IMG/VR virus record: IMGVR_UViG_3300050196_000278
Span: 1-39,712 of that record
Reading direction: 5' to 3' (one strand)
Source: a virus
Lineage: Duplodnaviria > Caudoviricetes
DNA length: 39,712 bases
The notes beneath the pieces are model-generated. The model was not told the DNA's origin. It saw nothing but the letters and a program-made list of their open reading frames with translations, and ran no database searches. Positions 1-39,712 of this stretch are shown here, in pieces. Position 1 is the stretch's first letter. Every line of letters starts with the position of its first letter. Position numbers and translations under genes: made by a program.

Positions 1-613
1 CCAAATCATCATAAACGAAACGATAAATAAATTGAAATAAGGAATTAGCAAGATTGTTTACACTTACATTAAAATCATTCTCATACACTACCTTAATAGG
101 CATTGCAGGTGGTGCTTTAATGACCCTTAAGAAATTTCTTTTTATAGGGTTGTAAGTGTTGGCAATATATCGTGGAATATTTAGTTTAGTTGGACGCTTT
201 AAGCTGTCAATAAAATAAAGCAAATCTCCATCTACTGCATCATTGTAAAGTATATCTATTGATGTTATTGGTTCGTTAGGGTCAAATGCAAGAACGCTGC
301 CTTCTACTACTTTTGTCCAGGAGTTATCTCCATTGAGGATATGAATACTATGCAATCCTAAAGTATTTGCATTGAACACAAAAGTTCTATTTCTTACATC
401 ATCAAAATACCTTCCAATAGTAGTATTAACGCCTGTACTTGGTAAATAAGAATTAGGGATAGGTAATGTCCCTTCGATATTTTCCGCCCTTAAATTACCA
501 ACTGTACCTGTAAAGCGAATGTTTTGAGCATCAATATGATTATTTAATGGCAATACATCCACGGGGTCATCATAATTTAACTCACCTGCAAATGTCTTTA
601 CTTGAACTGCCAT
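1..613 (-). CDS. Tail stabilization/muzzle-like protein, 5' part (runs off window)
   Basis: Manual translation from ATG at 613: MAVQVKTFAGELNYDDPVDVLPLNNHIDAQNIRF...LYFIDSLKRPTKLNI. It follows a ring/tail gene, as in crAss-like tail modules. Confidence 0.6.
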   Translation of the reverse strand, partial: MAVQVKTFAGELNYDDPVDVLPLNNHIDAQNIRFTGTVGNLRAENIEGTLPIPNSYLPSTGVNTTIGRYFDDVRNRTFVFNANTLGLHSIHILNGDNSWTKVVEGSVLAFDPNEPITSIDILYNDAVDGDLLYFIDSLKRPTKLNIPRYIANTYNPIKRNFLRVIKAPPAMPIKVVYENDFNVSVNNLANSLFQFIYRFVYDDL

Positions 614-616
614 TGT

Positions 617-1375
617 TTAATATTTTACTGTTAGACGCTGTATTTCTATTGCTAAACTATATTTTTCTTGTATTCTTATAGGATTGTACCTTGCTATTGC
701 ATTTCGCCTCTCTATGTTAAATTGGTCTTTTCTATCCCTTTTATCTCCTAGATTAAAGTGGCTACTTGCGGGCAAATTAGCTATATCTTTCCAAGCTATA
801 TAGGCTATTAACGCTTCTTTAAATTGAATTGGGATATAAAAATCTGTATTGGATTCAGGTGATGAGACATACTCTAACATCAGGTAATCATATTTAAACC
901 AATTTCCTAAAACAATTACATTGTTTATCAAATCAATTTTAAATGTACCAACTACTGTTTCTCCTGATAGTCCATACAAGTTAGTCATTCCACTTCCATT
1001 ATAGAAATTATACCAAATAGGCAACTTGAATTGATACCCATTTATTAATGAATCATCCTCCGTTTTACCTATTCTATCTGGTAATAAGTCGGCATAAGTG
1101 GTTAGTTTATTATTGTACTTTAACGGGATTATCTCTCCAATACTATTTAATACCCCAATTTTAGTATAATTCAAATAGTCAGGGGGTATATTTACCGTTT
1201 TATTGGCATTTATTGGCAGTTTCACAGACTTGATTGTATAAAAATAATCTAATCCTAATTGTTCCACGCCACGATAAGCGAGTTGCCATAACTTATACTT
1301 ACGGGCATCGGATTGCTCGCTTTCAACTAAAAACGCTGAAACTATGCTATCTATTGAACAATAAGGCGTTTTCAT
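617..1375 (-). CDS. Tail tubular/ring protein (P22 gp4-like), putative
   Basis: 252 aa; IPPDYLNYTKIG and IPIQFKEALIAYIAW motifs; lies just upstream of the muzzle-like gene. Confidence 0.6.
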   Translation of the reverse strand: MKTPYCSIDSIVSAFLVESEQSDARKYKLWQLAYRGVEQLGLDYFYTIKSVKLPINANKTVNIPPDYLNYTKIGVLNSIGEIIPLKYNNKLTTYADLLPDRIGKTEDDSLINGYQFKLPIWYNFYNGSGMTNLYGLSGETVVGTFKIDLINNVIVLGNWFKYDYLMLEYVSSPESNTDFYIPIQFKEALIAYIAWKDIANLPASSHFNLGDKRDRKDQFNIERRNAIARYNPIRIQEKYSLAIEIQRLTVKY

Positions 1376-1377
1376 TG

Positions 1378-1656
1378 TTACCCTTCTTTTGATTGCATTA
1401 AAATACTTGTATCCTTCATTATCAAATATAGTTCACTCTCTTCAACAAATGGCACTCCTGCCCCTTTTATGTAAAATGCAGTATATCCAACTTTGACTGC
1501 CATTGGTCTGTCTTTTATTCCTGCACCTACCGCTATCACTACTCCAATAGACGGCTTCTCTTGTTGGTCTTGCGGTATAGCTATCCCACCTGCCGATTTT
1601 GTCTGCACGGGATTTGGCTTAATTACTACCTGGTCGTATAATGGCTCTTGGTTCAT
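1378..1656 (-). CDS. groES: Co-chaperonin GroES (Cpn10)
   Basis: PLYDQVVIKP, mobile loop KSAGGIAIP, GVVIAVGAG, YLIMKDTSIL. Confidence 0.93.
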   Translation of the reverse strand: MNQEPLYDQVVIKPNPVQTKSAGGIAIPQDQQEKPSIGVVIAVGAGIKDRPMAVKVGYTAFYIKGAGVPFVEESELYLIMKDTSILMQSKEG

Positions 1657-1658
1657 TT

Positions 1659-3263
1659 TTAGTCTTTTACTTTTCTAGCAAATACGCATCCTGTTATCAA
1701 TATCGTTGCAGCTACCGAGGCGGCATTTTGCAAAGAACACCTTAATGCCTTTACGGGGTCAATTATCCCGTCTTTTACCATGTCGCAAATCTTTTCGCTT
1801 AATACATTATACCCGACATTACTATTACTTTTTGCTATTTCAGCAATCATATTATCCCCATCTATGCCAGCATTAGCCAATATTTGCCTGAATGGAGAGG
1901 TGATGCTTTTTAGTATCAAGAACTGTCCCGCTTCATAGCTATTAGAACCCTTCTTAATTGGCAAATCCATTAGTTTCAAAAACGAACATCCGCCACCTAC
2001 TAAATACCCTTCTTCTATCGCTGCCCTTGTTGCAAGTACAGCATCTTCACACCTATCAATCTTTTCATCACACTCCGCTTCGGTAGTTGCACCAACATAC
2101 ATCATAGCGATGCCGCCACTTAGTTTAGCTACCCTGTTTTGCATGTAAGCCTTTTCGTCTGCATCTGATATATCTATTGCTTTTTCGGATAAATCTTTGA
2201 TGTGATTAGCTATTTGAATAGTATCTCCATTTGACCCTATAATTAAGGTCTTGTTTCTCGATATGGTTACTTTTGCTGCACTGCCTAGCATTGATAAATC
2301 TACGGTTTCAAGTTTGATACCTTCTGCCATATTTATAAACCTACCGCCCGTAAGTATTGCCATATCATTCATCGCTTCTACTTTCCGTTCACCAAAAAAT
2401 GGAGATTTTACCGCACACGCAACTATATCCCTATTTTTAACTGCTGCTGCCATAGTAGAAAGAGCCGCCCCATCCAAATCCTCGCAAAATATAAGCAACT
2501 GCCGTCTTTCTGCTAAAACTTTTTCTAATAAGGGCAAAATTTCTTCCATCCTAACTATTTCTTTTTCATAAAACAGGATATATGGATTATTTAATTCACA
2601 CTCACCCTTTGCTAAATTGGTTATAAAATACGGGTGAATATATCCTTGTCTTAATTCAAAGCCTTGCGTTATTTTTATTTCTGTTTTACTAGTTTCGGAA
2701 CGTTCTATTTTTATAATGCCATTCTTGCCTATTTTATTATAAGCATCTGAAATCAACCCGCCAATAACTGCATCATTATTGGCACTTACTGTTGCAATTT
2801 GACGAATAGCATCAATATCGGTATCTATATTAATAGCTGCATCTTTCAATTTGGATACTACCAAATCCGTTGCATACTCCATTCCTTTTTTAATCTCCAT
2901 AGGATTTAACCCGTCAGCAACTAATTCCAATCCACCATTCATTATTTCTTGTAACAAAATAGCGGTTGTTGTTGTAGCATCTCCGACTTCATCTGCTGTT
3001 TTAGCCGAGACTTCCTTTATTAATTCTACCCCAAAATTTTCAATTTGGTCAGTTAATTCAAAGTTTTTCAAAACCGTTACTCCATCCTTTGTTGCTTTTG
3101 GGCGATAAAACTGAATGCCTTGTGCCGTGTGCTTTGCATTGTTATAATAAACAACTCTACCTGCTGCTCCAAGTGTAACTTTTACTGCATTGGCAGCTTG
3201 GTTTATGCCATACGCAATTGTCGAAGTAGCATTCTTGTCAAAAAAAACTTTCGTTTCAATCAT
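1659..3263 (-). CDS. groEL: Chaperonin GroEL (Cpn60)
   Basis: AVKVTLGAAGR, TKDGVTV, GDATTTTAIL, QIATVSANND, ATRAAIEEG, GIIDPVKALRCSLQNAASVA; 534 aa. Confidence 0.97.
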   Translation of the reverse strand: MIETKVFFDKNATSTIAYGINQAANAVKVTLGAAGRVVYYNNAKHTAQGIQFYRPKATKDGVTVLKNFELTDQIENFGVELIKEVSAKTADEVGDATTTTAILLQEIMNGGLELVADGLNPMEIKKGMEYATDLVVSKLKDAAINIDTDIDAIRQIATVSANNDAVIGGLISDAYNKIGKNGIIKIERSETSKTEIKITQGFELRQGYIHPYFITNLAKGECELNNPYILFYEKEIVRMEEILPLLEKVLAERRQLLIFCEDLDGAALSTMAAAVKNRDIVACAVKSPFFGERKVEAMNDMAILTGGRFINMAEGIKLETVDLSMLGSAAKVTISRNKTLIIGSNGDTIQIANHIKDLSEKAIDISDADEKAYMQNRVAKLSGGIAMMYVGATTEAECDEKIDRCEDAVLATRAAIEEGYLVGGGCSFLKLMDLPIKKGSNSYEAGQFLILKSITSPFRQILANAGIDGDNMIAEIAKSNSNVGYNVLSEKICDMVKDGIIDPVKALRCSLQNAASVAATILITGCVFARKVKD

Positions 3264-3271
3264 ATTTATAT

Positions 3272-3901
3272 TTATTTATTATCAGTTCCGTCATTTGCAT
3301 TATCCTTTGGTTGCATTAACTCCGTATTCAATTGCTGAAATACATAATCACTCATCATTTGAAAATACTCGCTTGGTACATTTATTTGGTCACTCAATTT
3401 CGTGCTAGCACTGCTAACCATCCTTACTGTTACAGTATAACCATTTACCTTTAAATTAAGTTTTGGACTATTAAACACCAATAAACTATTCTCATTCCAT
3501 ACGGGGATGCCAAACGGCTGCGGCAGATTATCGTATTGGTTTACTTGGTTTACATTGAGCCATACGCAAGGTTTAGATACGGACACCCCATTAACCAATC
3601 TTATGGATGGCAACGATTCGTTTTTCCCTAATGCTATTGGAATCTCGGGCAACTGGGCTGTAAAATATCCCATTTCAGCACCTACGCTTATTGCTAATCC
3701 ACGAAATGTAGTATAAAATGAGTTATTGATGAAACTAATATCCTCAATCCTCATATTTTCTCCATAGTGCAATTTAGTTGCAATAGCAATAGCATCATTC
3801 AAATAAGAATTAGCAAGATTAGTTGTTACAGATGCCCCGTCAGAAGGCTGTCCATTGTAAAGCCTTCTCAATATTCTTTCTATGAAAAAATCTCTTGTCA
3901 T
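3272..3901 (-). CDS. Virion ring/connector protein, putative
   Basis: 209 aa ORF in the structural operon; C-terminal INVPSEYFQMMSDYV and size fit crAss-like ring proteins (synteny inference). Confidence 0.5.
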   Translation of the reverse strand: MTRDFFIERILRRLYNGQPSDGASVTTNLANSYLNDAIAIATKLHYGENMRIEDISFINNSFYTTFRGLAISVGAEMGYFTAQLPEIPIALGKNESLPSIRLVNGVSVSKPCVWLNVNQVNQYDNLPQPFGIPVWNENSLLVFNSPKLNLKVNGYTVTVRMVSSASTKLSDQINVPSEYFQMMSDYVFQQLNTELMQPKDNANDGTDNK

Positions 3902-4593
3902 TATTGTCCGTTTGCTAAAATTTCAGATGCGTATTGTTGTACCTGTCCTGCCTGTAAATTTACACTTATAATTTTTAACGCTCGGCAAATAATTTCAAAC
4001 ATATCTAAATCGTACCATACAGGGTCGATGCTTGTTTCCTGATTATATATTTCCCTTTCATTGGCATCCAAAGTAAACCCCCATACTATTCTGGGCGGTG
4101 TTTTTACGTAACTCAATAATGCTTGCGAATTTGAAAGCGTTACCCCATTATAGTTTTGATTTGGGTAAAACCTAAAACCTTCATCCTCCAATAAATAAAT
4201 CGGATTACTTTCAACTGGGTCTATGACGCTGTTTAATGTACTATGTAATTGCTGCTGTTGAACAAAACGAATCCTTCCGAAATTATAAATATCCCACATG
4301 CCATCTACTTGCTGAAAATCCAATGGGTAATCCCATGTGCCATCTGCCCTTTCTCCTAATTTGTAACGATAAATAAGAGGGGTTAAAGATTGCCTAACGT
4401 TTCTGTTTTCTCCATACTGTACACGAGGAACAGGGCTTTGATATTTGTACTGCTGAAACTCACCTAATAGATAGCTGCAAAAAGAGTCTTGTGCTTGGTT
4501 TATGATACGCATATATGTATCAGCATCAACATACCCTTTTTGATGTTTGTTTGCGATTATATTTATAATTTCGTAAGGGTCGTTTGCTGTCAC
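3901..4593 (-). CDS. Virion ring/connector protein, putative
   Basis: 230 aa; NKHQKGYVDADTYMRIINQAQ and LSYVKTP...WG; second gene after the capsid gene. Confidence 0.55.
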   Translation of the reverse strand: MTANDPYEIINIIANKHQKGYVDADTYMRIINQAQDSFCSYLLGEFQQYKYQSPVPRVQYGENRNVRQSLTPLIYRYKLGERADGTWDYPLDFQQVDGMWDIYNFGRIRFVQQQQLHSTLNSVIDPVESNPIYLLEDEGFRFYPNQNYNGVTLSNSQALLSYVKTPPRIVWGFTLDANEREIYNQETSIDPVWYDLDMFEIICRALKIISVNLQAGQVQQYASEILANGQ

Positions 4594-4594
4594 C

Positions 4595-5485
4595 TTATAG
4601 TGTTTTTTCTAATTGGTCTTTAAATAAAATTCCATCTTCTGTTGGCAACATAGCCAACTCCACTAAATAATCTGCGGCTTTTTGATTAGAAGGTATTTTA
4701 CAAATAAAACCACCATTACTCCAATGGGCTGTTCCTACTTGCCTGCCTAAATCTATCTTGCCATCACTCAATGCTTTCTTAACTGCAAATGATACGTGAA
4801 CTAATGGGCTTTCTAACGTATCCAAAAACACTTTTGGTTGTTGCTGTGCTTTCAATGCGTAATCTTGCCTTAACAAGTCAACTCCCTTAGTTTGTCCCAT
4901 TTCGTCCGCCAAAGGTACTCCAAGATACCAAGCATGTTTCCTCATTTGAGATTCATCAACAGTAAATGCTTTTTGCATTGCACTTACCATCAATCTTTGA
5001 TTACTCAACTGTTCTTCTGCTTGCTTAGTTGGATTATATTCATAAAATGAAAATTTAGAGCCTCTGTTTGGTTGCTCGCTATCCATATTTGCGGGCAAAT
5101 ACTTAACTGCTTCGATAGCGGTTACGTCATTAGCAAATATAGTACAAGAACTTTGTGTATTGCCATTTCCATCTAAAAAAGAATGAAAAACAAAACTGCG
5201 TCTATTCCTTTTCGCATATTGTTCAGTTACTGTTGTTTGTTCGCTCTGCCAAATAGTATAAACTCCTTTTAAAAGTCTAACTGTGTCGTAGTTTCCCGTT
5301 TTTGGGTTTTTTACATTTTCCGCATATACAGGACAATATACATTGCCTTGCTGCGGATTCATTAACTTCAAAATTACACTCTTCCCCGTTTGCTTTTCGG
5401 CTTCAAATACTGGTCGGTAACTTTGTACTCCGTTGCCATTTGCTCCTCCATTTGGAAGATGTTTTGTCGATACTGACTTTGTCAT
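4595..5485 (-). CDS. Conserved protein immediately downstream of the major capsid gene
   Basis: 296 aa ORF; position matches the post-capsid gene of crAss-like phages. Confidence 0.5.
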   Translation of the reverse strand: MTKSVSTKHLPNGGANGNGVQSYRPVFEAEKQTGKSVILKLMNPQQGNVYCPVYAENVKNPKTGNYDTVRLLKGVYTIWQSEQTTVTEQYAKRNRRSFVFHSFLDGNGNTQSSCTIFANDVTAIEAVKYLPANMDSEQPNRGSKFSFYEYNPTKQAEEQLSNQRLMVSAMQKAFTVDESQMRKHAWYLGVPLADEMGQTKGVDLLRQDYALKAQQQPKVFLDTLESPLVHVSFAVKKALSDGKIDLGRQVGTAHWSNGGFICKIPSNQKAADYLVELAMLPTEDGILFKDQLEKTL

Positions 5486-5500
5486 TGTATTGTTTTTTAT

Positions 5501-5536
5501 AAAATAAAAAGAGGGCAGGAATTTTAGCCCCTGCCC
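5501..5536 (-). terminator. Intrinsic terminator after the major capsid gene
   Basis: GGGCAGG (5513-5519) / CCTGCCC (5530-5536) stem followed on - strand by TCTTTTTATTT. Confidence 0.75.
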
Positions 5537-5547
5537 ATGATTAAATA

Positions 5548-6963
5548 CTAATCAGCTTGTAAAAAAACTGTTTTGTTTGCTGCACAAAGACGAATGCCTT
5601 TGTATGTTGCAATATCCATTTGTGCAGATAGTGTTCCATCAGTAGGGTTTTCAGAACCACCACCCCATTTCCAAAGACGAATACCATTCATTACCGAACC
5701 GCCTGTTGGTGGCTCTTGATACATAACAGTAGCATTGGCATAATCTTGACCATTTTTAGGATCATTAGTTCTACCCATACTATACAAGAAACCGAAATTT
5801 CTAAAGTAATCGGTAGCAGGAGACTTACCTGTGGTAACTTCGGTATTAAGGTCGCTCTTAACTTTCTTTTGTAGCATGTAGCCATTATCCAAAAGCATAC
5901 TGCCAAATCCATAAGCAACACTTGCCTCTTGTGATTTTTCACCTTGTCCCCAAACGAATGCACCTGCTGGAAATTCTTTGAAAATCCCATCGTCAATAGC
6001 ATGAGATTGTTGTAGGTCGCACATCCAAACTACTTGTTTGTCACAGCCATTAACTTCCATAATATCAGTTAATTCATGCAATTTTGGAATATCAATATTA
6101 TTTTGAGAGTATCCCAAAGTAACTGCCCCATTGGCTTTAGCTTGTACATACAACCCCTTAGTACCAATAGAACTGCCCAAACCTGTATTGGTTTGCTCAT
6201 CACCACGTAGCAATTTCCATTCGATTTGATTTTCAAATCTGTCAAGCACATACTTCATACCTTTATAGGTATAAGGATTGATTCCACGAGATGAAAGTTC
6301 AGAACTAACAGGGTACTCGTAGTAAGTATCTGCCATTTGAGCCAAATCGGTATTGCTCCAACTATCGTGAAACTCGGTTACGTTATTATCGAAACGTTGG
6401 TCTAAAGCAACAATTGGGTCTAATGAACCAGATGCTTCCCCTGCATCAGTACCACCACCAAAAATTAATATTTCGCCAGCATCCAAGTTCCCAGAAGGAG
6501 ATGCAAATGCAGTTCCTAGTTTTTTAGGACGAACCGTGAAAGTAAAAGCGTTTGGCGTACTATCGTCAACTGAAAGTATTTTACCTTCTACGTTGTTAGA
6601 CGCAACGTAAACCGCTTCACCTGTACGTAATGGGCTTTCAGTGCCACTGTTGAAATTATCAACAGAAGATAAAGTTACCGTAATAGTACCGCTTGGAGCA
6701 GGAGAGTTCACTTGTGATGCCACTGTAATAGCAATCATCTTCTTTCCCCTTGATTCAAACCAAAAGAAGTTTTTATTTTTTACTGCTTCCATTCCTGCGT
6801 AGGTAGAAAGCCATGTATTCCATTTTTGATTGCCCCATCTTTCGGTATATTTACGATAAAATTGTGGAGATAAAATTTGTTGGTCAACCATCAACTGCCT
6901 ATTTTGTGAAGGCAATGAAATTGCAGATGGTTGTAAAATATTAGAAACTGGTATAGTTGCCAT
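5548..6963 (-). CDS. Major capsid protein (crAss-like, HK97 fold)
   Basis: 471 aa; FFWFESRG, a beta-rich insertion, FENQIEWKLLRG, GTKGLY; follows portal and scaffold-like genes and has its own terminator. Confidence 0.8.
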   Translation of the reverse strand: MATIPVSNILQPSAISLPSQNRQLMVDQQILSPQFYRKYTERWGNQKWNTWLSTYAGMEAVKNKNFFWFESRGKKMIAITVASQVNSPAPSGTITVTLSSVDNFNSGTESPLRTGEAVYVASNNVEGKILSVDDSTPNAFTFTVRPKKLGTAFASPSGNLDAGEILIFGGGTDAGEASGSLDPIVALDQRFDNNVTEFHDSWSNTDLAQMADTYYEYPVSSELSSRGINPYTYKGMKYVLDRFENQIEWKLLRGDEQTNTGLGSSIGTKGLYVQAKANGAVTLGYSQNNIDIPKLHELTDIMEVNGCDKQVVWMCDLQQSHAIDDGIFKEFPAGAFVWGQGEKSQEASVAYGFGSMLLDNGYMLQKKVKSDLNTEVTTGKSPATDYFRNFGFLYSMGRTNDPKNGQDYANATVMYQEPPTGGSVMNGIRLWKWGGGSENPTDGTLSAQMDIATYKGIRLCAANKTVFLQAD

Positions 6964-6989
6964 TGTTTTTAATTTGAAATGTTATTAAA

Positions 6990-8135
6990 TTAGTTACCAT
7001 AAACTGCTGTACCCAATTCTTGCATCAAATCAATTTGTGCTGCTGCCGCTTGTGAAGAACCACCACTACCAGCCCCAAAATCAGTTATATTTTTTTTGGT
7101 TTTGATAAAGTTGTCCTTAAACGAGTTTACTGCATTTTGAGCTATTGCTTGGAAAACTTTATCCCTGTTTTTTAGAAGATAAATATCTTCTTGGGTTGCA
7201 TTTACCTGTGGGTTTCCATCTTTGTCAAACCACCTGTTATACAATAGGTTTTCTTTGTCATAGTTTAGTACATCTGATTTGGATTGCACTCTTTCATCTT
7301 CGGATACTTCATAAACAATTGGTACATCAACTTCCCCGTCTTTGTACGATGTCTTAAAGCCTCCAAAGTTTTTGTAATTGGTTTCTACCTGTGCTTTAAA
7401 ATTGGCTTCAAATTTCGCAGTAGCATCCAATTGTTCTTGTATTTGCTCTTGCGTTGTTTCTGCTGCCTTTGATAATTTAGGTAGTACAACTTGTTCTTTG
7501 TATTTAGATACCGCTACTTTTGCGGCAAATGAATCTCTTTGTATTTTCCTGTTGATACGTTCTACTTGTTCTTTCCACTCGGCTTCTCTTACCTCAAAAT
7601 CGGTTTCTTCTTCGGCAACACCTTGCTCTGGCTTTCTTGGTAGTCTGTAATTTTCTTCATAAACGTCCTGCACATCTTCTTTTGAAAAATGCTTATTATT
7701 ATACTTAATATTCAACTTGATAACATCTTCTGGCGAAAGGTTATCTATTGCAGCAAGTTCTTTTTTTGTCTTGATATAGTCGAATATGCCATCTTCGTTA
7801 CCTGCGTCAATATGCTCGAATAAAGTTTTGCTTTGTTCGTTCTTCCACTCATATTCTCCTAATGGATTTTCTTTGAATTTACGCAACGCTTCAATCTCTT
7901 GCTTTACTGCATCTAAATTGTCAAAACCAAGTTTGTCTTTTATGAATGCAGCCTCATCAAAAACGGGGGCTACTTGTGTATCTATTACTTCGGTAACAGG
8001 TGTCGCAACTTCTACGATTGGTTTTGCTTCGGCAACTACCGCCTGTTCTTCTACTCCAAAAATGGCGTTACCCAAGCCTTGCATTAAATCAACTTGCTTT
8101 ACTTCGGGGGTTTCTACAATTATATCATCTTCCAT
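6990..8135 (-). CDS. Acidic scaffold-like capsid assembly protein
   Basis: 381 aa, E/K-rich and helical, directly upstream of the capsid gene. Confidence 0.55.
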   Translation of the reverse strand: MEDDIIVETPEVKQVDLMQGLGNAIFGVEEQAVVAEAKPIVEVATPVTEVIDTQVAPVFDEAAFIKDKLGFDNLDAVKQEIEALRKFKENPLGEYEWKNEQSKTLFEHIDAGNEDGIFDYIKTKKELAAIDNLSPEDVIKLNIKYNNKHFSKEDVQDVYEENYRLPRKPEQGVAEEETDFEVREAEWKEQVERINRKIQRDSFAAKVAVSKYKEQVVLPKLSKAAETTQEQIQEQLDATAKFEANFKAQVETNYKNFGGFKTSYKDGEVDVPIVYEVSEDERVQSKSDVLNYDKENLLYNRWFDKDGNPQVNATQEDIYLLKNRDKVFQAIAQNAVNSFKDNFIKTKKNITDFGAGSGGSSQAAAAQIDLMQELGTAVYGN

Positions 8136-8169
8136 CTTAACTGTTTTTTAAGCTAATTTTAATTCAAAT

Positions 8170-8505
8170 TTAATAAGGTTTACTTGAAAACACCAAAACT
8201 TTATCTGCGGTTGCCGCAGCACCACCAAATTTTATGTATTTACAGCCTCTTTGTATCTTAAACATACCAGCAGCAGCAATGCTTGTAACTACTGCGGCGG
8301 AAGCCAAATTGATTGCTTGTATTGCGGTAAAATTTGTCGTTGCAGAAGAACTATTTCCTGTTCCTTCATCATTAGTGCCTGTTATATTTATTGTTCCCGA
8401 TGGATTAACGAACTGTACTGTAACATATTCCCATAGGGCTACATCAAGCACAAATTGATTGTTCTTTTTAAATTCGATGGTTACATCTGTTGTTGCCGTT
8501 GTCAT
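8170..8505 (-). CDS. Small beta-rich protein, possibly virion decoration
   Basis: 111 aa T/A/G-rich ORF between portal and scaffold-like genes. Confidence 0.45.
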   Translation of the reverse strand: MTTATTDVTIEFKKNNQFVLDVALWEYVTVQFVNPSGTINITGTNDEGTGNSSSATTNFTAIQAINLASAAVVTSIAAAGMFKIQRGCKYIKFGGAAATADKVLVFSSKPY

Positions 8506-8517
8506 GTCTATTTATTT

Positions 8518-11124
8518 TTATTGTTGAATAGGTTGTTGTTCTTGTTGCTCAATCGGCATTTCTTGACTTTGCGGCTCTTGTTCATCCTGCTCCATAGCGT
8601 CCATTAATGACTGTTCGTTTTGAATATTTTCCGCAAACAATGGCACTCCAACATTTCTTATCAATTCTTGTTCTACTGCTGCCCAACCTCCCAAGTCCAC
8701 GCCCTTGCCCCTCATGTTCATAATCCCCGTCATTAATATTTCTTTTTGACGTTCCTTGCTCATCATGTTTTCAATGTCACCCTTCATGGCAATTTCATCC
8801 TTCATAGTTTGACGTTTAGCCGCCTCTGCTGCTTGTGCTGATTCTTGTTGTCCTTTGAACGTTTGTTCTGCATTCTGCTGTGCTTTTTGCAATTCAGACT
8901 TATTCATTCTTTTTAAAGTCTGCCTATAAAAAAGTTCTGCAAGTTTTACATCTTCTTTAGCTATCCTTGTTATTTTGAAAATATCTAAATAATTGGATAG
9001 TATTGGATTAGCTGCAATCGCTTGGTTCATCGTCTGTACCAACATAGCTACTTCTTGATTGGTTGGTAACATTTTAGCCTCTGCTACAAATTCCCTTCCC
9101 CTAACTTCTTCTTCTCCCAAAATATGGCTATATACTTTTGAGCCATACACGACACTATCGTTTAATAAACATGCTTTTTTTCTACCTGCTTGTTCCATTA
9201 CATACAAGTAAGCATCATACATATAGTCGGTTGCAATGTCGCCTTGCTGTACCGAGGTTTGTACATTCTCTGCCGTTACTCTTGGTTGTGCTGCTTGTGT
9301 AACTATATCAGGGTCGTCCCCCAATTCCGACTTCAATACTTGATAGTGGTGTGCATATAGTGCTATATAAGCATTCATTTGTTCTGCAAAGCCAGAATTT
9401 CTTAACTCGGTGATAGGTACAGGAACTCGGTTGCCTTCACCATCTACTCCCCTATAATAAAGTCGCCCCGTTTGAGCAAAAAGACGTTCATGGTCAACTT
9501 TTTTGTTTTCATTTGCCAACCCGTAATCAATGCTATCTAATGCTGTTTCATCAATCACCCATCCAGAAGGAACGGCTGTTGCAACTAATTGCTGTATCCT
9601 AAACCGCACTAAGCACATGTTTTTAAATGGTTCTTCTACTTTTTGCGGAATAGCTAAATTTCGCATGTCGTAGTTCTGGTACATATAAAAAGAGTATCCG
9701 AAATCTACTTGACATATTTTAGAAGGGTCTTGTGGTCTAATTTGATTTTTCTTTACTTCCCACTTCAACATTATTTTTGCATCCTTTGCGTATATCCCTT
9801 CATAAATATTGTAATCCCGACTTACTATTCTTTCAGAAGCAGAAACTATATCGCTAAGTATTGCATCGCAATTGGAAATATGCTCGTCCAATTTGTCTTG
9901 CGGCAAGTCGTTATTTTTATCTATCGTTTTATGAATATCTCTTAGTTGTTGTGATTTTTCTGAACTTAACTTGCTTTTTTGCTCGTTTAATACATTGGAT
10001 ATTGCAGACTTTAAAACACTGCTATTTTTTTGGGTAGATAATTTTGGCTTTAAGTTGTTGTACATTTTACCAACCGTATTGGCTTCATTTGGATTGCCGA
10101 CCACAAGTTCCCCTTTTTGATTAACCTTCATTGGAAATAATTGTTCTTCCAAATCTCTTATTTCAAAAAACATGACCTCAATAGTGCAGTCATCATAAGG
10201 TCGGTACATAGAAGATGTCCATACAGCGTTGAAACTTGTCTTATCGGGTAGTTGGTAGTTTTTTGCATACTTTGCTATTTCCCATATTTGTTGTTCAGAC
10301 AACTTTCCGCCAAATTGCTTACCAAACCACTTTCTAAGGTCGCTTATTTTTAGGCTATCGTTATGCCCTTTCCATTTTGCATCCCTAAAATCAGGATATT
10401 CGGAATAGGAATAGAAGGAGTTTTCTGGTTTAATATACTTGTCATAAATTTCGCCTTTAGAGTTCATCCCTGTATACATAGCAACCAATCCAACCTCTGC
10501 ACTATCGTGCAACTGCTTTTCTTTTATCACATCAAAAAAACCACTTTCTGCTGCAATGCTATTAATCCCCATTTCGCATTTTATTTCTTCGGGCAAAAAA
10601 TTAAATTGTGCTGCCCATAAATCCAACTCATCTTTATCTTCTGGAACAAATGTATTTTGTGGTCGCAATGGCATACCAGAAGCCTGTTCCATTTGGGCAA
10701 CCTTATCTCTATGTTCGAGGAAAAATTCTGCAAGTTTATATGCCTCATTTTTCTTTATAATAGAATTTGTATCCTTTGCTTTTACTTGTATTTTTTCGTT
10801 TCGCCCCATCCATGCAGAAACTCGTTTAGATATAATAGTGCTGACAGTATGTAGCGTTATCCACATCAAGTTTGCGTAATTCTGTTTCCCGTCAAACCCT
10901 AATTTATCTTGAAATTCAGCTTGTGCATTATAAGTACCATTGGCAATTTGCCTATTCAGTAAAAACCGTGCATTTCTCAAATAATAATAGGACATCGTGC
11001 CAACCATACTACTAAGTATAGTTTCAGCTACTCTTTTACCTGTCTCTATTGATGCTTTATCTTTCGAATCATTAGATAAATCAAAGGCTTTAAGTACGTT
11101 TGAAGAGTTTGATATACTATCCAT
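8518..11124 (-). CDS. Portal protein
   Basis: 868 aa directly downstream of TerL; Q/E-rich coiled C-terminus; LFAQTGRLYYRG. Confidence 0.8.
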   Translation of the reverse strand: MDSISNSSNVLKAFDLSNDSKDKASIETGKRVAETILSSMVGTMSYYYLRNARFLLNRQIANGTYNAQAEFQDKLGFDGKQNYANLMWITLHTVSTIISKRVSAWMGRNEKIQVKAKDTNSIIKKNEAYKLAEFFLEHRDKVAQMEQASGMPLRPQNTFVPEDKDELDLWAAQFNFLPEEIKCEMGINSIAAESGFFDVIKEKQLHDSAEVGLVAMYTGMNSKGEIYDKYIKPENSFYSYSEYPDFRDAKWKGHNDSLKISDLRKWFGKQFGGKLSEQQIWEIAKYAKNYQLPDKTSFNAVWTSSMYRPYDDCTIEVMFFEIRDLEEQLFPMKVNQKGELVVGNPNEANTVGKMYNNLKPKLSTQKNSSVLKSAISNVLNEQKSKLSSEKSQQLRDIHKTIDKNNDLPQDKLDEHISNCDAILSDIVSASERIVSRDYNIYEGIYAKDAKIMLKWEVKKNQIRPQDPSKICQVDFGYSFYMYQNYDMRNLAIPQKVEEPFKNMCLVRFRIQQLVATAVPSGWVIDETALDSIDYGLANENKKVDHERLFAQTGRLYYRGVDGEGNRVPVPITELRNSGFAEQMNAYIALYAHHYQVLKSELGDDPDIVTQAAQPRVTAENVQTSVQQGDIATDYMYDAYLYVMEQAGRKKACLLNDSVVYGSKVYSHILGEEEVRGREFVAEAKMLPTNQEVAMLVQTMNQAIAANPILSNYLDIFKITRIAKEDVKLAELFYRQTLKRMNKSELQKAQQNAEQTFKGQQESAQAAEAAKRQTMKDEIAMKGDIENMMSKERQKEILMTGIMNMRGKGVDLGGWAAVEQELIRNVGVPLFAENIQNEQSLMDAMEQDEQEPQSQEMPIEQQEQQPIQQ

Positions 11125-11156
11125 TTTGCAAAAATGAGATTAAATTTTGATTAAAA

Positions 11157-13256
11157 TTAAGAAACTTTTTCTTTGTACAACGAATTTTCCCAAACTTTTA
11201 TTAATGGGGTTTTTCTTAATGGCGGCGTAATTGCTTTTTCCATCAAGCAAACGAGCAACATTAAGAATGAAACTGTAGTATCAAACTCGGTTCTATTATT
11301 AGGGTCAAATAATTTCGCATCTTCCAACAATTCCTCAAAATCAATATTATCACAATAATTTTCAAAATAAGAAATACCAGTATCAACCTGCTTGGTTAAG
11401 CTGAATGGAGTTGTTGGAAATCCTTTATACCTGTCAGCATCCTTCCTTTTTATAGGGTCTATTGTGCTTAATGGATAAGTTCCCAAATACCCAACTTTGC
11501 CCCTTTCTCTAAAATAAGAAAGGTAATCATCACTATTGTGTTCATACCAAACAAGAAATCCAAAATATTCAGCAGCCATCATTACTTGTTCGTGTAGCTT
11601 TTCCTTTACAGCAGGTCTACCATATAGATGACCTATTGCTTTTCCTGTGTTATTTGGGTTTAAAATGTCGAATTTAAGCCCAATCCACGCAGATGCTTTT
11701 GACCCAAATTTTCCACCCTGACTATTGCTATATCCATCAACGGCTATTGCTCCAATGTCTGTTCTTGCAGGCTTCCTCACTCCATTAATAATAGTCGTTT
11801 TATTTTCCTGCCCATCAGGAGGGAAAGCAATTAATCGCCAATGAAAATTATTTTTAGCAGGGTCAACATCTTTTAATACTACCTCCCATTTATCTGCTGC
11901 AGCATCATATTCTCTTTGAAAAATACATGGACGTTTGTAGATAGGGTTACTTGCTAAATACTGCTCCCTTGCGTCTATATTATTTACATTGAAAATACAT
12001 TTATCCCCGTCTGTGCTAAAAGCCTCATTAATGGTTCTAGCCTCTTTTTTTATCAGATTGGATAACGCCCTTTGGTTATGCGAAACTGCTGCCCTATCTG
12101 CTAATATTTCCTCTACCGTTTTATCTATATCGGAATACCCATAAATGTCAATGTTTCTGCCTCTATCAGCCGTCATAAAAAACCGATAAAGCCCGCTAGC
12201 TGTTCTGCCGTTACCTTTTCTTTCTAATTGGTTACTATCATTCCACAAACTCTTTGCAGCCTCTTGAATGCCATCTCTTTCAGTATCAAGTTTTTCTACT
12301 GTTGACGAGAATAATGCCTTGCCAATGATTCTGCCATTATCATCTAATAAGCAGTATTTGAATACATCCCATCTATCATAGATGTTACACTCAATTGTTT
12401 TTGCCCACTCATCGTGAAACCCTCTCTGTATTTTTTGTCCATCATAATAAATAGGGTCAGCACTTCCCCAATCTATCATTGAACCTAATTCGTCTTTGTC
12501 TAATCCATCTTCCGCCTTTTTCCCCCTTACATTTGTTTGTTGAAAACGGATTTCGGTCTTAGGTGTAATACCTAATGACATATCATATTCTGGTCTAAAA
12601 AATCTTGGCAGTTTTTTAAATGGGCTTATTACTGCTTTTGCAAAAACTTTTTTAGCATCTCCCCCTGTTTTAGACTGAATAGCCCCGTTGGTCATTTTTG
12701 TCCTAGTAGTATATTCATACAAAAATAAGCCTCCTCGAAAAGTCTTCCCAAACCTTCGTTTAGTAATTTCGAGCATACCAAAACAATCAGGGTCTTCTAT
12801 ACAATACTGTAAAAAATAAAAATAATCTAAGTCGGGGAATCTAAATCTTGGATAGCCAACGTCAATCTGCCACCACTGCATAAACATATAATGGCTTCCA
12901 GTTAGGTATACAGGTTCTCCAATTTTCGTTAATGGATTATAGTTCAAAAACCAAAACCCATTTAACCTTCTATCCCACTCTTGCTTTTGATACTCGTTTA
13001 AATTATCATCATAAAAATCAGGCTCGCCTTCTTTTTGTTTTTTCTCGTAATCCGACCACCTTTTTACTGTTTCTTTATACCAATGCGGAAGCGGTTTTCT
13101 TTCCCAATACTGCTCTCTTGGGTCTATCGACCTACTATAAACACCCCTGTACTCTAGCTTTTTTGAAACTACATTGTACACGTATCCGACGGGGGGAATC
13201 CAAATGGATAATCCTTGAATATCTATACAATTTCCACCTTCTATTGAGCTATACAT
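11157..13256 (-). CDS. terL: Terminase large subunit
   Basis: Walker A TKRRFGKT, Walker B GFHDEWAK, nuclease AIAVDGY and EFDTTVS; 699 aa. Confidence 0.9.
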   Translation of the reverse strand: MYSSIEGGNCIDIQGLSIWIPPVGYVYNVVSKKLEYRGVYSRSIDPREQYWERKPLPHWYKETVKRWSDYEKKQKEGEPDFYDDNLNEYQKQEWDRRLNGFWFLNYNPLTKIGEPVYLTGSHYMFMQWWQIDVGYPRFRFPDLDYFYFLQYCIEDPDCFGMLEITKRRFGKTFRGGLFLYEYTTRTKMTNGAIQSKTGGDAKKVFAKAVISPFKKLPRFFRPEYDMSLGITPKTEIRFQQTNVRGKKAEDGLDKDELGSMIDWGSADPIYYDGQKIQRGFHDEWAKTIECNIYDRWDVFKYCLLDDNGRIIGKALFSSTVEKLDTERDGIQEAAKSLWNDSNQLERKGNGRTASGLYRFFMTADRGRNIDIYGYSDIDKTVEEILADRAAVSHNQRALSNLIKKEARTINEAFSTDGDKCIFNVNNIDAREQYLASNPIYKRPCIFQREYDAAADKWEVVLKDVDPAKNNFHWRLIAFPPDGQENKTTIINGVRKPARTDIGAIAVDGYSNSQGGKFGSKASAWIGLKFDILNPNNTGKAIGHLYGRPAVKEKLHEQVMMAAEYFGFLVWYEHNSDDYLSYFRERGKVGYLGTYPLSTIDPIKRKDADRYKGFPTTPFSLTKQVDTGISYFENYCDNIDFEELLEDAKLFDPNNRTEFDTTVSFLMLLVCLMEKAITPPLRKTPLIKVWENSLYKEKVS

Positions 13257-13621
13257 TATACTTCTTGGGTTTTATTATCACCAATTTCTTGTGCTATACT
13301 TTCAGATGAAATCATTTTCTTTAATTCGCTTTTTTCTTCATTAGGGTCTATTTTTAGCATAATCCTTAATTCGGAAATAGATGAAATCATTTTAGGCAAA
13401 TTTTCCCAAATATCCTTTGCCCTCATATATGTTGCATCCTCTTTTGTTGTCTTAGATATTTCATCTTTTATCTTAAAACTTCGCAAAAATTGTATTTGCT
13501 GGTTTTGAATATTAACCAATACATAATACCCGCTTTTTGCGGAATTTTCTTCTTTGTATAAAGCAAGTTCTTTTTCTAAAAATGCTATCTGTGCTTTTAA
13601 GCTACATTCTGTTTCCATCAT
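13256..13621 (-). CDS. Hypothetical protein, candidate terminase small subunit
   Basis: 121 aa helical ORF overlapping the terL start; function inferred from position only. Confidence 0.4.
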   Translation of the reverse strand: MMETECSLKAQIAFLEKELALYKEENSAKSGYYVLVNIQNQQIQFLRSFKIKDEISKTTKEDATYMRAKDIWENLPKMISSISELRIMLKIDPNEEKSELKKMISSESIAQEIGDNKTQEV

Positions 13622-14283
13622 TCTATTTTTTTAGCATCATTAACATTGTATCCAACTAGTAAATTACCATTTAAAACTTGTTCTGTAGAATACTTATCAA
13701 TGGATAATATTTGTTGCCGAAAATCCTCTATTTCTCCAAAGTGTCGTACCCTTATCAATTTTTCTTCTTGCCCGTTTTCGTTGTTGAATATTATTTCATA
13801 ATCACTATTGGGTCTTGTCATAACGACTTTCCCCTCAAAAGCTCCTGTTGTAATAAATAGTTTTTGAGCTATCAGTGTAGGGGGTATACTTTTTATTGCA
13901 CCGCCATAAGGCTTAAATATCCTCAATCCAAATTCATACGGGAATAGTGGCTTCCATTTGTCTGCACCTATTCGCCACCCATAAACATCATGTGGTGGTA
14001 TTGAAAAGTATTGCGTATCACTTGCTATTGCACTTCCATCTATTCCTTTGTATCCAAACAATTTATGTGTATCATGCGTAGCATTGTGGTTAAGTAATAC
14101 CTCTGCTCCTACTGGTATTTTGTCGCAAGCCATTACTATGCCATTAACAGGCTGCGTTATCCTTCTATCAAATTCATCCACGTCCCGTCTTAAACCTATT
14201 TCAAATCCGTTTTCAAATCGGTGTCGGTTTTTATAATTCATATCTACCGAACAAATCACCCTATCGTATACCGCTTCTAACAT
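13618..14283 (-). CDS. Divergent GroES-fold-like protein
   Basis: N-terminus AVYDRVICSV resembles GroES PLYDQVVIK; NGIV...IPVGAEVLLNH. Confidence 0.45.
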   Translation of the reverse strand: MLEAVYDRVICSVDMNYKNRHRFENGFEIGLRRDVDEFDRRITQPVNGIVMACDKIPVGAEVLLNHNATHDTHKLFGYKGIDGSAIASDTQYFSIPPHDVYGWRIGADKWKPLFPYEFGLRIFKPYGGAIKSIPPTLIAQKLFITTGAFEGKVVMTRPNSDYEIIFNNENGQEEKLIRVRHFGEIEDFRQQILSIDKYSTEQVLNGNLLVGYNVNDAKKIE

Positions 14284-15083
14284 TCGCTAAATAATTTATT
14301 TGAAATAAGCTCTAGTTGTTGTTGGTGCATAAACTCATATCCATTTGCTCCCATTGGTATTACGTTTGGCATTTTTTCAAATACCTCTAACACTCTTTTT
14401 ACCTTCAATCCCTCTGCTATTTGAAATGCTTGCGATTGATTTCCTAGGTAGAATTTACAATTGTTTATCTCTTGTGCTAAATGAAGAAAATTATCGACTA
14501 TCAATAACGGCATATCCAAGCCCCATTCTTTACAAAATGTTTGATGCTCTGTTGGTAATCCCGCAAAAACTAATGATTGCTCATTCTGTTTTAAGAAGAA
14601 ATAAGTAGTATAGTTATTAAAATACCGAAGCGTCCTGTTGATTATAACCTTGCCGCTTGCCTTTAATTCAAAATTAGGGCTTGGTATAGACAACCATTTT
14701 TCACTAAGGTCGCATATCATTTCAGGGTAGATAAAAAATAGCCATCTATTGATACTGTAATTTGGCATTGGTGTATAATGATAGCTTCTAATTACATCTA
14801 AATCATAATCAAAATGCTGCCCATTGTACTTTACAAAATCGGCTACCCATTCTTGTGCCATTACCAATAGACGAACCATGTCGAACATGTACTCATTCAT
14901 GCAAACATCAAATCCATTTTCATCTTGAAATGGATGAATCGAGCCTTGCATTCCGCTACCTACCATACCTATTCTTTGGTAGATAATTATCTTGCAATTT
15001 CGAGATTTAGCTAATTGTCGTAACCCTGCAAAATAAGAGATAAGGTCTCCTGTGGGAGAAGATGTCTTTACGGAAATTACCAT
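14277..15083 (-). CDS. GT-B glycosyltransferase-like protein (GT9-like)
   Basis: N-terminal TGDLI; C-terminal LAQEINNCKFYLGNQSQAFQIAEGLKV. Confidence 0.65.
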   Translation of the reverse strand: MVISVKTSSPTGDLISYFAGLRQLAKSRNCKIIIYQRIGMVGSGMQGSIHPFQDENGFDVCMNEYMFDMVRLLVMAQEWVADFVKYNGQHFDYDLDVIRSYHYTPMPNYSINRWLFFIYPEMICDLSEKWLSIPSPNFELKASGKVIINRTLRYFNNYTTYFFLKQNEQSLVFAGLPTEHQTFCKEWGLDMPLLIVDNFLHLAQEINNCKFYLGNQSQAFQIAEGLKVKRVLEVFEKMPNVIPMGANGYEFMHQQQLELISNKLFSEC

Positions 15084-15109
15084 AAAATTAAAATTCGATT
15101 AAATCATTC

Positions 15110-15142
15110 CAAAAATAGCACTATTTTTACATTGCCAACAAA
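15110..15142 (-). promoter_or_regulatory. Bacteroidota sigmaA-type promoter, leftward
   Basis: On - strand TTTG (15142-15139), N21, TATTTTTG (15117-15110). Confidence 0.65.
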
Positions 15143-15170
15143 TATTTATTAAAAACAAAAAACAAAAGAA

Positions 15171-15449
15171 ATGGCACAACAATTTGTAGCATCAATTTAC
15201 CGATATGGTAGAGAAGATGCAACCGCACAGTTTTCAACAGCAGGGAACACTATTCCTGCAAAAATGGGTATCTCTGAAACTTTTTCGCCAACCAACACAA
15301 GGTTTCACCCCGTACACGGGTCAGTTACTGCGTGTGGCGTAACAATGAACTCTATTATTGAGTTATTGCCTTCTGGATTGAGACAGTACAGTACGAACTT
15401 TTATTCTGACCGAACTGTGGCTCAATTGCTAGCATTGGCAAATGCTTAG
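15171..15449 (+). CDS. Hypothetical protein, lone counter-oriented gene
   Basis: 92 aa, poly-A leader, followed by a terminator. Confidence 0.7.
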   Translation: MAQQFVASIYRYGREDATAQFSTAGNTIPAKMGISETFSPTNTRFHPVHGSVTACGVTMNSIIELLPSGLRQYSTNFYSDRTVAQLLALANA

Positions 15450-15457
15450 TAAAAAAG

Positions 15458-15487
15458 AAAAAGCCTCTTAAATTTAAGAGGCTTTTT
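15458..15487. terminator. Bidirectional intrinsic terminator
   Basis: Palindrome AAAAAGCCTCTTAAATTTAAGAGGCTTTTT between convergent genes. Confidence 0.85.
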
Positions 15488-15489
15488 TA

Positions 15490-16278
15490 TTAAATGTCTA
15501 TTCCGTTTATGCAATCTCTTTCTTTTGCCCACTCTTGTATAAATATTGGCAATGACTCTTTAATGGGTATCAAATCTTCTTTTATAAACCCCATTGAGAA
15601 AGGTTCAAATCCATTGGGCATGTTATCCACCCTGCTATCATGGGTCATTAAGAATATTTCATCCTGAATGTGCTTTATCTTTTCTATATGCTTGTGCTTG
15701 TCTCTTACAAATCCCATATGGTAAATTCTAATCTTATCAATGTATTCGGTAGATGCGGGACAAAGGATGCTTTCCGCATCATCAATAGACTGATATTTAG
15801 TTTTGCAAAGTCTAATCACTTCTGTGCTTACTGGCTTTCTTTCTTGTGACACATTCAATTGGTGCTGGCTATTTCCCCAAAGATTTATTCGTTCTAAATA
15901 AAACCCCTCTTCGTTTCTTTCAATTGCTTCACGAATTGCAGAGAAGCATGATTCATGGATTATTTCGTCCCCTTGAAGATTTATTTGCCATTCATAGCCC
16001 AATGCTTTCGCATTATTAATCGCAATGTTTGTAAAGTAGGCTAATTTCTCCCTGCCCTTAATTGCATCCCATTCTGACTTGTGCCTAAAAAGAACAATTG
16101 TTTTAGTATCAAAATCCATCATCTTCATTAATGATTCTTGAGTGCCATCATCTGAACCGCAATCAACTACTATTACAGCATCGCATAATGCCTTTAAGCA
16201 ATTCAACGCCTCCTTATAACAATAGTCCTGTGAAATTCCATTATAAACGATTAATGTACCTGCAATTCGGTTGCCCAT
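15490..16278 (-). CDS. Family 2-like glycosyltransferase
   Basis: VIVVDCGSDDGT, LQGDE (DxD-like), IYHMGFVR. Confidence 0.85.
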   Translation of the reverse strand: MGNRIAGTLIVYNGISQDYCYKEALNCLKALCDAVIVVDCGSDDGTQESLMKMMDFDTKTIVLFRHKSEWDAIKGREKLAYFTNIAINNAKALGYEWQINLQGDEIIHESCFSAIREAIERNEEGFYLERINLWGNSQHQLNVSQERKPVSTEVIRLCKTKYQSIDDAESILCPASTEYIDKIRIYHMGFVRDKHKHIEKIKHIQDEIFLMTHDSRVDNMPNGFEPFSMGFIKEDLIPIKESLPIFIQEWAKERDCINGIDI

Positions 16279-16850
16279 GATTTTTGTTTTAGTTCGTTTT
16301 TTATACGCTCAAATTCTTGTTCTGTATTATGATTTATGGCTTTCATAAAAAACCATGCTCCTATATTAAGTGTTGGATGATATTTTGGGAACACTATTTT
16401 AATCCACGAATTATCAAACTCATCTGGCTTCCAAATGCTTCTATGGCTTTCAGGATTTGTATCATCTGCATTTGTCATCATCCATTCATCCAATGGTGTA
16501 AAGAAAACCATTCTGTCGCAATGCCTAAACATAGAGCTTATTTGCTTCCACCCATATTCTTTTGTAACATGCTCTATTTGGTCAAGAGAATAAATAACAT
16601 CATAGCATTTCGTGTCTTTTAAAAACTGTAAAGCATCTGCCTGAATAAATAGCTGCTGTTCTTCTTGAAAGTCCAATTCCCTTGGCAAAATATCTATGTA
16701 AGTTCTTTGCTCAAATCCTAATCTTGGCGTAAACGGACTGTGATTACAACCAATATCCAAAAATGAATTTCTTTTTGCTCCTGTTAAGGCATTTAAGCAA
16801 TCTAAGTAAACTATATCGTTTCCGTGTATGTTCTCAAATACTATTTTCAT
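16251..16850 (-). CDS. Class I SAM-dependent methyltransferase
   Basis: FLDIGCN, QADAL, YDVIYSLDQIEH. Confidence 0.8.
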   Translation of the reverse strand: MKIVFENIHGNDIVYLDCLNALTGAKRNSFLDIGCNHSPFTPRLGFEQRTYIDILPRELDFQEEQQLFIQADALQFLKDTKCYDVIYSLDQIEHVTKEYGWKQISSMFRHCDRMVFFTPLDEWMMTNADDTNPESHRSIWKPDEFDNSWIKIVFPKYHPTLNIGAWFFMKAINHNTEQEFERIKNELKQKSWATELQVH

Positions 16851-18268
16851 TGTGGCAATAATTTATTTACAGCGTTTAAGATTTGGAAGTGAGTAAAAGT
16901 ACAACAAGGCGGCATAAATTCATTATACTCACAAACTTTTCCTGTGGTTGAGTTTTCTATCTCATGGTAACAGCGTCTATTGTTACCACTTGGGCATTCA
17001 TTTTGCACTACTTGTATTTTTGAGAAATCAGAATACCTCTTAGTCAAATCAACCGACCCTGCCATAATTACTGCTGGCACTCCTAATGCTACTGCGATAT
17101 GATTTGGCGATGAATCAATTCCAATCAACACATCACACCCCTTAATTATAAACATAAGCATTTGCAATGTAGGCGTATTTAAAAACGGAGCTACTATTTT
17201 ATTTGCCCTACGACCTATTTGAAACACTTGGTAGCCTAATCTTTGATAGTAATTGACAATAAAAGACCAATCAACTCCATGTTCGTTTCTATATTCAAGA
17301 CCCACTTCATCAACATGAATCAAAATATATTTACTAAAAAGCATTTCATCTTTTGTTGCAGCAATACTTAATTTCGAATTTTGCATTTTCCCGTCCATAA
17401 TCCCTGCAAATTCAAAATAAGATTGCAATACGGGCTGCATTGGTTTTGCTTCATACGTACCGTCAAAGTTAATAATTCTTTCGGGAATTATTTTAGGGTT
17501 CATTTCTGAAATGTGCTTGATATGATAATGATGCTGAAAAAATATAGCCATAAATCGTGGCAACGTATTCAAGACCACTTGATAGCCTTTATTATGAAAA
17601 TAATCTACAACAGGCATTAACATGATTAAATCACCAAGAGCGTCAGTCCTTTGTAAAATTATATGCGGTTTAAATGGCTCGTGGAAGTGTCCATGGAATC
17701 CAAGTGTTTTTTGTATTGGCTCATTTAGTTCAAAAGAAAAGTTATCCGTAACTTCTTCTGTGGCAAATTTTATAGCATGTTCTTTTTCAAGATATTCTCC
17801 ATAAAGTCTACAAATAGCATCATCTTCCTGTTCTGTACATTTTATAAAATCATCTGTACCTAATGCTATTTGTAGTTTTTTTGACCTTAAAGAAAATCCG
17901 CCGTTACCAACATTTCTTTCCCCTTTACCATATGTCCATTTTGCCCCAATATAGTCGTAATCAAGAAAGCTACCAATCCAACTGTCACCATTCAAAATAT
18001 ACCCGTCATGTTGCACTACTAGGACAAAATCGGTATAAAAATATTTGTATAAGTCCTTCATTATAAATCGACTATACTCATTTTTTGATTTTATAGCGTC
18101 AATTTTGATTACTTCGATACCATCGACTACCAAATCAATATCAGTCAATAAAAGGCATCTTGCAGGAGTAACTTGTTGTAAACACTTTTTTAAAGCATTT
18201 ATAGCTAACCCGTAATTAACCGTATCTACGCAAATAATTGTTACGTCTTTTATTTCTTTTGGTGTCAT
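16847..18268 (-). CDS. DUF5672-like domain fused to a GT9-like glycosyltransferase
   Basis: QHDGYILN, YDYIGAKW, VGNGGFSLRSKKL; then RTDALGDLIM and IGIDSSPNHIAVALGVP. Confidence 0.75.
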   Translation of the reverse strand: MTPKEIKDVTIICVDTVNYGLAINALKKCLQQVTPARCLLLTDIDLVVDGIEVIKIDAIKSKNEYSRFIMKDLYKYFYTDFVLVVQHDGYILNGDSWIGSFLDYDYIGAKWTYGKGERNVGNGGFSLRSKKLQIALGTDDFIKCTEQEDDAICRLYGEYLEKEHAIKFATEEVTDNFSFELNEPIQKTLGFHGHFHEPFKPHIILQRTDALGDLIMLMPVVDYFHNKGYQVVLNTLPRFMAIFFQHHYHIKHISEMNPKIIPERIINFDGTYEAKPMQPVLQSYFEFAGIMDGKMQNSKLSIAATKDEMLFSKYILIHVDEVGLEYRNEHGVDWSFIVNYYQRLGYQVFQIGRRANKIVAPFLNTPTLQMLMFIIKGCDVLIGIDSSPNHIAVALGVPAVIMAGSVDLTKRYSDFSKIQVVQNECPSGNNRRCYHEIENSTTGKVCEYNEFMPPCCTFTHFQILNAVNKLLPQ

Positions 18269-18272
18269 TAGG

Positions 18273-18839
18273 TTACTTGAATTTAGTTTGTGCTATTTTA
18301 TTTTTATTTTTGGCTATCCAAAATGGGTCATAAATCAATTCGAATTTCCATCCAAAATATTTTCTTGACGGGCTTTTCATGCTCCTTTGTATGCCTTGAT
18401 ATGGAATTTTCAAAAATCTAGCCATTTCTCTTATCCCCTCCATTTCTAAAACTATCGACAACCCATCCTTATAAGCAATGACCGTTTTCCTTCTGTCTTT
18501 ATTAACCGCACCCTTTCTACCAAGACTAATAACGGAATGGATGCTTTGCTCTTTCATGGTAGCCCACTCTAAGTTTTCAACCCTATTGTCATTTCTAATC
18601 CCGTTTTTATGGTTTATAGTTGGCTTGTTTTCTGCATTTTTAATAAATGCAACGCCAACTAAGCGATGGACTAGGTGTCTATGCCATTTACCATCTATAT
18701 CTAAACTTAGATGAGGATATCCGCCTTGATTTAAGGGGGTTTTAAGTATGCCGCTTTTAGAAGACCACACCCTACCCATACTTGATACAAAGTATTTATT
18801 TCCAAAAGAACTCTCACCTATTTCTTTCCAATATTCCAT
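18273..18839 (-). CDS. HNH homing endonuclease (NUMOD4-type N-terminus)
   Basis: EYWKEI..YFVSSMGRV, VHRLV..AFI, INHKNGIRNDNRVENLEW; ATG at 18839 preferred over 18884. Confidence 0.88.
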   Translation of the reverse strand: MEYWKEIGESSFGNKYFVSSMGRVWSSKSGILKTPLNQGGYPHLSLDIDGKWHRHLVHRLVGVAFIKNAENKPTINHKNGIRNDNRVENLEWATMKEQSIHSVISLGRKGAVNKDRRKTVIAYKDGLSIVLEMEGIREMARFLKIPYQGIQRSMKSPSRKYFGWKFELIYDPFWIAKNKNKIAQTKFK

Positions 18840-18954
18840 AAAAAAATAAACCCCCGAACACAGAAGCCTTATCATCGTTACCAAGGAGGTAGGATGCGAC
18901 TGTGACGGGGATTAAAAAGTTCGTAATTATACATGATAACAATGATAAGGAACA

Positions 18955-18962
18955 CAAAGGTA
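18955..18962 (-). promoter_or_regulatory. -7 promoter element upstream of the HNH gene
   Basis: TACCTTTG on - strand (TAnnTTTG consensus). Confidence 0.5.
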
Positions 18963-18963
18963 G

Positions 18964-19539
18964 TTAAATTGTAGCATTTGCGTACTCAATAAATAAATCT
19001 AAATACTTCTTTTTTTCGGTAATCAAATGACTAAACTTATGAAACCTTGCTACCGCTACGGGAAATATTTTCATTTGGCTAAAAGTGTCTAGCCGATGAG
19101 TTTTGTTATGGCATCCACAGCGATTGCCTACTACTACAAAATTCCATTCATTTGCCGCTACCGATGGGAACCCACTATTACCACTTTTAGGGAAAATATG
19201 CCCCGTTGAATTGCGATAATCAGCTTTACTTATAAAGTCGCCACATTCCCAACATTTAGGATTTTTAGATATTACCTTTTCTGCATTTTTCCAAAAACAT
19301 GCCATTCTATCTACTACTATATCATTTGCTTCATTATCCATTTCTTTTGAAGGTATAAATGATTGTGGCAATGAAGATTTATTTTTTTGCTGTTCGGCTA
19401 TTGATGCTTTCTGCTGTTGCTTTTCTTTTTCAGCACGTTTAGCACTCACCTTTGGTATTGTGTATATTTTCTTTGGCTTCAATGGTCTATCATTATTGAT
19501 ATGATTCAATCTGCTTCTTTGGTAGTCTGTTAATGCCAT
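18964..19539 (-). CDS. NinG/Rap-like or HNH-like nuclease
   Basis: CWECG, GHIFPK, EWN...RCGCHNKTH. Confidence 0.6.
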   Translation of the reverse strand: MALTDYQRSRLNHINNDRPLKPKKIYTIPKVSAKRAEKEKQQQKASIAEQQKNKSSLPQSFIPSKEMDNEANDIVVDRMACFWKNAEKVISKNPKCWECGDFISKADYRNSTGHIFPKSGNSGFPSVAANEWNFVVVGNRCGCHNKTHRLDTFSQMKIFPVAVARFHKFSHLITEKKKYLDLFIEYANATI

Positions 19540-19603
19540 TTATTTTTTTATTTTGGTGTACAAGTTGTAGCCTTAGTTGCGGCAATCGGAGAGTTGGCTG
19601 CTA

Positions 19604-19933
19604 TTAATCCCAAAATCCATGAATTGCATAGAAATTTAAGCTAGAAACTCCAAAATCAGTTTTACCACAAAAACCAGTACCTGTTCTACGCCAATCTATT
19701 AATTTTTTGTTTTTCATTTTTTTTAGCCTATATTGAATTTTGCGAATATTTGACCAGTAATCTTTAGTATTATTTTGTAACTCTAAACATTTTAAGCAGA
19801 CTTCGTAGAAGTCAGACATTATGTGTAAATCCCCCAATTTATTATGTTTCAAATATTCTAAAACATTATTTTCAAAACAGCAGCCAACATTTGCATTTGC
19901 TAAATTGTGGCTTGACGAATCCGCTATGTTCAT
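19604..19933 (-). CDS. Cassette 1 hypothetical protein
   Basis: Frame is open to 20083 across hairpin 1; start uncertain (ATG 19933 lies inside the hairpin). Confidence 0.55.
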   Translation of the reverse strand: MNIADSSSHNLANANVGCCFENNVLEYLKHNKLGDLHIMSDFYEVCLKCLELQNNTKDYWSNIRKIQYRLKKMKNKKLIDWRRTGTGFCGKTDFGVSSLNFYAIHGFWD

Positions 19934-20021
19934 TTGTACTACTATTAAACTGTTGAATAATTTGCTGTGAAGCTGTGGTAATTCTATTGCCCCAACTTCG
20001 CAATATGCTTTTTCGTTATGT
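19879..20021 (+). repeat. attC-like hairpin 1
   Basis: AGCAGCCAACA..GCATTTGCTAAATTGTGGC...GCCCCAACTTCGCAATATGC..TTCGTT (GTT at 20015). Confidence 0.75.
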
Positions 20022-20083
20022 GTCATATTGCCCCTTGCCACACAGCAGTTCATTAATGGGCTTGACGTTCCGAATTTCAACAT

Positions 20084-20461
20084 TTACCACGGCAGTATTC
20101 CATCTGATATTCTTTGTTGCTCTGCGGCGGCATCTTCAAAAGAAATCTGAAAAGTCGGTTCAACGAGTAATTGCTCCATGTAAGAAGGTTCTTCGTAGTC
20201 GCCACGGAAGTATTTTAGCAGAAATTCAAAATGCCAATGTCCTTCTTTATCAACTCCTTCAAATGGGAAGTCTCCTTGTTTTATTTCATCGGCAACCATA
20301 TCACTATCGAAATGTCCTCCCATTACATAAAGGCATTCTTTTAGTTCTGCATCTACATAATATTCGCCATCTTCATTTTTCTTAATTGGAACATCGGCAA
20401 TCGCATAGCAATATTTACTCAATGTTTCTTTGTAATCTTCGAGAAATTCTTTGTAGTCCAT
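20084..20461 (-). CDS. Cassette 2 acidic hypothetical protein
   Basis: 125 aa ORF wholly between hairpins 1 and 2. Confidence 0.7.
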   Translation of the reverse strand: MDYKEFLEDYKETLSKYCYAIADVPIKKNEDGEYYVDAELKECLYVMGGHFDSDMVADEIKQGDFPFEGVDKEGHWHFEFLLKYFRGDYEEPSYMEQLLVEPTFQISFEDAAAEQQRISDGILPW

Positions 20462-20517
20462 ACGTTTTATTTTAACAGTTTAAAAATTTGACCATGCTCC
20501 GCAGCTTCGCAATACGA

Positions 20518-20631
20518 ACACATAACAAGGGGTTTTATGCAATAAGGGCGGAAGTACAAAGCCGGGCGATTATAAAGCCTGGCATTAAATCAGTCATTGC
20601 CCTTACTGCATAAAGCCCCGAACCGTTAGTG
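20518..20631 (+). repeat. attC-like hairpin 2
   Basis: ACACATAACA.GGGGTTTTATGCAATAAGGGC...GCCCTTACTGCATAAAGCCCC.AACCGTT (GTT at 20625). Confidence 0.85.
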
Positions 20632-20835
20632 GCAATGAACAGACACCGTTATTTTAAGGTCGTTTATACAAGTTTGAATTGCTACAACTTGGTCGTGGTC
20701 ACTTGGTATCCCGTATATTATACGCTCCCACCTATCTATTAATTCGTTTAATTTTTGTGTTGGGACATCACTGCCCCTAACACGGGGTTTTGCGTCATTT
20801 GGGCTGATGAATTGCCTTTCAACATTTGTACTCAT
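20626..20835 (-). CDS. Cassette 3 hypothetical protein
   Basis: Only ATGs lie inside hairpin 3; the stop TAA overlaps the GTTA core at 20626-20628. Confidence 0.55.
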   Translation of the reverse strand: MSTNVERQFISPNDAKPRVRGSDVPTQKLNELIDRWERIIYGIPSDHDQVVAIQTCINDLKITVSVHCH

Positions 20836-20908
20836 ATCATCTTTAGTTTTTATTATGAACATTAGTTTTTCAAATTCCAAAACAACCGCAAAGCCCTGTT
20901 CGTTAGCG
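20772..20908 (+). repeat. attC-like hairpin 3
   Basis: TGCCCCTAACACGGGGTTTTGCG...CGCAAAGCCCTGTTCGTT (GTT at 20902). Confidence 0.8.
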
Positions 20909-20909
20909 G

Positions 20910-21182
20910 TCAGGCTAAAACGACATCCTGAATTTCAGCTTTAACTTTTGCCCAATAGACAATATATTCTTGACCTTCTTTGCGTTCATGTATCCAATCA
21001 AGTTTTCTGCCTTGTCTAATTTCTTGCAATATTTCATCTACTACTATGGTAGCAACTTTCTTTGCTTGTGATAAAATCTGTTCAGGGTATTCGTGGTTGG
21101 TAAGCATTGAACTACCAACATAACCGTGAACGTAATCTTTGAACTTTTCTACAAGTTCTTGTGCTTTTTCTTTTTCCGACAT
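20910..21182 (-). CDS. Cassette 4 hypothetical phage protein
   Basis: 90 aa; MSEKEKAQELVEKF...AKKVATIVVDEIL...YWAKVKAEI. Confidence 0.75.
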   Translation of the reverse strand: MSEKEKAQELVEKFKDYVHGYVGSSMLTNHEYPEQILSQAKKVATIVVDEILQEIRQGRKLDWIHERKEGQEYIVYWAKVKAEIQDVVLA

Positions 21183-21226
21183 TTTACTGTTATTTAAAAT
21201 TAATACCCTTTCGAAACTAAGCCCGA

Positions 21227-21359
21227 ACCGCTAACAAGGGTTTGTAGCAATAGGGGCAGAAGTGCAAATATTGAGCTGTGTACTTCTAATCAGCTTTTGT
21301 AGTGCATTGAACAGTAATGCTAAAAATCCCCTACTGCTACAAGCCCTGAACCGTTACCT
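21227..21359 (+). repeat. attC-like hairpin 4
   Basis: ACCGCTAACAAGGGTTTGTAGCAATAGGGG...CCCCTACTGCTACAAGCCCTGAACCGTT (GTT at 21353). Confidence 0.88.
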
Positions 21360-21364
21360 GCCAT

Positions 21365-21502
21365 TTAAGACCACCATTTATAGACACCACCACACTTTTC
21401 TTCAAAATAATTATCAATATCTTCATCTGTAGGGTCATTGTTAAAATGAACCTCATGTGTTTCGCCATCTTTTACCATTAGGAAATAAACTACTTTTTTC
21501 AT
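21365..21502 (-). CDS. Cassette 5 small protein (45 aa, not in ORF track)
   Basis: Manual translation MKKVVYFLMVKDGETHEVHFNNDPTDEDIDNYFEEKCGGVYKWWS; A-rich leader; fills the unit. Confidence 0.7.
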   Translation of the reverse strand: MKKVVYFLMVKDGETHEVHFNNDPTDEDIDNYFEEKCGGVYKWWS

Positions 21503-21533
21503 TTTTATTTAATTTTTAATTGTGAAATAAAAC

Positions 21534-21735
21534 GGCAGCTAACATTGGGTTTTGTGCAAGTGTGGCCTGACGTAGTAACAATCAGCAGTAGCCACTCTAC
21601 TGTACTTCAGTTCGGGGCTTGACGAATAAAGCCCAGCTTTGGTTTCTTAATATTTAACTTTAGCAAAAAGCCATGCACCGGTAGCGGGCGGACGGAATGC
21701 TAATTCCACACCTGCACAAAGCCCGGCCGTTACCT
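21534..21735 (+). repeat. attC-like hairpin 5 (longest, about 200 bp)
   Basis: GGCAGCTAACATTGGGTTTTGTGCAAGTGTGG...CCACACCTGCACAAAGCCCGGCCGTT (GTT at 21729). Confidence 0.85.
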
Positions 21736-21736
21736 G

Positions 21737-22021
21737 CTACTTGGTGGACACGGGCTGCTTCTCAAAGTTGTATAAGTTAATAAAACAACCTTCAGTTCCA
21801 ATATTTACAGTTGTTACTTCAAGCATTTTTATTTTTGTTTTCTCGAAACAAAAAATACACTTATTGCCATTTTCACAATTAACTTCTAATGTTTCATTCC
21901 ATACTCTTATTCCAGTATTCTCATTTTTATGATTAAAGACAAAACGATTTGGATAATTACCTCTTATTGTATAACCAATGTTTGTTAAACATTTCATTAA
22001 ATCAGTGTGTGTTAATAACAT
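21737..22021 (-). CDS. Cassette 6 hypothetical protein
   Basis: 94 aa ORF filling the unit. Confidence 0.7.
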   Translation of the reverse strand: MLLTHTDLMKCLTNIGYTIRGNYPNRFVFNHKNENTGIRVWNETLEVNCENGNKCIFCFEKTKIKMLEVTTVNIGTEGCFINLYNFEKQPVSTK

Positions 22022-22063
22022 TTTATTTTATTTTGTGTCCACAAAGTCCTTTGGACTTCAAGC

Positions 22064-22203
22064 AGCAGGTAACATAAGTATTGCTGCAATTGTGGCTTGA
22101 CGTTAATAATTAGGCAGTAGTTAAATTCGGCTCATCTTAGAACCTTGCTTCAACAGTTGTGCTGCCAATTCCACAACTGCAAAGCAATACGTATTCGTGC
22201 TAT
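22064..22203 (+). repeat. attC-like hairpin 6 (right core altered to GTG)
   Basis: AGCAGGTAACATAAGTATTGCTGCAATTGTGG...CCACAACTGCAAAGCAATACGTATTCGTG (22197). Confidence 0.75.
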
Positions 22204-22600
22204 GCTGTGCGACTTCAAAATTTAAAAGTGATTTGAGCCTTTCTACTATCTGTTTTTTATCAAATTCCATTATCTCAATTGTAAAAGCAAATTGCTTAAA
22301 TGATAAGTAGCACTCGTAAATTATTTTATTTGCTACCAAAAAATTTGCACAAGAAAGATATTGAGTAGCCGTAATTTTATTATCACTTATTAACTTTTCC
22401 AAAATATCGCCAATACAATAGACATAATTTTTAACATACTTTTTTTGGCTTTTAATGGCTTCTTTAATTATCATTGGTAGGGTATCTTTTACAATATCCA
22501 TATCTATATCAGTGTGACAATTTTTACAAATATCTTGATGAACATATCCAAGCCATTCTAACTTCTTATGTTCTTCACAAATAGGACAATAATCTTTCAT
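22121..22600 (-). CDS. Cassette 7 protein with N-terminal zinc ribbon
   Basis: CPIC...CKNC; C-terminus reads into hairpin 6. Confidence 0.65.
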   Translation of the reverse strand: MKDYCPICEEHKKLEWLGYVHQDICKNCHTDIDMDIVKDTLPMIIKEAIKSQKKYVKNYVYCIGDILEKLISDNKITATQYLSCANFLVANKIIYECYLSFKQFAFTIEIMEFDKKQIVERLKSLLNFEVAQHSTNTYCFAVVELAAQLLKQGSKMSRI

Positions 22601-22629
22601 TTTGAATAAATTTTACACCCCGAAAAAAA

Positions 22630-22768
22630 GCACAGCATATAACAGGGGTTTTGCAATATGGTGGCAGTAGTACTAATATTGAGCATCGTACTACTATGAT
22701 GCTTCGGTGGTTAATTGAACATTTGAGCCTTGAATGCCACCACATCGCAAAGCCCTAATCCGTTATAT
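22630..22768 (+). repeat. attC-like hairpin 7
   Basis: GCACAGCATATAACAGGGGTTTTGCAATATGGTGGCA...TGCCACCACATCGCAAAGCCCTAATCCGTT (GTT at 22762). Confidence 0.85.
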
Positions 22769-22777
22769 TAGGCACAA

Positions 22778-23074
22778 TTAAGCGTCAAAGAAAGTCTCGA
22801 AGTATTTATCAGGTATGATTAACCCTTGTTCTCGACAGTGTTCCATAAATTGAGAAACAACATTTGTGTTATGCTCAGCCTGTTTTTGTTCTGACATAGA
22901 ATTATAATCATCACAAAGAACTAAATCAAGCCTATCGCCAATCCTACAACCTGCTTTTGAATGCTCCCCACTTGGCTCTTTTTCAATTCCCGCTTCATCC
23001 AGTCTTTGATGAACGTAGTCTTTAAACGCTTGTAGTTTGTTTACTTTTTCTTGTAATTCATTATTCGTTTCCAT
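22778..23074 (-). CDS. Cassette 8 hypothetical phage protein
   Basis: 98 aa; KLQAFKDYVHQRLDEAGI...GCRIGDRLD. Confidence 0.75.
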   Translation of the reverse strand: METNNELQEKVNKLQAFKDYVHQRLDEAGIEKEPSGEHSKAGCRIGDRLDLVLCDDYNSMSEQKQAEHNTNVVSQFMEHCREQGLIIPDKYFETFFDA

Positions 23075-23083
23075 AATTTAAAC

Positions 23084-23219
23084 TGCACCCAACATGGTTA
23101 TTGGCAAAAGCGGGGCTGAACGCTGTATGCTCAACAGGAGTACATAATTTATCTTTAGAATAAAGGCTGAACGGTTGTACTCCGAATATCCCGCCTTCGC
23201 CAATAACTGAACGTTGGCT
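23084..23219 (+). repeat. attC-like hairpin 8
   Basis: TGCACCCAACATGGTTATTGGCAAAAGCGGG...CCCGCCTTCGCCAATAACTGAACGTT (GTT at 23213). Confidence 0.85.
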
Positions 23220-23235
23220 GTAATTGCTACATCGT

Positions 23236-23451
23236 TTAACTTGAATGAATAAATCTATCTGGGTCGGTTTGCTCAAGCAAGCCAATTGACAGGCTATAAT
23301 ATGTATCACACAAATCTCTTAAAGAATGAGTTGTATTATTAGCTTTTGCATTTGACCATCTATCTGCAAAATCTCTTAGAATGTTTTTTATTTCAGTAGG
23401 CGTTAGTTTTATCATTACGCTTTTATCATTATTTAAATCAATGTTTGACAT
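23236..23451 (-). CDS. Cassette 9 hypothetical protein
   Basis: ORF from ATG 23451 (MSNIDL) filling the unit. Confidence 0.65.
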   Translation of the reverse strand: MSNIDLNNDKSVMIKLTPTEIKNILRDFADRWSNAKANNTTHSLRDLCDTYYSLSIGLLEQTDPDRFIHSS

Positions 23452-23490
23452 ATATTTTATTTTCAAAGTTTTATAATTTTACTGCAACTA

Positions 23491-23623
23491 ACAGCCAACA
23501 TAAGGTTTGGCAGAAGTCGGGGAACGAGAATATGTTCTCAACTTCACCTACAATTTAGCTGTGTAGGTAGTTCAGCACCAGCCTTTCAAATACCGCCCGA
23601 CCGCCAAGCCTATTTCGTTGGCT
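23491..23623 (+). repeat. attC-like hairpin 9
   Basis: ACAGCCAACATAAGGTTTGGCAGAAGTCGGG...CCCGACCGCCAAGCCTATTTCGTT (GTT at 23617). Confidence 0.82.
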
Positions 23624-23624
23624 G

Positions 23625-23879
23625 CTACTCCAATCCATCTTCAATTATTCCAATAATGGCATTATTTAACTCAATAGCGATACCTTTTTCACTTCCAAAT
23701 ACCAATTCTGCACGTAATATCTCAAAGGTTGTTTCGTCTTGGCTTATTTGATGAAGTCCATGACACTCTTCAATAGTAGGAGGGTGCTTAGTTGTTATTC
23801 TATTATACGTTACCAATAATTCAGCTTTAATATCCCCTATTGGTATTGATTTGGTTATGTTGTATTCTGTATTTTTCAT
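23625..23879 (-). CDS. Hypothetical protein
   Basis: 84 aa ORF; stop 8 nt from the hairpin 9 core. Confidence 0.65.
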   Translation of the reverse strand: MKNTEYNITKSIPIGDIKAELLVTYNRITTKHPPTIEECHGLHQISQDETTFEILRAELVFGSEKGIAIELNNAIIGIIEDGLE

Positions 23880-23889
23880 GGTTGATTTA

Positions 23890-24321
23890 TTAGTTGCAAC
23901 AAAAGTGAACGGTTAGGCAGAAAACTAAGAAAACTAAACGATACCAACTACACCCTTTCTCATTATTATTCCCCATTGTATTTTGTTTTTCAAGTGATTT
24001 AAAATAGTCCTCTAATGTCCCAATACCAAACCTTTGTCTTTCTTCGTCGGTCAATTTCCTCTTTTCGCCACACATAGAGCATTGCATTTCGGACGCTTCT
24101 TTTGGTGCCGTGTGGGTTAATTCGTAATCGTGTTCACCATCATTCAAACAATCGGCAATATCCGCAGAATAAGAATAAATAATAGACGTAGTAAACACAA
24201 ATGATTTTCTACACTCGCTACACTCCATTTGATGATTAACATCTTGCTCGCACCCAAATCCATCATCGTGATTTACGTCTTGCCAATGACCACAATAAGG
24301 GCATTCTATATCTTTACTCAT
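23890..24321 (-). CDS. Multi-zinc-ribbon protein
   Basis: CPYC, CSEC, CLNDGEH, CSMC. Confidence 0.7.
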   Translation of the reverse strand: MSKDIECPYCGHWQDVNHDDGFGCEQDVNHQMECSECRKSFVFTTSIIYSYSADIADCLNDGEHDYELTHTAPKEASEMQCSMCGEKRKLTDEERQRFGIGTLEDYFKSLEKQNTMGNNNEKGCSWYRLVFLVFCLTVHFCCN

Positions 24322-24323
24322 AA

Positions 24324-24548
24324 CTACTTGTTTAATGATTTAATGTACATTTCATATAGTTGACTTTCGTCACAAGAGTTTTGAAACCTGCTTACATCCT
24401 CATATAGCCACGATATAAACGCTATTACTTCTTGCTTAGAATAATCTTGCATTGCGGTAAATATATTACCCATATTATCTCCCAAAAAATCTAACTCTAT
24501 AACATCTAAATGCTGTTCTAAAAAATCTATTTTTGTTATACTACTCAT
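24324..24548 (-). CDS. Hypothetical protein
   Basis: 74 aa, tightly packed in the operon. Confidence 0.65.
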   Translation of the reverse strand: MSSITKIDFLEQHLDVIELDFLGDNMGNIFTAMQDYSKQEVIAFISWLYEDVSRFQNSCDESQLYEMYIKSLNK

Positions 24549-24696
24549 TGGTTATTTGCTTTAGTGTTACTATTTCGTGTGGTACATCTTGGGTTTGTCT
24601 AGCTAAATTAAAAGCAGCCGTTTTGCCACACCTTCTTGCTTGGGATATAAATGGAGTATATCCTTTGGTATCACATTCCTTTATAAATTCAGCCAT
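24541..24696 (-). CDS. Small hypothetical protein (51 aa, not in ORF track)
   Basis: Manual translation MAEFIKECDTKGYTPFISQARRCGKTAAFNLARQ...; fills the gap between neighbours. Confidence 0.5.
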   Translation of the reverse strand: MAEFIKECDTKGYTPFISQARRCGKTAAFNLARQTQDVPHEIVTLKQITNE

Positions 24697-24730
24697 TTCG
24701 ACTATTTTGCTTGGGATAATATTTGCTTGG

Positions 24731-25051
24731 TTACTTATATTGCGATTGTTTTATAAAAATAGGTTCTTGGTGTACAGGCGTTGGCAATTCTCTTTTTGAT
24801 TTTACTTGCTTTTCGTAGTTAGGCAAAAACTCTCCGAACTCTCTTAGCATATTTACCTTAGCCATTACGTGGAGCTTATCCGAAATGCTGCCTTTTGTGA
24901 AAATATTGAACGCTGTGCCTTTTGTCATTATTGGGTTTACGGTACTTACTTGTGTCCAATCTTTTATGTTATTTTGAGCATTAACAAGCATTTGTATTAA
25001 ATCATCGGCACTTATGGTTTCGGCTATTTTATTTGCTTCATTTCTGTTCAT
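24731..25051 (-). CDS. Hypothetical protein
   Basis: ORF from ATG 25051 (MNRNEA). Confidence 0.65.
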   Translation of the reverse strand: MNRNEANKIAETISADDLIQMLVNAQNNIKDWTQVSTVNPIMTKGTAFNIFTKGSISDKLHVMAKVNMLREFGEFLPNYEKQVKSKRELPTPVHQEPIFIKQSQYK

Positions 25052-25114
25052 TGGTCGTTTTTTTTGCTTATTCAAAATTAATAATACCCTTAATTAACTC
25101 ACCTTAAATTATTA

Positions 25115-25339
25115 TTAAACTTTTGGTTGGTATTTTTGATTCTCAAAACGAACCCCATTTTCAAGTTTATAAATCCAATTCAAAAAATGTTCAGCGTTAT
25201 ATGGGCTATTTACTTTTGATTTATAATAATCAAATGCCGACCTTAATAAGAATCCATCAAACATAGCCTTTGCTTCTGCAAGAAATGCTTCTGGCTCGTA
25301 TCTTGGATACTCTCTCTTTTTTTCGTTCCAATTACTCAT
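25115..25339 (-). CDS. Hypothetical protein
   Basis: 74 aa; ATGA overlap with the upstream gene. Confidence 0.65.
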   Translation of the reverse strand: MSNWNEKKREYPRYEPEAFLAEAKAMFDGFLLRSAFDYYKSKVNSPYNAEHFLNWIYKLENGVRFENQKYQPKV

Positions 25340-25602
25340 GGTTTATCTGTATTTAATGATTTAATATATTTTTCAAAAAGTAGTGTTTGATTATACCTTT
25401 CAGCACCATTAAAATAATAAACGCCATTACCATTAATAATCAAATCTATTTCCCAATTATTTTTATCACACCAAATACTAAACCCTACTGCATACTTCTC
25501 TACTATTGATGCACACGACTTAGCTACTTCGATATTACTATAACTGCACTCCTCAAAACCATGCTCAATTTTATCAAGCAAATCTTTCTCTATTGTATTC
25601 AT
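25336..25602 (-). CDS. Hypothetical protein
   Basis: 88 aa; C-terminus (LFEKYIKSLN) resembles that of 24324..24548 (LYEMYIKSLN). Confidence 0.65.
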   Translation of the reverse strand: MNTIEKDLLDKIEHGFEECSYSNIEVAKSCASIVEKYAVGFSIWCDKNNWEIDLIINGNGVYYFNGAERYNQTLLFEKYIKSLNTDKP

Positions 25603-25631
25603 TGGTTTAGTTTTAGGTTACTTAAATTAGT

Positions 25632-26264
25632 CTAGTCTAAACCAAAATAAAGCTCATTACTTAAATCGTCCGTGTTTGCCGTTTTTAGTGCCTCAATAAG
25701 ATTCCCCTTACTTTCTTTACACAACCCATACCCATACTTATTATACCTATAAGACCGCTCAAATGTGGACACGGGGAATAAAATATCTTTCTCTAAAACT
25801 AATTTTTTTATCACTAAATGCTCAAAGAAATATTCATGGTGCAAGCACTTGTATTCTATATTTTCACTTGGCGGGTTAAATGGCAAATCAGAATCGGCGA
25901 TTGTTATGTTTTTATAGTAACAAAACTTAGTGATAGAAAAGTCAAATTTTTCTAGTATCTCGGATGGCGTTCCAAATTGACTACGAACCAACTCTATTCT
26001 AATATTCGTTTTCTTATTTTTAAACGCAATAGTATTTTTATTTTCATAAGAAAAGATATAGTCTTCGTTACCTTTAAAGTAAATACTAGCTTCCGAGAAA
26101 TCACTTTCGCTATTGAAGAAAATGTCCACATCTTTTATCCTGACGCCCTGAAAAACATTTTTAAAGCAGCCTCCTGCAATAAACCCTTTATGCCCAATCA
26201 TATATAAGTCCAAAAATCTAACTTTATACAACTCCGATGCCTCCCTATCAATAAATTTGTTCAT
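25632..26264 (-). CDS. Nucleotidyltransferase (CCA-adding/poly(A) polymerase head-like)
   Basis: FIAGGCFKN...KDVDIFF and EKFDFSITK motifs. Confidence 0.78.
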   Translation of the reverse strand: MNKFIDREASELYKVRFLDLYMIGHKGFIAGGCFKNVFQGVRIKDVDIFFNSESDFSEASIYFKGNEDYIFSYENKNTIAFKNKKTNIRIELVRSQFGTPSEILEKFDFSITKFCYYKNITIADSDLPFNPPSENIEYKCLHHEYFFEHLVIKKLVLEKDILFPVSTFERSYRYNKYGYGLCKESKGNLIEALKTANTDDLSNELYFGLD

Positions 26265-26301
26265 TATTTTTTTTCTTAAAAGTTAAAATGTAGTTAGTTG
26301 T

Positions 26302-26568
26302 TTACAGAATATTACCCGTTTTTAAAAGTGTGTTATCGGCAATAGCTTTTCTAATCCAACGCATATACGTTATAGCTTTTGATTTTGCCAATAATGTAGC
26401 AGTCCCAATATCATCAATGGGTACAGGGAAAATAAATTCAGTACCATAAGGTACATCTTGCTCAACATTTACGCCTTTTACTAAATAGGTTATTCGATAG
26501 TAAAAAACACCTTGTCTATAACTATCAAAAAATACATAATTGTCCTTGATTAAATCCTTAATATTCAT
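26302..26568 (-). CDS. Hypothetical phage protein
   Basis: 88 aa; FPVPIDDIGTATLLA...MRWIRKA; first gene after the leftward promoter. Confidence 0.75.
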   Translation of the reverse strand: MNIKDLIKDNYVFFDSYRQGVFYYRITYLVKGVNVEQDVPYGTEFIFPVPIDDIGTATLLAKSKAITYMRWIRKAIADNTLLKTGNIL

Positions 26569-26588
26569 CGTTTTTTAGTTTGATAAAG

Positions 26589-26620
26589 CAAATGTATAGC
26601 GTTACAGAATGTAATCCAAA
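26589..26620 (-). promoter_or_regulatory. Bacteroidota sigmaA-type promoter, leftward (towards the cassette array)
   Basis: TTTG (26620-26617), N20, TACATTTG (26596-26589) on - strand. Confidence 0.75.
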
Positions 26621-26663
26621 AAATAATTTAAAATTTACGTTTTATTTTTAAAATAAATTCCGT

Positions 26664-26671
26664 TACCTTTG
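26664..26671 (+). promoter_or_regulatory. -7 element of the rightward promoter (replication operon)
   Basis: TACCTTTG ending 20 nt before the ATG at 26691. Confidence 0.6.
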
Positions 26672-26690
26672 CTAAAACAATTAAAACAGT

Positions 26691-26924
26691 ATGGAAAATT
26701 TAGTAAAATGCGATTCAGAAGATATAGTAGTCGCTAAGATTTTTTTAAAGTTAGAGGAATTAGAGAGACCGTTAAGATGGTTGTCTAATAAATGTGGATT
26801 TAATTACAACTCATTTTATGCTATAATGAGGCAAAGAACCATGAGGCTTACCGATGCCTACCTTGTAAAGATTAATGAAGTATTACTCACCGATTATTGT
26901 GTAGAAAATGGCGGACAATTATAA
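26691..26924 (+). CDS. Cro/XRE-like HTH regulator
   Basis: RPLRWLSNKCGFNYNSFYAIM...LVKINEVL; located at a divergent promoter. Confidence 0.65.
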   Translation: MENLVKCDSEDIVVAKIFLKLEELERPLRWLSNKCGFNYNSFYAIMRQRTMRLTDAYLVKINEVLLTDYCVENGGQL

Positions 26925-27285
26925 CAGCCAATTAAAAGACAAAAGGTGGCAAATAAAGAAAGGTGGAATATTGTTAAGGGATAATTACACTTGCCAAAAT
27001 AGAAAATGCACAACTCCTACTAATCCGTTAGAGGTTCACCACGTTATGTATTTGGGTTATGATTTAAAGGCTTGGGATTATCCTGATGATATGTTGCTTA
27101 CACTTTGCGATACCTGCCATGCTGCTGAAAGTTGGCGACCAATATTAGAAAGGCACTTAGCCACAACCCTAAAGATGAAAGGATTTCTCATGTCCGACCT
27201 ATTAGCACTTTCATCTAAAATAGATTCGGATACCGAGTTTACAAAAACATTGCTTAACACTTTAAGAAATATGCAGAATGGCTAA
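26908..27285 (+). CDS. HNH endonuclease
   Basis: LLRDNYTCQ..C, LEVHH, LLTLCDTCH. Confidence 0.82.
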   Translation: MADNYNSQLKDKRWQIKKGGILLRDNYTCQNRKCTTPTNPLEVHHVMYLGYDLKAWDYPDDMLLTLCDTCHAAESWRPILERHLATTLKMKGFLMSDLLALSSKIDSDTEFTKTLLNTLRNMQNG

Positions 27286-27970
27286 AGATACTTTTTGGTT
27301 TCCACACGATTTTGAACCTACGTCCGACCCTAAGATACAGGCACTATTAGCAGAATATGGCGGTATTGGGTATGGTATATATTGGAGATTAGTAGAAATG
27401 ATACATAGTGATAATTCACACAAGATACCATTGAAGCAATATATATTTATAGCAATTGCTAAGCAAATGTCAGCAAATACCAAGCAAAATAAATGCAAAA
27501 TTCAGCAAATAGAAATTACGCCAGATTGCGTAAAGTGCTTAATAGAAGACTGTATTTTAATTTTTGAGTTGTTTTTTAGTGACGGGAATTTCTTTTGGTC
27601 GGACAGAGCTAATAGGAATTTAGAAAAAAGAGCGGAGATTTCAAAAACTCGTTCTGAAATTGGCAAAAAAGGAGCAATTGCTAAGCAAGAGCAAGCAATT
27701 GCTAAGCAAAACGAAGCAAAGGATAGGAGAGGAGAGGAAAATACATTAGAGAGTTCTAATACTCTACATAATCAAGTTAAAAACAATAGCGAAATTTTTG
27801 AAAAAAAAATAAACGAAAATCATGGAGACGAATTTATCAGCACAAATCCTACACAGGCAGAGTCTTATTTTGTTAAGCGAAATCGTGAACTCCGAGAAAT
27901 TAAGGCAAAAAGACTTGCGGGTATTGCACACGAGGTTGTCGAGCAAGATGGCAATATCCCAAATGGATGA
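27278..27970 (+). CDS. Replication initiator (DUF4373/Lin1244-like N-terminus)
   Basis: WFPHD...DPKIQALLAEYGGIGYGIYWRLVEMI; RSEIGKKG; internal repeats. Confidence 0.75.
   Translation: MAKDTFWFPHDFEPTSDPKIQALLAEYGGIGYGIYWRLVEMIHSDNSHKIPLKQYIFIAIAKQMSANTKQNKCKIQQIEITPDCVKCLIEDCILIFELFFSDGNFFWSDRANRNLEKRAEISKTRSEIGKKGAIAKQEQAIAKQNEAKDRRGEENTLESSNTLHNQVKNNSEIFEKKINENHGDEFISTNPTQAESYFVKRNRELREIKAKRLAGIAHEVVEQDGNIPNG
27451..27709 (+). repeat. Three identical 16-bp repeats, iteron-like
   Basis: AGCAATTGCTAAGCAA at 27451, 27673 and 27694. Confidence 0.8.
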
Positions 27971-28313
27971 TGAGGATTTGGAAATGAACTTGAATGAGTT
28001 TACCGAAAGGGTTGGATTACTAACGGGTATCGCAATGCCTTCAAGCGAAAAGTTTTTGAAACTGTTTATCGAAGAACTTACCATCTTGCTAAAATTGCCG
28101 AAATTTAATAACCTATGCGTAGAAGAACTTTTGCTTGCAGCCCGTATGAGTATCGAAGGTGGAGTTCGGTTTGTAAATGGGGACTACATGGATAGGGTTG
28201 AATTGCTTGGCTCAAGTATTAGCGTTGATTATGTAGCCCAAATCCTAAACCAATACTTAATCCTAAGAAACGGATTAGACGGAATGATAAAAAACATTGT
28301 TGACGGTCATTAG
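27822..28313 (+). CDS. Hypothetical protein between initiator and helicase
   Basis: 163 aa ORF overlapping the initiator end. Confidence 0.6.
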   Translation: METNLSAQILHRQSLILLSEIVNSEKLRQKDLRVLHTRLSSKMAISQMDDEDLEMNLNEFTERVGLLTGIAMPSSEKFLKLFIEELTILLKLPKFNNLCVEELLLAARMSIEGGVRFVNGDYMDRVELLGSSISVDYVAQILNQYLILRNGLDGMIKNIVDGH

Positions 28314-28329
28314 AAAAACAGACGATTTT

Positions 28330-30384
28330 ATGGATTTTTCAGTACTAAACGAAATTGAAGGATTACAATTTATTCCTGTAAACGATAAGAAACAACCATT
28401 GGTAAAGGGATGGCAGGATACAGTTACAAAGCATAATTTATCAAATTGCTATGGAGTTGGATTGGTTTGCGGTAAGCCATCGGGCAATGTCGAGGCATTG
28501 GATTTTGACCTGAAATATGACCTATCTGGCAATTTGTTTGAGAGATATAAGCAATTGATAAATGGTTATGAAAAAGGATTGTTGAATAAATTGGTAGTTC
28601 AGAAAACAAAAAACGGCGGCTTTCATATCATCTACCGTTGCCCAAAAATCGAAGGCAATTTGAAACTTGCAAATCGCTCAACTACCGAAGATGAAAAGAA
28701 AAAAACCTTTGACGATACGTACGTTGCCGAAAGTTTGAAAGGAAAGGATGATACCGAAGCTAAAAAGGTAGCAAAAAAAACTGCTGACAACGATAAGGTT
28801 AGAGTGTTAATCGAAACTCGTGGGCTAGGTGGTCAAATCGTTATTTCTCCTACGGATGGATACAAAATGATATTTGGAGATATTCAATCCATCACAGAAA
28901 TTTCAGAAGCCGAAAGGGATATGTTGGTTGGCGTTGCCCGTCAATTTAACGAATATCTTGAAGAAGCGATTACATACAACGCTAAGGATATTCCAAAAAC
29001 GGCAGGAATAAGCCCATTTGAGGACTTTGATAGCAGGGGTGATGTAATTGCTTTGCTTGAAAGAAATGGATGGAAAATTGTAAAGCAAAAGGGGCAAAAG
29101 ACTTTATTGCTACGACCAGGGCAAAGCACAGCCGAAAGTAGCGGTAATTATGACCATGCAAGAAAGTGGTTTAGCGTTTTTACTACAAGTACGGAATTTG
29201 AGCCACAAAGGGCTTATCGACCATATGCTGTTTTTGCCATTTTAGAGTGTAATAAAAACTTTTCAGAAGCATCAAAAAAACTACTTGATTTAGGGTATGG
29301 TGAAAGACAAGAAACCAAGAAAGAAGAAAAGCCAAAAGCACCAAGTACAAGAGTAATTCAATCGAGAATTAATCCTGATGATAACGATTTGTCTTTTTTA
29401 GCTGATGGGAATGATTACGGGGCGTACTTACAGAGCGTTAGGGATGGTACGCTTGAAATGGGCAAGACAACAGGATTTCCAAGTTTAGACGAACATTTTT
29501 TGCACAAGCAAGGGAACTTGGTAATGACAAACGGTGTAGACAATAGCGGAAAAAGCGTTGTAACTTGGTATTTGTATTTGCTTGCTGCTATGTATCATGG
29601 ATGGAAAGGTATTATCTTTTCAAGTGAAAATACTCTTGGTGCTTTCATGCGAAAAATGATACAATTTTATTGGGGGAAACCGCTTTACGGGCAGTATAAA
29701 ATGAATGATTTGGAATATAAAATTGCCAAAGATTTCATTGAAAGCCACTTCAAACTTATACGCTCACAAGAGGACTTGTATAATTACAAGGACATTATGA
29801 ATATGGTAAAAAAAACAAGAAATAAGTTTGGAGATTTTAATTTTGGAATGATTGACCCTTACAATTCCTTAAAGATGGATTTAAGTGGATTTAGTAAGTT
29901 AAGCGGACACGATTACCATTATGAAGCCCTAAGTGAAATAAAAGCTTACGGGCAGAAAAACGATTTTAGTTGGATAGTAAATAACCATGCGGTAACAAGT
30001 GCTTTACGGGCAAAAGATGGAGAAAAGAAATATCCACTTGCTCCAAAAAAAGAAGATACAGAGGGTGGCGGAAAGTTCCCAAATAAAGCCGATGATTTTT
30101 TAACTGTTCACCGTATTACAGGACACCCTACTGATTGGATGGTTACAGAAATTCATGTCCGAAAAATAAAGGATACGGAAACAGGTGGACGACCAACCCC
30201 GTTTGATGTTCCAGTAAAGTTAGAAATGTATAAAGGGCAATGCGGATTTATCGAAAGACTTGAAGAAGGGGGATACCCCGTTGACCCTGTGGTAAAATGG
30301 CACTTACAAAACGAACCTCAACAACAAGTAATAACTAACTTAATAAATGGTAGTTGGGATGATGGATTAGAAAAAGGATTTTAA
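28330..30384 (+). CDS. Prim-Pol primase fused to SF4 (DnaB-like) helicase
   Basis: KQPLVKGWQ, ALDFD, TKNGGFHIIYR, IETRGLGGQIVISP; Walker A GVDNSGKS, MIDPYN, VRKIKD. Confidence 0.87.
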   Translation: MDFSVLNEIEGLQFIPVNDKKQPLVKGWQDTVTKHNLSNCYGVGLVCGKPSGNVEALDFDLKYDLSGNLFERYKQLINGYEKGLLNKLVVQKTKNGGFHIIYRCPKIEGNLKLANRSTTEDEKKKTFDDTYVAESLKGKDDTEAKKVAKKTADNDKVRVLIETRGLGGQIVISPTDGYKMIFGDIQSITEISEAERDMLVGVARQFNEYLEEAITYNAKDIPKTAGISPFEDFDSRGDVIALLERNGWKIVKQKGQKTLLLRPGQSTAESSGNYDHARKWFSVFTTSTEFEPQRAYRPYAVFAILECNKNFSEASKKLLDLGYGERQETKKEEKPKAPSTRVIQSRINPDDNDLSFLADGNDYGAYLQSVRDGTLEMGKTTGFPSLDEHFLHKQGNLVMTNGVDNSGKSVVTWYLYLLAAMYHGWKGIIFSSENTLGAFMRKMIQFYWGKPLYGQYKMNDLEYKIAKDFIESHFKLIRSQEDLYNYKDIMNMVKKTRNKFGDFNFGMIDPYNSLKMDLSGFSKLSGHDYHYEALSEIKAYGQKNDFSWIVNNHAVTSALRAKDGEKKYPLAPKKEDTEGGGKFPNKADDFLTVHRITGHPTDWMVTEIHVRKIKDTETGGRPTPFDVPVKLEMYKGQCGFIERLEEGGYPVDPVVKWHLQNEPQQQVITNLINGSWDDGLEKGF

Positions 30385-30411
30385 TTAACAAACAATAAAA
30401 CAAAAACAACA

Positions 30412-30636
30412 ATGGCAAAGCCTGATTACAAAAAACTATGGGAGCAACAAAAGGAACAAAATATTTTGCTGCGTACCGAAAATGAAAAACTGTATGCACT
30501 AAATGGGCATCTTTCAAATAAAATTGATGATGATGTTTCATGGGAACAACTCTACAACAAACAACAAGGACAAGCAACTGGTATTATGAGTTGCTTTAAA
30601 GAATTATTAAAATCAAAAATAAACAACAATGATTAA
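30412..30636 (+). CDS. Small coiled-coil hypothetical protein
   Basis: 74 aa with A-rich leader. Confidence 0.6.
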   Translation: MAKPDYKKLWEQQKEQNILLRTENEKLYALNGHLSNKIDDDVSWEQLYNKQQGQATGIMSCFKELLKSKINNND

Positions 30637-31051
30637 GCTACAAATTATCGGACATTTAGGAAAGGATTGCGTTGTGAGTAGTGTGAACGGCAAAACGGTG
30701 ATTAATTTCTCAATTTGCCACACTGAAAAGTACAGGGATGCACAAGGGGCACAGAAAGACAAATCAACATGGTGCGATGCGTCATTTTGGACAGAAAAGA
30801 CAGCTATTGCTCCATATCTTAAAAAAGGTGGGCTAGTGTACGTTGAAGGAACGCCTGATGTAAAAACCTACACCACACAAAATGGAACTACTAACGCCAA
30901 CTTAACGCTTCGTGTTATCTCTGTACAGTTACTTGGCGGCAATCAAACTAACCAACAATCCCAACCAACAAGTGAACAAAACTTTCAAAGCACAGTAGGT
31001 GATAAGCCAACGCAGTTTGTTCCTGACCCCATTGATGATTTGCCTTTTTAG
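30629..31051 (+). CDS. ssb: Single-stranded DNA-binding protein
   Basis: IIGHLGKD, YLKKGGLVYVEG, C-terminal DDLPF. Confidence 0.95.
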   Translation: MIKLQIIGHLGKDCVVSSVNGKTVINFSICHTEKYRDAQGAQKDKSTWCDASFWTEKTAIAPYLKKGGLVYVEGTPDVKTYTTQNGTTNANLTLRVISVQLLGGNQTNQQSQPTSEQNFQSTVGDKPTQFVPDPIDDLPF

Positions 31052-31062
31052 CCTTACCTTAA

Positions 31063-31107
31063 AATAGCCTTAAACTTTATGTAGTGTATTGTTTAAGGTT
31101 GTTTTTT
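31063..31107 (+). terminator. Terminator-like hairpin after ssb
   Basis: AATAGCCTTAAAC / GTTTAAGGTTGTT then T-run. Confidence 0.55.
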
Positions 31108-31139
31108 GAATTAATTTTGAATAAATATAAATCTTATTT

Positions 31140-31427
31140 ATGGCTTACATTTCAGTTGATGTTGATATTGATTTAAATAAAATTGATACCGATGATTTAG
31201 TTGGGGAAGTTTGTAGGAGAATGAAAAATAGTATTAGTAGAAAAGGTTTAACTGACAAAGAAAAAGCAATAGTAAAAGAAACTTTTTCCGAATTAGAGGA
31301 ATCTTTGTCCTTAACACCTACCGAGTATATTGAGGTGAAAACGTTAGATGATAAAATAAAGTATGAGCATTTAGTGAAAGTGTTTTCAAAATACACACCA
31401 TCTGAAATAGAAAACAAGCTGCCATGA
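31140..31427 (+). CDS. Hypothetical protein
   Basis: 95 aa. Confidence 0.65.
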   Translation: MAYISVDVDIDLNKIDTDDLVGEVCRRMKNSISRKGLTDKEKAIVKETFSELEESLSLTPTEYIEVKTLDDKIKYEHLVKVFSKYTPSEIENKLP

Positions 31428-31615
31428 AATACACTCCACCACAAACATTCATTCACGATGGGAAGAGTTACCAATTTAAAGAAGTAAAAAATACCAATTC
31501 AAAAGGAGAAAAACTACCAGAGCCTTCTTATTGGTACACTATTTTAAATGGTAGAGACAAAGGAAAAGATGTTCCTTTAGTAGAAAAACAAATTGAATGG
31601 ATGAAAAATAATTAG
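31424..31615 (+). CDS. Hypothetical protein
   Basis: 63 aa; ATGA overlap. Confidence 0.6.
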   Translation: MKYTPPQTFIHDGKSYQFKEVKNTNSKGEKLPEPSYWYTILNGRDKGKDVPLVEKQIEWMKNN

Positions 31616-31617
31616 TC

Positions 31618-32034
31618 ATGCCAATAAAAGATAAATCAAAATACCCTGCAAATTGGATTAGCGAAATACGTCCTGCAATACTTGAAAGGGCTGGTAATTG
31701 CTGTGAAATATGTAATGTGCCAAATAAAGAACTTATTTGCAGAGGTAGTATAAGCGGTATAGAGGTTTGGCAAAATGACAACGGGGAATGCTTCAACCTA
31801 ACTGATGGTCAATATTTAACTTCTACATATTGGGGTGATATTTCAAAAAAGCAAGCTAAACTAGTACGAATAATTTTGACCGTTGCACATCTTGACCACG
31901 ATACTAACAACAACGATTATTCAAACTTAAAAGCATTGTGCCAATTACACCACCTTCGACATGATGTTGAGTTCCATAAGAAAAATTCGACTGAAACTAG
32001 AATTAAAAAGAAACAACTTCAAACATTATTCTAA
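31618..32034 (+). CDS. HNH-family protein
   Basis: YPANW..IRPAILERAGNCCEIC, LTVAHLDH...NLKALCQLHHLRHD. Confidence 0.82.
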   Translation: MPIKDKSKYPANWISEIRPAILERAGNCCEICNVPNKELICRGSISGIEVWQNDNGECFNLTDGQYLTSTYWGDISKKQAKLVRIILTVAHLDHDTNNNDYSNLKALCQLHHLRHDVEFHKKNSTETRIKKKQLQTLF

Positions 32035-32346
32035 ATGCCTAAACTAACCACATCCGAAAGGTTTACAAAGTTCCATGAAAAGAACCCACACGTTTTTGTT
32101 TTATTTGAAACTTATGCTTTGCAGTTAATTCATGCAGGGAAAAAGAAGTTCGGAAGCAAGATGATATATGAGAGAATAAGATGGGATAGCGAGATAAAAA
32201 CAACTGGCAGCAAATTTCACGATGAAAAAGGAGAGGAAGTAAGAGTAAAACTATCCAATGATTTTACGCCTTATTATTCTCGAATGTTTGCAGAAAAGTA
32301 TCCTAATTACGCTAGTTGCTTTGCTTTTAAACCTATAAAAAGCTAG
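32035..32346 (+). CDS. Hypothetical phage protein
   Basis: FHEKNPHVF...IYERIRW...KLSNDFTPYYSR. Confidence 0.7.
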   Translation: MPKLTTSERFTKFHEKNPHVFVLFETYALQLIHAGKKKFGSKMIYERIRWDSEIKTTGSKFHDEKGEEVRVKLSNDFTPYYSRMFAEKYPNYASCFAFKPIKS

Positions 32347-32351
32347 ATTAA

Positions 32352-32765
32352 ATGGCAAAAAGAGTTCTCACTCCCGAAGAAACATTGTTTATAAAGGAAC
32401 ACCCAAACTATACCATAAGGCAACTTGCTTTCTGTTTCGACATGTCCTCATCTTGGTGTTGGAGAGAAAAAAACAGCGTATTTGGCAGAAAATATAAAAA
32501 AATGGGGCGATCTTATACCGCTAAAACAAGGGGGGAAGCTAAATTATTTGTTGACAACGGGCTAGTGTCTACTTTTAATTATAAAAGCATCCCGTTTTTA
32601 TCAAAGCAATTATCATTTTTAACCAGGCAAGTTTCCAATATAGCTAAAAAGAAAAGCGGGCTTACTTATTTCATAGTTTCCCCAAATACGGATAACGCAA
32701 CCCCGCTTACCGACAAAGAAATAGATTTTTATAAATTTAAAAACAAAACAAAATGCACGCAATAG
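32352..32765 (+). CDS. Hypothetical protein, possible N-terminal HTH
   Basis: 137 aa; YTIRQLAFCF. Confidence 0.55.
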   Translation: MAKRVLTPEETLFIKEHPNYTIRQLAFCFDMSSSWCWREKNSVFGRKYKKMGRSYTAKTRGEAKLFVDNGLVSTFNYKSIPFLSKQLSFLTRQVSNIAKKKSGLTYFIVSPNTDNATPLTDKEIDFYKFKNKTKCTQ

Positions 32766-33040
32766 TTTCTTTTGTCACTTTCTCGTTTTTGATAATATAC
32801 ATTATAGGGGCAATTAAGGCTTATGTAGCGATAACCGACTATAACCATACGCAAGCTCTATTATCGCCTAAAAAAAGGAACGTGGTTAATGTTTTTTGGT
32901 ACTTATCGTCTTGGCTTTACTTCGTTGCTCCGTTACATGAAGATGATTCTGACAATTCAGAAGAAAAAGACAATAATGATACACCTAATTGCAGCAAGCA
33001 CTTTGACCATTATTTATTCAATCCAACAAGCAAAAATTAA
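32753..33040 (+). CDS. Small membrane protein
   Basis: Two hydrophobic stretches and an acidic tail. Confidence 0.55.
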   Translation: MHAIVSFVTFSFLIIYIIGAIKAYVAITDYNHTQALLSPKKRNVVNVFWYLSSWLYFVAPLHEDDSDNSEEKDNNDTPNCSKHFDHYLFNPTSKN

Positions 33041-33044
33041 GTTT

Positions 33045-33221
33045 ATGAATATTCAACACACCTCCAATAACGTTCCTTACGAAACAAATTGGACAGCCAA
33101 ACTGGCTTGTTTGCTTCCAATTAAAAATACACATACACTAGACCAGGTGCAACAGGCAAAATACGAACTTGATGCAAAGTACCTTGATTATGATGTAGAA
33201 ATTAACTGGCAGAACGCCTAA
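33045..33221 (+). CDS. Hypothetical protein
   Basis: ATG 33045 (MNIQHT) preferred over the longer overlapping frame. Confidence 0.5.
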   Translation: MNIQHTSNNVPYETNWTAKLACLLPIKNTHTLDQVQQAKYELDAKYLDYDVEINWQNA

Positions 33222-33250
33222 ACTCGGTTTTACGGATTATTAATAGGATT

Positions 33251-33288
33251 ACCCGTTGCCTTTCTAGGTTTACGGGTTTTTATTTTTT
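33251..33288 (+). terminator. Terminator at the convergence point
   Basis: ACCCGT...ACGGGT followed by TTTTATTTTT; second hairpin AGCGAAC/GTTCGCT at about 33299-33325. Confidence 0.55.
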
Positions 33289-33354
33289 GCAATAAAAAAG
33301 CGAACATCAACAAAGACGTTCGCTACAATAAGCCCCGCAGGGTTGAACTAAAAA

Positions 33355-33591
33355 TCACAAACCAAACCTATCATAAACATCTTCATAAAGAGATTTCTTA
33401 GAATAGTCGTGTTGTATTCTAACGGGCTTAGGTTTAGTTAATGATTTTCGCTTTCGTTTTTCATTGCCAAATACTTCTTTATACCATCTGTTAGCGGTAT
33501 ATTCCGAACAATTAAGAAGGATTGATAAATCCAAAAAGCTTAATGTTTTATTTTCTTCAATTATTTTCCTTTGCTCTATTGATAGTTTCAT
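33355..33591 (-). CDS. Hypothetical protein, possible HTH
   Basis: 78 aa; LSFLDLSILLNCSEYTANRWY. Confidence 0.6.
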   Translation of the reverse strand: MKLSIEQRKIIEENKTLSFLDLSILLNCSEYTANRWYKEVFGNEKRKRKSLTKPKPVRIQHDYSKKSLYEDVYDRFGL

Positions 33592-33596
33592 AAATG

Positions 33597-33689
33597 TTAT
33601 TCTTTTCCATTAAAAAATATGCTTACCAAATTACCAGAAACAATCCATCCTAAAGTCCAGGCTATTGCTATGAATATTACTTATTTCAT
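33597..33689 (-). pseudogene. Small membrane peptide gene with stop at codon 3
   Basis: ATG AAA TAA then VIFIAIAWTLGWIVSGNLVSIFFNGKE*; start coupled by ATGA overlap. Confidence 0.4.
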
Positions 33690-33895
33690 GGTTGGTTATA
33701 TTTATCATCAAAGTATTTAGTACCTCCAGTCCAAAACTCTTGCTTTGCTTCTTTCATTTGTCCTGCTTCAAACGCATCTGCTATTGCTTGCTTTTCTTTG
33801 CCTTTTGCTTCGGAAATAATATCCCTACCTATCATATCCTTTCCTAACTCTGGTATATGGCTTAGTAAAAAGTCGATTGGTGTTTGCTGTTTCAT
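33686..33895 (-). CDS. Hypothetical phage protein
   Basis: MKQQTPIDFL...AKGKEKQAIADAFEAG. Confidence 0.7.
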   Translation of the reverse strand: MKQQTPIDFLLSHIPELGKDMIGRDIISEAKGKEKQAIADAFEAGQMKEAKQEFWTGGTKYFDDKYNQP

Positions 33896-33927
33896 TTTTA
33901 TACTTGTTTAATTTGCTCTAAAATTTA

Positions 33928-34086
33928 TTAGTAATTTCTAACACCGCAATCCAAGCATTCATCAAGCCCATCTTGCCTATCAATATTTTTATGTGGGCAA
34001 ACCTTTTGTTTGTCGGATATTTCACAAATAAGCTTCTCCCTTTCACCAAGGCTTTCAAACTCTATTACTTCACTTGTTATTTTCAT
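33928..34086 (-). CDS. Small Cys-containing protein (52 aa, not in ORF track)
   Basis: Manual translation MKITSEVIEF...VCPHKNIDRQDGLDECLDCGVRNY. Confidence 0.6.
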   Translation of the reverse strand: MKITSEVIEFESLGEREKLICEISDKQKVCPHKNIDRQDGLDECLDCGVRNY

Positions 34087-34277
34087 GGTTGGTTATTGTT
34101 TAGGTTTCTTAAATTAGCGATAGCTTTTTGCGTAAGTTGTTTCTGACCTTCGTAAAGATGTTCTAATGACGTTACGTAGTCTTGAATTATCTTTGGGCAA
34201 GTTTTTAAAACTTTCTTTACCTCGATAACGTCTATAGATTTTACTGTCAGCCCTTTAGGAGAAAACTCTCTTTCCAT
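34083..34277 (-). CDS. Hypothetical protein
   Basis: 64 aa; flanked by 23-bp direct repeats. Confidence 0.65.
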   Translation of the reverse strand: MEREFSPKGLTVKSIDVIEVKKVLKTCPKIIQDYVTSLEHLYEGQKQLTQKAIANLRNLNNNQP

Positions 34278-34283
34278 GATTGG

Positions 34284-34589
34284 TTATTGTTTAGGTTCAA
34301 TAAGGTCTTTTAATGCTTTTTTATAGCCGAGTTTAAATGATGTGGGAGAATTACATCTCCCCGTTTCGTTTACTTCAACCCATACTTTATAACTACCTTT
34401 TTCTATTGCTTCATCTGAAAGGTCGATTATATTGCTTTTTTCAATTTCCGCAATAACATCTAAACAAGCATCAGCAGCAATAGCATCTTCACTTAATGGT
34501 CTGTGAATATTGTTTTGCAGTTTTTCGGAAGCAGATTTTTTGATAGCATCTAAATCACTTTTTTTGATTAGGTAATACTCTTGGCTCAT
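34284..34589 (-). CDS. Hypothetical protein
   Basis: 101 aa. Confidence 0.65.
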   Translation of the reverse strand: MSQEYYLIKKSDLDAIKKSASEKLQNNIHRPLSEDAIAADACLDVIAEIEKSNIIDLSDEAIEKGSYKVWVEVNETGRCNSPTSFKLGYKKALKDLIEPKQ

Positions 34590-34592
34590 TGG

Positions 34593-35066
34593 TTATTGTT
34601 TTAGTAGGTTGTTAGGAGGTGTTGGCAATAGCATCCAATGAGTACATTTTATAGGTAATGAACCGCCATCCCAATCTTCATTGTATCCCCAAAATGTTTT
34701 TTTACTATTTGGCTTATGGTGCTTTGACCGATATTCACCTAAATTTATTTTGCCATCAAATACCAATATCGTTTTATTTTCTTCGGGCAACTTGTCTTTA
34801 ACTGAAATCCATTGCGGTTGCTGCAACTCCCAAAACTCTTCTTCACTAAATACATACTTATCTTGCTTCTTTAGCCAATGGGTTATCCCTGAATTTTTGG
34901 GGAACATTTTTATTCTACCAACTGACCAAACATTTTCATCTGCGACCCACATGGCATCAAACGGGCTAATTAATTTCGGATTAATTACAATATAAGTGCC
35001 ATTTTTATTTGGTAATTCCGTATCTACACTTACAGGCACATACACTTCTTGCTTAGTTAGTTTCAT
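34593..35066 (-). CDS. DUF551-like protein, tandem domains
   Basis: VPVSVDTELP...ITHWL and WISVKDKLP...THWMLLPTPP. Confidence 0.75.
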   Translation of the reverse strand: MKLTKQEVYVPVSVDTELPNKNGTYIVINPKLISPFDAMWVADENVWSVGRIKMFPKNSGITHWLKKQDKYVFSEEEFWELQQPQWISVKDKLPEENKTILVFDGKINLGEYRSKHHKPNSKKTFWGYNEDWDGGSLPIKCTHWMLLPTPPNNLLKQ

Positions 35067-35078
35067 TGGGTTGTGTTT

Positions 35079-35423
35079 TTAGATTAATCCGAGCGCTTTT
35101 GATGCCTCTCTTAATTGGGTTAATGTAAATTCTTTATTAAAATAGTAGCGGTCGGTAGCTTTTTTTAGCTTCATAAACAAGGATTCGCACTCTAACTTAT
35201 CCAATATTTCCTGTTTAGTTAAATACAATTGAAAATTACATTTGGAAAAATCCTTGTTTACGTGCATCAATGTTGCTTTTTCTATCGGATACCTACTATC
35301 ATAACCTTGAAGATAAAAATACTTATTCCCTATTTTCCCTATTACATACTCTTTTATTTCTATTGGTTTACCTCTTTCAGAAACGGCTCTATATAAAACT
35401 TGCCCTACTGTTAATTTATCCAT
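35079..35423 (-). CDS. Hypothetical beta-barrel-like protein
   Basis: MDKLTVGQVLY...IGKIGNKYFYL; ATG 35423. Confidence 0.7.
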   Translation of the reverse strand: MDKLTVGQVLYRAVSERGKPIEIKEYVIGKIGNKYFYLQGYDSRYPIEKATLMHVNKDFSKCNFQLYLTKQEILDKLECESLFMKLKKATDRYYFNKEFTLTQLREASKALGLI

Positions 35424-35709
35424 TGGTTTTAGGTTTTTGAAGTTCTGAAATAAGGGCATCACCCGTTTCTGCCGCCCATTGTGCTAATACCTTGTCATCT
35501 GTAAACTCTTTATTTGCTAGGTATCCTTGCATTGCCGCCTTAGCTGCTTCAAATCTCATAGCATCAATAGTGGGGTGGTTTTCTTTGGCTAAGGACACTA
35601 CTTCTTGAATGTCCGAAATAACTGCGCTAAATCCTGATGTAAATTCGTACCAATATAAAAATGTATCTACATCTACTATTTTACTTAATCTATCTAATGC
35701 TGTTTCCAT
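35416..35709 (-). CDS. Hypothetical phage protein
   Basis: RFEAAKAAMQGYLAN...DALISELQK. Confidence 0.7.
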   Translation of the reverse strand: METALDRLSKIVDVDTFLYWYEFTSGFSAVISDIQEVVSLAKENHPTIDAMRFEAAKAAMQGYLANKEFTDDKVLAQWAAETGDALISELQKPKTNG

Positions 35710-35711
35710 TT

Positions 35712-35891
35712 TTAAATATTTTTAACGTCATTGATTAATATTATTGTTTGCTCTCTTGCGTAATCTTCAACACTACGCTTTTCATCTTCTGTCAAATCTT
35801 GCCATGCGATATGTTCTTCGTGTCCAAAATCAACTAAATCAATTTCTTCAACTGTTGAGCTTAATTGCATTTCAACTTTTACTGTTGCCAT
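35712..35891 (-). CDS. Small acidic protein (59 aa, not in ORF track)
   Basis: Manual translation MATVKVEMQLSSTVEEIDL...WQDLTEDEKRSVEDYARE... Confidence 0.65.
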   Translation of the reverse strand: MATVKVEMQLSSTVEEIDLVDFGHEEHIAWQDLTEDEKRSVEDYAREQTIILINDVKNI

Positions 35892-35945
35892 AATAAATAC
35901 CGCTATCGTTTACGGTGTCCTTTTTTTTATTTTTGATTATTGTAT

Positions 35946-36209
35946 TTAACTTTTAGTTGCAGACAAAATATTTTTCTTGGTATTCCCATAATTACCTGCT
36001 AAATAATTGCCTACATGGGCTATGATTGCTCCTGCTTGATGAAGTGTAAGGGGCTTGCAATTCATGGCATCGTTTTTAATAGCTAACAAATCTGCGTATG
36101 CAGCCTTAACGGGAACTTCGCTATCGGCAATAGTGTTAAATCTTTTTAACAGCAAATTCCAATTATCGGCATTTGTTTCATCTGAAAATTCTTTTGACTT
36201 GGGTATCAT
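35946..36209 (-). CDS. Hypothetical protein
   Basis: 87 aa. Confidence 0.65.
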   Translation of the reverse strand: MIPKSKEFSDETNADNWNLLLKRFNTIADSEVPVKAAYADLLAIKNDAMNCKPLTLHQAGAIIAHVGNYLAGNYGNTKKNILSATKS

Positions 36210-36224
36210 TTTTTTATTTTAAAG

Positions 36225-36656
36225 TTAGAAAAAGTCTTTTGAGTGTTCTATCGCGTAATTTGTTAATTGAATTTGCTGCCAATTAGGAATGGAGGTATCT
36301 TTTTTTATCAAAACCATCAATCGTTCCAATTCCTTCGTATGTCCCGTTTCCTTAATTTCCAACTTGTATAAATCAAATTGGCTTTCTTCGCTTTCCACTA
36401 ATTTCAACGGAGCAACATACTGCACATCTCGTATCGGAGCTTCTGCTCTTTGAATTACCTTATGAAAGGCTATATCAGGTTCTACATGGAAGGTTTGATA
36501 GTATCTCTCCAAAAGCCAATCTACTACTCGTTGCTTTGTGGTCAACTTCGCCTCTCTTTTTTGAATAAAGTCTAAATGATTAGCGTCAAATCTTATTCCT
36601 GACGGACTTGTTTTTTTTGAGTCCTTGCTATAACCTCGTTCTTTCTTGTCTACCAT
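36225..36656 (-). CDS. Hypothetical protein, possible ribbon-helix-helix N-terminus
   Basis: SGIRFDANHLDFIQ...KQRVVDWLLERY. Confidence 0.6.
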   Translation of the reverse strand: MVDKKERGYSKDSKKTSPSGIRFDANHLDFIQKREAKLTTKQRVVDWLLERYYQTFHVEPDIAFHKVIQRAEAPIRDVQYVAPLKLVESEESQFDLYKLEIKETGHTKELERLMVLIKKDTSIPNWQQIQLTNYAIEHSKDFF

Positions 36657-36660
36657 TGCA

Positions 36661-36668
36661 CAAATGTA
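36661..36668 (-). promoter_or_regulatory. -7 promoter element, leftward
   Basis: TACATTTG on - strand 5 nt before ATG 36656; overlapped by a TGTAGCAC direct repeat. Confidence 0.55.
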
Positions 36669-37161
36669 GCACTATTGTAGCACACTAAAAAATAAATTTG
36701 GTTATTTTTTTGAACTAACCAAATTTATCCCCCCCTTTCCCTCCCAATCCTCCCTGATAAACGGGCAGTCCAAATAGCAAGCAAATTAACCCAAAACCCA
36801 AAATAAGCCCCAAATCCTCCTCCCTTACATCTACATATCCTATAGCTAGTTAAACAGCTTACAAATGCCCAAACAATACAGGTTACAATACAAAATGAGC
36901 AGCAAACGCAATAGTATAACGCATACCAGGCAGCAAATACAATAGTTTCACGCCTACATCATTCGCAATGCCTAACCAATACCACAAGCCAAAGGCAATT
37001 TCAAAAACGTAAACGAGTGCCACCCTATCTGTAAAAGTCATCACCCCTTTACGGGCATCGACCTGTGAGTAGTGGGGGAGGCTTAAGAAAGCGTAAGCGG
37101 ACTAACTTTTTTTTGTTTTATTGGAGTAATGTGTTTAGGTTTGCTTTTTAAAATAAAATTT

Positions 37162-37995
37162 ATGGAAAAAGAAATTTGGTTGCCGATAGTGAAGCCGATG
37201 GATTTAGTCGGAAAGTATGAAATAAGTAGTATGGGTAGATTGAAACGATGTGGCTACCTTATGAAAAGTAAAAAATGGAAGCCTGAATTAATTTTGTCTC
37301 TGAGCGTAAAAACTAAGTATTTGAAGTTTGCTTTTAAGTACAATAAAAAAAACTACAACATATCCATTCATAGATTAGTATGTTTGGCATTCCATGAAAA
37401 TAATTGCAACAAGCCGCAAGTGAACCATAAAAACGGGATTAAGCATGATAATCGTGCAGTAAATTTAGAATGGTGTGACCAATCTGAAAATATAAGGCAT
37501 GCTCAATCTATTGGTTTAATTAAAAAAGCGGTAATAAAGCAAAAGGTGCCAAGGAAAATAAGAGAGAAAGGGCTGAATACAAAAAAAATAATTGACACGA
37601 GCAATGGCGTCATTTACGATTCGATTGATATTTTGTGTAAAGAGAAGGGGTTATCGTCTAATAATATTCAAAGGCAAATATCTGGAGCTAGATGGTGCTA
37701 TGTACCTTATAGGTATATTGGACAAGAGGATAAGGTAAAAATACCGCCACCGCCAATTCCAAAAGTAGAAAAAATTAAAGAAATAAAAGTCAGACCACCT
37801 AAAAAGGTGTATATACCTCACCCATTGGAACGAAAGAAGATGGCAATGTATGATGTGAGCGGCAACTTAGTTAAACTATTCGATTCAAGTACCGAAGCTG
37901 CCGAGCATGTAAAATCTAATCCTGATACATTTAGAAGGGCAGTCAGAAGAAGCCCAAGAAGTTTTACGAAGGGATATGTTTTTAAATACCTTTAG
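37162..37995 (+). CDS. HNH homing endonuclease (NUMOD4-HNH-NUMOD1-like)
   Basis: EIWLPI..YEISSMGR, IHRLV..AF, VNHKNGIKHDNRAVNLEW, C-terminal FDSSTEAAE...TKGYVFKY. Confidence 0.88.
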   Translation: MEKEIWLPIVKPMDLVGKYEISSMGRLKRCGYLMKSKKWKPELILSLSVKTKYLKFAFKYNKKNYNISIHRLVCLAFHENNCNKPQVNHKNGIKHDNRAVNLEWCDQSENIRHAQSIGLIKKAVIKQKVPRKIREKGLNTKKIIDTSNGVIYDSIDILCKEKGLSSNNIQRQISGARWCYVPYRYIGQEDKVKIPPPPIPKVEKIKEIKVRPPKKVYIPHPLERKKMAMYDVSGNLVKLFDSSTEAAEHVKSNPDTFRRAVRRSPRSFTKGYVFKYL

Positions 37996-37999
37996 TACA

Positions 38000-38750
38000 T
38001 TGGTTTGAACATAGTCCTATGAGGGTAGTGGTTTTCTTATGTGATGGCTATGTGATTTTTGCTACTATTTTAATTAGAATTTAAGGTTGGTGTTGGGTAT
38101 TGTGCTTTATGTTTGCATTGTTGTTTGAAACGGTTCAATGAGTTGGCTGAAACGCTACGCATGACAGCTCTGATTTCCGACCGAAAGGAGGTTATTATTT
38201 CAACTGTCCAACTACGGAATAATGAGTACGTTTACCCGTTACTTACAACGATTTTTAAAAATAACTACGGGTGTTTAATAAGTGGGTTCAAATATTTTTA
38301 TAGATAAATCGTGTTTGATGGGAAACAACGGAATAGGCAACGTTGCCACGAATACTGTACACCTTTTTTAAAACACTAAACTTCGTACCTGTTGTAGCAA
38401 TAGAAGTGTTGGAAAGGCTGCAATGAAGGTTTCCAAACCCAAGAGCAACGGGTCGAACACAAGGTAAAAAAATACCCATGTAGGATGCTTAAACAATCGG
38501 TGGCTTAGTGAGCTAAATGGGCGGCAAGGTATGACCTGCAAGGTGGCTCAAAGCCATCGCTGTCCACACGTCAAATCCCAAGTAAGAAAGGTAAAAGGGT
38601 AGGATAGTGAGGTTATAAGAAAAGGCACAGCGTAGGGGTAGTTTCCCGAAATAAAACTGACTTATGTGTACTGCTTGTAAATAGCTACCGATAGTATTAC
38701 CAACGCATGAAGGGGAGCGGTAAAAGATGCAACCGCTCCCTATTTTAAAA
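38000..38750 (+). ncRNA. Candidate large structured ncRNA region
   Basis: No credible ORF, more G/C than flanks, many short helices, ends in the GGGAGCGGT/ACCGCTCCC-TATTTT hairpin. Confidence 0.4.
38713..38746 (+). terminator. Intrinsic terminator
   Basis: GGGAGCGGT (38713-38721) / ACCGCTCCC (38732-38740) plus TATTTT. Confidence 0.7.
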
Positions 38751-38776
38751 AAGTTCTTTTAAATATATTCTATGTT

Positions 38777-38876
38777 GCTTTTTTGTGGCGGAATTGGAAG
38801 ACGCACGGATGGTAATGACATCGTACCTAGCCGCAGAGCGAGACGGCGTATTGGTTCAAGTCCAATCAATTAAGCA
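38777..38876 (+). tRNA. Degenerate tRNA-like element (Leu/Ser-type D arm)
   Basis: GTGGCGGAATTGGAAGACGC D arm; ATTGG-TTCAAGT-CCAAT T arm; GCCG/CGGC variable arm; mismatched acceptor and atypical anticodon arm. Confidence 0.55.
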
Positions 38877-39059
38877 GCATAGATAACTTACTTGTGTGGT
38901 GGAACAGATAGCGGGTGTAATGCACATGGCACAGGCAGATGTCCAAAATTATAAGTCCAAACCAACCTCCTGAGGGTCGGGAGATACCCAAGAGCAATAT
39001 CAGGCAAGGTGCATGCATCACACATAATTTTTTTTCATGAGCAGTTGGTTTTGTTAAAA

Positions 39060-39089
39060 GGACTTCGTTTCTACGAAGTCCAATTTTTT
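39060..39089 (+). terminator. Intrinsic terminator
   Basis: GGACTTCGT / ACGAAGTCC then AATTTTTT. Confidence 0.7.
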
Positions 39090-39267
39090 AAGCAAATCTT
39101 AATTGGAACTTACTCTATCATACGGTGACCTTTGTAAAGTCAGCTACTTTAGGTAAACAATAAAAAATCAAACAATAAATTTTAATTAATCTTTTGCTTG
39201 TTTTGATTAAGACCATTGCCGATTTTTATGCCAATTTAGTAGCTGGCTTTTTTTAAAACTTAACGAA

Positions 39268-39450
39268 ATGATTAACGACTATCAAAAGGTACTGGCATTA
39301 GTAGAGGCATCTAATACTCCACAAAGACTAGATGATTGTAAGGATGCGGCAGAAATATTCCTAGAAAAATACCGAACACTACCAGGAATACACAAATACT
39401 ACGAAAAAATACTAAACGCAATACTCGCAAAAGAAAATATAATAGACTAA
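39268..39450 (+). CDS. Hypothetical protein
   Basis: 60 aa. Confidence 0.6.
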   Translation: MINDYQKVLALVEASNTPQRLDDCKDAAEIFLEKYRTLPGIHKYYEKILNAILAKENIID

Positions 39451-39477
39451 ATCTAAAAACAAATAAACTAACCTACA

Positions 39478-39606
39478 ATGAAATCACTAATAAGAGAAAT
39501 AAGGCTGTACATAGTAGTGAAACTTATTGGATGGGCTTTTGATATTTGCCCAAATGATGCTCCTAAAACAAAAGCGTGGTTTACCGAATTACCATTTGAA
39601 AAATAA
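39478..39606 (+). CDS. Small hypothetical protein (42 aa)
   Basis: Manual translation MKSLIREIRLYIVVKLIGWAFDICPNDAPKTKAWFTELPFEK. Confidence 0.5.
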   Translation: MKSLIREIRLYIVVKLIGWAFDICPNDAPKTKAWFTELPFEK

Positions 39607-39612
39607 TACATA

Positions 39613-39712
39613 ATGCACATAGATAAAGTAACAATAAGCGAAACGCATGAGATAGTGCTTGGAGAAAAGACACTTCGCTGGCAAAAAATAGAAGCATCGG
39701 TAGTATTAGAGC
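39613..39712 (+). CDS. Hypothetical protein, 5' partial
   Basis: MHIDKVTISETHEIVLGEKTLRWQKIEAS... open to the window end. Confidence 0.5.
   Translation, partial: MHIDKVTISETHEIVLGEKTLRWQKIEASVVLE

Follow-up and report, generated by a model that had tools for sequence, protein, structure and literature searches.

The DNA analysed here, called the window below, is a phage contig of 39,712 nucleotides (38% complete). It carries an array of nine one-gene units with nine hairpin sites between them (AAC-A...C-GTT, 104-191 bp). This is likely an orphan cassette array of an integron-like system of Bacteroidota, in which an Xer-like recombinase that is absent from the contig would cut the folded hairpins at G|TT. 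The array works like an integron cassette array and, having nine sites and no recombinase, like a CALIN; it is not a classical integron, nor does it belong to the attC family. That the array recombines is what we infer. The host of the phage is likely a member of the Bacteroidota.

Anatomy of the array

Site coordinates count from the first A of AAC through the last T of GTT, and all sites are given on the plus strand. Each of the nine starts with YAACA; the end is CGTT in all but site 6, which has CGTG. The nine inverted repeats described in the initial annotation are all present. All cassette genes of the window lie on the minus strand, antisense to the sites; each hairpin would therefore precede the start of its gene and sometimes provide the start codon.

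The head of the array (19553..19595, plus strand) is a putative docking site, equivalent to attI; it ends with G|TT at 19593, and no hairpin precedes it. Cassette 1 (19593..20014, plus strand) comprises unit 19593-19888, whose ends are complementary in 10/10 positions, and hairpin 1 (19886..20017), whose stem has decayed (7/12 pairs; fold z -0.6/-1.8). Its reading frame (19604-19933, minus) would encode 109 amino acids if it starts at an ATG inside hairpin 1, otherwise 37 from 19717. Cassette 2 (unit 20015-20526) holds a gene for 125 amino acids of unknown function (20084..20461). Its site lies at 20524..20627; sites 3, 7 and 8 are at 20779..20904, 22641..22764 and 23091..23215. The gene of cassette 3 (20626..20862; unit 20625-20781) has in-frame ATGs only within hairpin 3. 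Cassette 4 (unit 20902-21235) encodes 90 amino acids (20910..21182); site 4 lies at 21233..21355 and site 9 at 23497..23619. Cassette 5 encodes 45 amino acids (21365..21502; unit 21353-21543), and site 5 (21541..21731), a long form of 191 bp, scores 47 bits with a model that was not trained on it. Cassette 6 encodes 94 amino acids (21737..22021; unit 21729-22073). The core of site 6 (22071..22199) is mutated to GTG, which makes this site likely inactive; the 159-aa frame of cassette 7 (22121..22600; unit 22197-22643) extends into hairpin 6. Cassette 8 encodes 98 amino acids (22778..23074); the ends of its unit (22762-23093) are not complementary, and this unit is possibly the scar of an imprecise event. 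Cassette 9 encodes about 71-76 amino acids (23236..23466; unit 23213-23499). The sequence further suggests a possible decayed tenth cassette (23617..23914, plus strand), made up of a minus-strand gene for 84 amino acids (23625-23879) and the remains of a collapsed site, from AAC at 23898-23900 to GTT at 23912-23914.

The function of the cargo was not found. For the nine frames as originally delimited, Pfam yielded no family; PADLOC gave no match for ten proteins, and the Atlas no usable match for two proteins; the sole PHROG match (21441, cassette 4) is of unknown function.

Pairing, folding and covariation

In this array, complementarity joins the two ends of a gene unit. Over 7 nt past the core, the nine units match in 7, 6, 6, 6, 6, 7, 6, 1 and 6 positions, non-matching pairs of ends in 3.4, and none of 200,000 permutations attained this. 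Within the hairpins, the corresponding ends of one and the same site match in only 2, 2, 4, 3, 5, 4, 4, 5 and 6 of 7 positions, as against 6-7 in the units. The initial annotation had listed eight complementary end-pairs, all of which were verified, and had extended the rule to each unit; this stands for eight of the nine and fails for unit 22762-23093 (1/7). A crude scan of the region for such end-pairs detected seven (six real, one spurious), while 1000 Markov simulations gave a mean of 0.06 and a maximum of 4.

In the outer stems, an arm pairs with its own partner at 10.0 of 12 positions but with foreign arms at 7.0 (0/200,000 permutations). Two-sided changes were seen at 16/16 pairs across 89 distinct sites in an alignment fitted to the model; the covariation score was 0.77, compared with 0.18 for shuffled and 0.06-0.10 for slid alignments. 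The view that structure is conserved over sequence thus holds. Within the window, the covariance model, built from eight of the nine sites, finds these nine and no others. A fold z of -3 or below on either strand was reached by only 6/9 sites (40 shuffles each). The folding energy is lower on the minus strand in 130/150 sites, and the base pair adjacent to the core is A/C on the plus strand (G.T on minus) in 152/158. As proposed initially, the left spacer is short and the right one long, unlike in proteobacterial attC: positions 6-13 of the left arm are paired without a bulge, and 2-4 surplus bases reside on the GTT arm, although a bulged minority would be missed, since only sites with a gap-free stem had been chosen.

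Recombinase and rearrangements in related phages

In related phages, the arrays follow a 277-aa Xer-like tyrosine recombinase. Across this family, sites lie upstream of the gene in 28/39 loci and downstream in 0/39, a link that is one of co-location only, with many of the loci belonging to one lineage; of the 11 loci without upstream sites, six have less than 420 nt of upstream sequence. Among NCBIfam models, XerA-like NF040815 scores highest with the linked enzyme (198 bits, cut-off 220), which stays below every curated cut-off, including that of TIGR02249 (164.5 versus 265). All seven aligned array-linked recombinases lack the roughly 28 plus 12 residues found in IntI2. The window contig, at 38% completeness, yielded no PF00589 match at E <= 1 and no tyrosine recombinase. 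Its head site lacks the ACATA-type consensus of the recombinase-linked arrays; the distance from its G|TT to the next start codon is 53 nt, and it is 49-53 nt in 16/19 recombinase loci.

Twelve loci of one lineage of near-identical phages share a common docking site that is followed by four different first cassettes, with divergence right after GTTA. Two arrays, L156 and L157, contain the same four blocks, 99.7-100% identical, in different order; both block ends are at CGTTA, and each moved block keeps the hairpin on its right. Gain and reordering of units with breakpoints at G|TT, which the initial annotation had suggested looking for, is thereby seen in related phages.

Units of the window itself recur elsewhere: unit 4 in array L122 (92.5% identity, high from GTT onward) and unit 2 in array L149 (82.7%). 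The homology of both is bounded by GTT and AAC, and the neighbours differ. Two units recurring with identical boundaries in arrays of other phages are likely swappable cassettes, in agreement with the shufflable library first proposed. L149 retains the right hairpin of unit 2 (arm identity 0.85) but not the left one (0.38; background 0.54 +/- 0.10), while L122 retains neither hairpin of unit 4 (0.41, 0.56). The latter is not expected of a fixed cassette. L122 had led us to consider hairpins as wholly independent modules; this was dropped as the main mode, as the right hairpin is kept in 4/4 blocks of near-identical phages. The phage of L122 also encodes a 400-aa integrase, far from the array. 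The recombinase-linked array L175 contains a site that shares 91% identity with window hairpin 4 and heads another gene there. The cassette 2 gene has a 79% homolog in L150 outside any cassette, and the homologs of the cassette 4 gene are mostly not in cassettes.

Contigs were also compared from one sequencing run, possibly the source of the window; such contigs drop rare variants. They fork immediately after 19595, past the first GTT. As the depths are about 3 x 17, this fork could reflect further copies of the 43-bp element in the unassembled genome. At 23624, the right end of the array, a second genotype of the run is joined to another hairpin arm; its junction is 3 nt shorter than that of the window and hence not a clean G|TT swap. 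No cassette-skipping joint and no circle was seen in these contigs.

Distribution and gene polarity

The search of Bacteroidota genomes with a covariance model, suggested at the outset, gave matches in 40/101 genomes and in 0/51 controls. Model R1 misses the short sites of phage P12002L and does not match the class 2 integron region L192. It also yielded seven matches in a genome titled Calothrix, due either to contamination of the bin or to a wider range. An initial motif scan returned at least 121 loci; it was unspecific, with complete units in only five loci among the matches listed. When the array was compared by blastn with 50,697 phage records, no match was obtained, and the viral contigs contained no relatives of the 191-aa flanking gene, of cassette 7, of the 84-aa gene or of the head-site motif. 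As the search for relatives of the phage backbone yielded none, an empty site was not seen.

By convention, an attC site is located downstream of its gene. Bacterial units comply, their genes being sense to the sites in 50/52, whereas the window genes violate the convention, as do the phage units examined (antisense in 52/53). The same antisense polarity was found in 7/8 units of viral loci detected by motif alone (among the matches listed) and in 4/4 units of phage P12002L.

Alternative explanations

The array could be a fossil, or be shuffled by homologous recombination between similar hairpins, with no site-specific enzyme active now. The missing recombinase and consensus docking site, the damage to sites 1 and 6, the unpaired ends of unit 8 and the re-pairing of hairpins and genes in L122 and L175 would fit. 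The window hairpins are, however, mutually only 40-66% identical, which is too low for efficient homologous exchange, the breakpoints in relatives are at the 3-bp core, and the source-run contigs fork at both array ends. We consider this reading unlikely, yet it may describe the present state of the array even if its origin was site-specific.

An ordinary set of attC cassettes from a bacterial integron, moved by IntI, is quite improbable. Phage CALINs have already been published (PMC9892861), AAC and GTT cores are alike, with the G beside AAC on the bottom strand, and 8/9 sites are inside the attC range of 57-142 nt (PMC2727003). Against this, it is the GTT arm and not the R''-L'' arm that bears the extra unpaired bases, the genes are inverted, and the linked enzyme misses the TIGR02249 cut-off by far and has no IntI insertion. 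Moreover, P12002L_attC1 (record 30005-30055), the one published site of the window-type architecture, was the exception in that paper that yielded no verified IntI1 junction, as far as the text at hand goes (PMC9892861); a scan revealed seven further sites of this architecture in that Polaribacter phage.

Stable hairpins between co-directional genes and many copies in Bacteroidota genomes would also be expected if hairpins of regulatory RNAs, terminators or palindromes of the REP/MITE type had been inserted between the genes, but this is highly improbable, as the complementarity joins the ends of the gene unit and not those of the hairpin, units move as blocks with reordering at G|TT, and Rfam covariance models had no match in the window, Flavo-1 (RF01705) included, which is likewise a multi-copy structured Bacteroidetes element (PMC2864571) and gave nothing at its gathering score or at E <= 5.

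Proposed mechanism

The favoured reading is that of an orphan array, part of an integron-like system of Bacteroidota in which units would be excised, inserted and reordered at the G|TT of folded hairpins by a short tyrosine recombinase of the Xer type. On the plus strand a cassette would read TT-gene-AAC-hairpin-G, and in the circular form its two ends would pair; the folded substrate would be the minus strand. The entry point of new cassettes would be 19593, where the leftward gene run of the phage has its far end, and the enzyme may be supplied by the host or be encoded in a portion of the phage genome that is missing from the assembly. Phage cassettes probably derive from ordinary phage genes, and hairpin-gene pairs may be re-formed over longer times.

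Relation to integrons and significance

With integrons (IntI, attI and attC, be they class 1/2 or sedentary chromosomal) the system shares one-gene cassettes, hairpin cores of AAC and GTT, conservation of structure over sequence and a presumed G|TT crossover; in the related phage arrays, as in integrons, the insertion site lies immediately upstream of the gene for a tyrosine recombinase. In a complete integron the integrase gene adjoins the array, whereas the window contig has none. The attC sites, too, have inverted R''/R' cores with AAC and GTT and a better-folded bottom strand; their extrahelical bases, however, are on the R''-L'' arm and their unpaired central spacer is two-sided (PMC2727003). 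The I2 insertion is described as specific for integron integrases (PMC7790495), and the 277-aa linked recombinase is without two stretches that IntI2 has, about 28 and 12 residues long. XerA/XerD-like recombinases (NF040815) are closest, but the linked enzyme sits at the head of a cassette array.

Within Bacteroidetes proper, Salinibacter ruber is the only species for which the available text on IntegronFinder 2.0 mentions a complete integron (PMC9024848), in contrast to the present sites in 40/101 sampled genomes. The phage CALINs of Qi et al. 2023 (PMC9892861) are, as here, recombinase-less clusters of hairpin-bounded small genes; the part of that paper at hand treats them as ordinary attC and describes no Bacteroidota site family, Xer-like partner or mirror polarity. 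A description of this system was not found in open-licence PMC and bioRxiv texts.

Our widest reading is tentative, and we hold it for possible, somewhat short of probable: a second, independently evolved integron system in Bacteroidota and their phages, with an I2-less Xer-like enzyme acting on single-stranded hairpins and with phages making their own mirror-polarity cassettes from ordinary phage genes. Host and phage pools would share sites and enzyme but be silent when swapped. In the present array, natural editing would still go on at a docking site of a new type, the enzyme being provided in trans.

If true, a widespread cassette system has been missed by integron surveys in a large phylum, where they detect next to nothing, and in its phages. 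The present array would add an example that has no recombinase, whose head site is unusual and which shows signs of variation in a single sample. The origin of cassettes is a long-standing open question; it becomes testable because the same genes exist plain and in cassette form, and because different genes can have one hairpin at their head. The view that acquisition of I2 enabled single-strand recombination (PMC7790495) would be put to the test by an I2-less recombinase that acts on hairpins. The mirror polarity, finally, leads to a clear prediction on how cassettes are expressed once they pass from phage to host or back.

Phage and genome setting

The contig is an entire linear virus record with a completeness of 38% (CheckV). 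Its genes include those for terminase, virion proteins, primase and GroES plus GroEL, the latter two being encoded at 1378-3263. Among the phage records matched by the terminase, every one at less than 60% identity, 86 of 87 are named for Flavobacterium, Cellulophaga, Tenacibaculum or Maribacter, which points to a host within the Bacteroidota. The array sits within a long minus-strand gene run. Two glycosyltransferase-like genes and one methyltransferase-like gene stand in a row at 15490-18268 (matches weak except for DUF5672) and possibly serve DNA or virion modification. Four HNH/NUMOD4-type endonuclease genes are located at 18273-18884, 26908-27285, 31618-32034 and 37129-37995; a 191-aa gene at 18964-19539 also shows weak HNH similarity, and the sequencing run that may be the source of the record contains a divergent variant of it. 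A 143-aa gene at 23890-24321 reads through a collapsed site (23898-23914) into a hydrophobic tail.

Anatomy of the array

The array is real, and the mechanism proposed for it is quite likely correct. As the initial annotation had it, nine units of one gene each are interspersed with nine hairpin sites. Counted from AAC through GTT, the sites are 104-191 bp long. The leftmost core, at 19593, has no preceding hairpin; nine hairpins and nine units are therefore in register, if a cassette is taken to be TT-gene-AAC-hairpin-G. The claim that the two ends of each unit are complementary held for eight units (6-7 of 7 nt beyond the core) and failed for the unit at 22762-23093; in order, the nine units score 7, 6, 6, 6, 6, 7, 6, 1 and 6, non-matching pairs 3.4. 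The two ends of a single site agree less (2, 2, 4, 3, 5, 4, 4, 5 and 6 of 7): the complementarity connects the ends of a unit rather than those of one site. In the outer stems, 10.0 of 12 positions pair with the site's own arm versus 7.0 with other arms, and neither this total nor that for the unit ends was equalled in 200,000 permutations. Site 1 has a weak stem (7/12 paired), the core of site 6 is GTG in place of GTT, and three of the nine sites fall short of a fold z of -3.

The head of unit 8 (22762-22780) resembles two cassette heads fused together with 5 additional bases and may be a scar of imprecise recombination. The inner ends of unit 2 (20015-20090 and 20480-20526) are both similar to hairpin-interior sequence, common to the phage array L149 and missing in the non-cassette homolog at locus L150; this gives the impression that the gene was inserted into an older site's loop.

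The site family

Eight sites of the window were used to build a covariance model, which recovered the ninth and 82 more matches in 38 fetched loci, which had been chosen as probable array holders or as comparisons. In the resulting alignment, which was fitted to the model and has 89 distinct rows, pairing holds for 92% of cells, two-sided changes occur in 16/16 pairs, and the covariation score is 0.77 versus 0.18 when shuffled and 0.06-0.10 when slid. The presumed conservation of structure and the Bacteroidota affiliation thus found support: 40 of 101 genomes from the phylum of a Chitinophagales genome contained matches, as did none of 51 controls from the phylum of a Lachnospiraceae genome. 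One genome titled Calothrix was also matched; a search of Rfam gave no match.

The suspected short left and long right spacers reappeared in 158 sites selected for a strong stem, the surplus bases being on the GTT arm. In 152 of these the core-adjacent bases are A and C, which yields a G.T pair on the minus strand, the strand of lower fold energy in 130 of the 150 sites folded.

Polarity of the genes

With AAC...GTT as the top strand, the longest ORF is antisense in 52 of 53 distinct phage units and sense in 50 of 52 bacterial units (16 regions in 10 genomes, picked from the best model matches). Antisense polarity was also seen in 7/8 units of viral loci identified solely by the motif and in 4/4 units of Polaribacter phage P12002L. 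The frame extends into the hairpin in 23/52 phage units, and in 9 the ATG lies exclusively inside it, as it does in cassette 3 of the window; the start codon of cassette 1 may also be inside a hairpin. At 10676-11399 of a bacterial array region (G047:C1, reverse strand numbering), an antisense, methyltransferase-like cassette whose frame begins in the hairpin stands amid sense ones, a putative sign of exchange between the phage and bacterial pools.

The linked recombinase and rearrangement

The 38%-complete contig contains no tyrosine recombinase. In a complete 76-kb phage, the array includes a cassette-4 homolog and is headed by the gene for a recombinase of 277 aa. This enzyme scores below every curated cut-off (integron integrase, 164.5 vs 265; best match XerA-like, 198 vs 220). 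Seven members of its family are devoid of ~28 and ~12 residues present in IntI2, in a region which we take to be the place of the I2 helix. Sites lie upstream of the gene in 28 of 39 loci, about a third of which represent one lineage, and downstream in 0/39; 6 of the 11 loci without sites have less than 420 nt of upstream DNA. Co-location and shared hairpins suggest that the enzyme acts on the window's sites.

Gain and reordering at G|TT, as predicted for related phages, were indeed found. Twelve loci of one lineage have the docking sequence ACATATAATAG|TTA in common, followed by four different first cassettes. Two near-identical phages (L156 and L157) share four blocks, 99.7-100% identical and differing in order; every block begins and ends at CGTTA, and both arrays terminate on the same right flank. 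These alignments are direct comparative evidence for insertion and reordering at G|TT, the right-hand hairpin travelling along.

Bacterial homologs of the recombinase (36-45% identity) occur in 5/5 array-bearing genomes tested, in 4 of them within 1-12 kb of site clusters; similar match scores can come from housekeeping Xer proteins. Their genes are either divergent from the sites or co-directional (G015:C2 versus G047:C1, G018:C1 and G048:C38).

Recurrence and probable re-pairing

The cassette-4 unit is present at 92.5% identity among different neighbours in the phage array L122. High identity begins at GTT, and the last 17 nt before AACA are common too; neither window hairpin is retained (arm identity 0.41 and 0.56). 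The cassette-2 unit is found in L149 at 82.7%, spanning GTT to AAC, with the right hairpin arms retained (0.85; background 0.54 ± 0.10) and the left not (0.38). Hairpin 4 recurs at 91% in the recombinase-linked array L175 and at 81% in a further locus, L161, adjoining other sequences. Hairpin and gene therefore appear to get re-paired over long times.

Of 25 loci fetched with a cassette-4 homolog, 3 duplicated contigs already included and were set aside; 6 of the remaining 22 have the homolog flanked by a site on one or both sides, and none was detected in the other 16, some of them on short contigs. The homolog of cassette 2 in L150 (79%) sits outside any cassette. Such occurrences suggest that ordinary phage genes are the raw material of phage cassettes. 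A search of viral contigs turned up no relative of cassette 7; the 78 protein relatives of cassette 8 came without gene context.

The head site

Contigs of one public sequencing run that contains the stretch, and is possibly its source, were compared with the window. A 43-nt piece (19553-19595) has a depth of 49.6, and a 31-nt piece, equal to 19566-19595 plus one non-matching letter, a depth of 40; the window's own path has 18. We read this as a fork of the contig graph right after the GTT of the head site. The fork after 19595 is consistent with alternative first cassettes. It is also consistent with additional copies of the head element in the unassembled genome, since there is a second upstream context, at depth 16.7. 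At the right end of the array, 23624 is preceded by a different hairpin arm in a contig of 113 nt (depth 11), and the junction there is 3 nt shorter than in the window. No cassette-skipping joint or circle is listed among the contigs of this run.

From the head G|TT to the next start codon there are 53 nt; 16 of 19 recombinase loci have 49-53 nt. The gene next to the head site is HNH-like, and the head site lacks the docking-site consensus of recombinase-linked arrays; another gene may have taken the place of the recombinase gene here. The head element (19558-19595) occurs once in the window; its two short palindromes and its three GTT motifs, which look like cassette heads, may be remnants of past events.

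Relation to integrons

The system functions like an integron cassette array, yet it falls outside the integrons: the linked recombinase is without the IntI-type insertion, the surplus bases are on the GTT arm, whereas the available text on classical attC places the extrahelical bases on the opposite arm (PMC2727003), and in phages the genes are antisense to the sites. IntegronFinder 2.0, as far as its accessible text goes, yielded nearly no complete integrons in Bacteroidetes (PMC9024848). In the open-licence PMC and bioRxiv literature no description of the system was found.

The closest publication is that of Qi et al. 2023, in whose available text P12002L_attC1 is the only one of six sites for which no IntI1 junction was verified (PMC9892861). 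P12002L_attC1 maps to 30005-30055 of the phage record and has the architecture of the window's sites, with a score of 11.5, slightly below the scan threshold. The scan found 7 further sites of this type on the same strand of P12002L; a lone site on the opposite strand is probably chance. Seven sites surround a DNA methyltransferase and small genes at 32224-32694 and 38036-40948 of this cultured phage, which makes P12002L a ready experimental system. To this family the window contributes units of its own and one hairpin that recur elsewhere in arrays, an unusual head site where the fork falls on the base predicted, and a link to a published site that, by the available account, IntI1 did not recombine.
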